Source of the DNA: an uncultured Gammaproteobacteria bacterium
GTDB taxonomy: Bacteria > Patescibacteriota > Microgenomatia > UBA8517
Direction of reading: 5' to 3'
DNA: 64,000 bases
Assembly: GCA_964429215.1 (NCBI GenBank)
Contig: CAYSAY010000001.1
Span: forward strand, 118,127 to 182,126
In this document: positions 1 to 64,000 of the stretch, one piece after another
How the letters are laid out: each line of letters starts with the position of its first letter
How positions within the stretch are numbered: position 1 is the stretch's first letter
Made by a program: the position numbers and the translations under genes
The notes under the pieces: generated by a model
Seen by the model: only the letters and a program-made list of their open reading frames with translations
What the model was told of the DNA's origin: nothing
The model's database searches: none

Positions 1-1
1 A

Positions 2-1501
2 AAAAAAGAAATAGAGGATTTTTTAAACCCCAGAGATCCAAAAGACATTGATATATTAGAATTAGGTATTAAAAAGAGTGGTCTTCAAAGTGTACTTAAA
101 CGAATTGAATTAGCGAAAAAAAATAAAGAAAAGATAGTAATTTATGGTGATTATGATGCAGATGGGGTATGTGCTACTGCAATACTTTGGGAAGCAATGT
201 ATAAGTTGGGTTTTAATGTTATGCCTTTTATACCTGACAGATTTGAGGATGGGTATGGGCTAAAACCAAAAACTGTAATGAGATTAAAGGAAAAGGATAA
301 TGATTTAAAGTTAATTATTACGGTTGATAATGGAATAGTTGCCTATGATGGTATAGAGAAAGCCAAAGAAATGGGGATTGACGTTATCGTTGTTGACCAT
401 CATCAGGCCGGAAAACTAATCCCTAGTCCCTATACCCTTCACTCTACTTTTGTTTGTGGATCTGCTCTGGCATGGTTTTTATCAAGGGAGATAGGGGTGC
501 CAGATGGATTGGATCTTGTGTCCTTAGGTACTATAGCAGATCAGATGCCACTTCTAGGGGTTAATAGATCGTTAGTAAGATTTGGTTTACCAAAACTTTC
601 AAAGACAAAAAGAATTGGACTTCAAAAAATGTTTCAAGAATCTAAACTTGATAATATTGGTGTTTATGATGTAGGGTTTATGATTGCTCCAAGAATTAAT
701 GCGATGGGGAGGCTTGCATCAGCAACTGACTCACTTAGATTTTTATGTACAAGAGATCCTAAAAAAGCAGACGATTTAAATTCAATATTAAATAAAACTA
801 ATATAGAGAGGCAAAAAATTGTAGATGAAGTGTTAATTAAAACACTAGAAAAAGTAAGTACTGACAAAATCATAGTAATTTCCGGGGATTATCATGAAGG
901 TGTAATAGGTTTGGCATCTGGAAAGATTACTGAGAAGTTTTACAGGCCATCGATAGTACTTTCCGAAAATGGCGATGTTTCAAAAGCATCAGCAAGGTCA
1001 ATTGCGGGATTTAATATTATAGAAGCTATTAAGGAAACGGGATTTATTTTGGAAGGCGGAGGTCATCCTATGGCTGCAGGATTTTCTATTGAAACAAGTA
1101 AGATTTCAGATTTTAGAATTAAGATTAATGAATTAGCACAAAAAACACTTACACAAGAAATTTTAGAGAGAAATTTAAAAATTGATATGGAAATAAGTTT
1201 TGAACAAATTAATACTCAATTAATTGATGAATTAAAAAAATTTGAACCAGTAGGACAAGGGAATTATTCTCCAGTATTCACTAGTACTAGTGTGGAAATT
1301 AAAGAAGTAAAGCCTGTTGGAGTTGAAGGGAAACATTTGAAATTAAAGCTTTTACAAAATGGTATAGTAATTGACGCTATTTGGTTTAATACGCAGTACA
1401 AAGTACAAAGTACTAAGTACATAGATGTTGCATACTCAATAGAAGAAAATGTGTGGAATAGTAAAACTACTATTCAGTTGAAAGTGAAAGACCTTAAATA
1501 A
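2..1501 (+). CDS. recJ: Single-stranded-DNA-specific exonuclease RecJ (DHH/DHHA1), 5'-truncated at window edge
   Basis: Frame is open from nt 2 with no stop. Motifs IVIYGDYDADGVCATAIL and VIVVDHHQ (DHH), and the DHHA1-like GGGHPMAAG. The ORF-track Met at 197 is internal. Confidence 0.85.
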   Translation, partial: KKEIEDFLNPRDPKDIDILELGIKKSGLQSVLKRIELAKKNKEKIVIYGDYDADGVCATAILWEAMYKLGFNVMPFIPDRFEDGYGLKPKTVMRLKEKDNDLKLIITVDNGIVAYDGIEKAKEMGIDVIVVDHHQAGKLIPSPYTLHSTFVCGSALAWFLSREIGVPDGLDLVSLGTIADQMPLLGVNRSLVRFGLPKLSKTKRIGLQKMFQESKLDNIGVYDVGFMIAPRINAMGRLASATDSLRFLCTRDPKKADDLNSILNKTNIERQKIVDEVLIKTLEKVSTDKIIVISGDYHEGVIGLASGKITEKFYRPSIVLSENGDVSKASARSIAGFNIIEAIKETGFILEGGGHPMAAGFSIETSKISDFRIKINELAQKTLTQEILERNLKIDMEISFEQINTQLIDELKKFEPVGQGNYSPVFTSTSVEIKEVKPVGVEGKHLKLKLLQNGIVIDAIWFNTQYKVQSTKYIDVAYSIEENVWNSKTTIQLKVKDLK

Positions 1502-1739
1502 TTTTTTTCCCCTTATAAACACGTTTAACCATATCTCCTAAAGTATCAATTACTGCATTCCAATTTGGCTGACCGCTTGAACCTAATTGTTCAATTATTA
1601 CTTCTTGAATTCTATCGTGGCTAATTTGTCTTCCACACAACGCTGCGATACGTTTAGCGAGCACTGATTTGATATCATCTGGTGCATTATAACTATCTAC
1701 GATTTGATCTGTTTTTCCCGTTAATCTGTGTCTTTCCAT
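1494..1739 (-). CDS. hypothetical small protein (81 aa)
   Basis: Non-repetitive ORF with coding-like composition (GC higher than flanks). I do not recognise a family. It overlaps the recJ stop by 8 nt. Confidence 0.4.
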   Translation of the reverse strand: MERHRLTGKTDQIVDSYNAPDDIKSVLAKRIAALCGRQISHDRIQEVIIEQLGSSGQPNWNAVIDTLGDMVKRVYKGKKII

Positions 1740-1751
1740 ATTTTTTTAGAA

Positions 1752-1781
1752 CTAAAAAAAACCTCTTTTGTAAAAGAGGTT
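1752..1781 (-). terminator. Intrinsic-terminator-like hairpin (ACCTCTTTT/AAAAGAGGT) followed by a U-run on the minus strand
   Basis: 9-bp perfect inverted repeat at 1761-1780, with an A8 run immediately 5' on the plus strand (a U-run 3' on the minus strand). Orientation and target transcript are unclear. Confidence 0.35.
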
Positions 1782-1799
1782 TGTCAAACTAACCAGCAA

Positions 1800-2098
1800 G
1801 ACAAACCCCTTAGGTAAAGAGGTTAATTAATGTCTTGACTGATCTATTTAATTTCATTGTCCAAGTAGTTTAGGAAAATAGGTGCTACTTGTCAACCCTT
1901 AATTATAATGATATTATAATTTCCAATAGCATTGACGGTATTAACATACCTGAGCTGAAAGAAGAAATCTTTAAAAAGAAATTAGAACTTTCCGGAGTTG
2001 CCCGTTAAAGCAAATAAATGAAGTTATAAAACTGGGTGGCACCGCGAGATACCTCGCCCCTGTTTCGCAATATTTGCGGAATGGAGGCGAGGTTTTTG
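1800..2098 (+). promoter_or_regulatory. T-box riboswitch leader upstream of aspS (5' boundary approximate)
   Basis: Canonical T-box sequence AAACTGGGTGGCACCGCGAG at 2028-2048 (consensus AATTAGGGTGGNACCGCG). It is immediately followed by a terminator hairpin ACCTCGCC...GGCGAGGT (2051-2093) plus T5, directly 5' of the aspS ATG at 2114. The T-box bulge UGGC is complementary to 3'-GCCA of a G73 tRNA, and tRNA-Asp has G73. A GAC triplet followed by a purine is at 1934-1937 next to a GGTAT/ATACC hairpin. Confidence 0.55.
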
Positions 2099-2113
2099 GT
2101 GTAGAATAAATAT

Positions 2114-3904
2114 ATGAAAAGAACATTGGTTAAAGAAACAATAGAAAAAATTGATGAAACAATCAAGCTACAAGGCTGGGTTAGTACTATTCGTGACCAT
2201 GGAAAAATTACTTTTATTGATCTTAGAGACAGAACCGGAATTATACAATGTGTAGGAAGTAATTTAGAAAAAGTTTCTTTGGAAAGTGTTATTGAGATAG
2301 AAGGTAAAGTTGTCGGAAGACCTGAAAAATTAATAAATAGAGAAATTGAAACTGGCAAGGTCGAATTGCAAATTGAAAAAATGAATATAATTTCTTCTGC
2401 AGAAGAGTTACCTTTTGACATGAGCAAGGATGATTTAAATGTTGATTTGCCTGTTTTACTAGACAATAGAGCTTTAACATTAAGACATTCAAAAATTAAG
2501 GCAATATTTAAAGTTCAAGAAGTAGTAATCGATTCATTTAGAAAAGCTCTTCAGTCAAGAGATTTTACTGAATTTCAAGCTCCAAGCATTATTTCTTCCG
2601 CACCTGAAGGTGGTGCAGAAATATTTGAAGTAAAGTATTTTGGGCATAAGACTTATTTGGCTCAGAGCCCACAACTTTATAAATCTTTGCTTGTAAGTAT
2701 TTTTGAACGCGTCTTTTCTGTAAATAAAGTATTTCGAGCTGAACCATCAGTTACTACTCGTCATTTAACAGAGGTTGTAAGTTTAGATGCAGAGTTTGGA
2801 TTTATCGAAGATTATATGGAAGTCAAAGAAATGGCTGAATATACAATAAAATTTATTCTTGACGAAGTTTCTAAAAAGTGTGCAAAAGAATTAGAAATGT
2901 GGGGAGCTACAATTCCGTCTGTCTCTAAAAGTATACCAATTATTAAATTGAGAGATGCTCAAAAAATTATATTTGAAAGAACCGGAAGAGATTGTAGAGA
3001 AGAAAAGGACTTTGCTCCGGAAGATGAAAGAGAAATTTGTAGATGGTCAAAAGAAGTCCACGGTTCTGACCTTGTTTTTGTAAGTCACTATCCTACAAAG
3101 TATAGACCATTTTATACTTATCCTGATCCAGAAGATCCAGAATTTAACATGGGATTTGATTTAATTGGAAGAGGTACAGAGTGGATGACGGGCGGAAGAA
3201 GAATTCATGATTACAAAACACTTTTAGAACATGTTAAAGAATGGAACATCACTCCAGAAAATATTGAACTTTATTTGCAAGCATTTAAATATGGTACGCC
3301 TCCTCTTGGAGGATTTGCATTTGGTGCTGAAAGAATCACTATGCATATTTTAGGACTCAAAAATGTTCGCGAGGCTTCACTTTTCCCAAGAGATATGGAA
3401 AGAGTTGACATCAGATTATCTAAAACAGATAAAAAAGTAGAAGGGAATGATGTATATGGAAATATTTTGGAGTTGCTTGATGAAAATGAAATTGAATATC
3501 AAAAATATGAACATGAGCCAGTGTTTACAAGTGAGGAAGCTGCAAAGATAAGAGAAACAAGTATTCACCAAGGAGCTAAAGCTTTGGTTTTGCAGGCTGA
3601 CAAAGAATTTGTAATGTTAGTTTTGCCTGCTGATTTAAAAGCAGATTTGGATATATTTAAAAAGGCTAAATCTTTTAAGAAACTTGTAATGGCATCAAAA
3701 GAAAGTGTTAAAGCTAAAACTGGGCTAGAAGTTGGTTGCATTCCACCATTTGGATCATTGTTAGGATTAAAAACATTTGTAGATTCTAGATTGTCTGAAA
3801 ATGATGAGATTGCCTTTAACGCTGGGAGACATGATAAATCAGTTAAAATGAACTATAAAGATTATATAAAGGCAGAAAACCCTGAAGTTATTAACTTCAA
3901 CTAA
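2114..3904 (+). CDS. aspS: Aspartyl-tRNA synthetase (archaeal/short type, no GAD insertion) fused in-frame to a C-terminal YbaK/ProX-type aminoacyl-tRNA deacylase domain
   Basis: N-terminal OB fold. Class II motifs FRAE...R, GGFAFGAERITMHILG and the LFPRD tail, which ends the AspRS core near aa 435. Residues about 450-596 (NILELLDENEIEYQKYEHEP...KALVL...GCIPPFG) align with E. coli YbaK ([21 protein letters not shown]...KTLLV...GGISPLG). No in-frame stop or convincing internal start lies between the two parts. Confidence 0.8.
   Translation: MKRTLVKETIEKIDETIKLQGWVSTIRDHGKITFIDLRDRTGIIQCVGSNLEKVSLESVIEIEGKVVGRPEKLINREIETGKVELQIEKMNIISSAEELPFDMSKDDLNVDLPVLLDNRALTLRHSKIKAIFKVQEVVIDSFRKALQSRDFTEFQAPSIISSAPEGGAEIFEVKYFGHKTYLAQSPQLYKSLLVSIFERVFSVNKVFRAEPSVTTRHLTEVVSLDAEFGFIEDYMEVKEMAEYTIKFILDEVSKKCAKELEMWGATIPSVSKSIPIIKLRDAQKIIFERTGRDCREEKDFAPEDEREICRWSKEVHGSDLVFVSHYPTKYRPFYTYPDPEDPEFNMGFDLIGRGTEWMTGGRRIHDYKTLLEHVKEWNITPENIELYLQAFKYGTPPLGGFAFGAERITMHILGLKNVREASLFPRDMERVDIRLSKTDKKVEGNDVYGNILELLDENEIEYQKYEHEPVFTSEEAAKIRETSIHQGAKALVLQADKEFVMLVLPADLKADLDIFKKAKSFKKLVMASKESVKAKTGLEVGCIPPFGSLLGLKTFVDSRLSENDEIAFNAGRHDKSVKMNYKDYIKAENPEVINFN
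3461..3901 (+). other. YbaK/ProX-like trans-editing deacylase domain within the aspS ORF
   Basis: Alignment to YbaK over its whole length, including the YEHxP, KxLVL and G(C/G)I(P/S)P(F/L)G motifs. Confidence 0.7.
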
Positions 3905-3917
3905 TAGTTTACAGAAA

Positions 3918-4826
3918 ATGAAAATTAATCTTCTATATTTATCACTCTTATCTTTTGTGTTAATTTCAACAACTGCAATATCATTAAATAATGGATTTGA
4001 TGAAGTTGTGACATTTGTCTATCCTGAAAAAGTTGCTAAAGCTTACTCACCACTACCGATTTTAAAAGATGGAGCAAGATTTCCTATACTTTCGTCACAA
4101 TCTGTAATGGCTGTTGATTTAGTTTCTGGTGTGACTTTGTACGAGAAAGATCCAAATAAGGCGCTTTTGCCTGCTTCTACTACAAAAATTGTTACAGCAC
4201 TTGTAGCACTTGATACATACGAGCTTGACTCTGTTTTAAAAGTCGGAAGAGTAAATGTGGAAGGTCAAAAGATGGGGCTTGTTATGGGGGAGGAGATGAA
4301 ATTTATAGATCTTTTAAATGGACTTTTAATTTACTCGGCCAACGATGCAGCCGAGGTCTTGGCACAAAATCATCCAGGTGGAAGAGCTTTGTTTATAGGT
4401 TTAATGAATAAGAAAATAAAGGATTTGGGATTAACAAATACACATTTTACTAATCCTGTTGGACTTGATGATGGTGCGCAGTATTCTACTACTCGTGATT
4501 TGGTAGTGGTTTCAAAATTTGCAATGAAGAATCCTATTTTTTCTCAAATTGTTGGGACAAAGGATAAAACAGTAACGAGTGTTGATGGCCGAATTGTGCA
4601 TAAATTGACCAATATTAATAAATTATTAGGTGTTGTTCCGGGAGTAATGGGAGTTAAGACAGGATGGACCGAAAATGCTAGAGAGAATCTTGTAACTTAT
4701 ATAGAACGTGAAGATAAAAAGGTGATGATAGTTGTACTAGGAAGTTCAGATCGATTTGGGGAAACTAAAGAATTGATTGAATGGATATTTGATAGTTATT
4801 CTTGGCAAGAAGTAAAACCTGATTGA
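3918..4826 (+). CDS. D-alanyl-D-alanine carboxypeptidase (peptidase S11, PBP5/6-like) with N-terminal signal/anchor
   Basis: SxxK (ASTTK), SxN (YSAND) and KTG (VKTGWT) motifs. Hydrophobic N-terminus. Confidence 0.85.
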   Translation: MKINLLYLSLLSFVLISTTAISLNNGFDEVVTFVYPEKVAKAYSPLPILKDGARFPILSSQSVMAVDLVSGVTLYEKDPNKALLPASTTKIVTALVALDTYELDSVLKVGRVNVEGQKMGLVMGEEMKFIDLLNGLLIYSANDAAEVLAQNHPGGRALFIGLMNKKIKDLGLTNTHFTNPVGLDDGAQYSTTRDLVVVSKFAMKNPIFSQIVGTKDKTVTSVDGRIVHKLTNINKLLGVVPGVMGVKTGWTENARENLVTYIEREDKKVMIVVLGSSDRFGETKELIEWIFDSYSWQEVKPD

Positions 4827-4829
4827 TAA

Positions 4830-5876
4830 TTATTCCCCAATGAAATCATCAGTTACTGCTGGTACGTATCCTACAAAGTCTTTGTCTCCCGTAAATACGA
4901 ATATAGGTTGTAGGAATTCTGTGTAAATTCCTGCATCATAATAGGCAAGATAAATTTTTCTTATTTTTATATTATCTCCTTCAATTGTACTGCCTTGAGA
5001 AGCTGTAAAATATTTACCTTCTAAAAATTCTTTCCATGCATTGTCCGATGATTTAATTGGATAAGTTGCGAATTGAGTTTCATCTACAGGGAAATAATGA
5101 TATTCTCCTGCAATAATTTCTCTTCCTCTTTCTTTAATACCACTTACCATAAACCATATATTGGCTTCGCCTGGAGTGTCGGTTAATACTGGTAATTCAT
5201 CATAATTTTTTCTAAAAATATCAATTCTTACAAGGTTTGCATCAGATTGAGCTAAAGCTGGTATAAATCCTCCTGCCTGAGTTTTTAAGTACTTATGATC
5301 AATTGGGCCTGTTAAGTCTTCAGGTAATAATTCTGCTGACCCTAAATAACTTTTTATTGTTGAAAGCGCAAGTTCTGGTTGTGGAGGTCGAGTGGAAATA
5401 GGTGATGGATCAGCGTTTAAGTCATAACTAATTGAAAATGACCCTGTAACTATATTGGTTTCAAGTGTCGCTGGGTTATCTTTATTGTTAAATTTATAGA
5501 TAGACTCAGTTATTTGCTGTGCTTCTGGAACAAATCCAAGTTTTTTTGCTTTTTCGCTTGCAAAATCAAGAGAAAGTAAATTTGATGATATTTTTGGCAT
5601 AAAATAAACTTTAATTAAATTTGAAACAGTAGGAAGCGATCCGTCAGCAGTTTCAAGTAAAAAATTGATGTTTAAATTTGTTCTTTCTGGTAATTTTAAC
5701 TTTGGAAGTTTACCAAAGGCAACAGTTGCAGGTGTCGGTGGTGGAGGAAATATCTTTTTATATAATAAAACGCCACTATTAAACATAATCCTAAGCAATA
5801 CAAAACCTATAATACTGTAGATGATATATCTAACTGTTTTTCTTGATGTTATTGATGCTTCTGTAAGTGTGGCCAT
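4830..5876 (-). CDS. hypothetical membrane-anchored protein
   Basis: Long ORF with one N-terminal TM (IIYSIIGFVLLRIMF) followed by a polyproline stretch. The start is probably Met15 of the track ORF at 5876, because the 5918 start would sit within 25 nt of the gltX ATG. Confidence 0.5.
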   Translation of the reverse strand: MATLTEASITSRKTVRYIIYSIIGFVLLRIMFNSGVLLYKKIFPPPPTPATVAFGKLPKLKLPERTNLNINFLLETADGSLPTVSNLIKVYFMPKISSNLLSLDFASEKAKKLGFVPEAQQITESIYKFNNKDNPATLETNIVTGSFSISYDLNADPSPISTRPPQPELALSTIKSYLGSAELLPEDLTGPIDHKYLKTQAGGFIPALAQSDANLVRIDIFRKNYDELPVLTDTPGEANIWFMVSGIKERGREIIAGEYHYFPVDETQFATYPIKSSDNAWKEFLEGKYFTASQGSTIEGDNIKIRKIYLAYYDAGIYTEFLQPIFVFTGDKDFVGYVPAVTDDFIGE

Positions 5877-5924
5877 GATATGATATTTTAGCATCTGCGA
5901 TGCTATGAGATTCAGCATTCACAA

Positions 5925-5933
5925 TGCTATAAT
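5925..5933 (+). promoter_or_regulatory. Extended -10 promoter element (TGcTATAAT) for gltX; near-leaderless transcript
   Basis: TGCTATAAT at 5925-5933 lies 9 nt upstream of the gltX ATG (5943). There is no Shine-Dalgarno sequence. Confidence 0.4.
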
Positions 5934-5942
5934 AATTCTAAC

Positions 5943-7235
5943 ATGAGAACTAGATTTGCACCAAGCCCAACAGGATTCTTGCATATTGGAGGATTACGCA
6001 CAGCATTGTATGCATATGCGATGGCTAAACACGAGGGAGGAGAGTTTATACTTCGTATTGAAGATACTGATCAAAAAAGAGAAGTTGAAGGATCAACCGA
6101 TGCACTCCAAGTTACTTTGAAAAAATTTGGGATTGTATGGGATGAATTTTATATTCAATCTGAAAGGCATAAAAGTGGAATATATAAAAAAGCTGCAGAA
6201 AAACTTGTAGCTGAAGGTCACGCATTTTATTGTCAATGCAAACCTAAAAATGCGAAGGAAGAAGGTTTTTCTATTGAACTTCGTGATCCATGTAGAGATT
6301 TGAAATTAACTTCTGGAGCAATTAAGTTGAGAGTCCCTGATGGCGAGATGGTTAAATACACAGATTTTGTTCATAAAAAAGAAATATCTTGGAAAACAGA
6401 TACTGTATATGATGCAACACTTTTAAAATCGGACGGTTTTCCTACCTATCATTTAGCAGCAATGACAGATGATATTGATATGAAAATTACGCATATAATA
6501 AGGGGTCACGATTGGATGCCTTCAACTCCAATTCATCTTTTGGTATTTAAATATCTTGGTGGACCAACTCCTGAGATTGGTCATCCTACTGATATTTTGT
6601 CTGCTGAAACAGGAAAAAAATTATCAAAAAGAAGAGACTCTGTTTTTTGTGAACAATTTTTAGATGAAGGATATTTACCTGAAGCACTTTTAAATTTCAT
6701 TTTTCTTTTAGGTTGGGCTCCAAAAGATAACAGAGAACTTTATACATTGGAAGAAATGGTTAAGTTTTTTGATTCAAATGGATTTCAAGATGCAAACCCT
6801 AGATTTTTTAGAGAAAAACTAGATTGGTTTAATGGTCAATATATTCGTAAACTATCAGTCGACAATTTGTTGGAAAAATTAGGGATTGATAATAATCAAA
6901 AAAATAAATCAATAGTTGCCCTAATTCAAGATCGATTAGAAAAACTATCAGATTTTAAAGTACTTACTAAATTTTTCTATGAACAACCGGAAGTAGACGC
7001 TAGCGCGTGTGGAGAGAACTACAAAGAGCATCTAGTAAAGGCTATAGAGGGCATTAAAGATGATAAAGATTTGATGGAAGTTGTCAAAGAAAATAACTTT
7101 AAGACTGGCGACTTCTTTATGAGTTTGAGAGTCGCAATTACAGGTATGAAATTCACACCACCAATCAATGAATCAATTGTAATTTTGGGTAAAGAAGAAA
7201 CGCTTTCAAGGCTTCGCCTTGTAGTTAATAGTTAA
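5943..7235 (+). CDS. gltX: Glutamyl-tRNA synthetase
   Basis: HIGH motif (PSPTGFLHIGG) and KMSKS (KLSKR). Class I Glu/Gln-RS catalytic core, 430 aa. Confidence 0.85.
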   Translation: MRTRFAPSPTGFLHIGGLRTALYAYAMAKHEGGEFILRIEDTDQKREVEGSTDALQVTLKKFGIVWDEFYIQSERHKSGIYKKAAEKLVAEGHAFYCQCKPKNAKEEGFSIELRDPCRDLKLTSGAIKLRVPDGEMVKYTDFVHKKEISWKTDTVYDATLLKSDGFPTYHLAAMTDDIDMKITHIIRGHDWMPSTPIHLLVFKYLGGPTPEIGHPTDILSAETGKKLSKRRDSVFCEQFLDEGYLPEALLNFIFLLGWAPKDNRELYTLEEMVKFFDSNGFQDANPRFFREKLDWFNGQYIRKLSVDNLLEKLGIDNNQKNKSIVALIQDRLEKLSDFKVLTKFFYEQPEVDASACGENYKEHLVKAIEGIKDDKDLMEVVKENNFKTGDFFMSLRVAITGMKFTPPINESIVILGKEETLSRLRLVVNS

Positions 7236-7254
7236 AAATTAATAGTTAATAAAT

Positions 7255-8184
7255 ATGCAACAAACTGCTCAATCAACCTTTCGAGATAAACTAAAGTTAA
7301 AGAGCATAGAAACTCAAAATTCATTTAGAAAAAACTTTCCTGAAGCACATCAGTTCTTGCTTGAGAAAGGAATTGAGTTAAAAAGAATTAGACAACATTC
7401 TGCTAAGTTAATTTCGGCTGGTGCATTAACAGGAACTTTGTTGTTAACACCTCCAACTGGGGCAGGTTCATTACCTAGTCCTAATGAAATTGTACAAAGC
7501 TTTAATAATGATGAAAGTAATGAAGATAGATTGCCACAAAAGGAATTAATAGATTCTTTAAAAGTTATGCTTCCAGAAAATGTTAGATCTCTCTCAAGAG
7601 ATGAGGAAAAGAAAATAGAGCAAGTTTTTAAAGATACTGCAAATATTAACGCTAAAGCAACACTTGAAGGAGAGCATCTAAATACTACGTATGGATATAT
7701 TGGAGCTGAACAACATTTAAAAAGATATCCAGGAGATATTTTAGAAAATCACGGTCCTTATTACAAGGAAGGTATGGCGCCTGGACTTGGTGCATGGGGA
7801 TATTTTTCAAAATCAAGAGAAAGTTTAACAGATCAATTAATAGAAACAGAAAAATGGTATTCTGTTGTCCAAACTTTGTATTTACATGATTGGAATACAA
7901 GGCAACCTTATATGAAGAACTGGTATAAGCATAGAAAGCTTCTAATAGTAAATACAAAAAACGGGAATGCTGTTGTAACAGCAATTTCTGATGCTGGGCC
8001 AGCTGCTTTTACAGGGAAACATTTTGGAGGCAGTCCTGAAGTTATGGAGTATTTAGGTGGTTCTAGGTATAAAAAAGGTGCAGTTTTGGCATTTTTTATT
8101 GATGATCCTGAAAATAAAGTTAAATTAGGACCGGTAAAGTATAATGAGATTAATATAGCAAAGGAGAATTTAATACAAATATGA
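7255..8184 (+). CDS. hypothetical exported protein, possible RlpA-like double-psi beta-barrel (DPBB) C-terminal domain
   Basis: N-terminal hydrophobic segment. The C-terminal KLLIVNTKNGNAVVTAISDAGP...GGSPEVMEYLG resembles the RlpA/expansin DPBB pattern (V.V.N..NG.sV.v.I.DrGP). This is a weak call. Confidence 0.35.
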   Translation: MQQTAQSTFRDKLKLKSIETQNSFRKNFPEAHQFLLEKGIELKRIRQHSAKLISAGALTGTLLLTPPTGAGSLPSPNEIVQSFNNDESNEDRLPQKELIDSLKVMLPENVRSLSRDEEKKIEQVFKDTANINAKATLEGEHLNTTYGYIGAEQHLKRYPGDILENHGPYYKEGMAPGLGAWGYFSKSRESLTDQLIETEKWYSVVQTLYLHDWNTRQPYMKNWYKHRKLLIVNTKNGNAVVTAISDAGPAAFTGKHFGGSPEVMEYLGGSRYKKGAVLAFFIDDPENKVKLGPVKYNEINIAKENLIQI

Positions 8185-8203
8185 GATTCAATATAAAAAT
8201 ATT

Positions 8204-8530
8204 ATGAGCATTCTATTTTTCGACAAATTAATTGTTCTAGATAAATTGGATAATCATATCAAAAAAAGATATGAGTCAAATGAAGAGAGACAAGAAATTT
8301 GGCAAATTGTAGAGGAAATTTTGCATCATAAGGTAATGGGTTGTGTCTTAAATCATTTACCTAAAATTCACCATAATGAATTTTTAGAAAAATTTCATAA
8401 ACATCCATATGATGAAAGTATAATTGAATTTTTGAGTGAGAAATCAAAAAAAGATATGAAAAAAATAATTAAAGAGGAGATTAAGCTACTAACTAAGGAT
8501 CTCCTCCTTCTTGACTCTCACAAAGTGTAG
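8204..8530 (+). CDS. hypothetical protein (108 aa)
   Basis: ORF only. Charged, helical-looking. No recognised family. Confidence 0.3.
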   Translation: MSILFFDKLIVLDKLDNHIKKRYESNEERQEIWQIVEEILHHKVMGCVLNHLPKIHHNEFLEKFHKHPYDESIIEFLSEKSKKDMKKIIKEEIKLLTKDLLLLDSHKV

Positions 8531-10018
8531 CCAATCTTCAAGTATTTCAAGGAATGTTTTTAAGGGAGCTTCGATAATAAAGTCAAAAATGAAACTTAAA
8601 ATATTAATTTTACTTATTTGATTTGATAATAATTGGCCAATTTTTATGATTGGTAGAAAAATGTAGTCCATCAATGTTTCAAAAAATGATTCGTTATAAC
8701 TATCATGCAATTGATATTCTTTTGAAATTTCTCGTACTCGGAATGCAAAAAAGGAAACAACAGAAAGGAAAAACAAAAATATAATTTGGCTTATAAAACT
8801 GAATCCTAAAATTGTTAAAAACCAAAGTATCCCAAGTATCATTAAGATTGATGTAAACAAGAAAATGTAAAAAAATGTCTTGTCACTTTTCCCTAATATT
8901 TTATTTTCAACAATGTTTTCTGGGATATTCTTGTCACTATCTAGATATAACCAGTTATAAACCTGTTCAACCATGTCCTGAGTATTTCTTTTGCTAGGTA
9001 GTTTAACGGAAGAATTAAACAAGATCATTAATGATGGCGGGAATAAAATATTTATGGCAAGTACGACATAATTTAAATGGCTAAAAAGTATTTCAAATGG
9101 TATTTCAATGATTATTGCTAAAATCATTTTTGTAAGAAAAATATAGATTATGCTTCTCTTTGAGGCACGTATTACTTTATCCTTTGTTTGAGTATATTTT
9201 TCCTCAAGCAACTTTGTAGCTGCTAATTCAAGTTTGGTGTCGTCAGAAATTAGTTTTATAAATTCTGGATTTTCTTTTATTAAATCACGAATTAAGTTAA
9301 AAGGAGGTATTAATTGGTTGACCTTTCTTTTTATTAAATCTTTTAATGGGTGGTTTAGATGATTTTTTACAATTTCATATGTTTTTAGAAATTTATTAGG
9401 ATCGCTCCAATTAGGTAGTAAAACTTTTAAAAGTTTGTATGAGATAATATCGTCACTATTTTTTGCAAATGTTTTTTCTACCGCGATGTATATTTGAATA
9501 CTTTTAATTGTTTTGTCAGGTTCGTTGAAATCAATTTTATTAAAAATTGAAGAGGAAACATAATTAATTATAACTTGGTTTATTGGATTAAAATTTAAAT
9601 TGTCTTCAATTTCGCATGCACAAATAGTTATTATCTCTCTTGTATTTTTTGAATCGGATGTTTTGACCGCTTCTCTATATTTACTAATTATTTTTGAAAG
9701 TTGTTCAATTTTTTCATTTTCGACAACATTGTTTACTAAATATTTTGCCCATGATAGTTCTTTAATTAATAATTTAGCAATTTTTGAGTTGTCTTGATTT
9801 AAAAAAATTCTTCGTTTTAAAATTCTTTCAACAGCTGCAATCCTAACTAGGTTCTCATCTCTAAATTCGACTGCATTTCTAGCTTTTTCATAAATAAATG
9901 CTAAGTTAGAAGCAGTACTTGTTAAATTCTGAGATTTATTTGTTTTGTCTCCACTAAATTTTATAGCCAATTCAATATCTCTGACTAATTCCTTTGTTAC
10001 TTGGTTTATATTTGCCAT
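8489..10018 (-). CDS. hypothetical membrane protein (about 330 aa soluble N-terminal domain plus C-terminal multi-TM region)
   Basis: 509-aa ORF. The C-terminal third contains several hydrophobic helices. No recognised family. Confidence 0.5.
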   Translation of the reverse strand: MANINQVTKELVRDIELAIKFSGDKTNKSQNLTSTASNLAFIYEKARNAVEFRDENLVRIAAVERILKRRIFLNQDNSKIAKLLIKELSWAKYLVNNVVENEKIEQLSKIISKYREAVKTSDSKNTREIITICACEIEDNLNFNPINQVIINYVSSSIFNKIDFNEPDKTIKSIQIYIAVEKTFAKNSDDIISYKLLKVLLPNWSDPNKFLKTYEIVKNHLNHPLKDLIKRKVNQLIPPFNLIRDLIKENPEFIKLISDDTKLELAATKLLEEKYTQTKDKVIRASKRSIIYIFLTKMILAIIIEIPFEILFSHLNYVVLAINILFPPSLMILFNSSVKLPSKRNTQDMVEQVYNWLYLDSDKNIPENIVENKILGKSDKTFFYIFLFTSILMILGILWFLTILGFSFISQIIFLFFLSVVSFFAFRVREISKEYQLHDSYNESFFETLMDYIFLPIIKIGQLLSNQISKINILSFIFDFIIEAPLKTFLEILEDWLHFVRVKKEEILS

Positions 10019-10047
10019 GCTAATTTAAAAGACAGTATACTAGAAAT

Positions 10048-10374
10048 ATGGATAAAAACTATGGAGGAGTAATTTGGACGAATCATGCGATGCAGAGATT
10101 GTCAGAACGAGGTATAAAACAGGGAGATGCTTGGGCAACATGGAATAGACCAGAGCAGAGTAGATATGCTCAATCTCAGGGAGCATGGGTATACTATCGA
10201 ACTTATTATGACCAAAGAATTGAAGTTGTTGCAAAGCAGAATGAAAGAAAAGAATGGATTATATTATCAGTATGGTCAAAAACTATTAATTTAAGTACAA
10301 ACTCAAAAGTCAAAACAAAACCAGATTCGTTGTTGACAAGATTCTTTAAATTGTTTACATTTAATAATGGCTAA
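10048..10374 (+). CDS. DUF4258-like small protein (putative toxin-like domain)
   Basis: N-terminal WTNHAMQRLSERGI matches the characteristic (T/S)xHAxxRMxERGI start of DUF4258 proteins. Confidence 0.45.
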   Translation: MDKNYGGVIWTNHAMQRLSERGIKQGDAWATWNRPEQSRYAQSQGAWVYYRTYYDQRIEVVAKQNERKEWIILSVWSKTINLSTNSKVKTKPDSLLTRFFKLFTFNNG

Positions 10375-11191
10375 GATGAAACTCTTTCCAAAAAGAAACA
10401 AAAATTTACTTCCTTTATTAGCGGTTACGGTTTTAGTGCTTAGTTTAGCTTTAGTTAATTATTCTGAATTTTTATCTTCAACAGTTGAAAATACACAAAG
10501 TGTATTAAGTAAATCAGACGAAAACGAAGATGAAAATGATAATGATGATGAAAGCGCAACTTCATTAAAGACTGATGAACCCAAACCAGTGAATAGTCCA
10601 GAGTCGAAAGATGATAGAAAAGAAGAAAAAATAAAGAAAGAAGAAGCTAGAAAGCAAGAACTTAGGAAACAAGAGGCTAAAAAATTAGAAGCAAGAAAAG
10701 AAACAGAAAAGCCAAAATCTTCAGGAATAGTTAGAATTGAAGCGGAAGTTGAGAACGAAGAAGATGAAAATGAAGTAGAAAATGAATCTGAAAGCAGATT
10801 AGAAATTGAAAATGAATTTGAGCAAGAGTCAGAGACAGCTTCAGATGACGGTACAATTAATAAATTTAAATTAAAGATTAAAACAAGAACAGTTGCAGGG
10901 AAAACTATAATTGAAACTGCTTCTGGAGAAATGGAAGTAGAAAATAGTCCAACTGATGCAGTTAATAGCTTAGTAGATAATGATATTTTGGATACACCAA
11001 CTTCATTTGAAGCCAAAACTAATGATGATAATAAAGTTGAGTTTGAAGTTCAAGGCCTTGAAGTAAAAAAGTTACTTGGACTATTTTCTGTAAATTTACC
11101 TAAAAGTGTAACACTAGATGCTGATACTGGAGAGGTAATTGCTTCAAAACAAGGTGTTTGGACTCGATTCCTGAGTCTTTTGTCAATCTAA
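10367..11191 (+). CDS. hypothetical membrane-anchored, highly charged (E/K-rich) protein
   Basis: N-terminal TM, then KEEARKQELRKQEAKKLEARKE and acidic repeats. Its stop overlaps the next start (TAATG at 11189-11193). Confidence 0.5.
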   Translation: MAKMKLFPKRNKNLLPLLAVTVLVLSLALVNYSEFLSSTVENTQSVLSKSDENEDENDNDDESATSLKTDEPKPVNSPESKDDRKEEKIKKEEARKQELRKQEAKKLEARKETEKPKSSGIVRIEAEVENEEDENEVENESESRLEIENEFEQESETASDDGTINKFKLKIKTRTVAGKTIIETASGEMEVENSPTDAVNSLVDNDILDTPTSFEAKTNDDNKVEFEVQGLEVKKLLGLFSVNLPKSVTLDADTGEVIASKQGVWTRFLSLLSI

Positions 11192-12144
11192 TGATTGCTG
11201 ATTTTTTTAAGTGGTTAATATCAATTTTTATTGCTTTGTTTTCAGCTGCACCAGTAGCCGTCTCAACTTTTATGCCTTCAGCTGCACCAACAGAAATTGC
11301 CACAATGTCAGTTACTCAAATACCAGAAATTACTCCAACTCCGACACAAATTGCTACAGCTATACCTACATTAGCTCCAACACCTAAGCCAACCCCGATT
11401 CAATCGGGGCCAACAGTTAAACCGACAACTGCGCCAATTATTAATAATGTTCCTCCAAATACAGGTTTTGCAAAACAAAGTGTGCAAACTGATACAGGTG
11501 TTTTTAGTGTAAGTATAATTTCTGCAGATATAGGGAGTACAAGAGTAATTATTGATACTGCCTCTACCTCGGATTGTGGTTCAAATTGTCCAGCTTTATC
11601 GTTATCAGATTATATATCTCGTAATGGAGGCTTTGCTGGTGTTAATGGCACATATTTTTGCCCAAAAGATTACCCAAGCTGTGCAGGAAAAGAAAATACT
11701 TTTGATTTGCTTGTAATGAATAAAGGTAAATATTATTTTAATTCGGCAAATAATGTATACAGTACTAATCCTGCAGTAATTTTTGGAAGTGGGTATGTTC
11801 GTTTTGTTTCGGCCGGAAGTCAGTGGGGAAGGGATACAGGCGTGAATGGAGTATTGATGAATTATCCACTTTTAGTTTCAAGCGGAAACGTTAGTTTTGG
11901 AGGTGATTCTGATCCTAAAAAAGGAAGTGTCGGTAATAGAAGTTTTGTAGCTAATAGAGGAAATACTGTTTACATTGGTGTGGTTCATTCTGCGACTGTT
12001 GCAGAATCTGCAAGGGTAATGAAGGCCCTAAGTATGGATAATGCCTTAAATCTCGATAGTGGGGGTTCTACTGCCCTCTGGTACGGCGGATATAAGGTTG
12101 GACCTGGACGCGCAATTCCTAATGCAATTATTTTTGTAAGATAA
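11191..12144 (+). CDS. Phosphodiester glycosidase family protein (NAGPA/DUF2233-like), membrane-anchored with Pro/Thr-rich linker
   Basis: C-terminal ALNLDSGGSTALW matches the LNLDGGGS signature of PF09992. N-terminal TM and PT-rich linker. Start taken at the Met overlapping the upstream stop. Confidence 0.55.
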   Translation: MIADFFKWLISIFIALFSAAPVAVSTFMPSAAPTEIATMSVTQIPEITPTPTQIATAIPTLAPTPKPTPIQSGPTVKPTTAPIINNVPPNTGFAKQSVQTDTGVFSVSIISADIGSTRVIIDTASTSDCGSNCPALSLSDYISRNGGFAGVNGTYFCPKDYPSCAGKENTFDLLVMNKGKYYFNSANNVYSTNPAVIFGSGYVRFVSAGSQWGRDTGVNGVLMNYPLLVSSGNVSFGGDSDPKKGSVGNRSFVANRGNTVYIGVVHSATVAESARVMKALSMDNALNLDSGGSTALWYGGYKVGPGRAIPNAIIFVR

Positions 12145-12145
12145 A

Positions 12146-13363
12146 TTAGCTGGTGAAAGTTATAGCAACACCTTTTTTATCTGCTCTTCCAGTTCTACCA
12201 ATTCTATGAATATATGTGTCGTAACTTTCTGGTTGATCATAATTTATAACATGACTTACGTTTGGAATATCAATTCCACGAGAAGCTACGTCTGTAGCTA
12301 TTAAAATATTAATTTTATCTGATTTGAATTTATCTAGAGTTTTGATTCTTTGGCTTTGTCTTTTGTTTCCGTGGATACAATCTGCACGGAACCCTTTAGC
12401 GTATAAATCATCAGATAATTTTTGTACTCCATGTTTAGTTCTTAAAAATATCAAAACTTTTTCAAATTCTTTTTGGCTTAATAGCTCAAATAATTTATTA
12501 ATTTTTTGTCCTGCGTGTTCAACCTTCACTACTTCTTGGGAAACGTTTTCTGCAGTATCTCCTGTTTTAACTGATACCGTAACTGCACTTTCATTAACAA
12601 ATCGTTTTAATACCTTTCTAACTTTACCGTCAATTGTTGCTGAGAAAAATAGTGATTGTCTTCTTGAAGGTAGAAGCGAGATTAGTTGTTGTATATCTTT
12701 TAGGAAACCGATATCTACCATATGATCTGCTTCGTCCAAAACTACATTGCTAAATCTAGAAAGATTTAGATTTCTAGATTCAACATGATCCAAAAGCCTA
12801 CCAGGTGTTCCAATTACAAAATTAGGATTTCTTGAAAGATCTTGTCTTTGTTTATTCATATTTTCTCCTCCAATACATAGAGCAGAATAAATGTTTAAAC
12901 CACGTGAGACTGTAAATAATTCATCTTGGATTTGTTTTGCTAGCTCTCTTGTTGGGGCAACTATTAGCACTTTTTCGTCTTTATCTTTAATCATTTTATC
13001 CAATAACGGAATTAAAAAGGCTAAAGTTTTACCTGTACCAGTGTTTGCTATACCAATCAAGTCGTTTCCATTTAAAATTTCAGGAATTGATTGATCTTGT
13101 ATTGGTGTTGGGTTTATGTAATTTCTGTAAGCGATATTTTTCTTTAATCTGTCGTCAATTCTGAAACTGTTGAATGTATTTTTTGCAATATAATCTTCAC
13201 GAATAGTTTTTTCTTTGGAGTTCATTGTGTTAATTACAGTTGTAGGGTCAAAAGCTTTTACTGTTCTACCTCTACCGCCAGCACCAAAACGTCTACCCAT
13301 TGCACCATAATTTGTGCGAGCACGAAATCCACCACTAGATCCATTTTTAAAATTTTTATACAT
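12146..13363 (-). CDS. DEAD-box ATP-dependent RNA helicase with N-terminal RGG/Gly-Arg-rich tail
   Basis: Q motif, GTGKTLAF (motif I), DEAD, SAT and HRIGRTGRA (motif VI). Confidence 0.9.
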   Translation of the reverse strand: MYKNFKNGSSGGFRARTNYGAMGRRFGAGGRGRTVKAFDPTTVINTMNSKEKTIREDYIAKNTFNSFRIDDRLKKNIAYRNYINPTPIQDQSIPEILNGNDLIGIANTGTGKTLAFLIPLLDKMIKDKDEKVLIVAPTRELAKQIQDELFTVSRGLNIYSALCIGGENMNKQRQDLSRNPNFVIGTPGRLLDHVESRNLNLSRFSNVVLDEADHMVDIGFLKDIQQLISLLPSRRQSLFFSATIDGKVRKVLKRFVNESAVTVSVKTGDTAENVSQEVVKVEHAGQKINKLFELLSQKEFEKVLIFLRTKHGVQKLSDDLYAKGFRADCIHGNKRQSQRIKTLDKFKSDKINILIATDVASRGIDIPNVSHVINYDQPESYDTYIHRIGRTGRADKKGVAITFTS

Positions 13364-13463
13364 TTAATTTAAAACGATTGGGGAAAAACCGAAGAAGTAA
13401 ATAAATAATTACAACTAGTCTTTCAACACAATATAAGTATGATATCAGTAATGTCGCGAATTG

Positions 13464-13715
13464 TCAATCCCATAGTTTAATTAACTTTTCCTTATCTGTT
13501 TTGGTCATTTTTTTTATTTCTGCCTCTCTTTTCAGCGCAATACTTTTAGAATCACAGTTTTCTGTATATACCACTTCGAAGTTTTCAAATGAACGCATAT
13601 ATTTTGAAGACTTGGCACCTTTTGATTTGTGCTCACTTATTCGCTTTTCTAAATTGTTTGTAATTCCAGTATAAAGTGTGTTTTTTGAGGTTCTTAAGAT
13701 ATAAACTTTATACAT
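13464..13715 (-). CDS. GIY-YIG nuclease superfamily small protein (UPF0213/YhbQ-like)
   Basis: KVYILRTSKNTLYTGITNNLEKRISEH gives the GIY...YxG and R...E/H core. Confidence 0.7.
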   Translation of the reverse strand: MYKVYILRTSKNTLYTGITNNLEKRISEHKSKGAKSSKYMRSFENFEVVYTENCDSKSIALKREAEIKKMTKTDKEKLIKLWD

Positions 13716-14640
13716 GTTTAAGAATTTCTAGCGCTTCCTCAACTGTTTTGGTATTCATCATCTCTGCACGAAGTTTGCTTGCTCCTTCGAAATTATTGAC
13801 ATACATTTTATAAAACTTTTTGAGTTTGTCATAGTGCATGGTTTTGTCTGATAACTTTAAATGTTTAACTAGAACTTTTTTTGAATCCTTAAAATTGTGC
13901 TCAGTTATTTCCTTTTCAAAAACCCATGGGTTTGAAAAGATTCCGCGACCTATCATTACTCCATCCACTCCATAGATTTCGTGTTTTTGTAAAACATCAA
14001 TATAATTTTTGCAGTCACCGTTTCCAATAATAACTGTATTTGGTGAAATATTGCCCCTTAATTTAACAGCTTTTGAAATTTCTTCCCAATTTGCAGGAAC
14101 ATCAGACATTTGTCTGGCAGTTCTACCATGAACTGTGATTGCGTCCAATTTTTGTTCGAGTAAATAAGTAATCCAATCTTCCGTTTCAATATCTTTAAAT
14201 CCGATTCTAGTCTTAACACTTATGGGTAAATTATGTGAACCTTTCTTTGTAGCTTCAATTATCTCTTTTACTAAGGGTCTATTTTTAATAAGTGCTGAAC
14301 ATGCTCCAATTTTGACAACAGCTTTTACAGGACAACCCATATTAATGTCAATTCCATCAAATCCAAAGTCGAATGCAATTTTTGCAGATTTTTCAAAATT
14401 TTCTGGGTTTGTACCCCAAAGTTGAGCTACTATTGGTTTTTGATTATTACTAAATTTAAATCGATGAATTGTTTTTTCAAAGCCAATTGATGTTAGGGCA
14501 TCAGTATTAGTGAATTCTGTAAACAAAACGTCAGGTTTCGGTAATTCAGTTGCGACTATTTCTCTAAATGCAAAATTTGTAACATCTTCCATAGGGGCAA
14601 GGACTGTAAATGGTTTTGGTAGTTTTTGCCAGAAATTCAT
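13708..14640 (-). CDS. dus: tRNA-dihydrouridine synthase
   Basis: LAPMEDVTNFAFR and DINMGCP motifs. FMN-binding TIM barrel. Confidence 0.85.
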   Translation of the reverse strand: MNFWQKLPKPFTVLAPMEDVTNFAFREIVATELPKPDVLFTEFTNTDALTSIGFEKTIHRFKFSNNQKPIVAQLWGTNPENFEKSAKIAFDFGFDGIDINMGCPVKAVVKIGACSALIKNRPLVKEIIEATKKGSHNLPISVKTRIGFKDIETEDWITYLLEQKLDAITVHGRTARQMSDVPANWEEISKAVKLRGNISPNTVIIGNGDCKNYIDVLQKHEIYGVDGVMIGRGIFSNPWVFEKEITEHNFKDSKKVLVKHLKLSDKTMHYDKLKKFYKMYVNNFEGASKLRAEMMNTKTVEEALEILKHV

Positions 14641-14645
14641 AGTAT

Positions 14646-15614
14646 TTACAAGTATAGTTTAATATTTTCTTTGTGCTCTTCATAAGTTTTTGCACAGTGG
14701 ATTTGTTTGGTTGAGTCATGTAAATAAAAAATACAATCAGTCTCTTCAGGACTGATTGCTGCTTCTATAAAGTCAATATTTGGGCTGCATATTGGTGTAG
14801 GTGGCAAGCCTTCATTTCTGTAACTGTTATAAGGTGAATCTAATTGTTTTTGCTTTAGATCAATTGCGCCCCACCAGCTACCATTTGCATTTTTACCTAA
14901 TGTATATTGCATTGTGGCATCAATTTGAAGTCTCATGTCTGTATTTAATCTGTTCCAAATAATACCTGAGATTAATTTAGCATCTTCTCTTCCTGCAGCT
15001 TCTCTTGCTATAAGGGATGCAATTTTAACTCCTGTAGTCCATTTTATATTTGCTTCATAGAATTTATCAGTAAGTGGCGCCATTTTTTCGTTAAATCTAT
15101 TGATGAATCTTGTTGATATTTGTTTTACTGTTTCATCCTTAGGTATTAAATAGGTATCTGGGTAATAGACGCCTTCGAAATAGTCAGTATCAATATTTAA
15201 TTTATTCCATTCTGATAATTGGGTTTGATCCCATTTTAATATTTCTGCTAGTTTTTCTCCTACCTGTTCTTTTCTGGGACATGCGTAAATATTAACCCAA
15301 AATAAGTCTTGTTCATCAGTTATGTTTTTAATTATTTCCCAGGAATTCATAGATTTGGATAAGTTGTAGCCTCCTTCTTTAATGATTGTAGAAGAGGAAA
15401 AGTAATCAAATAATAATTCAAAACTTTTTTTATTCTTAATTAAATTGTTTGAATAAAGTTCATCGGCTAAATTAAATGATCCTTTGTTTTGTGGAACTAT
15501 AAATGTGATGTTATCACTGGAATTATTTACTGGACCTAAAAAGTTCCATGCTAGGAATAAGATAAATAAACTTAGCGAGATGAGTACGACAAACGTTTTC
15601 CAAATAGTAGACAT
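14646..15614 (-). CDS. mltG: Endolytic murein transglycosylase MltG (YceG-like)
   Basis: N-terminal TM and the YceG signature ...YNSYRNEGLPPTPICSP. Confidence 0.8.
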   Translation of the reverse strand: MSTIWKTFVVLISLSLFILFLAWNFLGPVNNSSDNITFIVPQNKGSFNLADELYSNNLIKNKKSFELLFDYFSSSTIIKEGGYNLSKSMNSWEIIKNITDEQDLFWVNIYACPRKEQVGEKLAEILKWDQTQLSEWNKLNIDTDYFEGVYYPDTYLIPKDETVKQISTRFINRFNEKMAPLTDKFYEANIKWTTGVKIASLIAREAAGREDAKLISGIIWNRLNTDMRLQIDATMQYTLGKNANGSWWGAIDLKQKQLDSPYNSYRNEGLPPTPICSPNIDFIEAAISPEETDCIFYLHDSTKQIHCAKTYEEHKENIKLYL

Positions 15615-15823
15615 AGGGCTATTATACCAAGAAACATCAAACTACTTATGCAAAATTGTCCAAAACTGGCTGGGCTTATCGCTACAAGCGTTATTCCAGA
15701 TAGCAAAGTACTGGTAGTTAAGACTGCTATATGTTTAATTTTTTGAGTTGATGGTGAAAAGGCAGAATAAATTGAATAAACAAGGCTAATTAAAGCTAAT
15801 ATGATGTGTGTTACTAAAATCAT
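15572..15823 (-). CDS. hypothetical small membrane protein (2 TM)
   Basis: ORF only, hydrophobic. It overlaps the mltG start and may be spurious. Confidence 0.2.
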   Translation of the reverse strand: MILVTHIILALISLVYSIYSAFSPSTQKIKHIAVLTTSTLLSGITLVAISPASFGQFCISSLMFLGIIALCLLFGKRLSYSSR

Positions 15824-16126
15824 TACTTAATAATAACAGAAAATCATTAAGAGGGGATTAATTATTTCCAAATATATCTGCTTAAAATAAAAAAGGGTCT
15901 CTGAGTGAAGATACAATTACTATTAAATATAAATTGAGGTATCTCTATCTTTCAAACTTTAGTTTAAATGGCAAAAACCGAGACTGTAAAGTCGTGGGGC
16001 TTTTATCTTAAAAACTTTAACTCTTAAAATGTAAGCAGATGTATCCGGAGACAATCAGCAATATAGGTATTATAACAGGTCTTTTCCAAATGTCAATACT
16101 ATGGGTGTTTTCAACCTAATAGATGA

Positions 16127-17098
16127 TTATTTTTGGATTACTCCTAAATTTTTGTATTTTAATTTAAATTCATCTAAAAAGTAACCGATGTTAGGTACTA
16201 TGCTCGAGAGTCTTTTAAGATTATCTTTAACTTTGACAAGTGGATCAACGCATCTAGGTTTATTTGGCCCAAAAAATTCTGCACTTTCCTTATCTGAATA
16301 AACAAATTCCTTATTTATTTCGAGTCTATTTAATAGTTTGTTTATTGCTACATTTTTGGTCGATTTTAATTTATTCATTAGTTGAATATCATCCGTAAAA
16401 AAGTCAGCTTCTGTTATGTATTTATTTTCAAGTGCAATTTTTAATGCTTTAGAAATTAAAAAGAATGATCCGTGCGATGTCGGGTCAAGCCAGATTAATC
16501 TAGAAAAACTAGAAAACAATATTGTATAAGTTGACGCAAGTCTAATATCTTTAAAATAAAGATTTTGTTTATCAAGATGAATATTTTTAATAAACTCATT
16601 AACTAAAACTTTTGGCAAATAATTCATCATGTATCCATCTCTCATAAAATAATCCCATCTGTCAAAAGATATGTCTGGTAAATTATTCTCAAGTAAGGGA
16701 AACTTTTCTAAATCTAGTACCTTTTCTAGACTTATTTTGTGTTTAATAAGAATCTTAGGAATATCGGATTTTAAAATAATTTTTTCAGTAAATTTTTCAT
16801 GGAAATCGTGGGCTTCACTTAGAAATACAAAGTCAATTACATGAGAAAACGCAGTATGGGGAACATCGTGCAATAAACATGCTATTTGCTCCTCAATCGG
16901 CCTCTTAAACAAGTAAGATAAATACCAAACTCCAACACTGTGTTCAAATCTGTTTACGTCTCTAATAGGTTGAATAAAATGAGGAGCCCCATCTTGACTT
17001 ATTTTTTTAAGCCGTTGTACAGGATTTGAAAGTATTAGTTCCTGAATTACTTTTTCTTTAACCTTTATTTTTCCATAAATTCTGTCTTTAATTATCAT
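16127..17098 (-). CDS. HD-domain phosphohydrolase (dNTP triphosphohydrolase-like)
   Basis: HSVGV...LLHDVPHTAFSH HD motif. The start is moved to the internal Met (MIIKDRIYG), because the track ORF's first 13 codons overlap tRNA-Gln. Confidence 0.7.
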   Translation of the reverse strand: MIIKDRIYGKIKVKEKVIQELILSNPVQRLKKISQDGAPHFIQPIRDVNRFEHSVGVWYLSYLFKRPIEEQIACLLHDVPHTAFSHVIDFVFLSEAHDFHEKFTEKIILKSDIPKILIKHKISLEKVLDLEKFPLLENNLPDISFDRWDYFMRDGYMMNYLPKVLVNEFIKNIHLDKQNLYFKDIRLASTYTILFSSFSRLIWLDPTSHGSFFLISKALKIALENKYITEADFFTDDIQLMNKLKSTKNVAINKLLNRLEINKEFVYSDKESAEFFGPNKPRCVDPLVKVKDNLKRLSSIVPNIGYFLDEFKLKYKNLGVIQK

Positions 17099-17106
17099 AT
17101 TTTTTG

Positions 17107-17177
17107 CTAGGGGACAGGGATTCGAACCCCGATTCAATGATCCAGAATCATTTTGCCTACCATTAGCAGATCCCCTA
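17107..17177 (-). tRNA. tRNA-Gln (anticodon CUG)
   Basis: Manual fold. Acceptor UAGGGGA/UCCCCUA has a U1:A72 pair, as in bacterial tRNA-Gln. D stem UGCU/GGCA. Anticodon stem AAUGA/UCAUU with loop UUCUGGA. T arm CGGGG-UUCGAAU-CCCUG. Discriminator G. No encoded CCA. Confidence 0.8.
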
Positions 17178-17194
17178 TTGTGGTTATGCCATGA

Positions 17195-17914
17195 TTATAA
17201 CAGAGGATACTTTCTAAAACTAATTAAATCCATAAATTCGTATGCTTCGATTTTTCTTCTAATTCTTACAGCATTAGTTCTTCTCTCTGGATGGAATCCA
17301 AGTTGCTTAATATTTGATTCTAAGAAATTTAATATTGAGATATTCATATTTGAAAAACTTAAATTGTATGTATATGTCTTTTTGTGAACTGAAAATGATG
17401 CTTCGGCTTCATATAGTCCTTTAATAAATGAAATGAGATTGGTTTTATTGTTTACTATCCAATCAGGTATGATAATGACCTTATCTTTTCTGGCGCCGAT
17501 AGGAATTCCTAGTCTTTCACTTAAATTATTTTGATAAATAGTGACATTAACACAATTGGCTATTTTTCTCTTATAAACACTTGGTTTTTTTGAAAATACT
17601 TTTTCGATAACTTTTGATGTGTATTTCCAAAGGTCGGGTTTGTCTGTTCCTAAAGTTATTCGTAGGCATTGAGTTCTTTCCATTTGATTAATATTACCGT
17701 CACCTAATGTAATACCAACCAAAAAGGATAAGTTAGAGTCCCTTTTGAGTTTTATCTGTGTGTTTGGAATAATACCTGATAATCTTGCATTGTGCCTCCA
17801 GTTTTTGAAATTATCAATTTTTAGTCTTTTGAATGTCTCTGAAATTTTTAGTACACTTTTGTCGTTAGACTTATTTTTACCCTTGTTCCAAGAACTCTTA
17901 ACCTCCATAATCAA
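17195..17914 (-). CDS. LAGLIDADG homing endonuclease (two-motif, free-standing)
   Basis: Two LAGLIDADG motifs, FLVGITLGDGNI and ISFIKGLYEAEASF, about 100 aa apart. 239 aa, AT-rich. It ends 17 nt upstream of tRNA-Gln on the same strand. Confidence 0.75.
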   Translation of the reverse strand: MIMEVKSSWNKGKNKSNDKSVLKISETFKRLKIDNFKNWRHNARLSGIIPNTQIKLKRDSNLSFLVGITLGDGNINQMERTQCLRITLGTDKPDLWKYTSKVIEKVFSKKPSVYKRKIANCVNVTIYQNNLSERLGIPIGARKDKVIIIPDWIVNNKTNLISFIKGLYEAEASFSVHKKTYTYNLSFSNMNISILNFLESNIKQLGFHPERRTNAVRIRRKIEAYEFMDLISFRKYPLL

Positions 17915-17950
17915 TTATATACCATTAGACGACGTAGTGTATAATAAATT

Positions 17951-18499
17951 ATGTTTAAGCTTCCTGAATTCAAATATAAATATGATGCACTTGAGCCGTT
18001 TATTGACGCTCAAACAATGGAAATTCACTATACGAAGCATCATCAGACTTATGTAGATAAATTAAATGCGTTAGTTGTTGCGAATCCAGATTTAAAAAAT
18101 AAAACGCTTGAAGAATTATGTCTACTTTCTGAAACTAAAAATATGGCCGGAGGCCACTCAAACCATACATTTTTCTGGGAAACATTGTCATCTCCAACTG
18201 GTGAAATAACTACGTCTTTGTTTGAGCCATTTAAAGAAGAATTTACAAACAAGGCACTTGGTCTTTTTGGTAGTGGCTGGGTTTGGCTTGCCAACAAAGA
18301 CGGAAAGAACGAAGTAATTGCTACACCTCTCCAAGATTCGCCTCTTGTTACAGGTTACACTCCAATTCTAGGAATTGATTTGTGGGAACACGCGTATTAC
18401 ATCAAGTTTCAGAATAGAAGAGCTGAATACATTGAGGCTTTTTGGAATATTGTAAATTGGAAAGTTGTTAGCGAAAATTTCAAGAAACTTAATTCTTAA
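17951..18499 (+). CDS. sodA: Fe/Mn superoxide dismutase
   Basis: FKLPEFKYKYDALEPFIDAQTMEIHYTKHHQTYV N-terminal signature, plus the DxWEHAYY metal-ligand motif (DLWEHAYY). Confidence 0.9.
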   Translation: MFKLPEFKYKYDALEPFIDAQTMEIHYTKHHQTYVDKLNALVVANPDLKNKTLEELCLLSETKNMAGGHSNHTFFWETLSSPTGEITTSLFEPFKEEFTNKALGLFGSGWVWLANKDGKNEVIATPLQDSPLVTGYTPILGIDLWEHAYYIKFQNRRAEYIEAFWNIVNWKVVSENFKKLNS

Positions 18500-18516
18500 G
18501 TTATAATACCTTCACG

Positions 18517-19191
18517 ATGATTAAAATGACTTCTAATGTTTTGCCTGATTTTCACTATTTTATAAAAGGGGATAATCCTAAACTTTTAATTCATTCTGGA
18601 ACTCATGGGGACGAATTTGAAGTAATTGAAGTGGTTCAAAAGTGTATCGAAAAATATGAAGATAAACTTCCAGATTTTATATTTGTCCCACAAGTTTCAC
18701 CCTCTGCAGTAAAGAAAAAAACTAGAGTGAATGGAAACGGGTTTGACATGAATAGAATATTTTTTTCAAACTCAAAAGAGTTAGAAGTAATTGAAAATAT
18801 AAAAGCAATTAAAGATTATAAATTTGATTTGATGGTGAGTTTTCATGAAGATCCAAAATTACCGTTTTATTATATTTATGATGAAGGCACTGATCCAATA
18901 GAAACTGAGTTAATACTTAAACATAATTTAAAACTACAAAATATGGGAGTAGACTTACTCAATGGAATTGATGATCCAGAAGACCCAATTTTAGGAATTG
19001 ATTTTACTAATGGATATCGTAAATTTATAATTTCTCCAGAATTTAAGAATAGTGGAATGATAACAAGTTGGGCGATAATTAATAATTTAGTAAATGATAC
19101 ATTAACACCGGAAATTCCTAGTAGCGCAGATATTTCTAAAAAAGAGATGATCGTTGATTCCTTCTTTAAAGACATTTTGTGTTATCATTAA
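18517..19191 (+). CDS. M14-family zinc carboxypeptidase-like protein (succinylglutamate desuccinylase/aspartoacylase superfamily)
   Basis: IHSGTHGDEFE (HxxE zinc motif) and the downstream SFHEDP candidate second His ligand. Confidence 0.45.
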   Translation: MIKMTSNVLPDFHYFIKGDNPKLLIHSGTHGDEFEVIEVVQKCIEKYEDKLPDFIFVPQVSPSAVKKKTRVNGNGFDMNRIFFSNSKELEVIENIKAIKDYKFDLMVSFHEDPKLPFYYIYDEGTDPIETELILKHNLKLQNMGVDLLNGIDDPEDPILGIDFTNGYRKFIISPEFKNSGMITSWAIINNLVNDTLTPEIPSSADISKKEMIVDSFFKDILCYH

Positions 19192-20338
19192 ACTAGTGAA
19201 AAGGTTAATTGGTATATTAATATTTTTTGTAATTATCGGAGGTTTAGGTTTCTATGTAATCAAAAAGTATTTACCTAATTTAGTACCTCCAAGCAAAAAC
19301 ATTAAACAATATTTACCTTTAAGTGGTGATACGCCTTCACCTATTAAGGTTCCACAAGGAGGAAAGCTTGATACTTTTTATGATTTAAAAGGAGAAATGC
19401 CCCGTGCTTTAGCCTTTGATGAAAGTGGTAATTTGTTTGTAAGTTTAACTTCTTCTGGTAAAGTGGCTGCAATTATTGATGAAAATAAAGATTTGAGAGC
19501 TGATAAAAAAATAGATATCTTGAAAGGTCTTAATAAACCTCACGGAATAGCGTTTGATAGTGGATATATTTATGTAGCTGAGTCTAATGGTGTTTCAAGG
19601 TATTTTTATAATGCAAGCGATAAGACTGCCACGGGGAAGGAGTTGTTATTATCTCTTCCTTCTGGTGGAAGGCATTTTACGAGAACAATAAGAATTTATA
19701 AGGACAAGCTTTATACTTCAGTAGGTTCATCTTGTGATGTCTGCGTTGAAAATAATGAATCAAGAGCTTCTATTATTGTTACGAATCTTGATGGAACTGA
19801 TAAAAAAATAGTTGCCACTGGTCTTCGCAATACTGTTTTTTTTGATTTTGATGATCAAGGTCAGATGTGGGGAACTGAGATGGGTAGAGATTTGTTGGGT
19901 GATAATTTACCACCAGATGAAATAAATAAAATTGATAGTACAAAGTTTGGAGTGGATTATGGCTGGCCATATTGCTACGGAAATAAAGTAAAGGATTTAA
20001 AGTTTAGCGATGATTCAAGTAAAACATGTTTTGATACTGTAGCACCTGTTTTTGAACTTCCAGCTCATTCAGCACCACTAGGGATCAGGTTTGATGGATC
20101 AGGTAATTTGATTGTTGCGTTGCATGGCTCTTGGAATTCGTCAACTAAGGTGGGTTACAAACTTGTTAAACTTAATATGTTTGCAGGTGAAGTTAGTGGG
20201 ATAGAGGATTATTTGTCAGGCTTTTTAGCTTTAAATGGAGATGTGCTAGGTAGACCTGTGGATTTACTCTTTGACAAAAATCATAATCTATTTATAAGTG
20301 ATGACAAAACAGGTTTGATTTATATATTATCAGAGTAA
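19154..20338 (+). CDS. PQQ-dependent sugar dehydrogenase (soluble glucose/sorbosone dehydrogenase family), N-terminal TM
   Basis: The beta-propeller motifs LNKPHGIAFD and DYGWPYCYG are typical of SGDH/PQQ-GDH-B. The start is uncertain, since it overlaps the upstream gene by 38 nt. Confidence 0.65.
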   Translation: MIPSLKTFCVIIKLVKRLIGILIFFVIIGGLGFYVIKKYLPNLVPPSKNIKQYLPLSGDTPSPIKVPQGGKLDTFYDLKGEMPRALAFDESGNLFVSLTSSGKVAAIIDENKDLRADKKIDILKGLNKPHGIAFDSGYIYVAESNGVSRYFYNASDKTATGKELLLSLPSGGRHFTRTIRIYKDKLYTSVGSSCDVCVENNESRASIIVTNLDGTDKKIVATGLRNTVFFDFDDQGQMWGTEMGRDLLGDNLPPDEINKIDSTKFGVDYGWPYCYGNKVKDLKFSDDSSKTCFDTVAPVFELPAHSAPLGIRFDGSGNLIVALHGSWNSSTKVGYKLVKLNMFAGEVSGIEDYLSGFLALNGDVLGRPVDLLFDKNHNLFISDDKTGLIYILSE

Positions 20339-20677
20339 TTTAGGTAGGAATAAACAAAGTCCAACGATTACTGACATGATTGCTCCTAAAAGTACTGTAC
20401 CTGCGGACATATCTTTAATTATTCTGGCTTCTTCTGAAATTTCAAGTGAATGTAAGTCTACTATTTTTTCGACAATTGTATTAACTAGTTCTAGAATTAT
20501 CACTGAAAATATAGTTAATATGAGTAGTGAAAATTCTAAAATTGTAAATTTTAAATAAATTGCAAATACTATTACAAAAAAAGATGCTAGAAAATGAATT
20601 CTTAAGTTAGGCTCAGATTTGAATGCATCTTTTATACCGTTTAGTGCGAATTTGAAACTTTTAAGTGTGACTAACAT
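20330..20677 (-). CDS. dgkA: Diacylglycerol kinase family protein
   Basis: 3-TM protein with the ELVNTIVEKIVD motif (the ELxNTAIE DgkA signature). Confidence 0.7.
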   Translation of the reverse strand: MLVTLKSFKFALNGIKDAFKSEPNLRIHFLASFFVIVFAIYLKFTILEFSLLILTIFSVIILELVNTIVEKIVDLHSLEISEEARIIKDMSAGTVLLGAIMSVIVGLCLFLPKLL

Positions 20678-20702
20678 TCTAATATTAGTATATCATTAAT
20701 AA

Positions 20703-21155
20703 ATGGTAACTTTTTTTGCAAGTGTTTTAATTTGGTTTATGTTTTTTGGCTTAATTGTTTTGTGGGTAATAGATGGAAAAATTAAGAAGGAAACAGTACT
20801 TCATGCTTTATTTTCAATGGTTATTGCTTGGGGTATTTCAGAAGCGATTAAATATATATTTCCCACACTTAGGCCGTTTCAAGTAGAGAATATAATTCCA
20901 CTTACATCGACAATTCCGGGGGATGGTGCATTTCCTTCATCTCATACTGCCGTTGGGTTTGCCCTTGCTGTCACAATTTTAAAACATGATAGAAAGGTGG
21001 GAATATTGTATTTAATTATGGCTGGTTTAGTTGGGGTTGCGAGAATTATTGCACATGTACATTATCCTATTGATATTGTTGGTGGTGCGATTTTAGGAAC
21101 AGTAATTTCATCATTGACATCTAGCAAACACTTTGTTAGACTGCTAAATCGATGA
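20703..21155 (+). CDS. PAP2-family phosphatase (undecaprenyl-diphosphatase-like)
   Basis: PSSHTA and ARIIAHVHYPIDIVGG (the PAP2 motifs PSGH and SRxxxxxHxxxD). Confidence 0.75.
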   Translation: MVTFFASVLIWFMFFGLIVLWVIDGKIKKETVLHALFSMVIAWGISEAIKYIFPTLRPFQVENIIPLTSTIPGDGAFPSSHTAVGFALAVTILKHDRKVGILYLIMAGLVGVARIIAHVHYPIDIVGGAILGTVISSLTSSKHFVRLLNR

Positions 21156-23500
21156 GAAGTGTACCGATAGTACCAATTAGGGGTTCAGTAGTTTTTCCAC
21201 ATACGGATACTCTACTTTCATTCGTAAGACCAAGATCTGTGACTGCGGCTGACGATGCTTTTGGAAAAGATAGATTAGTTGCAATTTTCACTCAAAAAGA
21301 TTCAAGAATAAATGATCCAGTAAAAGAAGATCTAAATGAAATTGGAACTCTTGCCACAATTACCCAGATGATGTCAGTTGAGGATGGCACCCACGCTTTG
21401 GTAAGGGGTCAAGTTAGAATTAAACTTTCAGAAATAGTTTCAAATAGTCCATTTATGGTTGGATCAGTTGAAGAACTCCCAGATTCCCCAGTTTATTCTA
21501 CAGAAGAGCTTGCACTTGCCAAAAATTTATCCGAAGCTTTTAAACGAGCTTTAACTTTAGGGAAAATGGTTGAAGTCATGTCAGTTGTAAAACTTATATC
21601 AGAGTCATCAAACCCTTCAGAACTTACAGATCAGATTTCAACTGTTTTGGATATTAAATTAAGTGAAAAACAAGATTTATTAGCAACATTTCCTCTTCTT
21701 GAGAGAATGAAGAAAGTGCAAATTTTGCTTTCAAAAGAAATTAATATTTTAGAGATTGAAAAAACTATTTCGTCAAAAACACAAGAGCAATTTGATGAGA
21801 TTATGAAAAAGAATATATTAAGAGAAAAGAAAAAGGCAATTGATAAAGAACTTGGTGAAGGTGGAGGAGAAGATGGAGAAGTAGCAACTGAGGAAATTAA
21901 GGAATACAAAAAGAAAATAATGGACAGTAAAATGCCTAAGGATGTTGAAGAAAAGGCATTAAAAGAACTTAATAAATTATCTAAAATGTCTTCATTTAAC
22001 CCTGAGTCAGGGTTTTTAAGAAATTATTTAGACTGGCTTTGTGATGTTCCATGGAGTGTCGTAACGCCCAATACTGTATCAATAACAAAAGCTGGTAAAA
22101 CAATGGAGAAAAGACATTATGGATTAAAGAAAACTAAAGAAAGAATATTGGAATATTTATCAGTTATGAAGCTTTTGGATGAAAGAAAGCAAAAAGGTAA
22201 AGAAAGTAAATTTCAACCAACTATATTATGTTTTATAGGACCTCCCGGAGTTGGAAAAACTTCTATAGGTAAAGCTATTGCTGAGGCAATGGGTAGAAAA
22301 TTTGCACGTATTTCTCTTGGTGGTATAAGAGATGAAGCTGAAATCAGAGGCCACAGAAGAACTTATGTTGGCGCATTACCTGGAAGAATAATTCAAGGTA
22401 TCAAAACTGCAGGTACAAGAAATCCTGTATTTATGCTTGATGAAATAGATAAAGTTGGAGCAGACTTTAGAGGAGATCCTAGTTCTGCTCTATTGGAAGC
22501 ATTGGATCCAGAACAAAACAAAGAATTTTCTGACCATTACCTAGAAGTTCCATTTGATTTGTCTGATGTATTTTTCATTGCAACTGGAAACGTTTTAGAT
22601 ACAATCCCTGCTGCACTTCGAGATAGGATGGAAGTAATACAATTTGCAGGTTATACAGAGGAAGAAAAATTTGAAATTGCAAAGACATTTATTTGGCCAA
22701 AACAATTACAAAATCATGGATTGGAAAATATCAAAATCTCAGATAGGGCATTAAAAGAAATTATTTCAAAATATACAAGAGAGTCTGGTGTAAGAAACTT
22801 GGAAAGAAATATCTCTACAGTACTACGTAAAATTGCAAGATTAGTAGCAGAAAAGAAAAAATATCCGAAAACTGTGAAAGATATACATGTTAGGCAGTAT
22901 TTAGGGGTAAATAAATATACATCATTAATTGCAGAAAAGAAAAATGAAGTAGGTATGGCAACTGGACTTGCGGTTACCTCAGTTGGAGGAGAAATATTAT
23001 TTATTGAAGTTTCATTAATGCCAGGACGTGGAAAACTTACTTTGACTGGGCAATTAGGAGAAGTAATGAAGGAGTCAGCACAGGCTGCATTTACTTGGGC
23101 CAGATCGAATTATAAATTATTAGGTTTGAAGGCTGACTTTTCATCAAAGCTTGATGTACATATTCATGTTCCTGATGGTGCAGTTCCAAAAGATGGACCA
23201 TCGGCAGGTACATCAATTACTACAGCACTTGTATCGGCGCTTACAAAGATTCCAACCAGAAGAGATACAGGAATGACAGGTGAAATAACTCTTCGAGGTA
23301 AGGTTACTGAAATAGGAGGACTTAAAGAAAAATCAATTGCAGGGCATAGAGCTGGGCTTAAAACTATAATTGCACCTAAGGATAATCAAAAAGATATGGA
23401 AGATATACCAGATAAAGTCAAAAAAGATATTAATTTTGTGTTTGCAGAAAAACTTGAAGATGTGTTGAAAGTCGCCCTTACCAAGTGGCCAATAGTATAA
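21152..23500 (+). CDS. lon: ATP-dependent Lon protease
   Basis: Lon N domain. AAA+ Walker A GPPGVGKTS. Protease Ser-Lys dyad region PKDGPSAGTS. ATGA overlap with the upstream gene. Confidence 0.95.
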   Translation: MRSVPIVPIRGSVVFPHTDTLLSFVRPRSVTAADDAFGKDRLVAIFTQKDSRINDPVKEDLNEIGTLATITQMMSVEDGTHALVRGQVRIKLSEIVSNSPFMVGSVEELPDSPVYSTEELALAKNLSEAFKRALTLGKMVEVMSVVKLISESSNPSELTDQISTVLDIKLSEKQDLLATFPLLERMKKVQILLSKEINILEIEKTISSKTQEQFDEIMKKNILREKKKAIDKELGEGGGEDGEVATEEIKEYKKKIMDSKMPKDVEEKALKELNKLSKMSSFNPESGFLRNYLDWLCDVPWSVVTPNTVSITKAGKTMEKRHYGLKKTKERILEYLSVMKLLDERKQKGKESKFQPTILCFIGPPGVGKTSIGKAIAEAMGRKFARISLGGIRDEAEIRGHRRTYVGALPGRIIQGIKTAGTRNPVFMLDEIDKVGADFRGDPSSALLEALDPEQNKEFSDHYLEVPFDLSDVFFIATGNVLDTIPAALRDRMEVIQFAGYTEEEKFEIAKTFIWPKQLQNHGLENIKISDRALKEIISKYTRESGVRNLERNISTVLRKIARLVAEKKKYPKTVKDIHVRQYLGVNKYTSLIAEKKNEVGMATGLAVTSVGGEILFIEVSLMPGRGKLTLTGQLGEVMKESAQAAFTWARSNYKLLGLKADFSSKLDVHIHVPDGAVPKDGPSAGTSITTALVSALTKIPTRRDTGMTGEITLRGKVTEIGGLKEKSIAGHRAGLKTIIAPKDNQKDMEDIPDKVKKDINFVFAEKLEDVLKVALTKWPIV

Positions 23501-23515
23501 TACTTTCTTCTTTTG

Positions 23516-23587
23516 TGACGCTTACGGGAATCGAACCCATATTTCTTGGATGAGAACCAAGTGTCCTAGCCGTTAGACGAAAGCGCC
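23516..23587 (-). tRNA. tRNA-Glu (anticodon CUC)
   Basis: Manual fold. Acceptor GGCGCUU/AAGCGUC. D stem GUCU/GGAC. Anticodon stem CUUGG/CCAAG with loop UUCUCAU. T arm AUGGG-UUCGAUU-CCCGU. Discriminator A. Confidence 0.75.
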
Positions 23588-23697
23588 GTAGTTTGTATTA
23601 TATAGCATCAGCTACAGAATCGCATTGCTCTGTAAAAGTAGATATCGTAAGTGAGCTTCAGAATATTTTTCTTGTTTCTGCTAAAATATGGCTAATT

Positions 23698-25173
23698 ATG
23701 GCAATTAGAAGAATACTTGATTACACAGAAGAACCTTTGCATAAATCAGCAGAGAAAGTTGTGGGGTTTGGAAAGGAAACTAAGACTATTGTATCTGACT
23801 TGATAGACACTTTGTATTCATCCACAGGCGTTGGTCTTGCTGCTCCTCAAATTGGTATAAATAAACAAATTTTTATATATGATCCAAAAAGAAAGCTTGA
23901 CGAAAAAATTTATAACTATAAAGTACTTATCAATCCAAAAGTAACAATATTAGGCAATGAAAAAAGACAATCAAAAGAAGGTTGCAAAAGTACGCCTGAT
24001 TTGTTTGTTAATTTAAGAAGATACTCAAAAATAGTTGTAGATGGATTTGATGAAAACGGAAACCCAGTTAAATTTGATTCAAAAGGTATTGAAGCACAAG
24101 TAATTCAACACGAAGTAGATCATCTGACAGGTAAATTAATATTTGAACATGAGTCAATAAATGACAAAGATAAAAGTTTATACAACGATTATGTTTCAGA
24201 CACAAAAAACATTCTCGACTCACTTAAATTTGCAAATGAAATTAAAGATGGTCAGATTTTGATAACTATTTCAAACAATAATACTATTCATTTATTCAAA
24301 GACGGAGATCAAATTCAAATGTATTTTTCAGACAAGGGTAAATTTAGTGGGATTATGTCTAGAATTGACATCAAGCACCCATTAAGACTAATTGGTATTT
24401 ATACGCAAGCAATGATGTTAAGTTTAGTTTTTTCAGATATTCCAGAGAAAGTATATTTAATTGGTTTTGGTGGAGGTCGAATTCCAATGATCTTTCATCA
24501 TTATTTTCATAAAACTGTTATTGAGAGTACTGAAATAGACAACGAGGTAATTGATATATCCAAAAAATATTTTGGCATATCTTTAGATGAAAGAATGATT
24601 GTAGAAAATACTGACGGTAGAAGCTATCTACAAAATCAAAATAGTGATAAAAAATACGATATCATAATTGTTGATACTTTCTCTGGATCAGGTGTACATC
24701 CTTTTCCGTTTTCTACTATTGAATTTTATGATTTGTGTAAAAATCATCTTTCTCAAAATGGAGTTGTTACAACTAACTTAGTTGAAACGGATCCGCTATT
24801 CCAACAAAAAGTAAAGACATTTATTGAATCTTTCAGGTATGTTTATGAGTTTTTGTATGAAGGAACTCATGTATATTTTGGAAGTGAGTCCGTAAATATA
24901 AAAATTGAAGATTTTGTAAAGAAAGCCAAACAAATTGATAAATTTTATAATTTTAGGTTTCCTTTAGATTGGCTAGCCAAAAAAGTTAATATTGTCAAAA
25001 AATCAGATAGTGCAAGCAATGATATCGTAAATGAAGAATTGCTAAGTGACAAATCAAATCCTTCTGAAAAAATAAATATATTTTCTGGAGTTTCCAGAAA
25101 TGATCTTTGTCCATGTGGTTCAGGCAAAAAATTTAAACGCTGCCATCTTTTAAAAATAATTGATATAGTCTGA
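23698..25173 (+). CDS. def: Peptide deformylase fused to a spermidine-synthase-like class I methyltransferase-fold domain and a C-terminal SEC-C zinc-binding motif
   Basis: PDF motifs GVGLAAPQIG, EGC and QHEVDHLTG at aa about 1-160. A GFGGGRIP...E.D...DGR...YDIIIVD Rossmann/SpeE-like region follows. The final residues are DLCPCGSGKKFKRCH (SEC-C). The start is chosen at the Met (MAIRRILDY), because the track start at 23593 is 6 nt from the tRNA. Confidence 0.75.
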   Translation: MAIRRILDYTEEPLHKSAEKVVGFGKETKTIVSDLIDTLYSSTGVGLAAPQIGINKQIFIYDPKRKLDEKIYNYKVLINPKVTILGNEKRQSKEGCKSTPDLFVNLRRYSKIVVDGFDENGNPVKFDSKGIEAQVIQHEVDHLTGKLIFEHESINDKDKSLYNDYVSDTKNILDSLKFANEIKDGQILITISNNNTIHLFKDGDQIQMYFSDKGKFSGIMSRIDIKHPLRLIGIYTQAMMLSLVFSDIPEKVYLIGFGGGRIPMIFHHYFHKTVIESTEIDNEVIDISKKYFGISLDERMIVENTDGRSYLQNQNSDKKYDIIIVDTFSGSGVHPFPFSTIEFYDLCKNHLSQNGVVTTNLVETDPLFQQKVKTFIESFRYVYEFLYEGTHVYFGSESVNIKIEDFVKKAKQIDKFYNFRFPLDWLAKKVNIVKKSDSASNDIVNEELLSDKSNPSEKINIFSGVSRNDLCPCGSGKKFKRCHLLKIIDIV

Positions 25174-25177
25174 TTTC

Positions 25178-25206
25178 TTGACAATGACCTGTCTGGGGTT
25201 TAAAAT
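25178..25206 (+). promoter_or_regulatory. Near-consensus sigma70 promoter (TTGACA-17 nt-TAAAAT) upstream of greA
   Basis: TTGACA at 25178-25183, a 17-nt spacer, then TAAAAT at 25201-25206. It sits directly after the def-fusion stop and about 150 nt upstream of the greA ATG. Confidence 0.6.
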
Positions 25207-25354
25207 CAGAATCGTATTTATTAATTTATGTCAATTTTTTCCAACAAATTTATTAGATTGAGCCTGATTAAGGCCAATTAATTTGTTGGGGGAAATTTAG
25301 TTAAATTAATCTCTCCCAAATACAAAGTAGGAGGGATATTTTTTTTAGAAAACT

Positions 25355-25837
25355 ATGTTAAATAAAATACAATTAACAGCAAATGGACTTGAAGCTTTAA
25401 AAAAGGAGCTTGATGCTTTGTTGACTAAAACAAGGCCAGCATTAATAGATAGGTTAAGTAATGCTAGGTCTCAAGGCGATTTGTCTGAAAATAGTGATTA
25501 TCAGAATTCTAAAGAAGAACTTGAATTTTTAGAAGGTAAAATTGCAGAACTTGAATCTGTTATTAAAAATGCCAAAGTTGTTGCAGATTCAGGAAATGGC
25601 AATAATGTTGGTGTTGGTACAAAAGTTACAGTTCGTGTTAATGGTATTAAAACCACCTTTGAAATAGTAGGCGAATGGGAAGCTGATTTAACAAAAAAGA
25701 AAATTAGTCACACCTCTCCGCTTGGATCATCTCTTGTTGGTAAAAAAGTTGGAGAAAAAATAGAAGTTCAAGCACCTGTTGGAAAAATTGTTTACGAAAT
25801 AGTAGATATTGATTCTAAGGAAAAGACAATCTCTTAG
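25355..25837 (+). CDS. greA: Transcription elongation factor GreA
   Basis: N-terminal coiled coil (LTANGLEALKKELDAL...GDLSENSDY) and C-terminal FKBP-like domain. 160 aa. Confidence 0.9.
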   Translation: MLNKIQLTANGLEALKKELDALLTKTRPALIDRLSNARSQGDLSENSDYQNSKEELEFLEGKIAELESVIKNAKVVADSGNGNNVGVGTKVTVRVNGIKTTFEIVGEWEADLTKKKISHTSPLGSSLVGKKVGEKIEVQAPVGKIVYEIVDIDSKEKTIS

Positions 25838-25861
25838 GGATTTGTCATATCTTTTAATGGC

Positions 25862-25885
25862 AACCTCCCACAAGGAGGTTTTTTA
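25862..25885 (+). terminator. Rho-independent terminator after greA
   Basis: AACCTCC-cacaa-GGAGGTT followed by TTTTTT. Confidence 0.7.
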
Positions 25886-25903
25886 GTATAAAATAACAAA
25901 TAT

Positions 25904-27487
25904 ATGCATTGGGCGGACAAAGTAGCAAACGAAATTGTAAAATCAGGTAAATATTTGCCTTATTGGGTTGATGATATGAAAACCCCTTCAGGGTATGCTC
26001 ATATTGGTTCTATGTTGGGACCTGTTGTACATAGTGCAATTTATAGAGCACTTAAAGATTTAAAGAAAGACGCCGTGCTAACTTATGTGTTTAATGACTT
26101 TGATCCAGCAGATGAGTTTCCATCAATTTTAAAAGAAGCACTTGATGGTCATCAAGGTAAAGCTTTGAAAATGTGTCCTTCTCCATCACCAGAATTTGAA
26201 AATCTAGCAGATTTTTTGGCGGATGATCTTAAAAAATCAATTGAGTATTTAGGATTTGAAGCAAAATATGTTTCAAGTTGGGATTTGTATAAAGCAGGCA
26301 AATTTGACGAAGTTATTAAAATTGCACTTGATAACTCTGAGAAGATTCAAGATATTTACCAAAAAGTTTCTGGAAGTCAGAAAAAGATAAGTGGTTGGCT
26401 TCCGTTTCAAACAATATGTGAGAAATGCGGAAAATTGGGAACAACAAAAGTTTATGAATGGGATGGTGAAAAAGTTAGTTACAGATGCGAACAAAATCTT
26501 GTAACCTGGGCCACAGGGTGTGGCTATGAAGGGAAGGTGACTCCATTTGGCGGTACAGGTAAGTTACCATGGAAAATTGATTGGGCTGCTCATTGGGCCG
26601 TAATTGGGGTAACAATTGAAGGTGCGGGGAAAGACCATGCCAGTAAAGGTGGAAGTTATGATATTGCAATGGCAATTTGTAAAGAAGTGTTTAAATATCC
26701 AATGCCTTATAAACTTCCAATTGAATTTTTATTAATTGGAGGCAAGAAAATGTCATCTTCAAAAGGTATCGGGTTAAAAGCTCATGATCTTGTAAAGATA
26801 CTTCCTGCAGAAGTGGCAAGGTTTTTATTTATAGATAAAGACATAAATAAACAAAGTAATTTTGATCCATATGGAACTATGGCAATTCCTGATTTGTTTG
26901 ATGAATATGATAAATGTTGGGAAAGTTATACTAAAAACGGAGATGAGGATCTGTCAAGGAATTTTGTTTTATCTCAAATTAATTATGGCTTTTTACCAGA
27001 AAAGGAGAAAGGTTTTTTTGCTCCAAGATTTAAAGATATCGCAAATTATTTATCACAAGGACTAACTGATTCAGAAGTATTAAATAAAATTTCGGAAATT
27101 AAAGAAGGAAAACTAGATGATAGTGAGATTTCAGTTTTTGAAGAAAGATTAAAATATGCAAAAATTTGGCTATCTGATTTTGCACCAAGTGAATATAGGT
27201 TTGATTTAACTGAAGAAATACCAGCTGAAGTGTCTAAATTTACTGATTTACAAAAGCAATATATAAGTAAAATAAAAGAAATATATAATGATGATGAAAC
27301 AGCTGAATCATTGCAAATTTCATTATATGAACTTACAAAAAGTTTAAATATTCCTACAAAAGAGGGATTTAGTGCAATATACACATCATTAATTGGAAAA
27401 ACTCATGGCCCAAGAGCAGGGATGTTGCTCATTAATATTGGAAAAGAAAAAGTCTTGGAAAGATTTGAAGAAGTTTCAAAACTTTAA
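25904..27487 (+). CDS. Lysyl-tRNA synthetase, class I (archaeal type)
   Basis: Class I architecture with an HIGH-region variant (SGYAHIGS) and KMSKS (KMSSSKG). The length of 527 aa and the N-terminal MHWADxxA are typical of LysRS-I. Confidence 0.8.
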   Translation: MHWADKVANEIVKSGKYLPYWVDDMKTPSGYAHIGSMLGPVVHSAIYRALKDLKKDAVLTYVFNDFDPADEFPSILKEALDGHQGKALKMCPSPSPEFENLADFLADDLKKSIEYLGFEAKYVSSWDLYKAGKFDEVIKIALDNSEKIQDIYQKVSGSQKKISGWLPFQTICEKCGKLGTTKVYEWDGEKVSYRCEQNLVTWATGCGYEGKVTPFGGTGKLPWKIDWAAHWAVIGVTIEGAGKDHASKGGSYDIAMAICKEVFKYPMPYKLPIEFLLIGGKKMSSSKGIGLKAHDLVKILPAEVARFLFIDKDINKQSNFDPYGTMAIPDLFDEYDKCWESYTKNGDEDLSRNFVLSQINYGFLPEKEKGFFAPRFKDIANYLSQGLTDSEVLNKISEIKEGKLDDSEISVFEERLKYAKIWLSDFAPSEYRFDLTEEIPAEVSKFTDLQKQYISKIKEIYNDDETAESLQISLYELTKSLNIPTKEGFSAIYTSLIGKTHGPRAGMLLINIGKEKVLERFEEVSKL

Positions 27488-27534
27488 AATTAGTCCTTTA
27501 CTTTGGAAAAAAAAGGTAGTAAATTACAAACATA

Positions 27535-27882
27535 ATGGCAAAAGTATCAAAAAAGGCAGTTAAAAAAGCTACAACAAAGGTTGCTGTCACAAAAGTTGCA
27601 GTTGTTTTAACAACTGAACAAATTAAAGATAGAATTTCAGAATTAAGAATGGAAATGACTCATTATATTAACGAGTCAACTTCAGTTTCAATTTTAGCAT
27701 TACTTTTATTTATTGGTGCACCATCAGTTTTTCCTGAAATAATTAATCCATATTTGCCATCATCTCTAAAAATTATGCAGGCATTTGTTGCAGTGCCATC
27801 ACTTTTCTGGATAATAACAATTTTTGGAAACATGGTTCGTTACTTTAAAATATTAAGCCTTCAAGACAAACTTTCTAAGTAA
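27535..27882 (+). CDS. hypothetical small membrane protein
   Basis: Lys-rich N-terminus followed by two hydrophobic helices. Confidence 0.35.
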   Translation: MAKVSKKAVKKATTKVAVTKVAVVLTTEQIKDRISELRMEMTHYINESTSVSILALLLFIGAPSVFPEIINPYLPSSLKIMQAFVAVPSLFWIITIFGNMVRYFKILSLQDKLSK

Positions 27883-28481
27883 TGATATCTAGGGAAGAAG
27901 CATTCAAATTAGTTACCACTTGGACAGAGAATAAGCAAAGCTTGCCACTTCGTGGTAACAATCTAGTTAAACACATGTTATGTGTTGAGTCGGCTATGGG
28001 TGGTCTAGCTAAACATTTTGGCGAGGACGAAAACTTATGGAAAATCATTGGTTTACTTCATGATGGTGATTATGATAAATATCCTGACAAACATCCACAA
28101 GTTTTGATTGATGAGTTGGAAAAAAACCCGCCTTCGTCCGACTCAGTCGAGGCAGGGAAAATAATAGATGCAATTAGAGCTCATGCTTTTGGTTATAATG
28201 ATTTTAATGTGGAACCGAAGAATAATCTTGAATGGAGTCTTTATTGTTGTGATGAATTAACAGGATTAATTGTTGCAGTTGCATTAATCAGGCCTGAAAA
28301 AAGTTTGTCTGTTGTAACTGTCGATAATGTGTTGTCCAAATGGAATAAAAAAGATTTTGCAAAAGGGGTAGAGAGAAAAAATATTGAATTGTGTGAAGAA
28401 AAATTGGGAATTAAATTAAATGATTTTATTCAAATTGTTTTGACTTCAATGCAAGGAATTTCTAAAGATTTAGGATTATAA
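27882..28481 (+). CDS. HD-domain phosphohydrolase
   Basis: H...HD...D pattern (LLHDGDYDKYPDKH). Confidence 0.6.
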   Translation: MISREEAFKLVTTWTENKQSLPLRGNNLVKHMLCVESAMGGLAKHFGEDENLWKIIGLLHDGDYDKYPDKHPQVLIDELEKNPPSSDSVEAGKIIDAIRAHAFGYNDFNVEPKNNLEWSLYCCDELTGLIVAVALIRPEKSLSVVTVDNVLSKWNKKDFAKGVERKNIELCEEKLGIKLNDFIQIVLTSMQGISKDLGL

Positions 28482-28490
28482 TTATTTTTT

Positions 28491-29114
28491 ATGGTAAAAG
28501 ATGATACTACAGAATATGAAGCTAAGTTTTATCCTGTGATTAAGGATGATTATAGAAAAAAACTTTTATCAATTGGTGCAAGACTACTTAGAGCTGAAAG
28601 GAAAATGATAAGGGTAATTGCAGATAGTAAAGTTAACGACGTAATTCCTAAGATGGAGTACTTAAGAGTGAGAGATGAAGGCCATTTAATAAGATTAAGC
28701 TACAAAACAACCGCAGGAAATGATGGAAAACTATCTGATCAAAAAGAAATAGATGTTGATGTAAGTGATTTTGATAAAACAGTAAAAATTATTGAGGCGT
28801 TGGGAATTAAATTTAATAGGAGACAAGAAACATTAAGAGAAGAATGGTCGTATAAAGGAGCAGAGATTACAATTGATACTTGGCCAGGACTAGATACTTA
28901 TTCTGAAATCGAAACACATTCGGAAGAAGAGGTAAAAGAAATTGCAGAGGAACTAGGATTTGATTGGAATAAAAAAGTAATTACTGCTGATCCGGAAATC
29001 TATGAAAGAGTTTACAAAATCGATATTGAAAAGGCCCTTGATATGACTACAAATATATCCTTTGAGAACAATCCCTTTGAAGGTTTAGAAAAACACGAAT
29101 TGGAGTATAATTAG
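28491..29114 (+). CDS. CYTH-domain protein (triphosphate tunnel metalloenzyme / class IV adenylyl cyclase-like)
   Basis: N-terminal EYEAKF (the ExExK CYTH signature) and beta-barrel-type alternating pattern. Confidence 0.6.
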   Translation: MVKDDTTEYEAKFYPVIKDDYRKKLLSIGARLLRAERKMIRVIADSKVNDVIPKMEYLRVRDEGHLIRLSYKTTAGNDGKLSDQKEIDVDVSDFDKTVKIIEALGIKFNRRQETLREEWSYKGAEITIDTWPGLDTYSEIETHSEEEVKEIAEELGFDWNKKVITADPEIYERVYKIDIEKALDMTTNISFENNPFEGLEKHELEYN

Positions 29115-29117
29115 GAT

Positions 29118-30353
29118 ATGTTAGATATCAAATTCATCAGAGATAATGCAGAGTTTGTAAAAACTGCTACCAAAAACAAAGGTTTTGACGAAACTGTTGT
29201 CGATAAACTTCTTGTAGTGGATGCAGAAAGAAGAAAATTAATAGGAGATACAGAAGAAATACGTGCGAAAAAGAACAAATTGGGTCGTGATGATGTTGAA
29301 GAAGGAAAAAAATTAAAAGTATCACTCAAAGAAGTTGAAGAGAAATTAAAGACTTCAGAATTTGAATTTAATGAATTGATGTTGAAAGTTCCAAATATAA
29401 CTGCTTCGGATGTAAAGGTTGGGACTGAAGAAGATAATGAAGTAATTAAAAAAGTTGGAACTCCTAAAGAATTTTCATTCAATGTTAGAGATCATGTTGA
29501 TATTGGATTATTAACTGACACAATTGATCTGGAAAGAGGTGCTAAAGTTGCTCAATCAGGTTTTTATTATTTTAAAAATGATCTAGTTCTTTTAGAGCTT
29601 GCATTAGAGTTATATTCATTTGAAAAATTAATAACAAAAGGATTTGTACCTGTTATTACCCCAAATGTTGCCAAAGAAAGAAATATTGTAGGTTGTGGAT
29701 TTCAAGCTAGAAGTGATAAAGAGAGACAAATTTATCATTTGGATGGAGAAGACCTTGATTTAATTGCGACAGCTGAAATTACTTTAATGGGGCTTCATGC
29801 TGATGAAGTATTGGATTTTAAAAAGTTGCCATTAAAGTACGTAGGTTTATCTAGTTGTTATAGAAAAGAGATTGGAAGTTATGGAAAAGATGTGCGTGGA
29901 ATTTTAAGAGTCCATGAATTTAAAAAGGTTGAAATGGTTATTTTATGTTCTCCAACTGAATCTGAACGAATTCATGAGGAAATGCTTGCAATAGAAGAGG
30001 AAATATATCAGGAATTAGATATTCCATATCAAGTTATTAAAATGGCAACTGGAGATTTGGGTAATGCAGCAAGTAAAAAATATGATCTTGAAGCATGGAT
30101 GCCATCACAAAATAAATATCGAGAAATTACTTCAACTAGTAATACTACTGATTTTCAAGCACGAAGATTAAATATAAAAACTAAAATAGAAAATGATAAC
30201 GTTTACGTTCATAGTTTGAACGGAACAATAATGACAACATCAAGAACAGTAATAGCAATTTTGGAAAATTATCAAAATGAAGATGGTTCAGTTAATATTC
30301 CTCTAGTTCTTCAAAAATGGATGGGTAAAGAAATTATTAATGTTTCTAAATGA
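29118..30353 (+). CDS. serS: Seryl-tRNA synthetase
   Basis: MLDIKFIRDNAEFV N-terminal coiled-coil arm. Class II motifs with C-terminal GSxxxxxR. Confidence 0.9.
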   Translation: MLDIKFIRDNAEFVKTATKNKGFDETVVDKLLVVDAERRKLIGDTEEIRAKKNKLGRDDVEEGKKLKVSLKEVEEKLKTSEFEFNELMLKVPNITASDVKVGTEEDNEVIKKVGTPKEFSFNVRDHVDIGLLTDTIDLERGAKVAQSGFYYFKNDLVLLELALELYSFEKLITKGFVPVITPNVAKERNIVGCGFQARSDKERQIYHLDGEDLDLIATAEITLMGLHADEVLDFKKLPLKYVGLSSCYRKEIGSYGKDVRGILRVHEFKKVEMVILCSPTESERIHEEMLAIEEEIYQELDIPYQVIKMATGDLGNAASKKYDLEAWMPSQNKYREITSTSNTTDFQARRLNIKTKIENDNVYVHSLNGTIMTTSRTVIAILENYQNEDGSVNIPLVLQKWMGKEIINVSK

Positions 30354-32143
30354 AATTTTTAAAATCAGATTTTCTACGAACTTTTGCAGTTACTAAATGG
30401 GTAGTTTCTATATATTTTAAAAATTACCCTTTATATACTTCAATATATATTTTGACAGAGTTAATTTTAACTATGTCTAATTTATTAAATGCTTATATTT
30501 TAGCTTTGGTAACTGATAAAGCCATTCAAGTTGCTACAGTTGGAATAACAGACATCTTTGATTTTGCTCCGATTATATTATTAATTATTGGATCGTCTTT
30601 ATTTTTCGGATTTATGGGGATAATTAATACTTATGTATGGAGAATGATTACTTATCAAGATAGTTTTATGCTTCGTTCAATGCTTGCTGAAAGACTTGCA
30701 TTTTTAGGAATACAAAACTTAGAAAACCCTGAAATTACGAACAAATCTCAACGATTTAATGAAGAAATAGGAAATATTTCAGGGAATCTTGAAATGGCTA
30801 TAGATATCTTTTCAGGTTTTGTGTTGTTTGTAAGTACTGGGTTAGTATTAATTAATACAGTCCCACTTGTTGCATTATTGTTTGCTTTTGTAATGGTATT
30901 TCAATTTGTTGTAAATCAAAAATTTATTAGAGAACTTTGGGTAGTGAATAGAGATACTACAGAAGATAGGAGAAAATATAATAACTCCTTAGGATTATTG
31001 TCTGAACCAGCACCACTTAAAGAATTAATTTTATCTCATGGAAGGAATTATTTATCGAGTAAGGTAAACATATATATGCAATTCATGATACAAAAAGTAA
31101 AACAAATTAGAATTAATTGGTCGTGGTGGCAAGTAGCTACAAAATTAGCTGATTCAGCAGCTTTTGGATATGGAATAATTGTTATATTACAGAGATTAGT
31201 AGAAAAAGTTATTAGTATTGGTGTGTTAACTTTTGAAGTTAGATCATTAAGAATTTTTGCAGATTCTTTTAGTAATTTTACTGGTAACGTTGTTTCGTTA
31301 AGGGAAAATGCAATAAGGATTGGTGATGTCCAAGAGTTATTTACAAAATATGAGGCAGAAGGGGATGGGAATATAAGTTTAGATAGAGGTACCCCAAAAA
31401 TAGAGCTTACAAATATTTCATTTAAATATCCAAATGCTAGTAAATTAATTTTTAAAGGAATAGATTTGACTATTAATTCAGGTGAAAAAATAGCAATTGT
31501 TGGAGAAAATGGTGCTGGTAAAACAACATTGGTAAAACTACTTTGTAGAATTTATAAAGTAACAGATGGACAAATTAAAGTAAACAATATTGATTTAAAT
31601 AAAATTAAAATTAGTTCGTGGTACAAGAAACTTGCGATTTTATTTCAGGATTACACTATGTATACACATCTAACAGTTAAAGAGAATATAGAAATTGATA
31701 GTTCTGATGTAAGTACTACAAATGAATCTATTTTAAATTCGTTGAAAAAAGCGAATGCTTTATTTGTTATGAAATATAAAAATGGAATTGATCAAATTTT
31801 AAGTGAAAGATATAAAGGTGGAATTAGGCCTTCCACTGGCCAATGGCAGAAAATTGCTATTGCAAGAGTGTTTCATAGAAATTCTCCAGTATTAATTCTT
31901 GATGAGCCAACAGCTTCAATTGATGCAGTCGCAGAAGCAACGATATTTGATAACATCTACAAGTTCGCAAAAAATAAAACAGTAATTATTATTTCTCATA
32001 GGTTTTCAACTGTAAGAAATGCAGATCGAATAATTGTACTTGATAAAGGCAAAATTATTGAGCAAGGAAGTCATGAAGAATTATTAAATAACAATGGAAA
32101 ATATGCAAAAGCGTTTAAACTTCAGGCAAAGGGATACCAATAG
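30350..32143 (+). CDS. ABC exporter, fused permease/ATPase (MsbA-like)
   Basis: Six TM helices, Walker A GENGAGKTT, degenerate signature PSTGQWQ, and Walker B ILDEPTASID. Confidence 0.85.
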   Translation: MKFLKSDFLRTFAVTKWVVSIYFKNYPLYTSIYILTELILTMSNLLNAYILALVTDKAIQVATVGITDIFDFAPIILLIIGSSLFFGFMGIINTYVWRMITYQDSFMLRSMLAERLAFLGIQNLENPEITNKSQRFNEEIGNISGNLEMAIDIFSGFVLFVSTGLVLINTVPLVALLFAFVMVFQFVVNQKFIRELWVVNRDTTEDRRKYNNSLGLLSEPAPLKELILSHGRNYLSSKVNIYMQFMIQKVKQIRINWSWWQVATKLADSAAFGYGIIVILQRLVEKVISIGVLTFEVRSLRIFADSFSNFTGNVVSLRENAIRIGDVQELFTKYEAEGDGNISLDRGTPKIELTNISFKYPNASKLIFKGIDLTINSGEKIAIVGENGAGKTTLVKLLCRIYKVTDGQIKVNNIDLNKIKISSWYKKLAILFQDYTMYTHLTVKENIEIDSSDVSTTNESILNSLKKANALFVMKYKNGIDQILSERYKGGIRPSTGQWQKIAIARVFHRNSPVLILDEPTASIDAVAEATIFDNIYKFAKNKTVIIISHRFSTVRNADRIIVLDKGKIIEQGSHEELLNNNGKYAKAFKLQAKGYQ

Positions 32144-32145
32144 TA

Positions 32146-33285
32146 TTAATTTTCGTAATACTTTTTGCCTTTTAATTTAACTGGCAAGAAACTTTCATTG
32201 TTGTACATTTTGTAATCTTTTCCATATCCTGTATCTTTCATTAATTTAGTAGTGGGATTTCTTATTTTTAATGGAATTGGAAGGTTTCCAAAATTATCAA
32301 TATCCTTTAATGCCGATTCTATGGCATTGTATGCGGATCTGTTTTTCTTTGCAGTGGCGAGATAGATTACTCCGTGGGCAAGATTAATTCTACATTCTGG
32401 AAGTCCTATTATTTGGCATGCCTTAAATACTTCGTTTGCTACAACTAATGCAGTAGGTTGTGCCATTCCAATATCCTCTGATGCAAAAATTACCATACGC
32501 CTTGCAATATATAAAGGATCTTGACCAGCAGAAATCATTCTGGCTAAATAATAAATTGCCGCATCAGGGTCTGACGACCTCATCGATTTAATAAAGGCAG
32601 AAATTGTGTCGTAGAAATTATCACCATTTTTATCAAAAGATAGGGCTCGTTTTTGTAATGCTTGTTCAATATCTTTTGTTAACAATAGTTGATTGTTTGC
32701 AAGTTGAGATGCAATTTCTAAAGTGTTTATCAAAATTCTTGCATCACCGTTACTAGACGCAACTAAAAATTCAAGTGCTGTTTTATCAATTTTAATTTTA
32801 AGATGTTTGGTAACTTTTTTTGAAATATTTAATAGATTATTTTCGTCTAATTGTTTTAAAATTAAAATACGACACCTTGAAAGAAGTGGAGAAATGACTT
32901 CAAACGATGGATTTTCTGTAGTTGCTCCAATTAAAATTATATCTCCGTTTTCTACATGAGGAAGCAGTTTGTCTTGCTGAGCTTTATTAAACCTGTGAAT
33001 TTCATCTAAGAAAATAATTGGTTTCTCATTTATAACTGCTTCAATATCTTTAATTTTTGTATTAACTGCAGAAAATTCATAAAATTTTCTATTAAGCTCT
33101 TTTGCTATTATTCTTGCAAGTGTAGTTTTACCTACTCCAGAAGGACCCCAGAGGATCAAGGATGGAAGATTAGTTACTTGATTAGATAGAAGTTTTGTAA
33201 TAATTCCGTTTACTCCAACTAAGTGTTCTTGGCCAATAAAATCTGATAATTTAGAAGGTCTTAATATTTCTGCTAGTGGTTGCAT
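32146..33285 (-). CDS. rarA: Replication-associated recombination protein A (RarA/MgsA AAA+ ATPase)
   Basis: LRPSKLSDFIGQEHL...LILWGPSGVGKTTLARIIA. Walker B FLDEIHRFNKAQQD. Confidence 0.9.
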   Translation of the reverse strand: MQPLAEILRPSKLSDFIGQEHLVGVNGIITKLLSNQVTNLPSLILWGPSGVGKTTLARIIAKELNRKFYEFSAVNTKIKDIEAVINEKPIIFLDEIHRFNKAQQDKLLPHVENGDIILIGATTENPSFEVISPLLSRCRILILKQLDENNLLNISKKVTKHLKIKIDKTALEFLVASSNGDARILINTLEIASQLANNQLLLTKDIEQALQKRALSFDKNGDNFYDTISAFIKSMRSSDPDAAIYYLARMISAGQDPLYIARRMVIFASEDIGMAQPTALVVANEVFKACQIIGLPECRINLAHGVIYLATAKKNRSAYNAIESALKDIDNFGNLPIPLKIRNPTTKLMKDTGYGKDYKMYNNESFLPVKLKGKKYYEN

Positions 33286-33344
33286 ATAATTAAGTATAGT
33301 CCGAACATTAAACGAAGTAAAGGAAAATATAGTACAATTTCAGT

Positions 33345-33950
33345 ATGTTGGGAACTACGATATTGGAAGAGAGAGAATCGAAATTTAATGGCCACCTCCG
33401 TGTTTTTAAAACTTGGGGGATGGGTACATATATTCAAGCAGGGGGACTTACGCAATCTGGTGGAATTGTGGAATCTATATGGCGAAGCACGCTTCGCCAG
33501 ATAAAGAGTGCAGAGTACATAGTACAAAATATATTAATACTTGGGCTTGGAGGAGGAACACTTGCTAAGTTACTTCGAAAGAAATATCCTAACGCGAAAA
33601 TTACAGGGGTAGAAATTGATCCAATAATGATTGAACTTGGCAAAAAATATTTAGATTTAGACAAATACAATATTGATATAAAGATTCAGGATGCAAGAAA
33701 ATTTAAGTTTGGTAAATATGATTTAGTGATTGTTGATATGTATAACGGAGATAATTTTCCAAAAGAATTTGAAAGTGATGAGTTTTTAAAAAAACTTACA
33801 AAATTTAAACTGACAATAATTAATAGACTCTATTTTGGAGATAAAAGACCAGATACTGTAAGGTTTGGAAATAGATTAGAAAAAATTTTCAAAAATGTGA
33901 ATTGGTTTTATCCAGAAGCAAATTTGATGCTCATCTGTTACAATAGTTAG
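33345..33950 (+). CDS. Spermidine-synthase-like class I methyltransferase-fold protein
   Basis: ILILGLGGGTL...ITGVEIDPIMIELGKKY...YDLVIVDMY. It is paralogous to the C-terminal domain of the def fusion at 23698-25173. Confidence 0.55.
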   Translation: MLGTTILEERESKFNGHLRVFKTWGMGTYIQAGGLTQSGGIVESIWRSTLRQIKSAEYIVQNILILGLGGGTLAKLLRKKYPNAKITGVEIDPIMIELGKKYLDLDKYNIDIKIQDARKFKFGKYDLVIVDMYNGDNFPKEFESDEFLKKLTKFKLTIINRLYFGDKRPDTVRFGNRLEKIFKNVNWFYPEANLMLICYNS

Positions 33951-33958
33951 GCTTTATT

Positions 33959-36595
33959 ATGTTTAAAAATTTATTCAAATTCTTAGATCTAAACCAAAAA
34001 GACGTTGACAGATTGAGTAAAACTGTAGCTTTGATAAATGCTTCTGAAAGTAAATACAAAAAAACTAAACTTGAGGATTTAATAAAAGAATCTGAAAAAC
34101 TTAAAAAACTAATTGCTAGTGGCCAACAGCTAACAGCTGTATTACCTTTCGCTTTTGCACTAGCTAGAGAAACTTCATTTAGAATGTTGGGTCAGAGACA
34201 TTATGATGTTCAATTAATGGCGGCAACTGCACTTTTTGAAGGTAAGATAGTAGAACAAAAAACAGGTGAAGGTAAAACATTATCAGCTGTTCCAGCACTT
34301 TATTTGAGAGCATTGACTGGAAAAGGAGTTCATTTGGTTACGGTTAATGATTTTTTGGCACGTCTTGGTGCAGGTTGGAATGCCCCAATATTTGAAAAGT
34401 TAGGTTTAACAGTTGGAGTTATAGTTCAAGAAAATAAGTCATATGTTTATGATGCAAAATTTACAGATAATACTCATGGAGATGAAAGACTTTCTCATTT
34501 AAGACCATGCTCCAGAAAAGAAGCGTATGCAGCGGATATAACTTATGGAACGAATAATGAATTTGGTTTTGATTATCTTCGAGATAACATGGTTCAAAGT
34601 TTGGACGAGATGGTACAAAGGGAACATTATTTTGCAATTGTTGATGAGGTTGATTCTATTTTAATTGATGAAGCTAGAACTCCACTTATTATATCTGCAC
34701 CTGATTCTGAACCTACACAGAAATATTATCAGTTTGCCCAAATAATTGATAAGTTGCAACTTGATACTGATTTTAAAATTGATGAGAAGAGTAAAAGTGC
34801 ATCGTTAACTGAACAAGGAATTTCAAAAGTAGAAAAAGTATTAGGAATTGATAATTTATATGAAAAAGATTTTGAAAGTATTCATCATATTGAAAATGCG
34901 CTTCGGGCCAGAAGTTTATATCTAAAAGATAAAGATTATGTCGTTAAGGATAACCAAGTAATTATCGTTGATGAGTTTACAGGGCGACTAATGAACGGTA
35001 GAAGGTGGTCTGATGGATTACATCAAGCAGTTGAAGCAAAAGAAGGAGTTGTTATTCAACAGGAGAGTAAAACCTTAGCAACTATTTCATTTCAAAATTA
35101 TTTTAGAATGTATGATCATTTGTCAGGTATGACAGGTACAGCAGTGACTGAGGCTGAAGAATTTAAAAAGATATATAAACTTGAAGTTGTTGCAATACCA
35201 ACACATAGAGATATGGTTAGGGTTGATCAGGGGGATGTAATTTATAAAACTTTATCAGGTAAATATAGCGCAATTGCCGATGAAATTGCTGAAAAATATC
35301 AAAGTGGACAGCCAGTGCTTGTTGGAACGACTTCTATAGAAAAGAATGAAATAATTAGCAATTTATTAAAGAGGAGAAAAATTCCACATAACGTATTGAA
35401 TGCTAAAAATCATGAAAAAGAAGCAGAAATAATTTCCAATGCTGGAAAACTTAAAGCAGTTACAGTTGCTACTAATATGGCAGGAAGAGGAGTCGATATC
35501 ATTTTGGGTGGTGCTAAACCAGAACTTAAAAGGGACATATCTAAATGGGAGAAAAATCATCAGGAAGTAATTGAAACAGGTGGACTTCATGTTATTGGAA
35601 CAGAAAGACATGAATCAAGAAGAATAGATAATCAGTTAAGAGGAAGAGCTGGAAGACAGGGCGATAAAGGATCGTCAAAGTTTTATCTTTCTTTGGAAGA
35701 CGATTTAATGAGGATTTTTGGTGGTGAACAAATAAAATCGTTAATGGACAGGCTAAATATTCCAGATGATCAACCAATAGAAAATCCTTTAGTTAGTCGT
35801 GCAATTGAACAGTCTCAGGTGAAAGTTGAAGGTTTTCATTTTGATACTAGGAAAAGACTTGTTGAATTTGACGATGTTGCTAATCAACAAAGAGAAATAA
35901 TTTACAAACTTAGGAGAAAAGTTTTGGAAAGTGAGAATTTGAAAGATGAAGTTTTGGAGAAATTAGGAAAGCATGCTGGAAGAATTTCTCAAAGTGAAGT
36001 GGATGTAATTGACTATGATATGGTTGTTGCAGGATTTTTAGAAGTTGTTCCGTTTGATGAAAATTCAACTAAAGCATTTAGGAAAGAATTAGAAAAAAGA
36101 GAATCTCCACAAGCAGTTGAAGAATTTATTGAAGCTGTTTTTGCTGATGTTCATAAAAATAGGGAAACTCAGGTAGGGGATGTTACTATGCGCCAAATTG
36201 AAAAATATTCATATCTTGGGGCGATTGATCATCACTGGATAGAGCATATAGATACAATTGATGATCTACGTGAAGCTATTGGACTTCGTGCATATGGACA
36301 GCGTGATCCATTGGTTGAGTTTAAAGGCGAGGCATATAACATGTTTGAGAGCTTGCAAAACAAAATTGATGAAGAAGTGGTGAGAAGGTTGTTTAGAATT
36401 GGAGTTAATCAACAGCCACAAGAAATTCCTACAAACTTAGTTGAAAATGTTGATACTAAAGATGGTACTGGATTAAAACAGAGTAAATCAATAAATCAGT
36501 CATCCAATAATTCAGTAAAACTGGGTCGCAATGATCCATGTTGGTGTAAAAGCGGCAAAAAATGGAAAAAATGTCACTTTCCAAAAGTTGGATAA
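33959..36595 (+). CDS. secA: Preprotein translocase ATPase SecA
   Basis: DEAD motor motifs, preprotein cross-linking domain, and the C-terminal SEC-C zinc motif CWCKSGKKWKKCH. Confidence 0.95.
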   Translation: MFKNLFKFLDLNQKDVDRLSKTVALINASESKYKKTKLEDLIKESEKLKKLIASGQQLTAVLPFAFALARETSFRMLGQRHYDVQLMAATALFEGKIVEQKTGEGKTLSAVPALYLRALTGKGVHLVTVNDFLARLGAGWNAPIFEKLGLTVGVIVQENKSYVYDAKFTDNTHGDERLSHLRPCSRKEAYAADITYGTNNEFGFDYLRDNMVQSLDEMVQREHYFAIVDEVDSILIDEARTPLIISAPDSEPTQKYYQFAQIIDKLQLDTDFKIDEKSKSASLTEQGISKVEKVLGIDNLYEKDFESIHHIENALRARSLYLKDKDYVVKDNQVIIVDEFTGRLMNGRRWSDGLHQAVEAKEGVVIQQESKTLATISFQNYFRMYDHLSGMTGTAVTEAEEFKKIYKLEVVAIPTHRDMVRVDQGDVIYKTLSGKYSAIADEIAEKYQSGQPVLVGTTSIEKNEIISNLLKRRKIPHNVLNAKNHEKEAEIISNAGKLKAVTVATNMAGRGVDIILGGAKPELKRDISKWEKNHQEVIETGGLHVIGTERHESRRIDNQLRGRAGRQGDKGSSKFYLSLEDDLMRIFGGEQIKSLMDRLNIPDDQPIENPLVSRAIEQSQVKVEGFHFDTRKRLVEFDDVANQQREIIYKLRRKVLESENLKDEVLEKLGKHAGRISQSEVDVIDYDMVVAGFLEVVPFDENSTKAFRKELEKRESPQAVEEFIEAVFADVHKNRETQVGDVTMRQIEKYSYLGAIDHHWIEHIDTIDDLREAIGLRAYGQRDPLVEFKGEAYNMFESLQNKIDEEVVRRLFRIGVNQQPQEIPTNLVENVDTKDGTGLKQSKSINQSSNNSVKLGRNDPCWCKSGKKWKKCHFPKVG

Positions 36596-36598
36596 AAC

Positions 36599-37060
36599 AT
36601 GAGTGAAGAAACAGCAACTAATAATACAAAAGATAGTTTGGAAAAAATTCATGGACCATTTGAATCAGTATGGATTCGATTTATCAATTTAAATCCAAAT
36701 ATAAACGATAATAAAGATGCGTATACTGATATATTCATAGTTGAAAATCCTGATGATGAAGTTTCAATTTTGAGGGTGAATGAAGTAAAAGGTCAAAAAT
36801 GTAGAATTATGCCATTTAGTGCAATTCCTGATGGTGTGTTAAAGTTTTTGTTAAATAAACATGCTAGTGGATCACAAATTCCATGTCGAGAAGGTGCATC
36901 TGAAGCAACTATAAATTTTGAGGAGGTAGATGTATTAGAATCTAATAGATTTGAATATCCGATGGTAGAAAAATTAGAAGTTTTACCTGTTATGATAACC
37001 ACAACTGCCGATCCTGATTTTTTAGGCAAATTATCTGAAATTACGCAAATTTATAGTTAG
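36599..37060 (+). CDS. hypothetical protein
   Basis: ORF only. No recognised family. Confidence 0.35.
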   Translation: MSEETATNNTKDSLEKIHGPFESVWIRFINLNPNINDNKDAYTDIFIVENPDDEVSILRVNEVKGQKCRIMPFSAIPDGVLKFLLNKHASGSQIPCREGASEATINFEEVDVLESNRFEYPMVEKLEVLPVMITTTADPDFLGKLSEITQIYS

Positions 37061-37095
37061 TTGACTTCGGGGATGATTCGTATTATTGTTAATAT

Positions 37096-37902
37096 ATGAC
37101 TGATACTCAAATAGCATTATTTAGAAATAAAGGGATACGAAAAACTATGTATAAAGGCGATTGGTATTTTGTGATAGTTGATATAATTTCTGCATTAACT
37201 GATTCAATTCAACCTTCAGGATATATTAAAGATATGCGAAGGCGTGATCCAGAACTTTCTAAAGGGTGGGGGCAAATTGCCACCCCCCTTTTGATAAATA
37301 CTGTAGGTGGGAAGCAAAAAATGAACTGTGCCTCGACAGAGAATATCTTAAGGATTATCCAGTCCGTACCATCACCTAAAGCAGAACCGATGAAGAGATG
37401 GTTGGCCAAAACTGGTTTTGAAAGAATTCAAGAAATTGAAGATCCGGAACTTGCAACAAAAAGAACTAGGTATTTATATAAAGCAAAAGGATATCCAGAT
37501 TCTTGGATTGAAAAAAGAATGCGTGGTATTGTAATTCGAGAAGAGCTTACAAATGAATGGAAAAACAGAGGAATTGAAAAAGATTTAGATTACAAAATAT
37601 TAACTGCTGAAATTTCGAAAGCTACATTTGATGTAACTCCATTTCAATACAAAAAGCTGAAAGGCTTGAGAAGACAAAATTTGAGAGATCATATGGATGA
37701 TTTCGAATTAATTTTTACTATGCTTGGAGAAAGGTCGACAACAGAAATTCATAAAGTTGAAAACTCGCGAGGTTTTACAAAACTTAAAAAAGATGCAGAA
37801 GAAGGTGGTGAAATTGCAGGTGTTGCCAGAAGGAAATTAGAAAAGAGAATAAAAAGATCAATTGTAAGTGGTAAAAACTTTCTTTCTGATAAGATTAAAT
37901 AA
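37096..37902 (+). CDS. Bro-N domain protein (phage antirepressor / DinD-like)
   Basis: The N-terminal IALFRNKGIRKTMYKGDWYFVIVDIISAL matches the Bro-N pattern (F.F....IR.....Ge.WF.a.DVa..L), followed by a basic C-terminal helical region. Confidence 0.5.
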   Translation: MTDTQIALFRNKGIRKTMYKGDWYFVIVDIISALTDSIQPSGYIKDMRRRDPELSKGWGQIATPLLINTVGGKQKMNCASTENILRIIQSVPSPKAEPMKRWLAKTGFERIQEIEDPELATKRTRYLYKAKGYPDSWIEKRMRGIVIREELTNEWKNRGIEKDLDYKILTAEISKATFDVTPFQYKKLKGLRRQNLRDHMDDFELIFTMLGERSTTEIHKVENSRGFTKLKKDAEEGGEIAGVARRKLEKRIKRSIVSGKNFLSDKIK

Positions 37903-38708
37903 TGAAAGTAGTAATTGTATTGGTAATTATAGTTATAGTGGTTTTGGTTGGAATATGGATTTATGGTTTTAATGAGGCCAATGATTTAAAAGTAGACTCA
38001 AAGAATATTTCAGAATATAAAGATATAAAAAAAGTTTTAATTATTTTTCCCCATCCTGATGATGAGGCAAATTCACTTAGTGGAACTATTACACAATTTG
38101 TAAAATATAAAATACCAGTAGATTGGGTTATCTTAAGTAAAGGTGAAAGAGGAACGAGTGATGCTAGTTTGGATGAAAATTTAAAAGAAGTCCGTTCTAA
38201 GGAAGCAGAAAAAGTTTCTCATATTCTTGGAGTTAACAAATTAGTAGTAAAGGATTATCCTGATAATGGAATTAGTGAATTTAAAGATAAATTATTTAAT
38301 GATCTTAAAAATATAATTTTTGAATCAAATCCTGATTTAATTATTACTTATGACGAATCTGGTGGTTATGGTCATCCTGATCACATTATTGTTTCACAAG
38401 TAGTTACTAATTTAGTTAAAAATGATTTTAAAAATATTTCGCTTTGGTATACATCTACGCCTGAAAAATTGTTTAAAAAGCTTTCTCTTCCTGAGCAAAT
38501 GGCGACTGACGCTAATTTTAAATCTTCTAGAAAATCTCCAAATTTTAAAATATGGGTAGGGTTAGATGGATTGGCTAATAAAATAAAAGCTGTTTATACA
38601 TATCAAAGTCAATTTAATTCATTTGTAAAATCAGTTCCTATAAAACAAATTCCTATGTGGTTTTATGTTTCGTTAACACCATATGAATATTTTTATGAAG
38701 TAGAATGA
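37902..38708 (+). CDS. PIG-L/LmbE-family N-acetylglucosaminyl deacetylase, N-terminal TM
   Basis: LIIFPHPDDE signature and the downstream HPDH. Confidence 0.75.
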   Translation: MKVVIVLVIIVIVVLVGIWIYGFNEANDLKVDSKNISEYKDIKKVLIIFPHPDDEANSLSGTITQFVKYKIPVDWVILSKGERGTSDASLDENLKEVRSKEAEKVSHILGVNKLVVKDYPDNGISEFKDKLFNDLKNIIFESNPDLIITYDESGGYGHPDHIIVSQVVTNLVKNDFKNISLWYTSTPEKLFKKLSLPEQMATDANFKSSRKSPNFKIWVGLDGLANKIKAVYTYQSQFNSFVKSVPIKQIPMWFYVSLTPYEYFYEVE

Positions 38709-38715
38709 TTAAAAT

Positions 38716-39141
38716 ATGAAAATGAAATTTGGACATGTTGCCATAAGAATTAAGGATCTTGATAAAATGCTTGATTTTTATTGTGATAAATTAGGACTAG
38801 ATGAAGCATTTAGAATTAATAATGAGGATGGAACACTTCGAATAGTTTATATTCACATCTCAGATTTCCAGTATTTAGAACTTTGTTTGGGTGGAAATAA
38901 AAGGAATGATTTTGATGATAAAAATGATCAAGGTGTACGACATATTTCATTTACGGTAGATAACATTAATGAAACTAGAAAAGATTTAGAACAAAAGAGA
39001 GTAAAGTTTGAAACTGAAATCTTAAAACTTAGGGATAACAATTTGACAATGTTTTTGTTTGATCCAGAGGGGAACAAAATTGAAATAGTTGAGACACAGA
39101 AAGATTCACCCCATTTTTTATTTGAGAATAGAATAAAATAG
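38716..39141 (+). CDS. VOC/glyoxalase-bleomycin-resistance family protein
   Basis: MKFGHVAIRIKDLDKMLDFYCDKLGL is the typical glyoxalase-fold N-terminus. Confidence 0.65.
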   Translation: MKMKFGHVAIRIKDLDKMLDFYCDKLGLDEAFRINNEDGTLRIVYIHISDFQYLELCLGGNKRNDFDDKNDQGVRHISFTVDNINETRKDLEQKRVKFETEILKLRDNNLTMFLFDPEGNKIEIVETQKDSPHFLFENRIK

Positions 39142-39145
39142 TTGT

Positions 39146-39769
39146 ATGAATATATATTTTGTAAGACATGGTGAAAGTACTGAAAATGCACTCCAGATTT
39201 ATAATTGGATGAATTCTCCATTAACTGATTTGGGAATAAAGCAATCTCAAAAAGTTGCAGAAAGATTTAAAGATATAAAAATAGATGTTATTTATCATAG
39301 TGATATGGTCAGGGCAAAAATGACTGCGAATGAAATCAATAAATTACAAAATGCAGAGTTAATCGAATCACATCTAATTCGAGAACAACTTCCACCATCT
39401 GAGCTTTTAGGTTTAAATGAAAATGACCAAAAATCTAAAGATGTTATGAAATTGTTACAACAGAATGAACACAATCAAGATTATCGTTATTCAGACGAAG
39501 AAAATTTTGAAGATTTTAAAACAAGGGTTTTTAAGTTTTTTAAGGAGCTAGAAAATCTTAATTTAGATAATATTATGGTAATTGGTCACGGGTATGTTTT
39601 AAGGACATTGATTGGATACATACTTTATGGAGATAATTTTAACTCACATGATTTTGTTAACTTAAAGCGAAGTTTAAAAACAATCAATACAGGGGTAACG
39701 GTGTGTGATGTAAACAATAAAAAATGGACTTTGGTAACATGGAATGATTATTCACATCTACTGCAATAG
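39146..39769 (+). CDS. Histidine phosphatase family protein (phosphoglycerate-mutase-like)
   Basis: IYFVRHGES (the RHG catalytic motif). Confidence 0.7.
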   Translation: MNIYFVRHGESTENALQIYNWMNSPLTDLGIKQSQKVAERFKDIKIDVIYHSDMVRAKMTANEINKLQNAELIESHLIREQLPPSELLGLNENDQKSKDVMKLLQQNEHNQDYRYSDEENFEDFKTRVFKFFKELENLNLDNIMVIGHGYVLRTLIGYILYGDNFNSHDFVNLKRSLKTINTGVTVCDVNNKKWTLVTWNDYSHLLQ

Positions 39770-39771
39770 CT

Positions 39772-40335
39772 ATGGTTAAATTTGTATTTTTTGATGTTGG
39801 TGGAGTAGTGATTCAAGATTTTACTGGTAGAAATTATGGTGAGGAATTTGCAAGCAGAATTAAATTAGGTAAATATGGAAATTTATATACTTTTTGGAAT
39901 GAGTTTTTAAAAATTTCAAGTTTTAAATTTCCAAAGTTGTATAAAAAATTTATTGAGTGGAAAGTAAAAAGATTAGGTGAGAACGAATTTATTTGGCCAG
40001 TAATAAATCAGATACATAAAACTTCAAAAGTTGGATTGCTTACAAATATGTATGTGAATCTTTTTGGTGAAATTAAAAATTCTGAATTGTTCAGTGATGT
40101 TAATTGGGACGTGATCGTTGATTCAAGTAAAGTTGGTATTGAAAAACCAAATCCTAGAATTTATAAAATAGCTGAGGAGATGTCAGGATTTAAAGGAGGC
40201 GAAATTCTGTTTATTGATAATACTAATCAAAATATTGATGCGGCAATAAAGTTCGGATGGAATGGATTTTTATATAATCCAAAAAATTGTGAAACATCAA
40301 GTCAGGATTTACTTAATTATTTTGAGTCCTTATGA
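39772..40335 (+). CDS. HAD-superfamily hydrolase
   Basis: N-terminal FFDVGGVV (the DxG/D motif I). Confidence 0.6.
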   Translation: MVKFVFFDVGGVVIQDFTGRNYGEEFASRIKLGKYGNLYTFWNEFLKISSFKFPKLYKKFIEWKVKRLGENEFIWPVINQIHKTSKVGLLTNMYVNLFGEIKNSELFSDVNWDVIVDSSKVGIEKPNPRIYKIAEEMSGFKGGEILFIDNTNQNIDAAIKFGWNGFLYNPKNCETSSQDLLNYFESL

Positions 40336-40343
40336 TAATTTGA

Positions 40344-40382
40344 TAAAAAAATAACCTTGATTTCTCAAAGTTATTTTTTTTA
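40344..40382. terminator. Bidirectional intrinsic terminator between convergent genes
   Basis: A-run, hairpin ATAACCTTGA-tttc-TCAAAGTTAT (9 of 10 bp), then T8 run. Confidence 0.6.
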
Positions 40383-40396
40383 GAATATAATTAATT

Positions 40397-40996
40397 TTAT
40401 TTAATTATTTCTATTTTCGTAAGTGTTACGGAACCATCAGAGTTTTTAAACCCTTTATATTCAGCTTTTTGTCCAACCATAATTGATGTTTGATAATTTA
40501 ATTTAATTATTGTTGAATTGTCGTAATGAGCAACTAAATTATTTATAACCAATTCATTATTTGATGTGTTGTTTATAATTCCCTTGCCTTCTACTTTTAC
40601 TTTTGTAACTGTGTATGATAGTGGTGCTGGATTACAAACGCCACTATTGCATCCATACGCGCATAAGTGAACACTGTTCATAAACGAACCAGTTGTAGTA
40701 TCTACGCAGGAAAATTCAGATACGTGTGTTCCTGTTGTTCCTTCAATCCATGCGACTGTTGTTTCGCCGTTTGTGATTGTTGTTTCAAGGTTTAAGCAAG
40801 AATCGTTTCTGGTTTCTGGTAAAGCTGGCGAACTTATTTCTACTGTTCCAAAAGTGTTTATATTTATTCCACCATCTGAATCAATACATGCTAAGTTTGC
40901 TGCGGAAACTGTTTTTGTGACTGAATTATAACCAAGTAAAACTGATAATGCAAAAATTGCAATAACAGCTATCGTGTTGATTGTTTTAATTTTCAT
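40397..40996 (-). CDS. hypothetical secreted protein (signal peptide)
   Basis: N-terminal KIKTINTIAVIAIFALSVLLG signal. Cys-rich mature region. Confidence 0.5.
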   Translation of the reverse strand: MKIKTINTIAVIAIFALSVLLGYNSVTKTVSAANLACIDSDGGININTFGTVEISSPALPETRNDSCLNLETTITNGETTVAWIEGTTGTHVSEFSCVDTTTGSFMNSVHLCAYGCNSGVCNPAPLSYTVTKVKVEGKGIINNTSNNELVINNLVAHYDNSTIIKLNYQTSIMVGQKAEYKGFKNSDGSVTLTKIEIIK

Positions 40997-41095
40997 ATTT
41001 TTAATTCACCTCCATTCTTTTGAACTGTTTAGATGTTACTAAATTAATTATTAAGAGAGGATTAAGAATTTATATAAATTATTGTAGAATGATTA

Positions 41096-41356
41096 ATGGT
41101 TGCTAAAACTCATAATGCTATTGCCTTTGCCTCACTTGTTACTGTTGCTGCTTTTTATCCTCCTGAATCAGTTAATCTTGCAACATTTATTGCAGTCATA
41201 ATAGGGAATAATATTGGAGGTTTAATTCCTGATATGGATACCTCTGGTAATTATCTTTGGGGTTTGCTTCCTCAAGGACAAGTTTTGGGAAAGTTTTTGA
41301 GAAAAATTTTTTATATCAGGATTCAAAAATGCTATTTGATTTATCAAATTGCCTGA
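41096..41356 (+). CDS. orphan small ORF (possible gene remnant)
   Basis: 86-aa hydrophobic ORF in an otherwise 580-bp non-coding gap. Low confidence. Confidence 0.15.
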   Translation: MVAKTHNAIAFASLVTVAAFYPPESVNLATFIAVIIGNNIGGLIPDMDTSGNYLWGLLPQGQVLGKFLRKIFYIRIQKCYLIYQIA

Positions 41357-41578
41357 ATTGAACCCTGATATGTCATTTTCGAAGAAAATGCCATAAACAT
41401 AGAACAATTTGTTAGATTAATTTTGGTATTCCACCGATTAGAAAATTAAGAATTAAAACAGGGAGGTGGTTTGAAAATATAATTGTTTTTCCTGGTGTTT
41501 GGATATATTTATTCTGGTTTGTTCATACAAATCAACAAGTATTTTTACAAATTCTAAAGAATATAAAGTAAATACTAC

Positions 41579-42166
41579 GTGTTAATTAAATTTTGTGGTA
41601 CTATGGTAGACATGCAAGAAGATAATTTGTCATCAGGAAAATTTAACGCTTTGAGTTTTTTGGGTTACCTTGCGCTTATAGGTATTGCTACGCTTTCGAT
41701 TATTTTTGTTTTAAATTATACTGGTAAGGGAACTAATGATCCTAATACAGCACCAACTTCAAAAGAAGTAGTTGCAGAACCAACCCCAATAGTGGAAAAT
41801 AGTCCTAAGGCAAAAAAAAGTATGGAAAATAATGTAACGGAATTAAAAATTGAAGATACAAAGGTCGGAACTGGAGCAGAAGCCGTAGCAGGTAAACTTA
41901 TAACAGTTAATTACACGGGAACATTGACTGATGGTACAAAATTTGATTCATCATTAAATCCCGGAAGAACTCCATTCGAATTTACTTTGGGAGCAGGAGA
42001 AGTAATTCAAGGATGGGATCAAGGATTTGCTGGTATGAAGGTTGGGGGGAAAAGAAAATTAACAATTCCATCTTCTCTTGGATATGGTGAAGCTGGTACT
42101 CCTGGTGGACCAATTCCTCCAAATGCCACACTTATTTTTGAAGTCGAACTTCTTGGTGTTAAGTAA
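41579..42166 (+). CDS. FKBP-type peptidyl-prolyl cis-trans isomerase, membrane-anchored
   Basis: C-terminal FKBP domain: [16 protein letters not shown]...[26 protein letters not shown]. The start is uncertain, as an internal promoter-like TGgTACTAT lies near 41596. Confidence 0.8.
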
Positions 42167-42191
42167 TATTAGAGTGTGCTATTATTAGTAT

Positions 42192-42890
42192 ATGCCTAAG
42201 GATATAAAAGACGAGCCAAAGAAAAAAATGGTTGTAGTTGAGGAAGTTGAAGTTGATGAACCAAAAGTTAAGTCTCATGAAATTGAAGAAAGTGAAGAAG
42301 TAAAAGAAGAAAAAGATGTTAAGGAAGTAACTCAACCTGAAGAAACCAAAAAGGAAGATGAAACCCCTGTTCAGTATATTTCAGAAAATAATGATGAATA
42401 TGAAGATAAGCCAAATTATTTATGGATTATTATTCCAACTGCATTATTAGTCGGAGCTTTGGTTGGTGGGTTGATCACTTATTTTTCTGGATTATCAAAA
42501 TTAACAACTCCAGTTGCAACCGCAACACCTGTTGAAACTTCTGCTCCTGTTGCTACTGCAACACCTGTGGCATCACAACCAAAAACTGATGTTAAGAGAG
42601 ATACAATAAAGCTTCAGGTTTTAAATGGTAGTGGAACAGCAGGTTTTGCTGGAAAAGCAAAAACATATCTTGAAGGATTAGGCTATGTTGATGTTGTGGC
42701 AGGGAACGCACCAACATCTGATTTTGAAGATACTGTAATTGCAGTCAAAGAATCTAAAAAAGATTTACTTGATATAGTTAAAGCTGATCTTTCTAAAAAT
42801 TATCAGGTTAATAACGAGACTGAGGTTTTGGCTGCCTCTTCAAAATATGATTTTGTTATAACCTTAGGTAAGCCAAGCTTGGCTAGATAG
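42192..42890 (+). CDS. LytR_C-domain (LytR/CpsA/Psr C-terminal) protein, membrane-anchored
   Basis: Acidic N-terminus, TM, PVATATPV repeats, then IKLQVLNGSGTAGFAGKAKTYLEGLGY (LytR_C signature). Confidence 0.6.
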   Translation: MPKDIKDEPKKKMVVVEEVEVDEPKVKSHEIEESEEVKEEKDVKEVTQPEETKKEDETPVQYISENNDEYEDKPNYLWIIIPTALLVGALVGGLITYFSGLSKLTTPVATATPVETSAPVATATPVASQPKTDVKRDTIKLQVLNGSGTAGFAGKAKTYLEGLGYVDVVAGNAPTSDFEDTVIAVKESKKDLLDIVKADLSKNYQVNNETEVLAASSKYDFVITLGKPSLAR

Positions 42891-42898
42891 CTAAAGAA

Positions 42899-43939
42899 AT
42901 GAAATTTCCCCCTTTCCCAGTTTTTTTTCCTGATGCAACTCGAGGTTTGATTAAATCTTTGGATACAGAAGATATCGAGAACACTAAAACTAATGGGATA
43001 CTTGTAAATACTTATCACTTATTTAAAGATCTAGGACTTGAATATTTAGCTGCTCGTGGTGGTATCAAAAAATTTATGAATTGGGATGGTTTTGTAATTT
43101 CTGATTCTGGTGGATTTCAAGTAGGAAGTCTAATTAAAATGAATCCAACAGAAGGGTTTGTAAATGACAGTGGCGCAACATTTAAACCAGTTGGGGAAAA
43201 AGTTGTTAAGTTAACTCCAGAAAAATCTATTGAATTTCAAATGGGATTAGGTGTCGATATGATTGTCGCACTTGATGATTTTACTGATCCGAAAGCAACA
43301 TATGATGAAGCAAAGCAATCAGTTGAAAGGACAATTCTTTGGGCAAAGAGAAGTAAAGAAGAGTATGAAAAACATTGTAAGGTTAAGAAACTTACAGATG
43401 TAGATCGACCATTAATTTTAGGTGTTGTACAAGGTGGATACTTTCAGGACTTGAGAAAATATTGTGCTGAAGAACTTATAAAAATTGGTTTTGACGGATT
43501 TGGCTATGGTGGTTGGCCAATGACTGAAGAAGGAGTGTTTGATTTAGAATCAGCAAAAACAATTGCGGAAAATACTCCACAAGGCTACCTTCTTTATGGT
43601 TTAGGTATAGGAAAACCGGAAGATATTATTGCACTATTTAAGCTTGGATATAATATTTTTGATTGTGTGCTCCCGACAAGAGATGCAAGACATGGTAGGG
43701 CATATGTTTATACAGGTGATGATTTTCAGTATGAATACGTAGATTTAACAAAAGGTAAAATGCTTCAGGACGATAGTTCACTTAGTGCTTTTTGCGATTG
43801 TTTAACTTGTAGAAGATATACCAGAAGCTATCTTTCTCATTTGTTTAAGACTGGAGACTCTATTGCAGGAAGATTATTGACAATACATAACCTTCGTTTT
43901 TATTCAATGCTTACGGAAAAACTTCGTACAAGGGGTTAA
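42899..43939 (+). CDS. tgt: Queuine tRNA-ribosyltransferase
   Basis: DSGGFQ and LDDF motifs, and the zinc site CDCLTCRRYTRSYLSHL. Confidence 0.9.
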   Translation: MKFPPFPVFFPDATRGLIKSLDTEDIENTKTNGILVNTYHLFKDLGLEYLAARGGIKKFMNWDGFVISDSGGFQVGSLIKMNPTEGFVNDSGATFKPVGEKVVKLTPEKSIEFQMGLGVDMIVALDDFTDPKATYDEAKQSVERTILWAKRSKEEYEKHCKVKKLTDVDRPLILGVVQGGYFQDLRKYCAEELIKIGFDGFGYGGWPMTEEGVFDLESAKTIAENTPQGYLLYGLGIGKPEDIIALFKLGYNIFDCVLPTRDARHGRAYVYTGDDFQYEYVDLTKGKMLQDDSSLSAFCDCLTCRRYTRSYLSHLFKTGDSIAGRLLTIHNLRFYSMLTEKLRTRG

Positions 43940-43956
43940 ATCCAATTAAGTCGGGG

Positions 43957-44640
43957 TTGACAAACACCTATAACTTTAGGTATACTCGGCCGACGACAAT
44001 GGAAGATCAAATAACACAAAATGAAGTAGCACAACAGGGTCCACCTCAGGCCTCAAGCTATTCACCACAACCAAAACAAAAATCTTCAAGTTCAAAATGG
44101 TTACTTATTTTTGTAGGACTTTTAATTTTAGGTGGAGCTGGAATATTTTTTTTCACCAAGTCTGGAAGTACACCAATTCCAACACCTACACCTACTTTTA
44201 AAGTTGAACCAATTCAAACACCTACTGTAACTACAACACCTACATCTTCACCAGTTGCGGTTAAAAAAGAAGAAATAACAATTGAAATTCAAAATGGTAC
44301 AGGAATTACAGGGGAAGCAAAATTATTACAAGATAAATTGAAGGCATTGGGATATTCTGATATTAGTGTTGGAAATGCAAGTTCAACAGACAATACTGAT
44401 ACAACAGTTACATTTTTAAAGACTTTATCAACAACCGTTCAAGATGAAATTAAAAAAGAGTTAGAAAAAATGTACAAAACTGTAACTGTAAAAACTTCTA
44501 CAACTCAGAAATCTGATATTTTAGTTCTTACGGGATTAAGAAGTGGGTCAACATCAACAAGTACTACAAAAGCATCAGCAACAGCTACTGCTAAATCTAC
44601 AAGTTCAGCTTCTCCATCTGCTACACCTAAAGCACAGTAA
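43957..44640 (+). CDS. LytR_C-domain protein, membrane-anchored (paralog of 42192..42890)
   Basis: TM, PT-rich linker, then ITIEIQNGTGITGEAKLLQDKLKALGY. Confidence 0.6.
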   Translation: MTNTYNFRYTRPTTMEDQITQNEVAQQGPPQASSYSPQPKQKSSSSKWLLIFVGLLILGGAGIFFFTKSGSTPIPTPTPTFKVEPIQTPTVTTTPTSSPVAVKKEEITIEIQNGTGITGEAKLLQDKLKALGYSDISVGNASSTDNTDTTVTFLKTLSTTVQDEIKKELEKMYKTVTVKTSTTQKSDILVLTGLRSGSTSTSTTKASATATAKSTSSASPSATPKAQ

Positions 44641-44676
44641 TTCCTTGATTTATTCAAACTAGTATATAATTAGTGT

Positions 44677-45111
44677 ATGGAATTTTTAAGTGGTTTGGTC
44701 GAAAAAATAACCGCCTTTTTTTTAAGTTTTACTGTTGCTCCTACTTATATCCAGGCTGGAGCAATTGTTTTATTGATTTTCCTACTTATTTTAAGTTTAG
44801 CTCAGTTTAGACAGCATTTTGTCAAATGGTCATTTAAGGGAGGGTTGGTTGGATTATTCTTTGGGATATTATTAACCTTAATAATAGAAGGGTTTTTCCT
44901 TGTAAATGGACATACTGCTTTAACTACTGTTTTAGGTTGGAAAAGTGCGCCTAAACCAATAAGCACAGCTCTTGATATAGGAAAAGGTAAGCTTACGAAT
45001 GTTTTAGGAGATGGAACTGAAAATGCAACGTCGAAAGATGCAATAAACTTGATTCAAAGTCTAAATCCTGGTGAAATAGCCAAAATAAAGACTATAATAT
45101 GCACTCCGTAA
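44677..45111 (+). CDS. hypothetical membrane protein
   Basis: Three predicted TM helices. No recognised family. Confidence 0.4.
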   Translation: MEFLSGLVEKITAFFLSFTVAPTYIQAGAIVLLIFLLILSLAQFRQHFVKWSFKGGLVGLFFGILLTLIIEGFFLVNGHTALTTVLGWKSAPKPISTALDIGKGKLTNVLGDGTENATSKDAINLIQSLNPGEIAKIKTIICTP

Positions 45112-45127
45112 TACAGAATGCAAAAAT

Positions 45128-46183
45128 ATGAATAATGACCCAATAAATATCGAGGATTTAAATCAAAAATTAGCAAAGCTTAAAGAAGTTTTAGATATTT
45201 CTAAAAAAGAAGAAGAATTAAAACAACTTGAAAGTCAGTCTCTTGATCCAAAACTTTGGGATGACCAGAATAATGCAAAATCAGTACTCCAAAATCTATC
45301 AAATTTAAAAGATGAGTTAGACGAAATTAAAGATGTTTCAGAGACTCTAGAAATTTTAAATGAAGTACAAGATGAGGAAGAACTTAAAAAACTTTCAAAA
45401 TCAATTGCAAAACTTGAGCTTAAATCTTATCTGTCTGGGACTTATGATAATAAAAATACGATTGTAACAATTCATGCAGGGCAAGGTGGAACTGAAGCAA
45501 TGGACTGGACTTCTATGTTGTTCCGTATGTATATCAGGTATTGTGAGAGAAAAGGATTTGTCACAGAAACTATTGATTCTACACAGGGAGAAGAGGCTGG
45601 TTTAAAGAGTGTCACCTTTGAAATAAAAGGAAGATATGCTTATGGGTATATTAAAGGAGAAGCAGGTACACATAGATTAGTTCGTCAATCCCCTTTTAAT
45701 GCTAATGATTTAAGACAAACTTCTTTTGCATTGGTCGAGGTTCTGCCAGATTTAGAAGCTTCTGATCTTCCTGATATTCAGATTAAAGATGAGGAACTTG
45801 ATTGGCAGTTTACAAGAGCTGGTGGTCATGGAGGTCAGAATGTTAATAAAGTATCAACTGCAGTTAGGCTTACACATTTACCTACTGGGATAGTAATTAA
45901 TGCAAGAACGGAAAGATTTCAGGAACAAAATAGAAAAATTGCATTAGGCTTACTTCGTGCAAAATTGTGGATTAGACAACAAGAGATGGAAAAGAATCAG
46001 CTTAAAGATATTAAGGGAGATTATAAACCAGCAAGCTGGGGTAACCAGATACGTTCTTACGTCCTTCATCCGTATAAGATGGTCAAGGACCTTAGAACTG
46101 AGGTAGAATCAGGAAATCCTGATAGTGTTTTGGATGGAGAATTGGATGAATTTATAGAGGCGGAATTGAAATTAAAATTATAA
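45128..46183 (+). CDS. prfB: Peptide chain release factor 2
   Basis: SPF tripeptide (RQSPF) and GGQ (GGHGGQNVNKV). Single uninterrupted ORF with no programmed frameshift. Confidence 0.9.
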   Translation: MNNDPINIEDLNQKLAKLKEVLDISKKEEELKQLESQSLDPKLWDDQNNAKSVLQNLSNLKDELDEIKDVSETLEILNEVQDEEELKKLSKSIAKLELKSYLSGTYDNKNTIVTIHAGQGGTEAMDWTSMLFRMYIRYCERKGFVTETIDSTQGEEAGLKSVTFEIKGRYAYGYIKGEAGTHRLVRQSPFNANDLRQTSFALVEVLPDLEASDLPDIQIKDEELDWQFTRAGGHGGQNVNKVSTAVRLTHLPTGIVINARTERFQEQNRKIALGLLRAKLWIRQQEMEKNQLKDIKGDYKPASWGNQIRSYVLHPYKMVKDLRTEVESGNPDSVLDGELDEFIEAELKLKL

Positions 46184-46240
46184 AGTCTTCAGGTTAATCT
46201 CTCTCTTGTTTGAAAGTACATATTATGGTAATTTTAATAC

Positions 46241-46732
46241 ATGAAATCCAACGATACCGTTATGGAAAATGTACTAAATCCACAAACTCCAACAGTTGTT
46301 CGTAAATTTGGAAATTCTAGTCCTTCACTTATGAAAAATAATCTAATATTAGGGGTAGTTTCAGTAGTTGTAGTGTTGGCTGGTGTAGCCTTAGGATATG
46401 TACTTTCAGGTGTAGGAAAGAAGACAACTGGAGTTACTGGTACTAATACAAATAACGTTGTGGCTACTCAAAATGAAGCTGGAATTGAAGATGAATCAAA
46501 GTTTTCTACAACTGCAGATGGTGTTCTTGAAGAAGGCGGAATTGGTGGAGAAGGAACTTATCACTTAGTAAGAGGTTCAGGACCTTCACAATATGCTTAT
46601 TTGACTTCAAGTGTAGTAGATTTAAGTGTCTTTGTAGGTAAAAAAGTTGAAGTTTGGGGAGATACAATGTCAGGAAAGAAAGCTGGATGGTTGATTGATG
46701 TTGGTAAAATTAAGGTTGTGGAGGGCGAATGA
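46241..46732 (+). CDS. hypothetical membrane-anchored protein
   Basis: ORF with an N-terminal TM. First gene of the ftsEX cluster. ATGA overlap with ftsE. Confidence 0.4.
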   Translation: MKSNDTVMENVLNPQTPTVVRKFGNSSPSLMKNNLILGVVSVVVVLAGVALGYVLSGVGKKTTGVTGTNTNNVVATQNEAGIEDESKFSTTADGVLEEGGIGGEGTYHLVRGSGPSQYAYLTSSVVDLSVFVGKKVEVWGDTMSGKKAGWLIDVGKIKVVEGE

Positions 46733-47382
46733 TTGCATTTGAAAATGTCACAAAAAACTTCGGATCTATCAATGCACTTGATAAAGTAACGTTTACAATT
46801 GAATCTGGTGAATTTGTCTTTTTGACTGGTCCCTCCGGCGCTGGTAAGACTACTATTTTAAAAATGATCCTTCGTGAGACACTTCCTGATACTGGTAGAG
46901 TACTTTTTGATAAAAATGACATTTCAGAAATAAAAAATAAAGATGTTCCTTATTTAAGGCAACAAATGGGGATTGTTTTTCAAGACTTTAAAGTACTTCC
47001 AGAAAGAACTGTTAAGGAAAATGTTGAAGTTGCCTTGGCAGTCGCTGATGTACCTGAAGAAGAATGGGGAAAGCGCGTAGGACATGTACTAAAACTAGTT
47101 GGCCTAAGTAGCCGTTCAAACCTTTTTCCATCACAACTTTCAGGAGGGGAACTTCAAAGAGTATCTCTTGCACGAGCATTGGTAATTAATCCCAAATTAA
47201 TTCTTGCAGATGAACCAACTGGTAATTTGGATTGGAAAACAGCTGAGGGAATAATGGAATTGTTTGAAAAAATAAATAAGGAAGGAAAAACAATAATTAT
47301 GGCTACTCATCATGAGGGAATAATTAAACATGGAAAGCATAGAGTGATAGAATTAATAGACGGAAAGGTTACAAAACAATGA
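46729..47382 (+). CDS. ftsE: Cell-division ABC ATPase FtsE
   Basis: Walker A GPSGAGKTT, LSGGELQRV, and Walker B LILADEPTGNLD. Confidence 0.9.
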   Translation: MIAFENVTKNFGSINALDKVTFTIESGEFVFLTGPSGAGKTTILKMILRETLPDTGRVLFDKNDISEIKNKDVPYLRQQMGIVFQDFKVLPERTVKENVEVALAVADVPEEEWGKRVGHVLKLVGLSSRSNLFPSQLSGGELQRVSLARALVINPKLILADEPTGNLDWKTAEGIMELFEKINKEGKTIIMATHHEGIIKHGKHRVIELIDGKVTKQ

Positions 47383-48296
47383 GTATTCATACAAGAACAG
47401 CACTTGATGCAATAAAAAGGTCACCGTTTCAAGCAGTGTCAGCTATTTTTGTTTTGTCCTTAACTTTTTTTGTAGCAACAACAGTTTCTATATTAGTTTT
47501 CAGTTCGAATGAACTCCTATCTTATTTTGAAACAAGACCTCAAATAATTTCTTTTTTAAAGAGCGAAGCTGATGCAAACGCGCTACAGGCATTTCAAAAC
47601 AAATTAGCAAGTGATAATAGGATAAAAGATATTAAATATGTTTCAAAGGAAGAAGCATTAGATATTTACAAAAAGGCAACAGAAGATAACCCACTTTTGG
47701 CAGAGCTTGTAAACCCGTCTATTTTTCCAGCTTCTCTTGAATTTTCAGTTAATGATATAAACCTTGCTGAAGTTGTTATAGATGAGGTTAAACAGGAGGC
47801 TGTTGTTGATCAAGTTGGATTTACTGCAAATATTGGAGGAGAGAAATCTTTGGGGGGTGTTGTTGAAAGACTTAAAAATATATCAAAATATGTGAGAATT
47901 GGTGGAGTAGTTTTTGTTGGTGCGTTAGCCATAACTTCATTTTTGGTCCTGCTCGTAATTATTAGTATGAGGCTAACTGCAAGAAAAGGTGAAATAGAAA
48001 TATTAAGTTTAATTGGAGCAACACCTGCTTTTGTAAGAAGCCCGATTGTAATTGAAGGAATCATATATGCAGTAGTTGGAGTTATTGTCGGTTGGATGTT
48101 GTCGTTAATAATGTGGTTGTATGTTTCCCCTAGTTTATTAACTTATTTTAATGGAATACCTGTAATTCCTAAGGATCCAGGAACTTTTTTCATATTATTC
48201 TTAAGTATTTTAGGAGCTGAATTATTAATTGGATTTACCATTGCTCTTACCGGAAGTTTGATAGCAGTTAAAAGATCACTTAAAAATGCAAAATGA
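47379..48296 (+). CDS. ftsX: Cell-division permease FtsX
   Basis: Four-TM topology with a large periplasmic loop. Overlaps ftsE by 4 nt. Confidence 0.85.
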   Translation: MSIHTRTALDAIKRSPFQAVSAIFVLSLTFFVATTVSILVFSSNELLSYFETRPQIISFLKSEADANALQAFQNKLASDNRIKDIKYVSKEEALDIYKKATEDNPLLAELVNPSIFPASLEFSVNDINLAEVVIDEVKQEAVVDQVGFTANIGGEKSLGGVVERLKNISKYVRIGGVVFVGALAITSFLVLLVIISMRLTARKGEIEILSLIGATPAFVRSPIVIEGIIYAVVGVIVGWMLSLIMWLYVSPSLLTYFNGIPVIPKDPGTFFILFLSILGAELLIGFTIALTGSLIAVKRSLKNAK

Positions 48297-49390
48297 AGTC
48301 AATAATTTTAGCAATTGTTGTTTCTTTAATACTGGTTTTTGCACTTCCTGTTAACGCCCAAGAATGTGGTGGAGATGTAAACCAAAGAATTCAATGCTAC
48401 GAGAGTAATATTATAAAACTTAAAGATTCAGGAAAGACATTATCTAATCAAATATTACAATTTGATTCTTCAATGAAACTTACAGAGTTAAAAATTGCTC
48501 AAACAGAAGAACAAGTTGGATTGTTAGTTGGAAGGATTGATCAGCTTGAAGGTTCTCTTGATTCGCTTTCAATTGCATTTTCAGAAAGGGTAGTTGAAAC
48601 CTATAAAATGGCAAGAGTTGGTGATCCATTTCTTTTGTTACTTTCCTCAGACAACTTAAATGAGGTTTTTAATAGATTTTCATATCTTAAGAAAATTCAG
48701 GATGGGGATAGAACATTACTTCAAAGACTTCAGAAAGCACAAGATACTTATAAAGAAGAAAAGGTAGATCAAGAAGAATTACAAAAAAAATTAGAAACAC
48801 AAAAATCACAATTAAATACTCAAAAATTAGCAAAGAAAGCGTTACTTGATCAAACGAAGAATGATGAAAAAAAGTATCAAACATTGTTAAATCAGGCACA
48901 AGCAGAAAAAGCTGCAATCGAAAAAGCTTTGGTCTCTGGTACTAAAGTAGGACCTGTTAAAGCTGGGGATCCGATTGCATTAGTAGGAAATTCTGGATAT
49001 CCAGGTTGTTCTACTGGAAAGCATCTTCATTTTGAAGTCAGAAAAAATAATACATGGGTTGATCCTGCGCCATATTTACAGAGTAAGTCAATTCAAGATG
49101 AAGAAAAAGGAGTGACTGCAAATATTGGTTCTGGTGGTTGGCAATGGCCACTGTCTGATACTATCAGAATGACACAGCATTTTGGTCATACTCCATGGTC
49201 TTGGAGATATTCATATTCAGGTGGAATTCATACTGGCTTTGATATGGTTTCAACAGGAAGTGACGTAATTAAAGCTCCAGCAGACGGAAATTTATTTAAG
49301 TCGTCTGAATCTTGTGGAAGTAGTAAAATAAATATAGTTTACATTGAACATGCAGACAATGTCATAAGTTTTTACTTACATGTCCAGTAG
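48293..49390 (+). CDS. M23 peptidase with N-terminal coiled coil (EnvC-like murein hydrolase/activator)
   Basis: Signal peptide, long coiled coil, and M23 motifs GNSGYPGCSTGKHLHFEV and HTGFD. Confidence 0.8.
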   Translation: MKSIILAIVVSLILVFALPVNAQECGGDVNQRIQCYESNIIKLKDSGKTLSNQILQFDSSMKLTELKIAQTEEQVGLLVGRIDQLEGSLDSLSIAFSERVVETYKMARVGDPFLLLLSSDNLNEVFNRFSYLKKIQDGDRTLLQRLQKAQDTYKEEKVDQEELQKKLETQKSQLNTQKLAKKALLDQTKNDEKKYQTLLNQAQAEKAAIEKALVSGTKVGPVKAGDPIALVGNSGYPGCSTGKHLHFEVRKNNTWVDPAPYLQSKSIQDEEKGVTANIGSGGWQWPLSDTIRMTQHFGHTPWSWRYSYSGGIHTGFDMVSTGSDVIKAPADGNLFKSSESCGSSKINIVYIEHADNVISFYLHVQ

Positions 49391-50231
49391 CATATTAATG
49401 CGATATAAAAAAAGAATATATATTGTACTAACATTATTATTTTTAATTCTTCCAAGGGGGGTTACTGCTTCAATCTTAATAAATGAGATATCTCCATCAA
49501 CTGATACTGAGTGGGTTGAATTATATAATGACAGTAGTTCTGAAGTTGATCTTTCAGGTTATTTACTAGAAGACGGAAATTCAAGCCGTAACGACGATAT
49601 CAACTTAAGTGGTATTATTTCAGGGAATGGATTTGTTGTTTTTACCCATGTTGAAGGTTGGTTAAATAATGGCGGAGATACAATAAAGCTTTACAATAAC
49701 GCGTCTCCATCGGCAATCATTGATCAATATACTTATGGTGGTGTTGATTCATCAAAAAGTATTGCAAGGATTCCAAATGGTAGTGAAAATTGGCAAACTA
49801 CAACAAACATAACAAATAATTCATCGAATCCATCGCCAACAACATCACCTACTCAAGATCCTACAAATACACCTACTGCAACACCTACGAAAACTGCAAC
49901 TCCAACTCCTATTGGGACACCAAAACCAACTCCAACAAAGACACCAACTGCAAAACCTACAACGACTTCAACACCTTCTGAAGAGCCTGAAGCGACAGAA
50001 AAACCAAGTATAAATTTAGAATTTGGTACAGGTAATGTAGTTGATGATCAAAGCACCCCTACTTCGATGGTAGCAGGTAGTTCAACAGAGAAAAAATCTC
50101 CTGTTTTGGCTATTATTTTTATATTTTCAGGAGTTTGTTTTCTTGGATATGGTGGCTATATGCTATATAATAAGAATCATCCGAATGATCAAAAACGCAG
50201 TTTACAGACAGAAAATATTCAAAATTCTTAA
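49380..50231 (+). CDS. Lamin-tail-domain (LTD) surface protein with Pro/Thr-rich linker and C-terminal TM
   Basis: ILINEISPSTDTEWVELYNDSSSEVDLSGYLLED is the LTD signature. A PT-rich segment follows, and the C-terminus is hydrophobic. Confidence 0.65.
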   Translation: MSSSILMRYKKRIYIVLTLLFLILPRGVTASILINEISPSTDTEWVELYNDSSSEVDLSGYLLEDGNSSRNDDINLSGIISGNGFVVFTHVEGWLNNGGDTIKLYNNASPSAIIDQYTYGGVDSSKSIARIPNGSENWQTTTNITNNSSNPSPTTSPTQDPTNTPTATPTKTATPTPIGTPKPTPTKTPTAKPTTTSTPSEEPEATEKPSINLEFGTGNVVDDQSTPTSMVAGSSTEKKSPVLAIIFIFSGVCFLGYGGYMLYNKNHPNDQKRSLQTENIQNS

Positions 50232-50631
50232 TTTTTGGTTACCTCCTATTCTTTGGGCAAGTGCTATATTTACTGTCTCTTCTTTTTCAGTTGGTAGTTC
50301 TAGTGAATTTTATTGGAAAGATTTTGTTATTAAAAAAACAGCACATATAATCGAGTATGGAATTCTTGCCACATTGGTTTACAGAGCCTTGGTGAATTAT
50401 GGAGTATTGAAAAGAAAGGCAATGATTTATGCTTGTTTAGTTGCACTTCTATATGGTGCCACTGACGAATTCCATCAGTCTTTTACTCCTGGACGAGGAC
50501 CTAAAGTAACTGATGTCGCAATTGATACTGCTGGGGCAAGTATTTTTATTTTTGGTATAATTGGAAGACTAAACAAAATGCCGGTATTTGTCCAAGATGT
50601 TTACAAAAAGTTAGAAATTATAACAGTTTAA
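50185..50631 (+). CDS. VanZ-like family membrane protein
   Basis: DEFHQSFTPGRGPKVTDVAIDTAGA VanZ motif. Start moved to an internal Met to limit overlap. Confidence 0.6.
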   Translation: MIKNAVYRQKIFKILNFWLPPILWASAIFTVSSFSVGSSSEFYWKDFVIKKTAHIIEYGILATLVYRALVNYGVLKRKAMIYACLVALLYGATDEFHQSFTPGRGPKVTDVAIDTAGASIFIFGIIGRLNKMPVFVQDVYKKLEIITV

Positions 50632-50640
50632 AATAAATAT

Positions 50641-51618
50641 ATGAAAATTTTGATTACAGGTGGAGCAGGTTACATTGGTAGTTTCATGGTTAGAAAATTG
50701 AAAGATGAAGGTCATGAAGTCATCATTCTTGATAATCTTTCAAATGGACATACTGAAGCTGTTAGCGAATTTCGATTAGAAAATATTGATCTTGTAACAG
50801 AAAAACAAAAGTTAGAAGCACTTTTTCAAGCTGAGAAATTTGATGCAGTTATTCATATGGCATCTTTTATTCAAATGGGAGAAAGTTTTAAAAATCCGTC
50901 TAAGTATTATATTAATAATGTGCTTGGATTTATTAATTTACTTGATGTGATGGTTATTAATAACTGCAAAAAATTAATAATCTCTTCTTCTGCAGGAGTT
51001 TATGGAAATCCAGTAAGACTCCCAATTAAAGAAGATGATCCAAAGAATCCACTTAACCCATATGGAGAAACAAAATATATGATTGAAAGAATCGCAGATG
51101 ATTATGATTTGGTTTATGATTTAAAATATATAACTTTTAGATATTTTAATGCTGCTGGAGCTGCACTTGATGGTTCAATTGGAGAAGCACATATAGAAGA
51201 AAGCCATTTGATACCAAATGTAATTGCAAAGATGGCTAAGAATGAGGAATTTGAACTTTTTGGAAGTGATTATGAAACTGCTGATGGTACATGTGTAAGA
51301 GATTATATTCACGTGTTAGACCTTGTTGATTCTCACGCTTTAGGATTAAAGGCATTAGAAGAAGGTGCTATGAGTAATAATTATAATATTGGTATCGGCA
51401 AGGGATATTCCAATATGGAAGTTATTAAAATGATTGAAGAAAAGTCAGGGATGAGAGTTAATATAAAATTTGGACCAAGAAGACAAGGGGATGCAAATGC
51501 ATTGTATGCATCAAATAAAAAGATATTTGATGAACTTGGTTGGACTCCTAAATATGATTTAGACATTATTGTCGAATCTGCTCTTAAGTGGCACAAATCA
51601 CATCCGGAAGGTTATTAA
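50641..51618 (+). CDS. galE: UDP-glucose 4-epimerase
   Basis: GGAGYIGS Rossmann motif, the YxxxK pair YGETK, and GalE-like length and C-terminus. Confidence 0.85.
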   Translation: MKILITGGAGYIGSFMVRKLKDEGHEVIILDNLSNGHTEAVSEFRLENIDLVTEKQKLEALFQAEKFDAVIHMASFIQMGESFKNPSKYYINNVLGFINLLDVMVINNCKKLIISSSAGVYGNPVRLPIKEDDPKNPLNPYGETKYMIERIADDYDLVYDLKYITFRYFNAAGAALDGSIGEAHIEESHLIPNVIAKMAKNEEFELFGSDYETADGTCVRDYIHVLDLVDSHALGLKALEEGAMSNNYNIGIGKGYSNMEVIKMIEEKSGMRVNIKFGPRRQGDANALYASNKKIFDELGWTPKYDLDIIVESALKWHKSHPEGY

Positions 51619-52256
51619 CAATCTTCTAATTTTTGAATATTCTCTATTATAAATTTTTTACCTTTGTGGAAAATTAATTTTTTAGTTCTCAACTTTTCTA
51701 TAGAAATGGAAGTTGTTTCTCTCGATATACCTGCAAAATTTGCAATGTCTTGATGGGTTAGGTCTATATCTATTTCTATATTGTTGTCGTCATTAATATG
51801 TCCGAATCTTTTTGCTAGCATTGCTATTATAATTGCAACTTTTTTAGTTGAATTTGATTTAATAACATTCTTAGTAGTATGAATTAGACCGTCTAGGCTG
51901 ATTAATAAGCGTGTTGCTAAATCCTTAAATATTTTTGGATTAGATTCCAAAAAAGCTACAACATCTTCTTTTGGTGCCCTATATACTACAATGTTTGACA
52001 TTGCTTTATAAAAATAAACGTTTTCTACTTCTGCAAGTGCCCAAGTCATTGGAAAAAATGATTCTGGTTTAAAGATATTAAATGCAATTTCTGTACCATT
52101 TTCATATATCGAGCTCATTTTGATGTATCCACTTTTTATAAAATATACACCATTGGGAGTGTCGTCTCCACGTATGACGATATCCCCTTTTGAATAGCAT
52201 ATTTTTCGATAGTTACTAAAAAAAGCCATTAGTTTGATTCTTAGATCGATGTTCAT
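51615..52256 (-). CDS. Crp/Fnr-family transcriptional regulator
   Basis: N-terminal cNMP-binding beta-roll and C-terminal HTH (QDIANFAGISRETTSISIEKL). Divergent from the glycosyltransferase operon. Confidence 0.75.
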   Translation of the reverse strand: MNIDLRIKLMAFFSNYRKICYSKGDIVIRGDDTPNGVYFIKSGYIKMSSIYENGTEIAFNIFKPESFFPMTWALAEVENVYFYKAMSNIVVYRAPKEDVVAFLESNPKIFKDLATRLLISLDGLIHTTKNVIKSNSTKKVAIIIAMLAKRFGHINDDNNIEIDIDLTHQDIANFAGISRETTSISIEKLRTKKLIFHKGKKFIIENIQKLEDC

Positions 52257-52372
52257 GTGAAAGTGTGAGAATTATAACAGACTTATAGTAAAAAATCTAA
52301 CTGAATAGATGTTTTGGTTCAATTACTATATACAAACGAATCTGCATTTATATGTGGATTCTTTTTTTAGAC

Positions 52373-53070
52373 ATGAAAAAGCTAGATATTATAATCCCAG
52401 TACTGAATGAGGCTGATAATCTTCAGCCGCTAGTTACGCAAATAGATAAAGTTTTAGGTGCAAAAAAAATCAGTTATAGGTTAATTATTGTTGATGATCA
52501 TTCCAGTGATGGAACTTCAGAATTGATAAAAAAGTTAAGTATTAAATATCCAATCATTTTTAAATTAAAGGAAGGAAGCAGGGGCAAGGCATATTCGATA
52601 TTGGAAGGAGTAAGTTTCGCAGAATCTGAATTTGTGGCGATGATTGATGGAGATTTACAATATTCACCATCTTATATTCCAGAGTTATATGAAAAGGCTG
52701 TATCAGAAAACCTTGGAGTGGTTGTTGCTAATCGGGTTAAACATAAAGAAGGAATGTTACGAAAGATTGGGTCAAAAGTAGTTAAATTTATAGCGTGTAG
52801 CTTAATGGGCCAAAGTGTTGATTTTCAATCAGGGCTTAAAATATTTAAGCGGGAAGTTGTTAATCATTTAGATAAATCAAATATTAAGCCTTGGGCTTTT
52901 GATATACCTCTTATTCACACTGCTTTGGAGTTAGGAGAAAAGATTGGAACAGTTGATATAACCTTTGAACCGCGACTACATGGTAAATCAAAGTTTAACT
53001 TTATGACAAGTTTAGTAGGTGTAACTGAAGTAATGGTCGGGCTTTTAAAATTAAAACTTAAACCTACTAG
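52373..53070 (+). other. Domain 1: GT2, polyprenol-phosphate hexosyltransferase-like (DPM1/GtrB/ArnC type)
   Basis: IIIPVLNEADNL...IIVDDHSSDGT...DGD. Confidence 0.7.
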
Positions 53071-56000
53071 AGTATTTCATTTAAAGCCAACAGAAAATTT
53101 AACAATGAAGGGGGCGGGAATTGTGTATAAAAGAAATAAATTTTTAACTCATACAACGCTTAATCATAACAATTCTGCAATAGTAACTTTTACCCGTGGG
53201 CAGATTTCAGTTATTTTTATGATTTTATCTGCTTTTGGGGTTGGGCTTATATTATCAACCCAAACTACATTAATAGTTTTTGTGGCAATTCTATCTTTTG
53301 TTTATTTTGCAGATGTGTTTTTTAATCTTTATTTAGTTTTAAAAAGTCTTCATTTTCCACCTGAATTAATGTTTGAAGATAATGATTTGGTAAATATCAA
53401 AGAAAGTTCGTTGCCTTTATATACAATTTTGTGTCCACTTTATCACGAATCCGGAATTTTACCTCAATTTGTAGATTCAATTAATAAAATGGATTATCCA
53501 AAAAATAAGCTTGAAGTATTACTTCTCTTGGAAGAAGATGATACAAAGACAATCGAAAGTGCTAGAAGTTTAAAATTACAAAAGCATTTTAAAATAATTG
53601 TTGTTCCTCATTCACTACCAAAAACTAAACCCAAAGCTTGTAACTATGGATTGGCACATGCCAAAGGTGAATTTGTAGTTATATATGATGCAGAGGATAT
53701 TCCAGATCCATTTCAGCTTAAAAAAGCAGTTTTAGGATTTAATAAGTTAGGTAAAAGTTATTCTTGTCTCCAAGCAAAACTTAACTATCATAATCCAAAT
53801 CAGAATTTACTCACAAGACTTTTTACATCTGAATATAGTTTATGGTTTGACATTATGCTGCCTGCGTTACAAACAATTAATACAACAATACCATTAGGTG
53901 GAACAAGCAATCATTTTAGAAGAGAAGACCTTAACAAATTTGAAGGATGGGATCCATTTAATGTTACTGAAGATGCTGATCTTGGAATTAGACTTTTTAA
54001 AGCTGGTGGAAAAACTGCAATTATAGATTCCGTAACTTTAGAAGAAGCAAATAGTAATTTAAAAAATTGGATAAGACAAAGGTCAAGGTGGATTAAGGGT
54101 TATATGCAAACATACTTTGTGCATATGAGAAACCCTTGGCAGTTTGCTAAGGATCATGGAAGACATTGGTTAGTTTTTCAACTTGTTTCAGGGCTTCGTA
54201 TTTCTTTTATGTTAATTAATCCAATTTTATGGGGGTTAACATTTTCTTATTTTTTACTATATAAATTTGTAGGACCACAAATTGAAAGTTTGTATCCATC
54301 TGCAGTTTTTTATATGGCTATAACGTCAGCTGTATTTGGAAACTTTTTGTATATCTACTACTACATGATAGGAACTGCAAAGCATGGACAATATCAATTA
54401 ATTAAATATGTATTTTTAATTCCTATTTATTGGGTATTTACTAGTATTGCAGCAACTGTTGCTTTTTGGCAGTTACTCGTAAAACCTCATTATTGGGAGA
54501 AAACAATTCATGGATTAACTAAAGAAGAGAAAAAGAAAATATTATTCAAGTTTGAGTTTGCAGGTCTTAAAGAGTTTGGATTTAGTAGTTTTAATAAGAT
54601 TAAAAGTTTTTCAAAAAGTTCGTTAGCTAGTGGTGCATTCTTAATATTTGCTTCAATGTTTGCAAATGTAATGAACTTTTTGTATAACGCCTATTTAGGG
54701 AGAAAGTTAGATTTAGATGATTTTGGATTAATAAGTTTAGTTGGAAGTTTTATCTTTTTGTCACAAGTACCACTTTCTGCACTTTCGAGAACTGTTACAC
54801 ACAGAAGTGCCTTTTTGTTTGGTAGGTATGGTACTGCAGTCACAAATTTTTGGAAAAATACTCGATCAAAGTCGGTAAAAATATCATTTTTGTTTACAGC
54901 TGTTTGGATTTTACTTACACCTTATTTAATGAATCTATTTAAAACAGATCAATTTTTGCCATTTTTGATATTTGCACCAACATGGATAATTGGATTTGCT
55001 GAAGCTGTTGATGGAGGGTTTATAAAAGGTAATCTAAACTTTTATGTTTCAGGAGTCACGGTGATTACTGAAGCTGTTACTAAGCTTCTGCTGGCAATTT
55101 TAATAGTAACATTAGGTTTTGATCATTGGGTTTATTTGTCAATTCCACTTTCTATGTTTTCGGCCTTCCTGATAAGTTGGCATTTTGCTAGAAAAATTAA
55201 ACAGAATGTTGAAGTAGAAATTGAAGTTGAAAATTATTTTCCAAGAGCATTTTATTCAACATCAATTTTGACTAAAATATCATCAATTGCGTTTCTAAGT
55301 TTGGATTTAATTCTTGCTAAAATTTATTTAAGTCCAACGGACGCGGGTCTTTATTCATTACTTTCTTTAGCTGGGAAAATGGTTTATATGTTTGGAACAC
55401 AGTTTTCTCAATTCATATTGCCAATAGTAAGTAAGAATGAAGGAGAGGGCAGAGATTCTTTGAAGTCATTTTACAAACTTTTTTTGATGACCACTGTAAT
55501 TAGTTTGTTAGGTTTTTTGGTTATCGGAATTTTTGGATATGTAACAGTTCCATTATTATTTGGAAATAGGGTGCTACCAATTGTTACATATCTACCTTAT
55601 TTTGCTTTTGCAATGGCAATACAAGTTTTGTCACAGGCAATTGTAAACTATTATCAATCAAAAAATAATCAAATATTTCCTGTTGTTAATTTTGTAGTCT
55701 CATTCTTTACTATTTTTAGTGTCATATTTATACATAATAGTATCACTTCAATTGTAAACATTATGTTTATATCTTCCCTGGTCAGTTTTACAGTAATGCT
55801 TGTTATGCATATATTTGTAAAGCAAATCAATATATTAAAAAGCAATTTATTAGATTTGTCAGGGGTATTTAAAAAGTTGCCTTTAACTAATATAAATGTG
55901 GATTCTAATTTAAATATATTAATATTTAACTGGAGAGATACAAAACATGTATGGGCTGGAGGAGCTGAAGTTTATGTACATGAAATTGCGAAGAGGTGGG

Positions 56001-57070
56001 TAAAAGCTGGTCACTTAGTTACTGTATTTTGTGGAAATGACAGAAAATCTCCAAGGAATGAAGTAATCGATGGTGTGCAAATGGTTAGGAGAGGTGGATT
56101 TTATACTGTGTATTTTTGGGCGTTTCTTTATTATATATTAAGATTTCGAGGTAAGTATGATGTTGTCATTGATAATGAAAATGGTATACCATTTTTTGCC
56201 CCCCTTTATGTAAAGGAACCAGTAATTGGACTTGTTCATCATGTTCATCAAGAAGTGATATTAAAGAAATTAAAATTGCCGAAGTATCTTATTCCAGTAG
56301 GTTTGATTGCAGTGTTTATTGAACGATATTTAATGCCAATAATATATAAAAATACTCAAATGATTACTGTGTCAGAATCATCAAAAATTGATATGGAGAA
56401 AATTGGTCTGGGTAAAATTAAGCCAATATTGATTGTAAATCCAGGAGTTGATCTGTCTTTGGTTAAACGATTTAAGAAAACAACCGCACCAAGCCTTCTT
56501 TTTGTAGGAAGAATAAAGGCATATAAATCAATAGATACTTTGATAAAAGTAGTATTTGTAATCAAAAATGATATTCCAAATATAAAATTAAATATTGCGG
56601 GATATGGAGAAGAACAAAAAAACTTAGAAGTTTTAGTTGCTAAGTTGGGTATTCAGGATAATGTAAATTTTTTGGGTAAAATTTCAGATTTAGAGAAATA
56701 TGAATTAATGTCTAAATCTTGGGTATTTGTTTATCCGTCTACATTTGAAGGTTGGGGCATTTCTGCAATAGAAGCGAATGCCTCTGGTACTCCCGTAGTT
56801 GCTTCAGATGTGGCAGGACTGCGTGATTCAGTAAATGATGGTGTCTCGGGTATGTTAGTTGAAGCAAAGAATGTAGATCAATTTACATCAAAAATATCGG
56901 AAATAATTAATAATAAAAAATTAAGAAACAGTCTCTCTAGAGGTGGCATAAAATGGGCAAGTAATTTTGATTGGTCTAATAGTTCCCACTTATTTATTGC
57001 CTATATCTATAATTATTTGAACGCAAGTAAAAATTATAAATTATCAAATTCAGATTACGATTTAACATGA
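52373..57070 (+). CDS. Giant multidomain glycan-synthesis protein: GT2 (DPM1/GtrB-like), processive GT2 (QxxRW) with TM bundle, Wzx/MOP-flippase-like 12-TM domain, and GT4
   Basis: Single uninterrupted 1565-aa ORF (1572 aa from the track start). Domain-defining motifs are listed in the four domain features that follow. Confidence 0.8.
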   Translation: MKKLDIIIPVLNEADNLQPLVTQIDKVLGAKKISYRLIIVDDHSSDGTSELIKKLSIKYPIIFKLKEGSRGKAYSILEGVSFAESEFVAMIDGDLQYSPSYIPELYEKAVSENLGVVVANRVKHKEGMLRKIGSKVVKFIACSLMGQSVDFQSGLKIFKREVVNHLDKSNIKPWAFDIPLIHTALELGEKIGTVDITFEPRLHGKSKFNFMTSLVGVTEVMVGLLKLKLKPTRVFHLKPTENLTMKGAGIVYKRNKFLTHTTLNHNNSAIVTFTRGQISVIFMILSAFGVGLILSTQTTLIVFVAILSFVYFADVFFNLYLVLKSLHFPPELMFEDNDLVNIKESSLPLYTILCPLYHESGILPQFVDSINKMDYPKNKLEVLLLLEEDDTKTIESARSLKLQKHFKIIVVPHSLPKTKPKACNYGLAHAKGEFVVIYDAEDIPDPFQLKKAVLGFNKLGKSYSCLQAKLNYHNPNQNLLTRLFTSEYSLWFDIMLPALQTINTTIPLGGTSNHFRREDLNKFEGWDPFNVTEDADLGIRLFKAGGKTAIIDSVTLEEANSNLKNWIRQRSRWIKGYMQTYFVHMRNPWQFAKDHGRHWLVFQLVSGLRISFMLINPILWGLTFSYFLLYKFVGPQIESLYPSAVFYMAITSAVFGNFLYIYYYMIGTAKHGQYQLIKYVFLIPIYWVFTSIAATVAFWQLLVKPHYWEKTIHGLTKEEKKKILFKFEFAGLKEFGFSSFNKIKSFSKSSLASGAFLIFASMFANVMNFLYNAYLGRKLDLDDFGLISLVGSFIFLSQVPLSALSRTVTHRSAFLFGRYGTAVTNFWKNTRSKSVKISFLFTAVWILLTPYLMNLFKTDQFLPFLIFAPTWIIGFAEAVDGGFIKGNLNFYVSGVTVITEAVTKLLLAILIVTLGFDHWVYLSIPLSMFSAFLISWHFARKIKQNVEVEIEVENYFPRAFYSTSILTKISSIAFLSLDLILAKIYLSPTDAGLYSLLSLAGKMVYMFGTQFSQFILPIVSKNEGEGRDSLKSFYKLFLMTTVISLLGFLVIGIFGYVTVPLLFGNRVLPIVTYLPYFAFAMAIQVLSQAIVNYYQSKNNQIFPVVNFVVSFFTIFSVIFIHNSITSIVNIMFISSLVSFTVMLVMHIFVKQINILKSNLLDLSGVFKKLPLTNINVDSNLNILIFNWRDTKHVWAGGAEVYVHEIAKRWVKAGHLVTVFCGNDRKSPRNEVIDGVQMVRRGGFYTVYFWAFLYYILRFRGKYDVVIDNENGIPFFAPLYVKEPVIGLVHHVHQEVILKKLKLPKYLIPVGLIAVFIERYLMPIIYKNTQMITVSESSKIDMEKIGLGKIKPILIVNPGVDLSLVKRFKKTTAPSLLFVGRIKAYKSIDTLIKVVFVIKNDIPNIKLNIAGYGEEQKNLEVLVAKLGIQDNVNFLGKISDLEKYELMSKSWVFVYPSTFEGWGISAIEANASGTPVVASDVAGLRDSVNDGVSGMLVEAKNVDQFTSKISEIINNKKLRNSLSRGGIKWASNFDWSNSSHLFIAYIYNYLNASKNYKLSNSDYDLT
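53400..54500 (+). other. Domain 2: processive GT2 (cellulose/hyaluronan/NodC/PgaC-like) with C-terminal TM helices
   Basis: YDAED, TED and QRSRW, flanked by hydrophobic helices on both sides. Confidence 0.7.
54600..55830 (+). other. Domain 3: MOP-superfamily (Wzx/polysaccharide-transporter-like) multi-TM domain
   Basis: SLASGAFLIFASMFANVMNFLYNAYLGRKLDLDDFGLISLVGSFIFL resembles the Wzx/PST N-terminal signature. About 12 hydrophobic helices. Confidence 0.55.
55905..57067 (+). other. Domain 4: GT4 (group-1 glycosyltransferase)
   Basis: LLFVGR, and EGWGISAIEANASGTPVVASDVAGLRDSV (the E-x7-E GT4 motif). Confidence 0.75.
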
Positions 57071-57855
57071 GAAAATACAAATTAATTAAATTATTATCAA
57101 AAAATCAAAAATATACTATTGGACTCTATTCAGATCGAGATGGTAATAAATTTGTCATAAAATCTATTGCAGGAGATGGTAGTATTATTACTCGTAAATT
57201 ATTGCTAAATGAATTTACAATGGTAAATATTTTGTCTCAAAAATATAATAAAATATTACATTTTCCAAAAGTAAAAGAATTTATTAAGAATGATAAATCT
57301 ATGTATATTGTGTATGAATATATTAAAGGCAAAGTATTAACTAAACATGACAATAATTACCAGTTAAAAGTTATTAATAAATTGCTTTTGGAGTTGAAAA
57401 GTATGACCAATTTATTAAACGATGAAGATAGAAAAAAAATTAAAATACATAATAAACTATTTTATATGTCTTCTTTACCTATATTATATTTTTTTGCAAT
57501 TCTAAATAATTACAAACATATAAATATTATTACTTTAGCATTTAAAAAATGTATATTTTCTTTTAAAGAACTTGTTAAAAGTCCGTTGACTTTAACACAT
57601 CGTGATATTAAACCAGATAACATAATTATTAAAAACAAAGAAATATATTTATTAGATTGCGAACAAATGGTCTTAACTTATAGCGAGTACGATATAAACA
57701 AAATCTATTTAGATCACAATGGAATGCATATTAATTCTCACACATTAAACGTAGTTTTAATGAATTACATTTGTTTAAGTTATTGTTCATCTTTTGGAAA
57801 GAGAAGTTTATATTCGAATAAATATATCAAAATGTTGTACAAAATAAATAATTAA
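57067..57855 (+). CDS. Protein-kinase-like fold small kinase (APH/LPS-kinase/Kdo-kinase-like), putative sugar kinase
   Basis: Catalytic-loop-like LTHRDIKPDNIII and the DFG-equivalent LLDCEQ. Extremely AT-rich. ATGA overlap with the upstream gene. Confidence 0.5.
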   Translation: MRKYKLIKLLSKNQKYTIGLYSDRDGNKFVIKSIAGDGSIITRKLLLNEFTMVNILSQKYNKILHFPKVKEFIKNDKSMYIVYEYIKGKVLTKHDNNYQLKVINKLLLELKSMTNLLNDEDRKKIKIHNKLFYMSSLPILYFFAILNNYKHINIITLAFKKCIFSFKELVKSPLTLTHRDIKPDNIIIKNKEIYLLDCEQMVLTYSEYDINKIYLDHNGMHINSHTLNVVLMNYICLSYCSSFGKRSLYSNKYIKMLYKINN

Positions 57856-57856
57856 T

Positions 57857-59071
57857 ATGAAATTATTAATAGCACCATTACATTACGTTGCGGATAAGTA
57901 TGAAGGTAGCGAATATACACGGGCTTATGACTATCTAGAATATTTATCTAGACAAAAAGATATCAATGGTGATGTGCTAGTTGGATATTGCAGTGAAAAG
58001 AAGATGGGCAACTTAAAAATAATATCTATGTTTAAGAGAAAGCCAACTTATATTTCTAACATTATCAGATTACAGTTTGTTGTTTGGATCTTCATCAAGT
58101 GGCTACTGTTGAAACTTAGAAATAACTATGATGTTATTTGGCACAATGGTCCGTTTTCTCTAAATGAGACGTTTTCACTTGTAGCAATTTTAAATAAATC
58201 CACGCCATTTATAATTGGGCCAATAGTTACGCCACATCAATATGTGAGCGAAGACGAGTCTCGTTCAATGGGTAAGAAAATATTTAAAAGAAACTTGTTG
58301 CAAATCGTTTTAAAAAAGATTGATCACTTGACATATCCATTGTCGAAAGTTTTTAGGTATTTGTCATATCTAACGTTAAGGAAAAGTAAGCTAGTTTTGG
58401 TGAAAGAAACTGATTGTTTAAAGTTAATAAATAAATATGATTTTAGAAATATAATAGTACATAATATGGGATTAAATTTAAAAGAATTTGGTTTCAATCA
58501 TGCTAAATATATCAATGCTAATGTTGTAAATATTATTACAGTTAGTTATTTAGTGAAGCGGAAAGGTGTAACAGACCTTGTTGATATTATGAATTATTTG
58601 ATTAAATCTAGAAAAAGAACAAATTATCGATTAAAAATAGTTGGTAGTGGGCCTGAATTTGATAATATAAAAAGAAAAATAAAAGAGTTGAATTTAAGTA
58701 AGTATATAAAACTTGTTGGATTTGTCACTAAGAAATTAATACATAAATACTATGAGAATTCTGACTTATTTGTTACCACAACATTGTCAGACTCAATGCC
58801 TGCCATGTACTTTGAGGCTATGGCATCTGGGTTACTGGTCATTAGTTACGATAACCCAAGTGTTAGAGAGCTTAAATTAAAAGGAGCTAAGATAGTAACC
58901 TCAGAAGTTGGTAATATATCAAATTATGCTAAATGTATTATGGATAATACAAAAGATAGTAATAAATTAATGGCATTAGGTAAGGCAAATTATAAATTAT
59001 CTAAAGAAGAATTTAGTTTTGAGAAAAAAATGGAGATGTTTACAAGTTATTTAGAAAAGTTAAAAAAATGA
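57857..59071 (+). CDS. GT4-family glycosyltransferase
   Basis: C-terminal FVTTTLSDSMPAMYFEAMASGLLVISYD (the E-x7-E motif) and the Rossmann-like ITVSYLVKRKG. Confidence 0.7.
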   Translation: MKLLIAPLHYVADKYEGSEYTRAYDYLEYLSRQKDINGDVLVGYCSEKKMGNLKIISMFKRKPTYISNIIRLQFVVWIFIKWLLLKLRNNYDVIWHNGPFSLNETFSLVAILNKSTPFIIGPIVTPHQYVSEDESRSMGKKIFKRNLLQIVLKKIDHLTYPLSKVFRYLSYLTLRKSKLVLVKETDCLKLINKYDFRNIIVHNMGLNLKEFGFNHAKYINANVVNIITVSYLVKRKGVTDLVDIMNYLIKSRKRTNYRLKIVGSGPEFDNIKRKIKELNLSKYIKLVGFVTKKLIHKYYENSDLFVTTTLSDSMPAMYFEAMASGLLVISYDNPSVRELKLKGAKIVTSEVGNISNYAKCIMDNTKDSNKLMALGKANYKLSKEEFSFEKKMEMFTSYLEKLKK

Positions 59072-60582
59072 AATACAACATTTTAAGTAAATTAGGAAAC
59101 GTAATAATATTATTTTTTGTTATTATTGTGGTAACTATAACAATCAAGGGTTCAAGTGATATTAAATATTATCAAAATAATATTGATACGAGAATGTTTG
59201 GACCATTTGAGACTTCAAATAATTCATCAAGATTTGCTTTAACGGAAGCTATTGTTAAAAATAAAAGCCTGTTTTTATCTGATGAATTAGCTTCTGTTGC
59301 TTCGCCAGATCTTACAAAAATTAATGGTAAATTTATAACAATATTTACTCCGGGTATTTCTTTTATGGGACTTCCATTTTACTACTTAGGTTATAAATTT
59401 GGTTATCCACAAATTAGCACTTATTTGTTAAGTTCTTTTATTTCAATTATCAATATATATTTGATAGCAAACATATTGCTAAAACTTAAAATGAATAAAT
59501 GGATAAGTATATTCTGTGGATTAATATATTTATTTGCCACAAATTCGTTATCATATTCAAATTCATTTAATCAGCATCAAGTAAGTACGTTTTTGTTGTT
59601 ACTTTCAATTCTGTTGTCAATAAAACCGATTACTTATCTAAATAATTTGATATTTGGAATTATTTATGGGATTGCCATATTGGTTGACATACCAAATGCG
59701 CTTTTACTACTCCCGATATTAACATACCAAGCATGTAGAAATGTAAGAGTAATTCCTGAAAAGAAAATATATTCTTTAAAAATAAATACATCAATATTGC
59801 TTATTGTTATGGGCTTATTACCTTCAATGTTTCTTTTTGGGTGGTATAACCGTAGTGTTACGGGAGATTATTTAAAATTAGGACAAGTTTATGGTAGATA
59901 TATCTATACCAATACTAGGATAGAGGATGTTGTTGAAATATCAAAAAAGAAAGACAAAAGTGAATTTAAACAATTTGATTCAAGACGATTATTAAGTGGC
60001 CTTACCGTATTGTTATTTAGTCGCGACCGAGGAATAGTTGTGTATTCTCCAATATTTATATTCGGTATTGTGGGTATGATAATTGCTAGTAAAAGAAAAA
60101 ACAATTATTTAAATATTATTTTACTATCTACTGTGATTATGAATTTAATTGTCTACTCGTTGTTTAATGATCCTTGGGGAGGTTGGGCTTTTGGTCCGAG
60201 GTACTTGATACCGTCGAATGCAATTTTGTCATTACTAATTGCATTTACTATAAATAAATATTATAAGAATTTACTGTTTATTTCTATCTTAGGGATAGTA
60301 CTTATATATTCGGTATCAATAAATGTATTAGGAGCATTGACAACACAATTAGTTCCTTCAAGTGTACAACTTCCTTTTTTAACAGGAAAGGTATCTGACA
60401 CTTTTCTTTATAATTATTCATTTTTGAAATCTAACATGAGTAGCTCGTTGTTTTACAATTTGTTATTGGCTGATCATATTAATTTTGCTAATTTTGTAGC
60501 AATTGTGGTTATTGCAATGATTATATTTTTTGGGGTGATATATTTATTAATTTTAAAAGATAAAAACAAATCCCATGAATGA
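59068..60582 (+). CDS. GT-C fold membrane glycosyltransferase (PMT/ArnT-like, GT39/GT83-type)
   Basis: At least 10 TM helices. The first extracytoplasmic loop carries an acidic motif (RFALTEAIVKNKSLF) in the position of the GT-C DE/DD motif. Confidence 0.55.
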   Translation: MKYNILSKLGNVIILFFVIIVVTITIKGSSDIKYYQNNIDTRMFGPFETSNNSSRFALTEAIVKNKSLFLSDELASVASPDLTKINGKFITIFTPGISFMGLPFYYLGYKFGYPQISTYLLSSFISIINIYLIANILLKLKMNKWISIFCGLIYLFATNSLSYSNSFNQHQVSTFLLLLSILLSIKPITYLNNLIFGIIYGIAILVDIPNALLLLPILTYQACRNVRVIPEKKIYSLKINTSILLIVMGLLPSMFLFGWYNRSVTGDYLKLGQVYGRYIYTNTRIEDVVEISKKKDKSEFKQFDSRRLLSGLTVLLFSRDRGIVVYSPIFIFGIVGMIIASKRKNNYLNIILLSTVIMNLIVYSLFNDPWGGWAFGPRYLIPSNAILSLLIAFTINKYYKNLLFISILGIVLIYSVSINVLGALTTQLVPSSVQLPFLTGKVSDTFLYNYSFLKSNMSSSLFYNLLLADHINFANFVAIVVIAMIIFFGVIYLLILKDKNKSHE

Positions 60583-62191
60583 AATTAATTTAAAGATAAG
60601 CAAAAAATTTGTAGAAAAAGCAAAAAGTTTTTTTGATTTGTATAATTTATCTATAATTGTTATTTTGCTTGTTTTGGTGTCAATCAGTTTTTTTTATTTT
60701 TACCTAAATAATAAATTAGGACTCTCCTATAACGATGCTAGATCACACTTAGATATTGGTAGAAGAGTTGTTGAAAGTCTAAAGCCTGGAATTGCACAGC
60801 TTGGATCTGTTTGGTTACCGTTAAACCACGTGTTAATGATTCCTTTGATTTGGAATGATTGGGCATGGCACTCTGGTTTTGCTGGTGCGGTTTGGAACAT
60901 GATTTCATTTGTTGGTACAGGAGTATTGATTTATAAAATTTTAGAGATTTTTAATGTCAAATTAATTGGGAAGTTGTTTGGTGTCTTGGTTTTTGCAGCG
61001 AACCTGAATGTTTTGTATTTGCAGTCTACTGCGATGACTGAACCGCTTCTTTTGGCTACCATGACTGCTGGTTGTTACTACTTACTACTTTGGGCGAAGG
61101 ACGAAAGAGTAATTAATTTAGTTAAATCTTCGTTTTGGGTTATGATGGCAACACTTGTACGATACGATGGATGGTTTTTGCTATTGTTTTCTGTAGCTGT
61201 TGTTGCAATCTTAATGTTTGTTAAGCGAGGATACCGTGTATCTGAAGGACTGGTTGTGATGTTTGCGACGATGGGTGGGTTTGGTATATTTTTATGGTTT
61301 GTCTGGAATTGGGTTATATTTTCAGACCCTCTTTACTTTATACTTGGACCTTTTTCTGCTCATGCACAGCAGTTGGTAATGGAGGAAGCAGGTGCATTAC
61401 CAACAAAATATAACTTGTTATTATCCACTCAAGTTTATTTGTATTCCGTATTTTATAATTCTATAACTACAACTGCATTACTTGGTTTTTTTGGGGGGGT
61501 AATAATGTTGTTTGATAAGAAAATAAAACCTGAACTTAGGTTTGCGAGTATTGCTTTGATGTCACCTTTATTTTTTAATATTGCATCTTTATTCTTTGGA
61601 TTTTCTGTTATTTTTATTCAAGGGATTTCTGGAGATACTTGGTTTAATGTTCGATATGGAGTTATGTTAATGCCAACCTTTGCTGTATTTATTGGATACT
61701 TGATTAACAGATTCTCAAATTTGAAATGGGTAATTATTGGAACATTTTTATTTGTAACGTTTTTTGCCTTTGCAAATAATGATTCTGTGGCAATGGACGA
61801 TGCTCGCGTTGGATCTTCACAAAAAAATGTTGCTGAAGTATCTGGTTGGTTGGAAAAAAATACAAAGGACAAAAAAGGTTTTATATTAATTTCTGCTGCT
61901 TCTCATGATGCTATTATATTTTCTAGCAATCTTCCTATGAAGAAGTTTATACATGAAGGAACAGGTAAGTATTGGGAATCTGCAACTACAACACCTGATA
62001 GATGGGCAAGATGGATAGTTCTTAGAACCTATGATAAGAATGATTTATCTTATCAAGCTGTTGGAGATTTAACTAGTTTTAAGACAATGTATAATTTAGT
62101 TGATTCCTATCCATTTGCTGACATTTATGAATTAAAAGAAGAATATTTAAATAATTTAAATACGGAAGCAAATCTTGGAAAGCAAAAGTAA
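60575..62191 (+). CDS. GT-C fold membrane glycosyltransferase (PMT/ArnT-like), second paralog with C-terminal soluble domain
   Basis: Multi-TM protein. The loop motif SYNDARSHLDIGRRV lies in the first external loop. C-terminal soluble domain of about 130 aa. Confidence 0.55.
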   Translation: MNEINLKISKKFVEKAKSFFDLYNLSIIVILLVLVSISFFYFYLNNKLGLSYNDARSHLDIGRRVVESLKPGIAQLGSVWLPLNHVLMIPLIWNDWAWHSGFAGAVWNMISFVGTGVLIYKILEIFNVKLIGKLFGVLVFAANLNVLYLQSTAMTEPLLLATMTAGCYYLLLWAKDERVINLVKSSFWVMMATLVRYDGWFLLLFSVAVVAILMFVKRGYRVSEGLVVMFATMGGFGIFLWFVWNWVIFSDPLYFILGPFSAHAQQLVMEEAGALPTKYNLLLSTQVYLYSVFYNSITTTALLGFFGGVIMLFDKKIKPELRFASIALMSPLFFNIASLFFGFSVIFIQGISGDTWFNVRYGVMLMPTFAVFIGYLINRFSNLKWVIIGTFLFVTFFAFANNDSVAMDDARVGSSQKNVAEVSGWLEKNTKDKKGFILISAASHDAIIFSSNLPMKKFIHEGTGKYWESATTTPDRWARWIVLRTYDKNDLSYQAVGDLTSFKTMYNLVDSYPFADIYELKEEYLNNLNTEANLGKQK

Positions 62192-62196
62192 CTAAT

Positions 62197-63168
62197 ATGA
62201 AATTAAAAATTATAATAGTTTTATTAATAATATCTATCTCTGCTTTTGCATATATTAAATTGTCAAAATCAGAAAAAATTATAATTCCTGAAAAAAGATG
62301 GAAAGTAACTTCCATTGATACTGTTAAATATTCAAGAGATTTGGCAAGAGAAAAAGAAAATAATGAAGAATTTTTAAACACAATTGATAAACAAGTTAAG
62401 GTAATTGCAGAAACAGGTGCTACTCATATATCAATTGGAACTCCGTATGATGAAGAATTTATTCCATTTCTAACAAAGTGGGTAAAGTCGGCACGTACGT
62501 ATGGATTAAAAGTATGGTTTAGAGGAAATTTTTCAGGGTGGGAAAAATGGTTTGGGTATCCAAGAATAGATAGAGATGAACATAAAAAATTAGTTGCAGA
62601 ATTTATTAATAAAAATGGTGAATTATTTGAAGACGGTGACATATTTACTAGTTGTCCTGAATGCGAAAATGGTGGTCCTGGAGATCCACGTCAGAATAGT
62701 GATCTAGAAGGTCATAGACGATTTTTAATTGATGAATATGCAATAACAAAAAATGAATTTAGATCAGTTGGCAAGAATGTAACTACTAATTATTTCCCAA
62801 TGAACGGTGATGTAGCAAGGCTTGTAATGGATATGGAAACAACAAGAAATTTAGGTGGAATTGTGACCGTAGATCATTATGTACGTGATCCTGAAAAATT
62901 AAATAATGATTTGACAGAACTTGCCTTGTTATCTGGTGGGAAAATAGTACTTGGTGAATTTGGTGCACCAATTCCTGATATACATGGTCAAATGACAGAG
63001 GGTGAACAATCTGATTGGGTGGGTAAAACAATGGAATTGTTAAGTGGTAATAGTAATGTTATTGGTATTAATTATTGGACGAATAAAGGAGGATCAACTG
63101 AAATATGGAATAAAGATTATTCCCCAAAAAAGACAGTTGAAGTACTAACAAGATATTTTAAAATGTAA
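62197..63168 (+). CDS. Putative clan GH-A (TIM-barrel) glycoside hydrolase, signal-anchored
   Basis: N-terminal TM. Candidate acid/base ...CENGGPGDP and nucleophile ...IVLGEFGAP, which resemble the GH5/GH113 NEP and TEFG positions. This is a weak call. Confidence 0.35.
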   Translation: MKLKIIIVLLIISISAFAYIKLSKSEKIIIPEKRWKVTSIDTVKYSRDLAREKENNEEFLNTIDKQVKVIAETGATHISIGTPYDEEFIPFLTKWVKSARTYGLKVWFRGNFSGWEKWFGYPRIDRDEHKKLVAEFINKNGELFEDGDIFTSCPECENGGPGDPRQNSDLEGHRRFLIDEYAITKNEFRSVGKNVTTNYFPMNGDVARLVMDMETTRNLGGIVTVDHYVRDPEKLNNDLTELALLSGGKIVLGEFGAPIPDIHGQMTEGEQSDWVGKTMELLSGNSNVIGINYWTNKGGSTEIWNKDYSPKKTVEVLTRYFKM

Positions 63169-63169
63169 G

Positions 63170-63838
63170 TTACATGTATCCTTCAGGATACATTGTGTAT
63201 TCTTCTTCTCTGTTTGTTGATTTTGTTATAGCAATAATTTTTTCTGTGACTTCATCAACTGTTAAATATTTTTTACCAAGTCTTTCTAATTCCTTTCTTT
63301 TATCTATTCCACCAGTACCAAAAGGAGTCATAATACTTCCAAGTGTGAACAAGCAGACATCAATATGTTTTGGTTTTAGTTCCCTGTGTAGTGAAAGACT
63401 TAACCCTCTTAGTGCAAACTTTGATGAACAGTATGATGATCTGTCTGCTGCACTAATTACTCCCATTCCTGAACCAATATTAAAAATCAATGGGTTTTCT
63501 GAAGACCGCATATTACTGGATAAATATTTTGAAAAGATAAATGGTGCTGTTACATTTATTGCAAATGCAGTTTCCCATTCTTCTACACTTAAGTCTTCTA
63601 TGTTTTTATATATGCCAATACCTGCTATATTGTATAAATAATCGATGTTTGGAAATTTGGCTTTTAACGTTTCAGCTAATTTTATAACATCTTGAGGTTT
63701 TCTAAAATCACAACTATATTCTTGTTCTAAATCAATAGATACGCATTTAACGCCACACTCATTTAGTTTTTTAACTAGTACGCTTCCTATTGCTCCGTTT
63801 GCACCAGTTATGACTGCGATTTTTCCCTTAATGTCCAT
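63170..63838 (-). CDS. Short-chain dehydrogenase/reductase (SDR) family oxidoreductase
   Basis: TGANGAIGS cofactor motif. NIGSG and the YxxxK active-site motif (SYCSSKFA). Confidence 0.8.
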   Translation of the reverse strand: MDIKGKIAVITGANGAIGSVLVKKLNECGVKCVSIDLEQEYSCDFRKPQDVIKLAETLKAKFPNIDYLYNIAGIGIYKNIEDLSVEEWETAFAINVTAPFIFSKYLSSNMRSSENPLIFNIGSGMGVISAADRSSYCSSKFALRGLSLSLHRELKPKHIDVCLFTLGSIMTPFGTGGIDKRKELERLGKKYLTVDEVTEKIIAITKSTNREEEYTMYPEGYM

Positions 63839-64000
63839 TAGTAATTATACCATATAATCGGTTTAATCCGTTGACTTATACACAATAAAATTGTATACTA
63901 AACGATAATAATTACTGCTCCAATTATTAACAATATTAATTGATTTTAATGAGAATTTCATTAAGTTTATTTATCGCTTTAATATTATTACTTACTAATT

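Follow-up and report, generated by a model that had tools for sequence, protein, structure and literature searches.

The locus described here raises the question of why an aspartyl-tRNA synthetase (AspRS) should continue, beyond the end of its catalytic core, into a domain related to aminoacyl-tRNA deacylases. Editing domains are known from IleRS, ValRS, LeuRS, ThrRS, AlaRS, PheRS and ProRS, and AspRS is regarded as accurate enough without editing; to our knowledge, no AspRS has an editing domain or a proofreading activity. The gene lies in a 64,000-nucleotide stretch of DNA (hereafter, the window) and its identity was proposed in an initial annotation, which read it as an AspRS running without a stop into a YbaK/ProX-type deacylase domain in a CPR/Patescibacteria bacterium.

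The physical existence of this fusion is confirmed. A single ORF, opening with the ATG at 2114 and closing with a stop that ends at 3904, runs through both parts with zero internal stops (Table 1), in DNA with a GC content of 31.7%, at which long ORFs are rare by chance. Pfam matches place an AspRS and a domain of the PF04073 superfamily within it, the motifs quoted in the initial annotation are all present (ASLFPRD, whose last residue is 427, YEHEP, GAKALVL and GCIPPFG), and the host is indeed a CPR/Patescibacteria bacterium. The frame at 3400–3470, where a missed stop or frameshift had been thought conceivable, is genuine and no artefact of assembly: the 596-aa product is identical on four separately assembled contigs (ENA, 195 kb; Logan, 13.7 kb; NCBI, 264 kb), and 53 other full-length fusions with 55–74% identity align through the junction between AspRS and editing domain. 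Synthetic core and editing domain thus share one polypeptide, as in cis-editing class II synthetases. The linker holds no in-frame ATG from which a free domain could be made from the fused gene, and adjacent ATGs are out of frame.

Table 1. Features of the aspS locus, with positions numbered from the first nucleotide of the window
Feature	Position	Strand	Remarks
Complete aspS::editing-domain ORF	2114..3904	+	596 aa + stop; identical product on 4 independent contigs
N-terminal OB-fold anticodon-binding domain, residues 18-93	2165..2392	+	Pfam PF01336 tRNA_anti-codon, E = 4.9e-15
Class II AspRS catalytic core, residues 114-427	2453..3394	+	Pfam PF00152 tRNA-synt_2, E = 1.4e-69; ends ...SLFPRD
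Conserved AspRS C-terminal tail MERVDIRLS, residues 428-436	3395..3421	+	Found too in relatives without the domain
Variable linker KTDKKVEGND, residues 437-446	3422..3451	+	Length and sequence differ among fusions
Predicted INS-superfamily (PF04073) aminoacyl-tRNA deacylase domain, probably YeaK/ProXp-ST1 branch, residues 447-596	3452..3901	+	Sequence profiles and fold
Lys489 codon (in GAKAL), superfamily catalytic lysine	3578..3580	+	Aligns with conserved Lys of YbaK
G541-C-I-P-P545, GXXXP loop holding the aminoacyl ester	3734..3748	+	G541, P544, P545 and G547 invariant
Peptidase_S11 (D-Ala-D-Ala carboxypeptidase)	3918..4826	+	First downstream neighbour, 13 nt past aspS stop

The AspRS part is of the archaeal-genre type, in which an OB-fold anticodon-binding domain precedes a class II core. 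Residues 1–431 match the NCBIfam family NF003483 (aspartate--tRNA(Asn) ligase) with 467.4 bits, above its cut-off of 353, and the score against TIGR00458 lies slightly below the cut-off (347 vs 368). The core motifs QSPQ (at residue 184), FRAE (207) and GGFAFGAER (399) do not vary among the 53 fusions, and the core is 88–95% identical to that of AspRS from unfused Woesebacteria. The OB domain keeps 70–80% identity even to relatives with a bacterial-type catalytic core. In an AlphaFold2 model of the full-length protein (pTM 0.68), the linker of about 10–15 aa is disordered, with pLDDT <50 at residues 432–445, and the editing domain is placed without confident docking.

Modeled alone, the 150-aa editing domain adopts the YbaK fold (pLDDT 96.6, pTM 0.90), and all 37 of the significant Foldseek matches in the PDB are INS-superfamily members (TM 0.65–0.86). 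Pfam tRNA_edit (PF04073) covers residues 467–586 with E = 1.3e-27, or 9.3e-29 when the C-terminus alone is the query, and its score of 96.8–100.5 bits against a gathering cut-off of 25.5 makes the domain a member of the superfamily. The GXXXP loop and the catalytic Lys are the motifs that define this superfamily (PMC11286415), and both, singled out in the initial annotation as the residues to inspect, are intact; Lys489 and G541-C-I-P-P545 are unchanged in 174 sequences (54 fused, 120 free-standing), fused and free-standing forms carry the same invariant residues, and the domain in the window keeps 18/18 invariant family positions. The window protein has Glu481 at a position where most family members have Gly. 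From its conserved residues, the deacylase domain is predicted to be catalytically intact and active. That the C-terminus is non-functional, either as an assembly or frameshift artefact or as a decaying or non-catalytic appendage, we regard as very improbable: although the nearest relatives are without the domain and Glu481 departs from the family's usual Gly, this reading has to contend with the identical ORF in four assemblies, dozens of full-length fusions, the complete set of invariant positions, and the confident model of the domain.

What the domain might hydrolyze depends on its place within the superfamily. The closest characterized relative is Escherichia coli YeaK (BLASTP 89 bits, 36% identity over 154 aa; hhalign probability 99.8%, E = 4e-29), which shares with it a full-length alignment, the fold, the catalytic Lys, the GXXXP loop and the motifs (I/V)RGT.L.QGAKALV, G.IPPF, EIAFNAG..DKSV and P..VNF. 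The two differ in that YeaK is a free-standing protein of 167 aa acting in trans on many tRNAs, and in having Leu at position 573, where the window protein has His. The closest solved structure, Legionella pneumophila lpg1207 (PDB 3op6; Foldseek TM 0.83–0.85), belongs to a free-standing, uncharacterized protein that by alignment departs from the present family at some of its invariant residues, with, for instance, Ala for Arg480 and LAK for GAK. In single-sequence phmmer and family-profile searches, YeaK scores 75 and 112 bits and 3op6 77 and 114 bits, as against 34 and 53 for YbaK, 20 and 58 for ProXp-x, and 23 and 45 for ProXp-ala. The family profile gives 41–45 bits on the ProXp-ala structures 5vxb, 1vki and 8huz and 22 on the human one, and stays at or below 58 bits on all of YbaK, ProXp-x, ProXp-ala and INS. 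Among the branches compared (YeaK, YbaK, ProXp-x, ProXp-ala and INS), the domain is closer to YeaK than to any other characterized one, and on this evidence it is assigned, within the INS superfamily, to the YeaK/ProXp-ST1 branch. ProXp-x (58 bits vs 112 for YeaK) and ProXp-ala (41–45 vs 112–114 for YeaK and 3op6) were rejected on these scores, and YbaK sensu stricto on the cut-offs of its own families (63–67 bits vs 153 for TIGR00011, 29–32 vs 243 for NF007951).

The initial annotation is therefore upheld as to the superfamily and fails as to the branch: the domain is of the PF04073 type, is neither YbaK proper nor ProXp-ala, and has YeaK/ProXp-ST1 as its nearest relative. ProXp-ST1 hydrolyzes Ser- and Thr-tRNAs (PMC11295145), so the chemistry to be expected of the domain is Ser/Thr-like and not the removal of Cys or Ala from tRNAPro. 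The latter reading, in which a YbaK/ProX-type deacylase makes up for a missing INS domain in ProRS and has AspRS merely as its carrier, can point to the shared superfamily, to the end-to-end alignment with YbaK, and to the label "Ala-tRNA(Pro) deacylase" that JGI attaches to many free-standing relatives. We nonetheless consider it quite improbable in view of the failed YbaK equivalog cut-offs, of profile scores of 41–53 bits on YbaK and ProXp-ala structures vs 112–114 on YeaK and 3op6, and of the lack of any ProRS fusion or ProRS neighborhood in the species-representative loci, the top 150 family representatives and the free-standing members. Within the 64-kb window, the large ORFs scanned include no ProRS, AsnRS or GatCAB. 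The presence of a DTD gene 9.4 kb upstream of aspS also makes a role on D-aminoacyl-tRNA less likely.

It is useful to consider these features in light of other systems that join a synthetase to a partner of this kind. In every synthetase–editing domain fusion known to us, the domain acts on the products of its own synthetase. ProRS-INS and the protist ProXp-ala-ProRS likewise combine a class II synthetase with an INS-superfamily deacylase in one polypeptide, and there the domain edits the synthetase's own product, Ala-tRNAPro (PMC11295145, PMC11286415). The present fusion departs from them in its partner (AspRS, class IIb, rather than ProRS), in the location of the domain (C-terminal rather than between motifs 2 and 3 or N-terminal), and in the branch of the superfamily (YeaK-like rather than a different one). 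AspRS-GatC (NF009460) resembles it as an AspRS with a C-terminal partner that handles the aminoacyl end of the product, although that partner is an amidotransferase subunit and not a hydrolase, and the core is of the bacterial type only. Trypanosoma brucei MCP3 offers a looser parallel, an INS-superfamily deacylase held physically with synthetases including AspRS in a multi-synthetase complex, an association that limits promiscuous deacylation (PMC11286415); unlike the fusion, MCP3 is bound non-covalently, is a member of the eukaryotic ProXp-7 branch, and has Ala-tRNAPro as its substrate.

The reading that we prefer, to which we give a probability of roughly 0.5, is that the gene product is a genuine two-activity enzyme in which AspRS carries a tethered post-transfer proofreading module. 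The dimeric AspRS body would bind tRNAAsp, and probably tRNAAsn as well, through its anticodon-binding domain, and the tethered domain would use Lys489 and the G541xxxP545 loop to hydrolyze the ester of a non-cognate aminoacyl group of small size, for which a Ser- or Thr-like group is the most plausible candidate. Deacylation would take place on tRNA still bound to the synthetase or freshly released from it, with the outcome that post-transfer proofreading is reserved for the products of AspRS. We know of no AspRS that misactivates Ser or Thr.

The distribution of the fusion bears on this reading from both sides. The fusion is no one-off and is widespread in Patescibacteria: 54 of the best 120 homologs have it, as do 32 of the 42 loci that an alignment-based scan gave in species-representative genomes (a single-sequence genome scan gave nothing, its back-translated patterns being too specific), and public MAGs commonly carry it annotated merely as AspRS. 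Comparison of fused with split aspS and ybaK-like genes in related CPR genomes, a comparison suggested at the outset, reveals fused, split-adjacent and domain-less variants, all in one syntenic slot, RecJ - aspS(::edit) - S11 - orf362(-) - GluRS, which every fusion found occupies. Where the genes are split, they are adjacent and overlap, as with the ATGA overlap at locus L007. AspRS is the partner in every synthetase fusion found, both in the 32 of 42 loci and wherever a synthetase occurs in the architectures of the top 150 family representatives, and no other synthetase is fused to the domain in either set.

The catalytic core to which the domain is joined is far more variable than the parts on either side of it. 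Partner cores are of the archaeal type (NF003483) or the bacterial type (NF001750), the latter with or without GAD; both occupy the same syntenic slot and are interleaved in a neighbor-joining tree of the domain, which was built without support values. Between the protein at locus L010 and that of the window, for example, the OB domain (70–80%) and the editing domain (70–83%) are well conserved, and identity in the catalytic core is only about 20–30%. This pattern suggests that catalytic cores were swapped in situ between anticodon-binding and editing domains that are orthologous throughout. The association of AspRS with the editing domain appears to be old, with lineages having exchanged cores of the archaeal, divergent archaeal and bacterial types, the last of these with or without GAD. 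Many Patescibacteria lineages have kept the domain; it is split off in some, and is absent from many Woesebacteria, in some of which it seems to have been shed repeatedly. In one relative (P0008, at locus L008) the AspRS is truncated within the linker (...KKVEGKDQSN*), and the 412-nt gap beyond it contains no decayed remnant of the editing domain, the linker scar KKVEGKD being all that is left. Many close relatives are without the domain despite a catalytic core that is 74–95% identical, which means that it is dispensable in them.

These same observations lend weight to a different view of the domain, namely that it is a general trans-editing factor for Ser/Thr-tRNA like free-standing ProXp-ST1, with broad tRNA specificity, and that its fusion to AspRS is a by-product of gene adjacency. 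It would then clear Ser or Thr mischarged by ThrRS, AlaRS, ValRS, IleRS and others, and the contribution of AspRS would go no further than co-expression, a scaffold for dimerization, or some curb on promiscuous deacylation. The closest characterized homolog, YeaK/ProXp-ST1, does have broad tRNA specificity, the invariant residues are common to fused and free-standing forms, and the domain was lost repeatedly while the AspRS core looks unaffected. Orthologs that occur as free-standing proteins in other phyla, with about 50% identity, have neither AspRS nor any other synthetase as neighbors, from which we infer that the ancestral role of the family did not depend on AspRS. In two family representatives the fusion partner is the downstream Peptidase_S11 instead of AspRS, so adjacency alone is able to create fusions in this slot. 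Furthermore, there are superfamily members in which appended parts or complexes dimerize the protein or curb promiscuity (PMC9425024, PMC11286415). Much of the pattern could be accounted for by one ancient fusion followed by inheritance and core swaps, the flanking domains serving as homology arms, with no need for the fusion to have been selected. Set against this are the facts that no synthetase other than AspRS was found as a partner, over two unrelated types of catalytic core, that the fusion either outlasted the core replacements or re-formed, and that a tether to an anticodon-specific binder of tRNAAsp/Asn should favor those tRNAs. We therefore judge a general editor to be somewhat unlikely, albeit a serious competitor to proofreading of AspRS products.

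A further proposal is that the domain controls Asp-tRNAAsn, hydrolyzing this product of a non-discriminating AspRS and thereby barring Asp from Asn codons, either where Asp-tRNAAsn is left unconverted by GatCAB or in lineages with AsnRS and without GatCAB. The core does score above the cut-off of the aspartate--tRNA(Asn) ligase family, AspRS-GatC is a precedent for an Asn-pathway partner at the AspRS C-terminus, and the side chain of Asp is similar in volume to that of Thr. We know of no INS-superfamily member that accepts an acidic side chain, however, and the fused and free-standing forms carry the same invariant residues; moreover, in cells with GatCAB this species is an obligatory intermediate, and its destruction would be a waste. 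Retention of Asp-tRNAAsn on non-discriminating AspRS has been likened to editing (PMC3367201), but on balance we hold hydrolysis of this species by the domain to be improbable.

According to a 2024 review, members of the INS superfamily are single-domain proteins except in the ProRS cases (PMC11295145), and we found no description of an AspRS–editing domain fusion in the searchable literature, in keeping with the initial claim that it is unreported. Returning to the preferred reading of AspRS-specific proofreading, we tentatively suggest, as a possibility that falls short of an even chance, that AspRS in a large bacterial radiation gained a dedicated proofreading domain, and that the OB and editing modules form a conserved chassis into which archaeal and bacterial cores were repeatedly slotted. 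If the proofreading reading is true, these AspRS enzymes make a physiologically relevant error, be it Ser/Thr-like mischarging or unwanted Asp-tRNAAsn, and the ProXp-ST1/YeaK branch would comprise a form embedded in a synthetase as well as free-standing factors. If the domain is instead a general editor, the finding is more modest and still illustrates the way in which translation quality control is packaged in minimal genomes. The locus is also a clear natural example of modular synthetase evolution, with tRNA-binding and editing modules co-inherited, xenologs taking the place of the core, and repeated loss of the editing module. The conserved and intact deacylase on AspRS in dozens of Patescibacteria lineages provides a clonable test of AspRS errors, and hence of whether such errors matter in minimal-genome cells with scavenged amino-acid pools.

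The AspRS encoded in the window reads on without a stop into a second, deacylase-like domain, as the initial annotation had proposed. Past the core, which ends in ...SLFPRD at residue 427, lie a tail (MERVDIRLS) that is also present in domain-less relatives, a variable linker (KTDKKVEGND) and then the editing domain. Residues 1–431 score 467 bits against NF003483, the NCBIfam equivalog for aspartate--tRNA(Asn) ligase (cut-off 353 bits). The frame at the junction, for which a check had been advised, is real: four independently assembled contigs (ENA, Logan and NCBI) yield exactly the same 596-aa product, and 53 further full-length fusions (55–74% identity) align across it. The GC content of the DNA is 31.7%. 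Two ORFs antisense to the start of aspS are absent from the gene calls of all relatives listed and are probably not genes.

Features of the fused gene, of its surroundings in the window and of the loci L008, L039 and L052
Feature	Location	Strand	Observation
AspRS–editing-domain ORF	window 2114–3904	+	596 codons, 0 internal stops
OB-fold anticodon-binding domain	residues 18–93	+	Pfam
Class II D/K/N synthetase core	residues 114–427 (window 2453–3394)	+	Pfam, E = 1.4e-69
PF04073 'aminoacyl-tRNA editing domain'	residues 467–586	+	Pfam, E = 1.3e-27
Antisense ORF	window 2005–2466	-	low-complexity translation
Antisense ORF	window 2289–2492	-	low-complexity translation
GluRS	window 5943–7235
Large ORF	window 8489–10018	-	no Pfam match
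Deformylase–methyltransferase ORF	window 23593–25173	+	526 aa; peptide deformylase 38–186, spermine/spermidine-synthase-like methyltransferase 280–411, C-terminal SEC-C motif
Lysyl-tRNA synthetase	window 25904–27487	+	class I type (PF01921)
SerRS	window 29118–30353
Large ORF	window 52352–57070	+	1572 aa
Large ORF	window 59068–60582	+	no Pfam match
Large ORF	window 60575–62191	+	no Pfam match
Sequence at the domain's position	L008 1539–1950		412 nt, unrelated; uncalled ORF of ~70 aa, rich in hydrophobic residues
Methyltransferase gene between aspS and free-standing editing-domain gene	L039 45–3462		cyclopropane-fatty-acid-synthase-like
D-aminoacyl-tRNA deacylase (DTD)	L052 595–1050		PF02580; past the window's left end

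The second domain had been described as YbaK/ProX-type, and the evidence places it in that superfamily but not with YbaK proper. Modelled alone (pLDDT 96.6, pTM 0.90), its 37 significant Foldseek matches against the PDB are all INS/YbaK-superfamily members, and both motifs that define the superfamily and serve its catalysis (PMC11286415) are present, the conserved Lys as Lys489, within GAKAL, and the GXXXP loop as G541-C-I-P-P545. Neither varies across 54 fused and 120 free-standing sequences, in which His467, Thr472-Ser473, Arg480, FNAG568-571, Ser576, Asp583 and Pro590 are equally invariant; that the domain is an artefact or a dead appendage is very improbable. The YbaK model TIGR00011 gives 63–67 bits against a cut-off of 153. 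When a family profile of the domain was scored against solved structures and the E. coli YeaK sequence, 3op6 (the uncharacterised Legionella lpg1207) and YeaK (ProXp-ST1) scored 114 and 112 bits, followed by ProXp-x (2cx5, 58 bits), YbaK (49–53), 1wdv (47), ProXp-ala (41–45) and the ProRS INS domain (28–38). YeaK has no solved structure and so could not be found by the PDB search; its sequence, taken from the E. coli K-12 genome, aligns with the domain end to end (hhalign probability 99.8%, E = 4e-29, 36% identity; BLASTP 89 bits; phmmer 75 bits, on the scale of the PDB searches). As judged from sequence, this alignment and these scores place the domain with the YeaK/ProXp-ST1 branch, in a comparison set without ProXp-ST2, FthB and ProXp-7/8/9. 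That branch hydrolyzes Ser- and Thr-tRNA with broad tRNA specificity (2024 review, PMC11295145). The Cys/Ala-tRNAPro activity first suggested for the domain is quite improbable.

The fusion belongs to a known kind, synthetases that carry an added editing domain. The nearest known systems are free-standing YeaK/ProXp-ST1, ProRS with its INS domain, the protist ProXp-ala–ProRS fusions, the protein of PDB 3op6, the AspRS–GatC fusion (NF009460) and the MCP3/multi-synthetase complex of T. brucei, in which the association is non-covalent. Searches of the full-text literature, a scope outside which most subscription journals fall, found no description of AspRS fused to an editing domain; it is probable that the fusion is unreported, as had been claimed. 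Its sequences are already public under the label of plain AspRS.

Of the 120 top-scoring database homologs of the full-length protein, 54 have all three domains; these 54 belong to MAGs of Woese-, Ames- and other Microgenomates/Patescibacteria, where they are annotated at source as plain (non-discriminating) AspRS. A pattern-based scan with one genome for each species, which bears on the earlier question of fused versus split forms in related CPR genomes, yielded 42 loci: 32 fused, two split but adjacent, one with a methyltransferase gene inserted (L039), and seven free-standing (Nano-/Woesearchaeota, Armatimonadota, Isosphaeraceae, Zipacnadia and others). Every Patescibacteria locus lies in the same slot, RecJ–aspS(::edit)–Peptidase_S11–orf362(-)–GluRS, in which the domain is fused, split off as an overlapping gene (by ATGA in L007 and 23 nt in L005) or absent (L001–L004, L008). 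The records of L010, L014–L017, L019, L021, L025, L031 and L036–L039 are titled 'uncultured Gammaproteobacteria', 'Pseudomonadales' or 'Methanosarcinales'; all have the Patescibacteria RecJ-aspS-S11-GluRS synteny, and the names given for the organisms are probably erroneous or mere placeholders.

Every basal lineage in the core tree is fused; fused and unfused proteins occur together in the crown clade, where the window protein is nested among unfused ones. Unfused proteins end at differing points shortly past MERVD.RLS, and P0008, the protein of L008, terminates (...KKVEGKDQSN*) partway through a linker that fused relatives have in identical form. The tree pattern, the varied ends and the stop within the linker point to the domain having been lost repeatedly and independently. 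L008, the nearest unfused relative, carries unrelated sequence at the domain's position.

Two kinds of synthetase core carry the domain. An archaeal-type core like that of the window is found at 14 of the 32 fused loci; at the other 18 the core is only ~30–36% identical to it, and nine of those tested score 565–839 bits against NF001750, the bacterial-type AspRS model (cut-off 443 bits). Bacterial-type fusions are full length with the GAD insertion (~747 aa; kept in L037, L047 and P0255) or lack it (~620 aa; L010, L015, L019, L021, L024, L032, L044 and the protein P0343, all above the cut-off). The GAD position is that of the ThrRS editing domain, according to a study of the H. pylori ND-AspRS (PMC3367201). 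Each type has its own C-terminus (archaeal ...FPRDMERVD.RLS; bacterial ...DAPSE..QL.EL.I..), then a short linker and the editing domain; both sit in the same slot, and they interleave in a neighbor-joining tree of the domain (drawn without support values). Between L010 (bacterial-type) and the window protein, identity is 70–80% in the OB domain (residues 1–90) and 70–83% in the editing domain, but ~20–30% in the catalytic core; a third group with a divergent archaeal-type core (P0034, P0053, P0070, L009) shows ~50% core and 72–80% domain identity. Conversely, a cluster of Woesebacteria AspRS without the domain shares 88–95% identity with the window core. In a comparison with the P0014 locus, identity in the flanking genes is only 59–73% (protein) and ~66% (DNA), against 82% DNA identity for aspS and 83–92% for its catalytic part. 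These contrasts indicate that the catalytic core has moved laterally, like an exchanged cassette, and that the anticodon-binding and editing modules have been inherited together. When window 2453–3394 was compared with L001, L008, L009 and L010, the core was 94–100% (protein) and 83–92% (DNA) identical to that of one organism, whose flanks are merely 59–73% identical; cores of equally related organisms are 50% or 25% identical.

The domain family comprises 3,294 cluster representatives at E <= 1e-3 (981 at E <= 1e-10), the best 150 of which are mostly free-standing (~155 aa). A Pfam scan of ten longer members among these 150 found AspRS of both types or AspRS fragments (six), three tandem editing domains (two), Peptidase_S11 fusions (two) and a WD40 protein (one), with no ProRS or other non-AspRS synthetase among the ten; in other phyla, the neighbors of free-standing members include no synthetase. 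P0241 (448 aa) and P0247 (491 aa) are the triple-domain proteins; P0311 (505 aa) and P0353 (486 aa) carry the domain N-terminal to the D-Ala-D-Ala carboxypeptidase (S11) that is the slot's downstream neighbor, and may be genuine or may reflect frameshifts in the gene calls. The association of the domain with AspRS is old, and AspRS is the only synthetase partner found for it. The main alternative, possible but less favored, is that the domain simply serves the cell as a general editor of Ser/Thr-tRNA and became fused because the two genes had long been adjacent; the Peptidase_S11 fusions, the existence of free forms with no tie to AspRS and the readiness with which the domain is lost would agree with it.

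Other genes in the window include an ORF of unusual three-part architecture (deformylase, methyltransferase and SEC-C) and three large ORFs (504–538 aa) without a Pfam match, of which the 509-aa one keeps its position in relatives. Since the lysyl-tRNA synthetase is of class I, AspRS may be the sole class IIb synthetase here, barring a possible AsnRS.

In the full-length model (pLDDT 87.8) the linker is disordered (pLDDT < 50, residues 432–445), and the pTM of 0.68 means that there is no confident docking of the domain. The domain would be an active aminoacyl-tRNA deacylase, acting through Lys489 and the GXXXP loop and presumably preferring small, hydroxylated aminoacyl groups, as does its nearest characterized relative. 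Hydrolysis of Asp-tRNAAsn is improbable. DTD, encoded ~9.4 kb upstream of aspS, gives the genome a second, unrelated tRNA-deacylase and makes a D-aminoacyl role for the domain less likely. The main clients may be the tRNAs handled by AspRS, because the domain is tied to an anticodon-binding module specific for tRNAAsp/Asn, and we put at roughly one half the probability that the domain provides post-transfer proofreading for AspRS.

Follow-up and report, generated by a model that had tools for sequence, protein, structure and literature searches.

The fusion gene and its place in the window

The open reading frame that begins at 23698 on the forward strand of the window (the whole stretch of DNA that was analysed, 64 kb long) encodes a polypeptide in which a peptide deformylase (PDF), a domain of the SpeE/class I methyltransferase fold and a SecA-type metal-binding domain (SEC-C) follow one another. 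The first-pass annotation of this DNA had read the same three parts in one ORF, and the Pfam profiles and the motifs both agree with it. The features of the locus are as follows.

23515-23587, reverse strand: tRNA-Glu(CTC), directly upstream of the fusion gene (ARAGORN and Rfam)
23698..25173, forward strand: whole gene, a fusion of PDF, MT13-C/SpeE-fold domain and SEC-C (491 aa plus stop)
23698..24162, forward strand: peptide deformylase domain, residues 1-155 (PF01327; motifs GVGLAAPQ, EGC, HEVDH)
24163..24240, forward strand: long connecting alpha-helix, residues 156-181 (DSSP helix, pLDDT at least 95)
24241..24396, forward strand: N-terminal beta-sheet subdomain of the SpeE-type fold, residues 182-233 (motif SGIMSRID..P)
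24397..24999, forward strand: Rossmann-type seven-beta-strand core, residues 234-434 (PF01564, 55 bits), with the key residues GFGGGR (24463-24480), Post-I E279 (24532-24534), D306-G307 (24613-24618), Post-II D326 (24673-24675) and N360 (24775-24777)
25000..25095, forward strand: low-complexity flexible linker, residues 435-466 (pLDDT 70-85)
25096..25149, forward strand: SecA-type metal-binding domain (SEC-C), RNDLCPCGSGKKFKRCHL, which fits CXCXSX6CH
33345..33950, forward strand: separate class I methyltransferase of the broad SpeE-like superfamily, 201 aa (pairwise comparison)

Domain annotation placed PF01327 (Pep_deformylase) at residues 3-151 (E 2.2e-44), PF01564 (Spermine_synth) at residues 244-376 (E 1e-14) and PF02810 (SEC-C) at residues 467-484 (E 3.1e-10), all far above the curated cut-offs. 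By translation, GVGLAAPQ lies at 23827-23850, EGC at 23977-23985, HEVDH at 24109-24123, GFGGGR at 24463-24480 and the C-terminal motif RNDLCPCGSGKKFKRCHL at 25096-25149. The AlphaFold2 model of the fusion had a mean pLDDT of 93.3 and a pTM of 0.88. The longest frame, 23593..25173, opens at its first TTG, and the first in-frame ATG is that at 23698, which the first-pass annotation had preferred while leaving the choice to be verified. The TTG is only 6 nt from the tRNA-Glu(CTC) gene, the 35-aa extension it would add falls outside the PDF match (which begins at residue 3, numbering from the ATG), and a close homologue (P0002, 489 aa, 86% identity) begins at the position equivalent to the ATG. 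Therefore, the TTG start was rejected, and ATG 23698 is the likely start of the fusion gene. Public gene callers chose the TTG, giving a protein of 526 aa.

This ORF was called on two contigs, and the three-domain architecture was recovered in about 34 protein clusters with 33-95% identity, drawn from independent assemblies in JGI, ENA, Logan and NCBI. The deformylase-methyltransferase-SEC-C fusion is therefore confirmed as real and not an artefact of assembly. It is also rare, and no paper describing it was found in the searchable literature, in keeping with the earlier remark that the combination was unusual and uncharacterised. Its current public labels are "peptide deformylase", "spermidine synthase" or "fused MFS/spermidine synthase". 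Upstream of the gene, Rfam gave tRNAs only and no regulatory RNA such as a SAM riboswitch, and the promoter and terminator scan gave nothing decisive, with a weak promoter-like site at 23574-23601. A strong promoter-like site for greA was seen at 25178-25206.

In a close relative (L028), the fusion is absent from the syntenic site, where a GDSL lipase gene stands instead and the same tRNA lies on the opposite strand. The tRNA-adjacent site is a rearranged, variable spot and, because the gene is missing at the syntenic site of this relative, gene order marks the fusion in this tiny-genome Patescibacteria lineage as an accessory acquisition and not a fixed housekeeping gene. The contexts in the window and of two further copies (L024 and L025) consist of housekeeping genes. 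MetAP, a second PDF, HSP90 and TPR partners were not found in the 64-kb window, and neither was an EF-Tu gene, which we considered as a candidate substrate. The gene at 33345..33950 had been taken for a stand-alone paralogue of the middle domain, a claim that we do not retain: the two share 30% identity over only 97 aa (pairwise E 0.01), and the smaller protein has the G-loop GLGGGT, no SEC-C and none of the family motifs. Since the order RarA (reverse strand), small methyltransferase, SecA is kept in the CPR relatives L028 and L029, this is a separate conserved CPR gene and a distant superfamily relative at most.

The deformylase domain and the SEC-C tail

The PDF part scored above the curated cut-offs of all three models (PF01327, 151.2 bits against 22.8; TIGR00079, 117.2 against 103.95; NF001159, 139.1 against 125). 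The catalytic and metal-binding motifs are all three present, GxGxAAxQ as GVGLAAPQ, EGCxS as EGCKS and QHExDH as QHEVDH, and the catalytic residues are kept in 33-34 of the 34 fusion homologues. When the model was compared by Foldseek with many solved PDFs, including that of E. coli, the target-normalised TM was 0.86-0.94, with an rmsd of 1.5-2.9 A over 155-183 columns. Both sequence and model thus describe the N-terminal domain as an intact metallo-peptide deformylase. E. coli Def, a type 1B PDF (PF01327, TIGR00079), resembles it up to and including the C-terminal helix (TM 0.87-0.92). In contrast to E. coli Def, the helix of the fusion runs on into a 330-residue extension, and the fusion gene in the window does not adjoin fmt. 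The connecting helix unites the type-1B-like C-terminal helix of the PDF with the helix that begins the methyltransferase family, whose standalone members open with a homologous W-x3-N-L-x2-I-x2-R-L helix.

At the other end of the protein, the linker at residues 435-466 has little secondary structure in the model and is poorly conserved in alignments. It is followed by the SEC-C motif, with CPCGSGKKFKRCH at residues 471-483 of 491 and a PF02810 score of 40.2 bits against a cut-off of 20.4. The family profile matches the SecA metal-binding domain (MBD) structures 1sx0 and 1ozb as well as YchJ (9l6b), and the SecA encoded in the same window terminates in RNDPCWCKSGKKWKKCHFP (36527-36583). To our knowledge, SecB is generally absent from Patescibacteria. 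SecA-like MBDs, with the consensus CXCXSX6C[HC], bind ribosomes and SecB, in SecA and in AscA (preprint 10.1101/2020.07.21.215244). The SecA tail, YecA/AscA and YchJ carry the same CXCXSX6CH at the extreme C-terminus after a flexible linker as the fusion does, whereas in the fusion it sits on N-terminal maturation enzymes and not on a translocation ATPase or a chaperone. A precedent for SEC-C on an enzyme of N-terminal methionine excision is found in the NCBIfam MetAP family NF008970/PRK12318, in which profile positions 2-20 align with residues 466-484 of the fusion. In that family, however, the SEC-C is at the N-terminus, the enzyme that bears it is a MetAP and not a PDF, and a methyltransferase domain is lacking.

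The middle domain between METTL13 and SpeE

The middle domain represents a distinct family with the motif GFGGGR(I/V)P, which numbers about 964 clusters. In the AlphaFold2 model, its N-terminal beta-subdomain has four strands at 185-224, and M220, S221, D224 and P228 are conserved in at least 93% of the family. Two independent family profiles both found METTL13-C (MT13-C; 5wcj) as their best PDB match, with E values of 5e-26 and 1.8e-30 (95 and 110 bits), 33-35 bits ahead of the next match; the uncharacterised 3gjy followed at E 1e-19 and true aminopropyltransferases at E 5e-17 or weaker. Pairwise, the domain in the window is 29% identical to METTL13-C over 148 aa (E 1e-19). By Foldseek, the ranking was different: ranks 1-4 were held by 1uir, 3gjy and 3anx (E 2e-14), 5wcj came at rank 5, and full-length aminopropyltransferases aligned over 270-300 columns. 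Judged by the modelled structure alone, aminopropyltransferases and METTL13 are equally good matches to the domain.

Once Met has been removed from eEF1A, MT13-C methylates Gly2 at its alpha-amine, and E524, D551-G552, D575 and N647 are essential or important for this activity (PMC6109062). Their equivalents in the family are E279 (E or D in 121 of 121 sequences), D306 (D or E in 120/121) with G307, D326 (121/121) and N360 (116/121). The position of D577, a peptide contact in MT13-C, is taken by F328 (F in 92 and Y in 24 of the 121), so substrate recognition would differ from that of MT13-C. The G-loop GFGGGR ends in an Arg in 119 of 121 sequences and has no Asp; the GGGDGG loop of SpdS is longer by one residue, and HMMER needed a one-residue gap against SpeE loops (GGGDGG in 6qmm, GGGEGA in 1uir and 3anx). 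The Asp of the SpdS loop disfavours the carboxylate of SAM and selects dcSAM. Of the Post-II Asp pair of SpdS (D173 and D176 in the human enzyme), the first is kept as D326 in 121/121 and the second is replaced by F or Y in 116/121. In sequence and model, the middle domain carries the catalytic constellation of MT13-C and not that of aminopropyltransferases, although the group that it transfers could be methyl, aminopropyl or aminocarboxypropyl.

These data bear directly on the possibility that the domain is a genuine aminopropyltransferase, in line with its public label "spermidine synthase": a polyamine synthase fused to a PDF by chance so that polyamines would be made near the ribosome. The full two-subdomain fold of SpeE (PF01564, TIGR00417; PDB 1INL, 2O06, 1UIR), the aminopropyltransferases at the top Foldseek ranks, the PF01564 match, the NCBIfam polyamine aminopropyltransferase families as top named matches and the alignment of D326 with the catalytic Asp of SpdS all favour it, and the Post-I acidic residue and the DG motif are common to SpeE as well. 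Among the SpeE models, though, only the broad Pfam domain is passed, and every equivalog-level score lies far under its cut-off (TIGR00417, 53.3 against 249.55; NF002010/PRK00811, 53 against 260; NF003380/PRK04457, 101.4 against 304). The profile favours METTL13-C over aminopropyltransferases by 35-45 bits, the G-loop Asp of SpdS is missing with a conserved Arg after it, the second Post-II Asp is F or Y, and the association with PDF, MetAP and SEC-C, so different from the partners and neighbours of SpeE, has no polyamine logic. We therefore consider this explanation quite improbable.

In another view, the middle domain would have no catalysis of its own and would serve as a scaffold or for oligomerisation, a pseudo-enzyme that merely places the PDF on the ribosome through SEC-C. 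In aminopropyltransferases, the SpeE-type N-terminal beta-subdomains mediate oligomerisation, and the rigid PDF-helix-methyltransferase arrangement of the model (pTM 0.88) would suit such a role. The first-pass annotation had likewise left room for degenerate SAM-binding residues, but G256, G260, E279, D306, G307, D326 and N360 are conserved in at least 95% of 121 sequences with identities of 33-95%, and standalone forms exist that have no PDF to position. A dead domain is, in our judgement, the least probable of the explanations weighed here, and hardly to be expected.

MT13-C, the human trimethyltransferase of the eEF1A N-terminal alpha-amine (PDB 5WCJ), shares the SpeE-like seven-beta-strand fold with the family, its G-loop GLGGGS has the same length as GFGGGR and likewise lacks the SpdS Asp, and its action after N-terminal Met processing agrees with the association of the family with PDF and MetAP. 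Unlike the bacterial proteins, METTL13 is eukaryotic, is joined to a lysine methyltransferase domain instead of a PDF and has no SEC-C; the Ser after its G-loop is a conserved Arg in the bacterial family, which also keeps the SpeE-type N-terminal beta-subdomain that is not in the 5WCJ construct. PrmA (L11 methyltransferase), a bacterial seven-beta-strand enzyme, methylates a protein alpha-amine, and a 2023 review names no other N-alpha methyltransferase from prokaryotes (PMC10293735). However, PrmA belongs to an unrelated subfamily, acts on free L11 and has neither PDF nor SEC-C, and the NCBIfam PrmA models gave nothing on the fusion and matched the 201-aa product of 33345..33950 at no better than E 0.02-0.04.

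Gene neighbourhoods and a possible role at the ribosome

The scan of the genome collection for the family used a 16-sequence alignment. In nine loci, a standalone methyltransferase-SEC-C gene directly follows a type I MetAP gene (TIGR00500, 283 bits) or begins 4-7 bp before its end, an adjacency confined to one high-GC, Solirubrobacterales-like lineage. A pair of genes for an HSP90 paralogue and a TPR protein repeatedly precedes both fused and standalone forms, and this cassette accompanies the gene in at least seven independent loci; in L001 and L034, the order is MetAP, HSP90, TPR, fusion. The first-pass annotation did not mention this recurrent HSP90/TPR neighbourhood. Many family members, for example in Thiotrichaceae, have no SEC-C and no N-terminal-processing neighbours. 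A crude NJ distance tree intersperses the fused among the standalone forms, pointing to repeated fusion and fission, and does not support monophyly of the fusions. No MetAP-methyltransferase fusion occurs among the best 150 representatives: the longer P0246 and P0256 are not of this type, one of them having a weak MFS match, and P0224 is a double methyltransferase. Because the family is encoded behind MetAP, often together with genes for an HSP90 paralogue and a TPR protein, it appears from gene context to belong to a module of nascent-chain processing and folding.

Co-translational N-terminal maturation in bacteria is currently understood as deformylation, Met excision and, rarely, acetylation. 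Considering all the above results, we propose as the product of the gene a bifunctional enzyme that docks on the ribosome, removes the formyl group from protein N-termini and then N-methylates them, a reading from sequence and model for which we see the chances as evenly balanced. Against it stand the Foldseek ranking, the F or Y at the position of D577, the confinement of the MetAP adjacency to one lineage, the members that have neither SEC-C nor N-terminal-processing neighbours, and the lack of partner genes in the window. SEC-C would anchor the protein close to the ribosomal exit tunnel, as has been shown for SecA and YecA/AscA; the PDF domain would take the formyl group off the nascent fMet; and the neighbouring domain would methylate the freed alpha-amino group with S-adenosylmethionine, either on Met1 itself or, after methionine aminopeptidase, on residue 2. 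In other organisms, the methyltransferase-SEC-C unit would do so as a separate protein encoded behind MetAP, often together with the HSP90 paralogue and TPR protein. The first-pass annotation had suggested a ribosome-tethered N-terminal-processing or modifying enzyme; the relation to METTL13-C, the conserved residues, the MetAP operons and the ribosome binding of related MBDs now add to that suggestion, and the role itself is still something that we infer.

The HSP90/TPR cassettes could also be read as a mobile module for conflict (defence or counter-defence) or for stress, in which an HSP90-like ATPase, a TPR protein and the PDF-methyltransferase-SEC-C protein act on foreign or damaged proteins, the copy in the window being a stray effector gene. 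Cassettes do adjoin integrases, RadC, an RHS toxin, NYN, transposases and an AbiEii-like AAA_21 ATPase, the phyletic spread is patchy with GC contents from 0.32 to 0.71, and the window copy occupies the rearranged tRNA-adjacent spot that is empty of it in the close relative. A known anti-phage system was nevertheless rejected, as PADLOC defence families match the cassette proteins only in generic GHKL or SEC-C segments; the cassette ATPase fits full-length HSP90/HtpG profiles, and the copies in the window, L024 and L025 stand among housekeeping genes. Phage origin was rejected too, with one weak partial relative in 2.9 million viral contigs, and a search for plasmid-borne close relatives in cultured bacteria gave only broad-family members with 26-32% identity. 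Such a module seems to us about as improbable as a polyamine synthase.

More weight belongs to the alternative that the protein is a substrate-specific post-translational methyltransferase, acting on a single dedicated protein, at its N-terminus or at a lysine, with no general co-translational N-methylation and with PDF and SEC-C giving only co-localisation or docking to SecB or another partner. Candidate targets would be EF-Tu (the bacterial counterpart of the substrate of METTL13), ribosomal proteins, and clients or partners of the HSP90 paralogue. MT13-C itself is strictly specific for eEF1A (PMC6109062) and not a general enzyme, which counts against general N-methylation; the residues of Post II and the substrate groove (VD-x-F/Y-x-G-x-G-x-H-P, T340, F343 and Y344) are very strongly conserved across phyla, as for one substrate, and the cassette in its independent loci points the same way. 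On the other hand, fusion to PDF and operons with MetAP, both general co-translational enzymes, better fit freshly exposed N-termini, no candidate substrate gene is conserved alongside, and the HSP90 and TPR partners show no conservation at their N-termini. We regard a single dedicated substrate as unlikely, though less so than the other alternatives.

For the bifunctional enzyme proposed here, a broader claim may be made: that it contains the first bacterial METTL13-C-type methyltransferase, in one ribosome-docked polypeptide with a PDF for co-translational deformylation and then alpha-N-methylation, and that methyltransferase-SEC-C, MetAP, HSP90 and TPR form an unrecognised, horizontally mobile module of nascent-chain maturation and chaperoning. 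In this full form, the claim is tentative, and we would sooner expect parts of it to fail. The public annotation of these fusion proteins can be corrected. Furthermore, PDF is an antibiotic target, and variant PDFs with such large appendages are of practical interest for that reason. If the claim is true, a further enzymatic step would take place at the ribosome exit, the MT13-C family would have a bacterial root, the SecA-type MBD would be a portable ribosome anchor for processing enzymes, and a bacterial HSP90 paralogue and its TPR partner would be tied to nascent-chain processing.

The fusion gene and its terminal domains

The plus-strand open reading frame ending at 25173 encodes 491 aa counted from ATG 23698, and every motif that the first-pass annotation had quoted from it was recovered by direct translation. 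Its assignment to a peptide deformylase (PDF), a spermidine synthase (SpeE)/methyltransferase fold and a SEC-C motif was borne out by Pfam, with all three matches far exceeding the curated cut-offs. The PDF part also passed the NCBIfam cut-offs of TIGR00079 and NF001159. The AlphaFold2 model, built on 121 homologues, was confident (mean pLDDT 93.3, pTM 0.88).

Segments of the fusion protein (AlphaFold2 model or Pfam)
Residues 1-155, PDF domain (model)
Residues 3-151, PF01327 peptide deformylase, E 2.2e-44 (Pfam)
Residues 156-181, single long helix (model)
Residues 185-224, four-stranded beta subdomain (model)
Residues 234-434, Rossmann-type core (model)
Residues 244-376, PF01564 spermine/spermidine-synthase domain, E 1e-14 (Pfam)
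Residues ~435-466, low-confidence linker (model)
After the linker, small SEC-C knuckle (model)
Residues 467-484, PF02810 SEC-C, E 3.1e-10 (Pfam)

Public gene callers (JGI, ENA) chose TTG 23593 as the start, which crowds a tRNA-Glu(CTC) gene (23515-23587, minus strand) and adds a 35-aa extension (23593-23697) that is matched by neither the Pfam PDF profile nor P0002, an 86%-identical homologue. Because this tRNA gene lies only 6 nt from TTG 23593, the PDF profile match opens at residue 3 counted from ATG 23698, and P0002 starts at the equivalent position, ATG 23698 is the likely start, as the first reading had preferred, and TTG 23593 was probably mis-called. An assembly artefact was ruled out, as the identical, unsplit ORF was called on two contigs and four data sources together supply about 34 clusters (33-95% identity) of the same three-domain protein.

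The PDF domain superposes over its full length on solved type-1B PDFs, including that of E. coli (TM 0.86-0.94), and its catalytic residues are kept in 33-34 of 34 fusion homologues; the conservation indicates selection as an active deformylase. The SEC-C tail, CPCGSGKKFKRCH, has the CXCXSX6CH pattern shared by SecA-like metal-binding domains (MBDs). In SecA and AscA, MBDs of this type bind SecB and ribosomes (preprint 10.1101/2020.07.21.215244). The same motif is found in the methionine aminopeptidase (MetAP) family NF008970 (NCBIfam), but at the MetAP N-terminus, which by sequence is a precedent for SEC-C borne by an N-terminal-processing enzyme. Residues 463-490 also match the C-termini of several defence candidates in PADLOC ('E2' / 'E1-E2' and PDC-S12; E 7e-6 to 5e-4); the 'E2' / 'E1-E2' matches therefore place SecA-type MBDs on ubiquitin-like conjugation defence proteins as well.

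The middle domain and its affinity to METTL13

The middle domain carries the signatures SGIMSRID..P, YTQAMM, GFGGGR(I/V)P, ESTEID, (E/Q)DGR, VD-x-F/Y-x-G-x-G-x-H-P and TNL, which mark it as a distinct sequence family. An exhaustive profile search of 1.84 billion representatives returned 964 clusters (50% identity) at E <= 1e-30, most of them standalone proteins of ~336 aa with SEC-C or ~295 aa without it, and PDF fusions form a minority. Few genomes carry the family: in 185,579 species representatives, 16 loci with the FGGGRIPM pattern were confirmed, of which only one was a fusion. The family was essentially absent from the phage contigs searched, and plasmids of cultured bacteria yielded only distant relatives. 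NCBI labels soluble 295-336-aa members without an MFS domain 'fused MFS/spermidine synthase' (P0063, P0089, P0109; plasmid matches H1-H15), and JGI uses 'spermidine synthase' or 'peptide deformylase'; the family is probably systematically mis-annotated.

When two independently built family profiles were compared with all PDB sequences, the C-terminal domain of human METTL13 (METTL13-C; 5wcj) ranked first with both (E 5e-26 and 1.8e-30; 95 and 110 bits), while the uncharacterised 3gjy matched at E 1e-19 and genuine aminopropyltransferases at E 5e-17 or weaker. The middle domain of the window protein alone aligned with METTL13-C at 29% identity over 148 aa (E 1e-19). METTL13-C, itself a SpeE-like enzyme, acts on eEF1A once Met is removed and adds three methyl groups to the alpha-amine of Gly2; its activity depends on E524 and D575, with contributions from D551, D577 and N647 (PMC6109062). 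E279, D306-G307, D326 and N360 of the fusion align with METTL13-C E524, D551-G552, D575 and N647, and are at least 95% conserved in the family, so that the SAM-binding residues, whose possible degeneration had been raised earlier, are not degenerate. The G-loop has the same length as in METTL13-C, but the D577 position is F/Y. With this conservation the domain appears capable of SAM-dependent catalysis, and a non-catalytic scaffold is very improbable.

A true aminopropyltransferase is also improbable. Foldseek ranked the Thermus and Pyrococcus aminopropyltransferases and 3gjy slightly above 5wcj, because the family retains the complete two-subdomain SpeE architecture, and on the model fold alone would not assign the domain. 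The match to NCBIfam aminopropyltransferase families was weak (best NF003380/PRK04457, 101 bits against a cut-off of 304), and, unlike spermidine synthase, the family lacks the Asp of GGGDGG in its G-loop and has a nearly invariant Arg after the loop. The middle domain thus appears to combine a SpeE-like fold with an active-site pattern and sequence affinity like those of METTL13-C, and we infer that the transferred group is methyl. The enzyme might instead be a substrate-specific, post-translational methyltransferase, with EF-Tu as an attractive candidate, since we judge the N-termini of bacterial EF-Tu to resemble the METTL13-C recognition sequence; we consider this rather unlikely.

The window locus and its relatives

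The window (GC ~32%) encodes a SecA 84-85% identical to those of 'Candidatus Woesebacteria' and 'Microgenomates group' MAGs, which places its source among the Patescibacteria (CPR). Its gene order is DAG kinase, PAP2, Lon, tRNA-Glu (minus), fusion, GreA and class I LysRS. The relative L028 (SecA 82% identical) has DAG kinase, PAP2, Lon, tRNA-Glu, a GDSL lipase gene in the fusion's place and GreA, with the tRNA-Glu(CTC) on the plus strand (3122-3196). Comparison of the two orders marks the lon-greA interval as an apparent hot spot of local inversion and gene replacement; the lipase gene and flipped tRNA therefore make the fusion, in this lineage, an accessory gene at a variable, rearranged site rather than a fixed one. 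A near-consensus sigma-70-like promoter (TTGACA-17-TAAAAT, 11/12; 25178-25206) lies after the fusion stop and upstream of greA. Transcription of the fusion apart from greA is suggested. Neither a second, canonical def nor MetAP or HSP90/TPR partners were found within the 64-kb window.

The gene at 33345-33950 had been read as a stand-alone paralog of the middle domain. Its 201-aa product, a class I methyltransferase, does fall in the same broad SpeE-like superfamily (best PDB hits 3gjy, E 5e-5, and 5wcj, E 3e-4), but as a distant member, with only 30% identity to the middle domain over 97 aa (E 0.01), a GLGGGT loop, QDAR in place of DGR and no SEC-C. It is a separate conserved gene: the order RarA (minus), small SpeE-like methyltransferase (198-211 aa), SecA is shared by the window (32146-36595), L028 (6882-12637) and L029 (7874-12628). 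In Patescibacteria (CPR) relatives with this order, SecA identity is 70-82% and the fusion is absent from the syntenic site. An uncharacterised, predicted small methyltransferase is thus persistently encoded right upstream of secA in these CPR genomes.

Genomic partners and proposed activity

Fused (~34 clusters) and standalone forms interleave in a crude distance tree, where fusions P0026, P0027 and P0029 are closest to standalone P0076, and fusions P0025 and P0030 to P0042 and P0049, which suggests repeated fusion and fission with PDF. At nine loci, all from Solirubrobacterales-like high-GC genomes and metagenome contigs, a standalone middle-domain gene with SEC-C (MT-SEC-C) follows a type I MetAP (TIGR00500, 283 bits) that runs 4-7 bp into it or ends immediately ahead of it; in L012 an Rce1-like ORF intervenes. 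Five independent loci (GC 0.32-0.71) carry a same-strand cassette of HSP90 paralogue, TPR protein (338-420 aa) and, last, the fusion. The HSP90 paralogue (841-877 aa) matches the NCBIfam PRK14083 and HtpG profiles over their full length and has ~250 extra C-terminal residues. MetAP lies directly upstream of the cassette in L001/L034, and standalone MT-SEC-C genes adjoin the same HSP90 and TPR partners in L036 and L038.

Loci with partner or flanking genes
MetAP and MT-SEC-C: L003 7216-9014; L004 5246-6999; also L008, L012, L035, L037, L041, L045, L048
HSP90-TPR-fusion cassettes: L001 4453-9452 (L001/L034); L026 6157-11467; L027 6088-11476; L032 2775-7984; L033 2079-7367
Mobile or conflict-type genes by cassettes: L026 873-4901 and 12132-19130; L030 6012-6920; L033 136-1620; L036 1598-2374

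The HSP90 paralogues are just 30-45% identical across loci, and the linkage is therefore old or repeatedly selected; the pair resembles eukaryotic Hsp90/TPR co-chaperone pairs. Genes for phage-type integrases, RadC, an RHS-repeat toxin, an NYN nuclease, IS1595 and DDE transposases or an AbiEii-like AAA_21 ATPase border some cassettes, which hints that the HSP90/TPR/middle-domain module moves horizontally. PADLOC recognised no defence system in the cassettes, and a mobile conflict or stress module is an improbable reading of the whole. Members from Thiotrichaceae, Alphaproteobacteria, Chloroflexota and Bryobacterales had no MetAP or HSP90/TPR neighbours and in many cases no SEC-C.

The first-pass annotation had called the combination unusual and uncharacterised, and full-text literature searches found no paper describing a PDF-methyltransferase-SEC-C protein or a bacterial METTL13-C homologue. 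PrmA is the sole prokaryotic alpha-N-methyltransferase named in a 2023 review (PMC10293735). The domains are all of known kinds; what appears new is their combination and the activity it implies. Considering the intact PDF, the conserved METTL13-C-like, predicted SAM-dependent transferase, the SecA-type MBD on a flexible tether, and the family's repeated linkage in genomes with PDF, MetAP and an HSP90/TPR pair, we propose, with about even confidence, that the fusion is a ribosome-docked enzyme that deformylates and then alpha-N-methylates nascent chains. The MBD would dock the enzyme at the ribosome, the PDF domain would deformylate the nascent chain, and the adjacent middle domain would methylate the freed alpha-amine, on Met1 or, after MetAP, on residue 2.

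Follow-up and report, generated by a model that had tools for sequence, protein, structure and literature searches.

What could be built, and on which side of the membrane, by a locus that joins a lipid-donor-type glycosyltransferase and a flippase-like domain to two large membrane proteins and a candidate glycoside hydrolase? The original prediction for the 64-kb window (the whole stretch of DNA analysed here) was an extracytoplasmic glycosylation system. Its genes and domains are as follows.

50641..51618, + strand: galE, UDP-glucose/UDP-GlcNAc 4-epimerase, predicted sugar-nucleotide supply (TIGR01179, Pfam Epimerase)
51615..52256, − strand: Crp/Fnr-family regulator, divergent from the operon (Pfam cNMP_binding, HTH_Crp_2, Crp)
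52264..52279, no strand assigned: candidate CRP-type operator TGTGAGAATTATAACA, within the 95 bp between the divergent genes
52352..57070, + strand: 1572-aa glycosyltransferase fusion (giant protein), four domains
52352..53191, + strand: giant domain 1 (about aa 1-280), polyprenyl-phosphate-sugar-synthase-type GT2, DPM1/ArnC/GtrB-like
53249..54511, + strand: giant domain 2 (about aa 300-720), membrane-embedded BcsA/PgaC-like GT2
54539..55906, + strand: giant domain 3 (about aa 730-1185), MOP/Wzx-type flippase-like multi-span domain
55919..57070, + strand: giant domain 4 (about aa 1190-1572), GT4 (GT-B) glycosyltransferase
57067..57855, + strand: 262-aa cytoplasmic protein-kinase-like (PKL) small kinase
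57857..59071, + strand: stand-alone GT4 glycosyltransferase (Pfam Glycos_transf_1)
59068..60582, + strand: 504-aa membrane protein, predicted GT-C glycosyltransferase of a PMT_2-related family
60575..62191, + strand: 538-aa membrane protein, predicted GT-C glycosyltransferase of an unannotated, very conserved family
62197..63168, + strand: 323-aa signal-anchored, putatively extracytoplasmic clan GH-A-like TIM-barrel enzyme
63170..63838, − strand: convergent short-chain dehydrogenase/reductase, SDR (Pfam adh_short)
63949..64000, + strand: start (17 codons) of the gene for a conserved, secreted LAxTG sorting-signal protein, truncated where the window ends

Gene reality and setting

Between 50641 and 63838, the open reading frames lie exactly where they had been placed, and the tight operon is confirmed by its junction sequences, i.e., ATGA overlaps between the giant and kinase genes and between the GT4 and 504-aa genes, and ATGAATGA between the 504- and 538-aa genes. 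These are real genes and not chance reading frames, since the galE product scores 389.6 bits against TIGR01179 (cutoff 262.3) and 1.9e-55 against Pfam Epimerase; the Crp/Fnr, GT2, GT4, and SDR domains pass their Pfam cutoffs (6.2e-32 for the SDR against adh_short); full-length homologues are numerous (more than 2189 for the 538-aa, 213 for the 504-aa, and 2463 for the 323-aa protein); and an identical copy of the whole gene string is found on ENA contig ERZ27247837:k141_2432886. The window has a GC content of 0.27-0.35, and every named relative belongs to Patescibacteria or Microgenomates lineages, which bears out the CPR-like setting. The SDR is an accessory gene of variable position, located elsewhere in the cluster in the related locus L002 and missing from most loci.

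The divergent Crp/Fnr arrangement is also present in L002, and this regulator probably controls the operon. TGTGAGAATTATAACA is the sole match to TGTGA-N6-TMACA in the window (0.51 expected), and we regard it as a candidate CRP-type operator.

Predicted enzymes of the operon

Judged from its profile matches, the giant protein is a fusion of a GT2, a BcsA/PgaC-like GT2, a Wzx/MOP-like domain, and a GT4. Domain 1 had been proposed to be of the polyprenol-phosphate-sugar synthase type and, indeed, its best seven solved relatives by PDB phmmer are all polyprenyl-phosphate glycosyltransferases (matches to DPMS 5mlz, 6.8e-18; ArnC, 7.8e-17; GtrB, 1.5e-12), with ArnC, PgfS, and AglJ as NCBIfam matches. 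Domain 2 matches BcsA in the PDB (7e-11) and NCBIfam PgaC_IcaA over almost its whole length (95 bits), and DAED, TED, and QRSRW (QxxRW type) motifs are read in its translation. It is a predicted BcsA-like GT2 of the processive type, which strengthens the synthase/hydrolase analogy drawn originally. Domain 3 itself matches Polysacc_synt weakly (E 0.04), near full length; of 29 homologous domain-3 sequences, five match Polysacc_synt (1.8e-8), three Polysacc_synt_3 (1e-11), and one MatE, and through these transitive matches the expected flippase-like domain appears to be MOP/Wzx-like. Domain 4 matches Glycos_transf_1 (5.8e-44) and Glyco_transf_4 (2.5e-15).

The small kinase matches Pfam Pkinase and APH, both under cutoff, and its PDB profile matches Ser/Thr kinases and APH/choline kinases about equally. 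Its conserved residues are Lys34 and Asn187 (nearly invariant), His180, Asp182, and Asp199, and in some relatives it forms one chain with either the giant or the 504-like protein. The stand-alone GT4 (1.6e-23 against Glycos_transf_1) has NCBIfam matches that include the EpsE, BshA, and Mgs-like families. Its weak matches to glycolipid-anchor glycosyltransferases (Mgs, 51.6 bits; IagA/BgsA) could suit a pathway to an LM/LAM-type or lipoteichoic-type lipoglycan, in which the GT4s would make the anchor inside, the MOP domain would flip it, and the GT-C enzymes would extend it with sugars from the ArnC-like GT2 (GT2a). The parts of the locus mirror those of the known pathway, where PimA and PimB' are GT4, Ppm1 is GT2, and PimE, MptA, and MptB are GT-C enzymes. 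We give this reading a low probability: the GT4 matches all fall far under family cutoffs, and the BcsA-like GT2 and the glycoside hydrolase would have no role there, yet they are the elements most tightly fused to the 538-like GT-C.

Both membrane proteins had been called GT-C enzymes, and both calls hold. For the 504-aa protein, 23 of 50 aligned homologues match Pfam PMT_2 (best E 2.5e-8), and the query scores 50 bits, under the family cutoff, against the NCBIfam LA_3751/LA_3752 putative glycosyltransferase family; it is a predicted GT-C enzyme of a PMT_2-related family. The 538-aa query gave no Pfam, NCBIfam, or PDB sequence match, and seven of ten distant full-length relatives pass the PMT_2 cutoff. 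In Foldseek, the leading matches of its AF2 model (pLDDT 80, pTM 0.80) are all GT-C structures (STT3, ArnT, AftA, PglB, AglB, AftB, PIG-M, AftD, Emb, Pmt4, ALG9), and on this modelled fold we assign it to GT-C, in a family that existing profiles do not recognize. The missing direct match of the 538-aa query to a catalytic GT-C profile might suggest that neither membrane protein is catalytic and that both serve a synthase complex as scaffolds or transport subunits, retaining a GT-C-like fold in a BcsB-like role. The catalytic residues of GT-C enzymes sit in the first extracytoplasmic loop, and it is there, in the invariant loop YNDARSHLDIGRRVVE after TM1, that the 538-aa family keeps invariant charged residues (D54, 100% conserved, R56, H58, D60, R63, R64, E67, and K70). 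Moreover, a conserved R-Y motif is common to both families, and the donor synthase is covalently fused in relatives, all of which makes a scaffold role very improbable.

The TIM-barrel hydrolase candidate also shows the clan GH-A fold. Its AF2 model (pLDDT 87.9) matches GH2, GH113, GH5_18, GH53, GH30, and GH164 structures in Foldseek (E about 1e-7, TM 0.55-0.60); E155, E157, and E254 are invariant in its family, E254 lying in 'LGEFG' at a strand end; and its one hydrophobic segment is N-terminal. From these features, it is a signal-anchored clan GH-A TIM barrel and a putative glycoside hydrolase.

Conserved core, fusions, and the linked sortase substrate

Conservation of the operon was followed in 81 genome loci and 80 more divergent metagenome loci (kinase and LAxTG counts being taken over 84 loci, and the other genome-set counts over 73 or 58). 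Over about 160 loci the core order is invariant, with a 504-like gene first, a 538-like gene second, and a GH-A-like or GH5 gene third. In genome loci, the 504-like gene immediately precedes the 538-like gene in 67/73, and a GH-A-like gene lies at most 4.5 kb away in 56/58; in metagenome loci, the 504-like gene holds this place in 52/64, the hydrolase is fused or adjacent in 53/58, and a BcsA-like GT2 (GT2b) occurs at most 8 kb away in 23/32. Upstream of the core there is usually a MOP-GT4 module, alone or together with GT2 domains (giant-type GT4 in 47/58 genome loci, MOP-fused in 40/58). The conserved core is thus GT-C, GT-C, and GH, while the ArnC-like GT2 and the kinase (35/84 loci) are non-core. 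The predicted union of donor GT2, flippase, and two GT-C enzymes stands for this locus but does not extend to most relatives, only about a quarter of which (15/58) carry the ArnC-like GT2 in the locus.

Gene fusions follow the same associations. They join the 504-like to the 538-like protein (P0362), the 538-like to a GH-A-like domain (four proteins) or to a Pfam GH5 domain with canonical NEP motif (at least four), a BcsA-like GT2 to the 538-like protein (six), both GT2 types to it (P0433), and an ArnC-like GT2, the 538-like protein, and GH5 in one chain (L094, L104, L153). The order of cytoplasmic GT2, membrane GT-C, and extracytoplasmic GH is topologically coherent. The GH-A-like family and the fused GH5 domains have no sequence-profile similarity, a point against the explanation preferred below.

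The MOP-GT4 module being the most conserved upstream element (40/58), the system could work by Wzx-dependent en-bloc transfer, in which cytoplasmic glycosyltransferases would build an Und-PP-oligosaccharide, the MOP domain would flip it, and one GT-C, as an oligosaccharyltransferase or ligase, would attach it to protein or peptidoglycan. Und-PP-oligosaccharides are the classical cargo of MOP flippases, which would favor such transfer over single-sugar decoration and counts against our preferred explanation, and STT3, PglB, and AglB are among the best Foldseek matches of the 538-aa model. On the contrary, a WWDYG-type motif occurs in 0/95 aligned members of the 538-aa family, the affinity at the sequence level is to PMT_2/ArnT-type enzymes and not to STT3, and the inspected loci contain no priming phosphoglycosyltransferase. 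En-bloc transfer seems quite unlikely to us. That these loci show no priming phosphoglycosyltransferase and no LCP ligase also weighs against the explanation we prefer.

The window end reads MRISLSLFIALILLLTN, the start of a previously unnoticed gene for a secreted protein of ~184-190 aa. In locus L001, the full gene spans 13375-13929 and is followed by a sortase at 13898-14428; the sortase of our locus likewise lies 3' of the LAxTG gene, outside the window. This family (61/84 loci) has LA[STAF]TG, a TM segment, a basic tail, and a variable, S/T/G/N-rich stalk, and in Microgenomates the protein and the sortase usually follow the core (sortase downstream in 48/58 genome loci). LAxTG corresponds to the sorting signal of class E sortases (PMC11231552); none of the NCBIfam classes fits the CPR sortase. 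PT-rich membrane proteins (LTD, LytR_C) are encoded nearby, upstream. Such proteins had been put forward as acceptors and do exist, but the LAxTG sortase substrate is the stronger candidate.

This protein brings in another reading, protein O-glycosylation, in which both PMT_2-type GT-C enzymes would sugar Ser/Thr-rich linkers from polyprenyl-phosphate-sugar, as in actinobacterial Ppm1/Pmt O-mannosylation, first on the LAxTG protein and perhaps on the PT-rich proteins. PMT_2 and PMT profile matches in both GT-C families, the DPM1/ArnC-like GT2, the stalk protein encoded directly downstream, and the PT-rich proteins nearby all fit. We nevertheless grant it a modest chance: an endo-type GH-A/GH5 enzyme fused or adjacent to the GT-C, together with a fused BcsA-like processive GT2, points to a polymer substrate; among the more divergent loci the core persists, yet the LAxTG and sortase linkage is down to about 40%; and the window proteins show neither a MIR domain nor a direct PF02366 match in Pfam.

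Proposed pathway and related systems

Most probably, the product of the locus is an extracytoplasmic envelope glycan made from lipid-linked donors, and we favor, by a cautious judgement, the view that the locus encodes a system, conserved in Microgenomates-type CPR bacteria, which assembles a cell-envelope glycan and acts on both membrane faces. The original prediction is supported in this respect, the membrane proteins resembling GT-C enzymes and domain 1 grouping with lipid-acceptor GT2s. We infer the chemistry from family membership alone. At the cytoplasmic face, GalE would supply UDP-sugars, the ArnC/DPM1-like domain would place a sugar on polyprenyl phosphate, and the BcsA/PgaC-like domain would make a beta-linked glycan backbone and thread it outward, while the two GT4s and the small kinase may act further on an intermediate that is nascent or lipid-linked. 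The MOP/Wzx-like domain of the fusion would flip the lipid-linked donor, or such an intermediate, into the outer leaflet, where the two GT-C enzymes, probably a heteromeric pair, would branch or extend the glycan with sugars taken from the lipid carrier, and the membrane-anchored GH-A-type enzyme would trim, release, or transglycosylate the product. In Microgenomates, the glycan would be functionally tied to the co-encoded, sortase-anchored LAxTG protein, which may be its carrier or acceptor or a co-assembled wall component.

Several known systems share parts of this scheme. GT-C enzymes are often paired (Pmt1-Pmt2, EmbA-EmbB), and in the actinobacterial Ppm1/Pmt and PimE/Mpt/Emb/Aft systems PMT_2-clan GT-C enzymes likewise depend on a DPM1-like polyprenyl-phosphate-sugar synthase; our locus differs by remotely related families without MIR or CBM, a GH partner, and a BcsA-like GT2. 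BcsA/BcsZ, PgaC/PgaB, clostridial ccs (GH5 CcsZ), and plant CesA/KORRIGAN couple a synthase to an obligatory glycanase. Similarly, our locus couples a TED/QxxRW membrane GT2 genetically to an extracytoplasmic enzyme of the clan GH-A endoglycanase type, and the predicted parallel with the obligatory hydrolase of exopolysaccharide synthases is reinforced by the BcsA-like GT2. However, the locus lacks BcsB, PilZ, the c-di-GMP module, and outer-membrane export parts, and its glycanase is joined to, or a neighbor of, a GT-C, an enzyme that synthase-dependent systems lack.

In the streptococcal GacI/GacJ/GacK/GacL system (Gac), which makes the side chains of the group A carbohydrate, and in the related three-component systems GtrA/B/C, CsbB-GtcA-YfhO, and ArnC-ArnE/F-ArnT, as proposed here, a GT2 makes polyprenyl-phosphate-sugar, a flippase carries it, and a GT-C transfers outside. 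Through these steps, GacI (GT2), GacK (Wzx-family), and GacL (GT-C) add decorations to a wall polysaccharide (10.1101/180810), and Gac is also alike in its Wzx-family flippase and transfer onto a polymer. Unlike Gac, our locus fuses GT2, flippase-like domain, a second processive-type GT2, and GT4 in 1572 aa; it has two tandem GT-C paralogues, an obligatory GH-A/GH5 partner, and a linked sortase substrate; and it lacks ABC-exported rhamnan backbone genes, with the 538-aa family outside existing profiles. Actinomyces oris GspA/LcpA/SrtA links a sortase-bound surface protein to envelope glycan machinery (PMC6381275), a link suggested in our locus by gene order; glycan transfer is performed there by an LCP phosphotransferase, a gene not seen in the loci inspected here.

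The system occurs in CPR and Chloroflexota and is conserved throughout the Microgenomates, a large group of ultra-small bacteria that are uncultured; its 538-aa component would be a GT-C enzyme of a so far unannotated family.

Gene map and surroundings of the operon

An extracytoplasmic glycosylation system had been predicted at 50641-63838, and our ORF map reproduced its coordinates exactly. The tight operon junctions were recovered as well, i.e., ATGA at the giant/kinase and GT4/504 boundaries, ATGAATGA between the 504- and 538-aa genes, and gaps of 1-5 nt elsewhere.

Genes of the locus (coordinates, strand, product)
50641-51618, + strand, galE (389.6 bits against a cutoff of 262.3)
51615-52256, - strand, Crp/Fnr gene, divergent from the operon (Pfam/NCBIfam)
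52352-57070, + strand, 1572-aa giant glycosyltransferase (GT) fusion, GT2 and GT4 domains by Pfam/NCBIfam
57067-57855, + strand, 262-aa kinase-like protein
57857-59071, + strand, 404-aa GT4 (Pfam/NCBIfam)
59068-60582, + strand, 504-aa membrane protein, no Pfam match of its own
60575-62191, + strand, 538-aa membrane protein, no Pfam match of its own
62197-63168, + strand, 323-aa protein, no Pfam match of its own
63170-63838, - strand, SDR, convergent (Pfam/NCBIfam)

Despite this absence of Pfam matches, the many full-length homologues of the last three + strand products (213 for the 504-aa protein, more than 2189 for the 538-aa protein and 2463 for the 323-aa protein) argue that they come from real genes. 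The plausibly named homologues all belong to Patescibacteria or Microgenomates, and an ENA metagenome contig (L001) carries the identical gene string.

Several features surround the start of the operon. A terminator-like hairpin (52338-52361) overlaps the annotated start of the giant gene, which may begin instead at its eighth codon, a Met at 52373, where the sequence MKKLDIIIPVLNE is the N-terminus that GT2 enzymes usually have. The sole CRP-type palindrome of the 64-kb window (TGTGA-N6-TMACA, around 0.5 matches expected per window) lies at 52264-52279, within the 95 bp that separate the divergent Crp/Fnr and giant genes, and is a candidate operator. Two further envelope- or glycan-related neighbours are found on the other side of galE, a VanZ-family membrane protein directly upstream (50143-50631) and, farther upstream, a PIG-L family de-N-acetylase (37902-38708).

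Domains and folds of the encoded proteins

The 1572-aa protein appears to be a fusion of four domains. The first (around residues 1-280) corresponds well to the polyprenyl-phosphate-type GT2 that had been proposed. Its seven best PDB sequences are DPMS (Pyrococcus, E = 6.8e-18), three ArnC (7.8e-17) and three GtrB (1.5e-12), and the first non-lipid GT2 ranks eighth (1.7e-8); the best NCBIfam matches are ArnC, PgfS and AglJ, all under their equivalog cutoffs. Lipid-acceptor GT2s thus rank best, and the grouping with non-lipid-acceptor GT2s that would speak against the original prediction is not what we found. The second domain (around residues 300-720) is a GT2 of a different kind. Its best solved relative is the cellulose synthase BcsA (7e-11), and it aligns with positions 3-393 of the 407 of NCBIfam PgaC_IcaA. 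Membrane-embedded processive GT2 synthases (BcsA/PgaC/NodC-type) are recognized by a DxD/TED/Q(R/Q)xRW signature with flanking TM helices, and the translation reads DAED, TEDADLG and QRSRW. By motifs and homology, this domain is predicted to be a processive-synthase-type membrane GT2. The third domain (around residues 730-1185) gave no match in a PDB search; its Polysacc_synt match is weak (E = 0.04), yet near full-length. Among 29 homologous regions from related loci, five match Polysacc_synt (1.8e-8), three Polysacc_synt_3 (1e-11) and one MatE. The flippase-like domain of the original prediction finds some support in these nine of 29 homologous domains, and we consider it a putative, divergent MOP/Wzx-type domain. 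The fourth domain is a GT4 (Pfam).

The 262-aa protein has no membrane segment. In an alignment of 20 members, all carry H180, D182 and D199 and nearly all carry K34 and N187, and the window protein reads HRDIKPDNI. This catalytic set (Lys, HxD...N loop, metal-binding Asp) points to a kinase of the protein-kinase-like fold. Ser/Thr kinases and small-molecule kinases of the APH/choline type matched equally weakly in Pfam, NCBIfam and PDB profile searches, which gave no assignment to either subfamily. The family is present in 35 of 84 loci, and in some relatives its domain is joined to the N-terminus of the 504-like protein or to the C-terminus of the giant (L027 and L034, with ORFs of 1192 and 1148 aa; L024, L025 and L076).

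The two tandem membrane proteins had been called GT-C glycosyltransferases. Neither matches Pfam itself, but the calls are supported, through homologues for the 504-aa protein and through an AlphaFold2 (AF2) model, Foldseek and distant relatives for the 538-aa protein. PDB sequence and profile searches with these two proteins and the 323-aa protein gave nothing useful, and the 538-aa protein had no match in NCBIfam either. Among homologues of the 504-aa protein (30-59% identity), 23 of 50 match PMT_2 (PF13231, best E 2.5e-8); the protein itself matches weakly a putative GT of NCBIfam, LA_3751/LA_3752 (50.4 bits, cutoff 200). The AF2 model of the 538-aa protein, built with 45 homologues as input, reached a pLDDT of 80 and a pTM of 0.80. 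Its top 32 Foldseek matches in the PDB are all GT-C enzymes or GT-C-fold proteins: STT3 (E 2e-5, TMq 0.57), ArnT (5f15, TM 0.51), AftA, PglB, AglB, AftB, PIG-M, AftD, Emb, Pmt4 and ALG9, and also PIG-U, a GPI transamidase subunit. The modelled fold, an N-terminal multi-span module followed by an extracytoplasmic domain, is superimposable on solved GT-C enzymes. One of 45 close homologues matches PMT (5.8e-5). When 1.84 billion representatives were searched with a profile, 2662 relatives came up; of ten distant full-length ones, seven score above the PMT_2 gathering score and one above that of PMT. Moreover, hhalign relates the 504 and 538 families to each other (E 3.8e-5, probability 71%, 262 columns), with a common (F/G)xRY motif. 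By family and fold, both proteins are thus predicted GT-C superfamily enzymes.

The catalytic acidic residues of GT-C enzymes sit in the first extracytoplasmic loop after TM1. In the 538 family, the loop following TM1 (helix 10-45) is near invariant (Y52-N-D-A-R-S-H-L-D-I-G-R-R-V-V-E67), with D54 conserved at 100%, D60 at 98% and E67 at 100%, and a catalytic role of these three residues would be in keeping with this position. That the two membrane proteins form a non-catalytic scaffold, a reading to be set beside this conservation, seems to us extremely improbable. As to the type of GT-C, a WWD or WW[DE][YWF]G motif is found in 0 of 45 and 0 of 50 aligned members of the two families, and we rejected an identity with oligosaccharyltransferases (STT3/PglB/AglB) because this WWDYG-type motif is lacking in both. 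The sugar donor of the pair would be lipid-phosphate-linked.

The 323-aa protein, proposed as a signal-anchored TIM-barrel hydrolase, indeed carries one N-terminal hydrophobic segment and models as a clan GH-A fold. Its AF2 model (pLDDT 87.9) is a (beta/alpha)8 TIM barrel with 253 PDB matches at E<=1e-3, of which the best 50 all belong to clan GH-A families, among them GH2, GH113, GH5_18, GH53, GH30 and GH164 (E around 1e-7, TM 0.55-0.60). In this clan, the catalytic Glu follows strand 4 and the nucleophile Glu lies at the end of strand 7. Two invariant residues of the family, E155 and E157 ('CPECENGG'), come after a short strand near residue 149 (strand 4), and invariant E254 ('LGEFG') ends strand 249-255 (strand 7); H227/Y228 and W294 are likewise invariant. 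This pattern looks as expected of a retaining GH-A enzyme, and the model suggests an extracytoplasmic GH-A-type enzyme by fold, with a predicted activity. In most relatives, a CarboxypepD_reg-like domain follows at the C-terminus. The protein was not placed in GH5, since hhalign showed no similarity between its family and a GH5 protein found fused in relatives of the locus.

Natural fusions, gene order and a downstream sortase substrate

Distant relatives of these proteins occur joined in single chains. We found the 504-like with the 538-like protein (P0362), the 538-like with the GH-A-like protein (P0371, P0380, P0424, P0492 and L152) and the 538-like protein with a Pfam GH5 bearing the canonical NEP motif (P0370, P0382, P0388, P0400 and others). 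The BcsA-like GT2 is fused to a 538-like protein in six proteins, one of them in a Ktedonobacteraceae genome, and P0433 combines both GT2 domains of the giant with a 538-like protein. Finally, three loci encode an ArnC-like GT2, a 538-like protein and GH5 in a single chain of 1092-1120 aa (L094 1770-5045, L104 4102-7461 and L153 7165-10521), each scoring 66-92 bits with the ArnC model and directly preceded by a stand-alone BcsA-like GT2. This covalent link between the ArnC-like GT2 and the 538-like GT-C offers a possible connection to the donor. The order of the parts, from cytoplasmic GT2 through membrane GT-C to extracytoplasmic GH, is topologically consistent. The fusions give direct genomic support to the logic of the original prediction, in which a donor synthase feeds GT-C enzymes.

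A 538-like protein occurs in at least 468 species-representative genomes, and those with informative names are all Microgenomates lineages (Woese-, Gottesman-, Ames-, Curtiss-, Levy-, Davies- and Shapirobacteria). The GT-C and GH-A-like families keep 55-87% identity across candidate phyla, which is unusually high for CPR proteins. Gene order was compared in 81 non-redundant genome loci and 80 more divergent metagenome loci.

Gene neighbourhood in the two sets of related loci
504-like directly upstream of 538-like: genome 67/73; metagenome 52/64
GH-A-like/GH5 partner: genome, adjacent 54/76, within 4.5 kb 56/58; metagenome, fused or within 2 kb 53/58
Sortase downstream: genome 48/58 (within 5.5 kb); metagenome 16/39 (within 4.5 kb)
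LAxTG protein downstream: a single family in 61 of all 84 loci; metagenome 17/39 (within 4 kb)
Giant-type GT4 upstream: genome 47/58; metagenome 27/32 (within 8 kb)
MOP domain: genome, fused to GT4 40/58; metagenome 19/32 (within 8 kb)
BcsA-like GT2: genome 31/58; metagenome 23/32 (within 8 kb)
ArnC-like GT2: genome 15/58; metagenome 10/32 (within 8 kb)

From these counts, the stable core is GT-C, GT-C and GH, and the synthase/flippase/GT4 module is usual. Conservation of the operon therefore holds for the core but not for the donor-synthase GT2, the kinase and the SDR, which vary together with assorted further GTs, methyltransferases and deacetylases. Wzx-dependent en-bloc transfer is in our view highly improbable. 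In a complete Woesebacteria chromosome (L004), a CE4 polysaccharide deacetylase gene (7762-8472) lies immediately upstream of the GT-C pair, which may point to a glycan with N-acetyl groups in this lineage.

The GH-A-like gene and the sortase are separated by a gene of a conserved secreted family of around 190 aa that the original prediction did not cover. Its members are built from a signal peptide, a four-cysteine domain of around 110 aa, a variable S/T/G/N-rich stalk and a C-terminal sorting signal, VLGLA(S/T/A/F)TG, ahead of a TM segment and a basic K/R tail. In the window, the gene starts at 63949 and runs for only 17 codons before the end (63949-64000); on the parent contig, the sortase comes after it (L001 13375-14428). 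The motif, the hydrophobic segment, the basic tail and the adjacent sortase point to a sortase substrate. Pfam recognizes the sortase domain with 72 bits, and no curated NCBIfam class fits this CPR sortase; LAxTG is the class E sortase signal (PMC11231552). Downstream of this first sortase (L001 16021-21100), we observed a second sortase gene and large secreted ORFs of 411, 733 and 343 aa, which have no Pfam or NCBIfam match.

A putative assembly line for an envelope glycan

The locus most likely encodes an envelope glycan assembly line. The BcsA-like domain would make and export a backbone, the ArnC-like domain would make a polyprenyl-phosphate-sugar and the MOP domain would move lipid-linked material outward. 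The GT-C pair would then transfer sugars at the outer face, and the GH-A enzyme would process the product. The analysis documents the domain identities, topology, synteny and fusions; donor, acceptor, linkage and the tie to the LAxTG protein are presumptive in this scheme. The closest worked-out precedent is the action of GacI (GT2), GacK (Wzx family) and GacL (GT-C) on the group A carbohydrate (10.1101/180810). The glycanase partner found here parallels synthase-dependent systems.

PMT-like O-glycosylation could act on the LAxTG stalk or on the PT-rich proteins that had been proposed as acceptors, i.e., an LTD-domain protein with a C-terminal TM (49380-50231) and two proteins combining a TM, a PT-linker and LytR_C (42192-42890 and 43957-44640). 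They could plausibly be O-glycosylated, but no feature connects them specifically with the locus. The hallmarks of GT39 protein O-mannosyltransferases, PF02366 and MIR, have no Pfam match in the 504- or 538-aa protein, and we regard this route as unlikely. A lipoglycan route of the LM/LAM kind is very unlikely.

A more speculative extension of the assembly line, to which we give a small chance, is that the GT-C pair, the GH-A enzyme, the LAxTG protein and the sortase form a Microgenomates-specific route to a wall-anchored proteoglycan. The BcsA-like synthase would make a glycan, lipid-linked donors would elaborate it, the 538-aa GT-C and the GH-A enzyme, acting as a transglycosylase, would attach it to the Ser/Thr-rich LAxTG stalk, and the sortase would couple the product to peptidoglycan. 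If true, this route would be LCP-independent and would join a polysaccharide to the wall via a protein adaptor.

The passage from a lipid-linked donor to a GT-C outside the membrane is already established. What is new here is the architecture, with an unannotated GT-C family, an obligatory GH partner, the mega-fusion and the linkage to a sortase substrate, and its breadth over Microgenomates and into Chloroflexota. Our literature search found no description of the cassette or of the GT-C/GH5 fusion. The fusions of ArnC-like GT2, GT-C and GH5 and of BcsA-like GT2 and GT-C, also present in Chloroflexota, are compact and previously undescribed, and would make good subjects for structural and biochemical work on the channelling of lipid-linked donors to GT-C enzymes.

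Within the CPR, the Microgenomates form a large group with no cultured member, and their cell surface is thought to mediate an attachment-dependent lifestyle. To our knowledge, almost nothing is known of the chemistry of this surface. Most protein families enriched in Microgenomates are hypothetical, and for many of them a membrane location is predicted (Méheust et al. 2019, PMC6744442). The locus allows at least three widespread families of hypothetical proteins to be named and placed in a testable scheme, i.e., a GT-C, a GH-A-like enzyme and an LAxTG surface protein.
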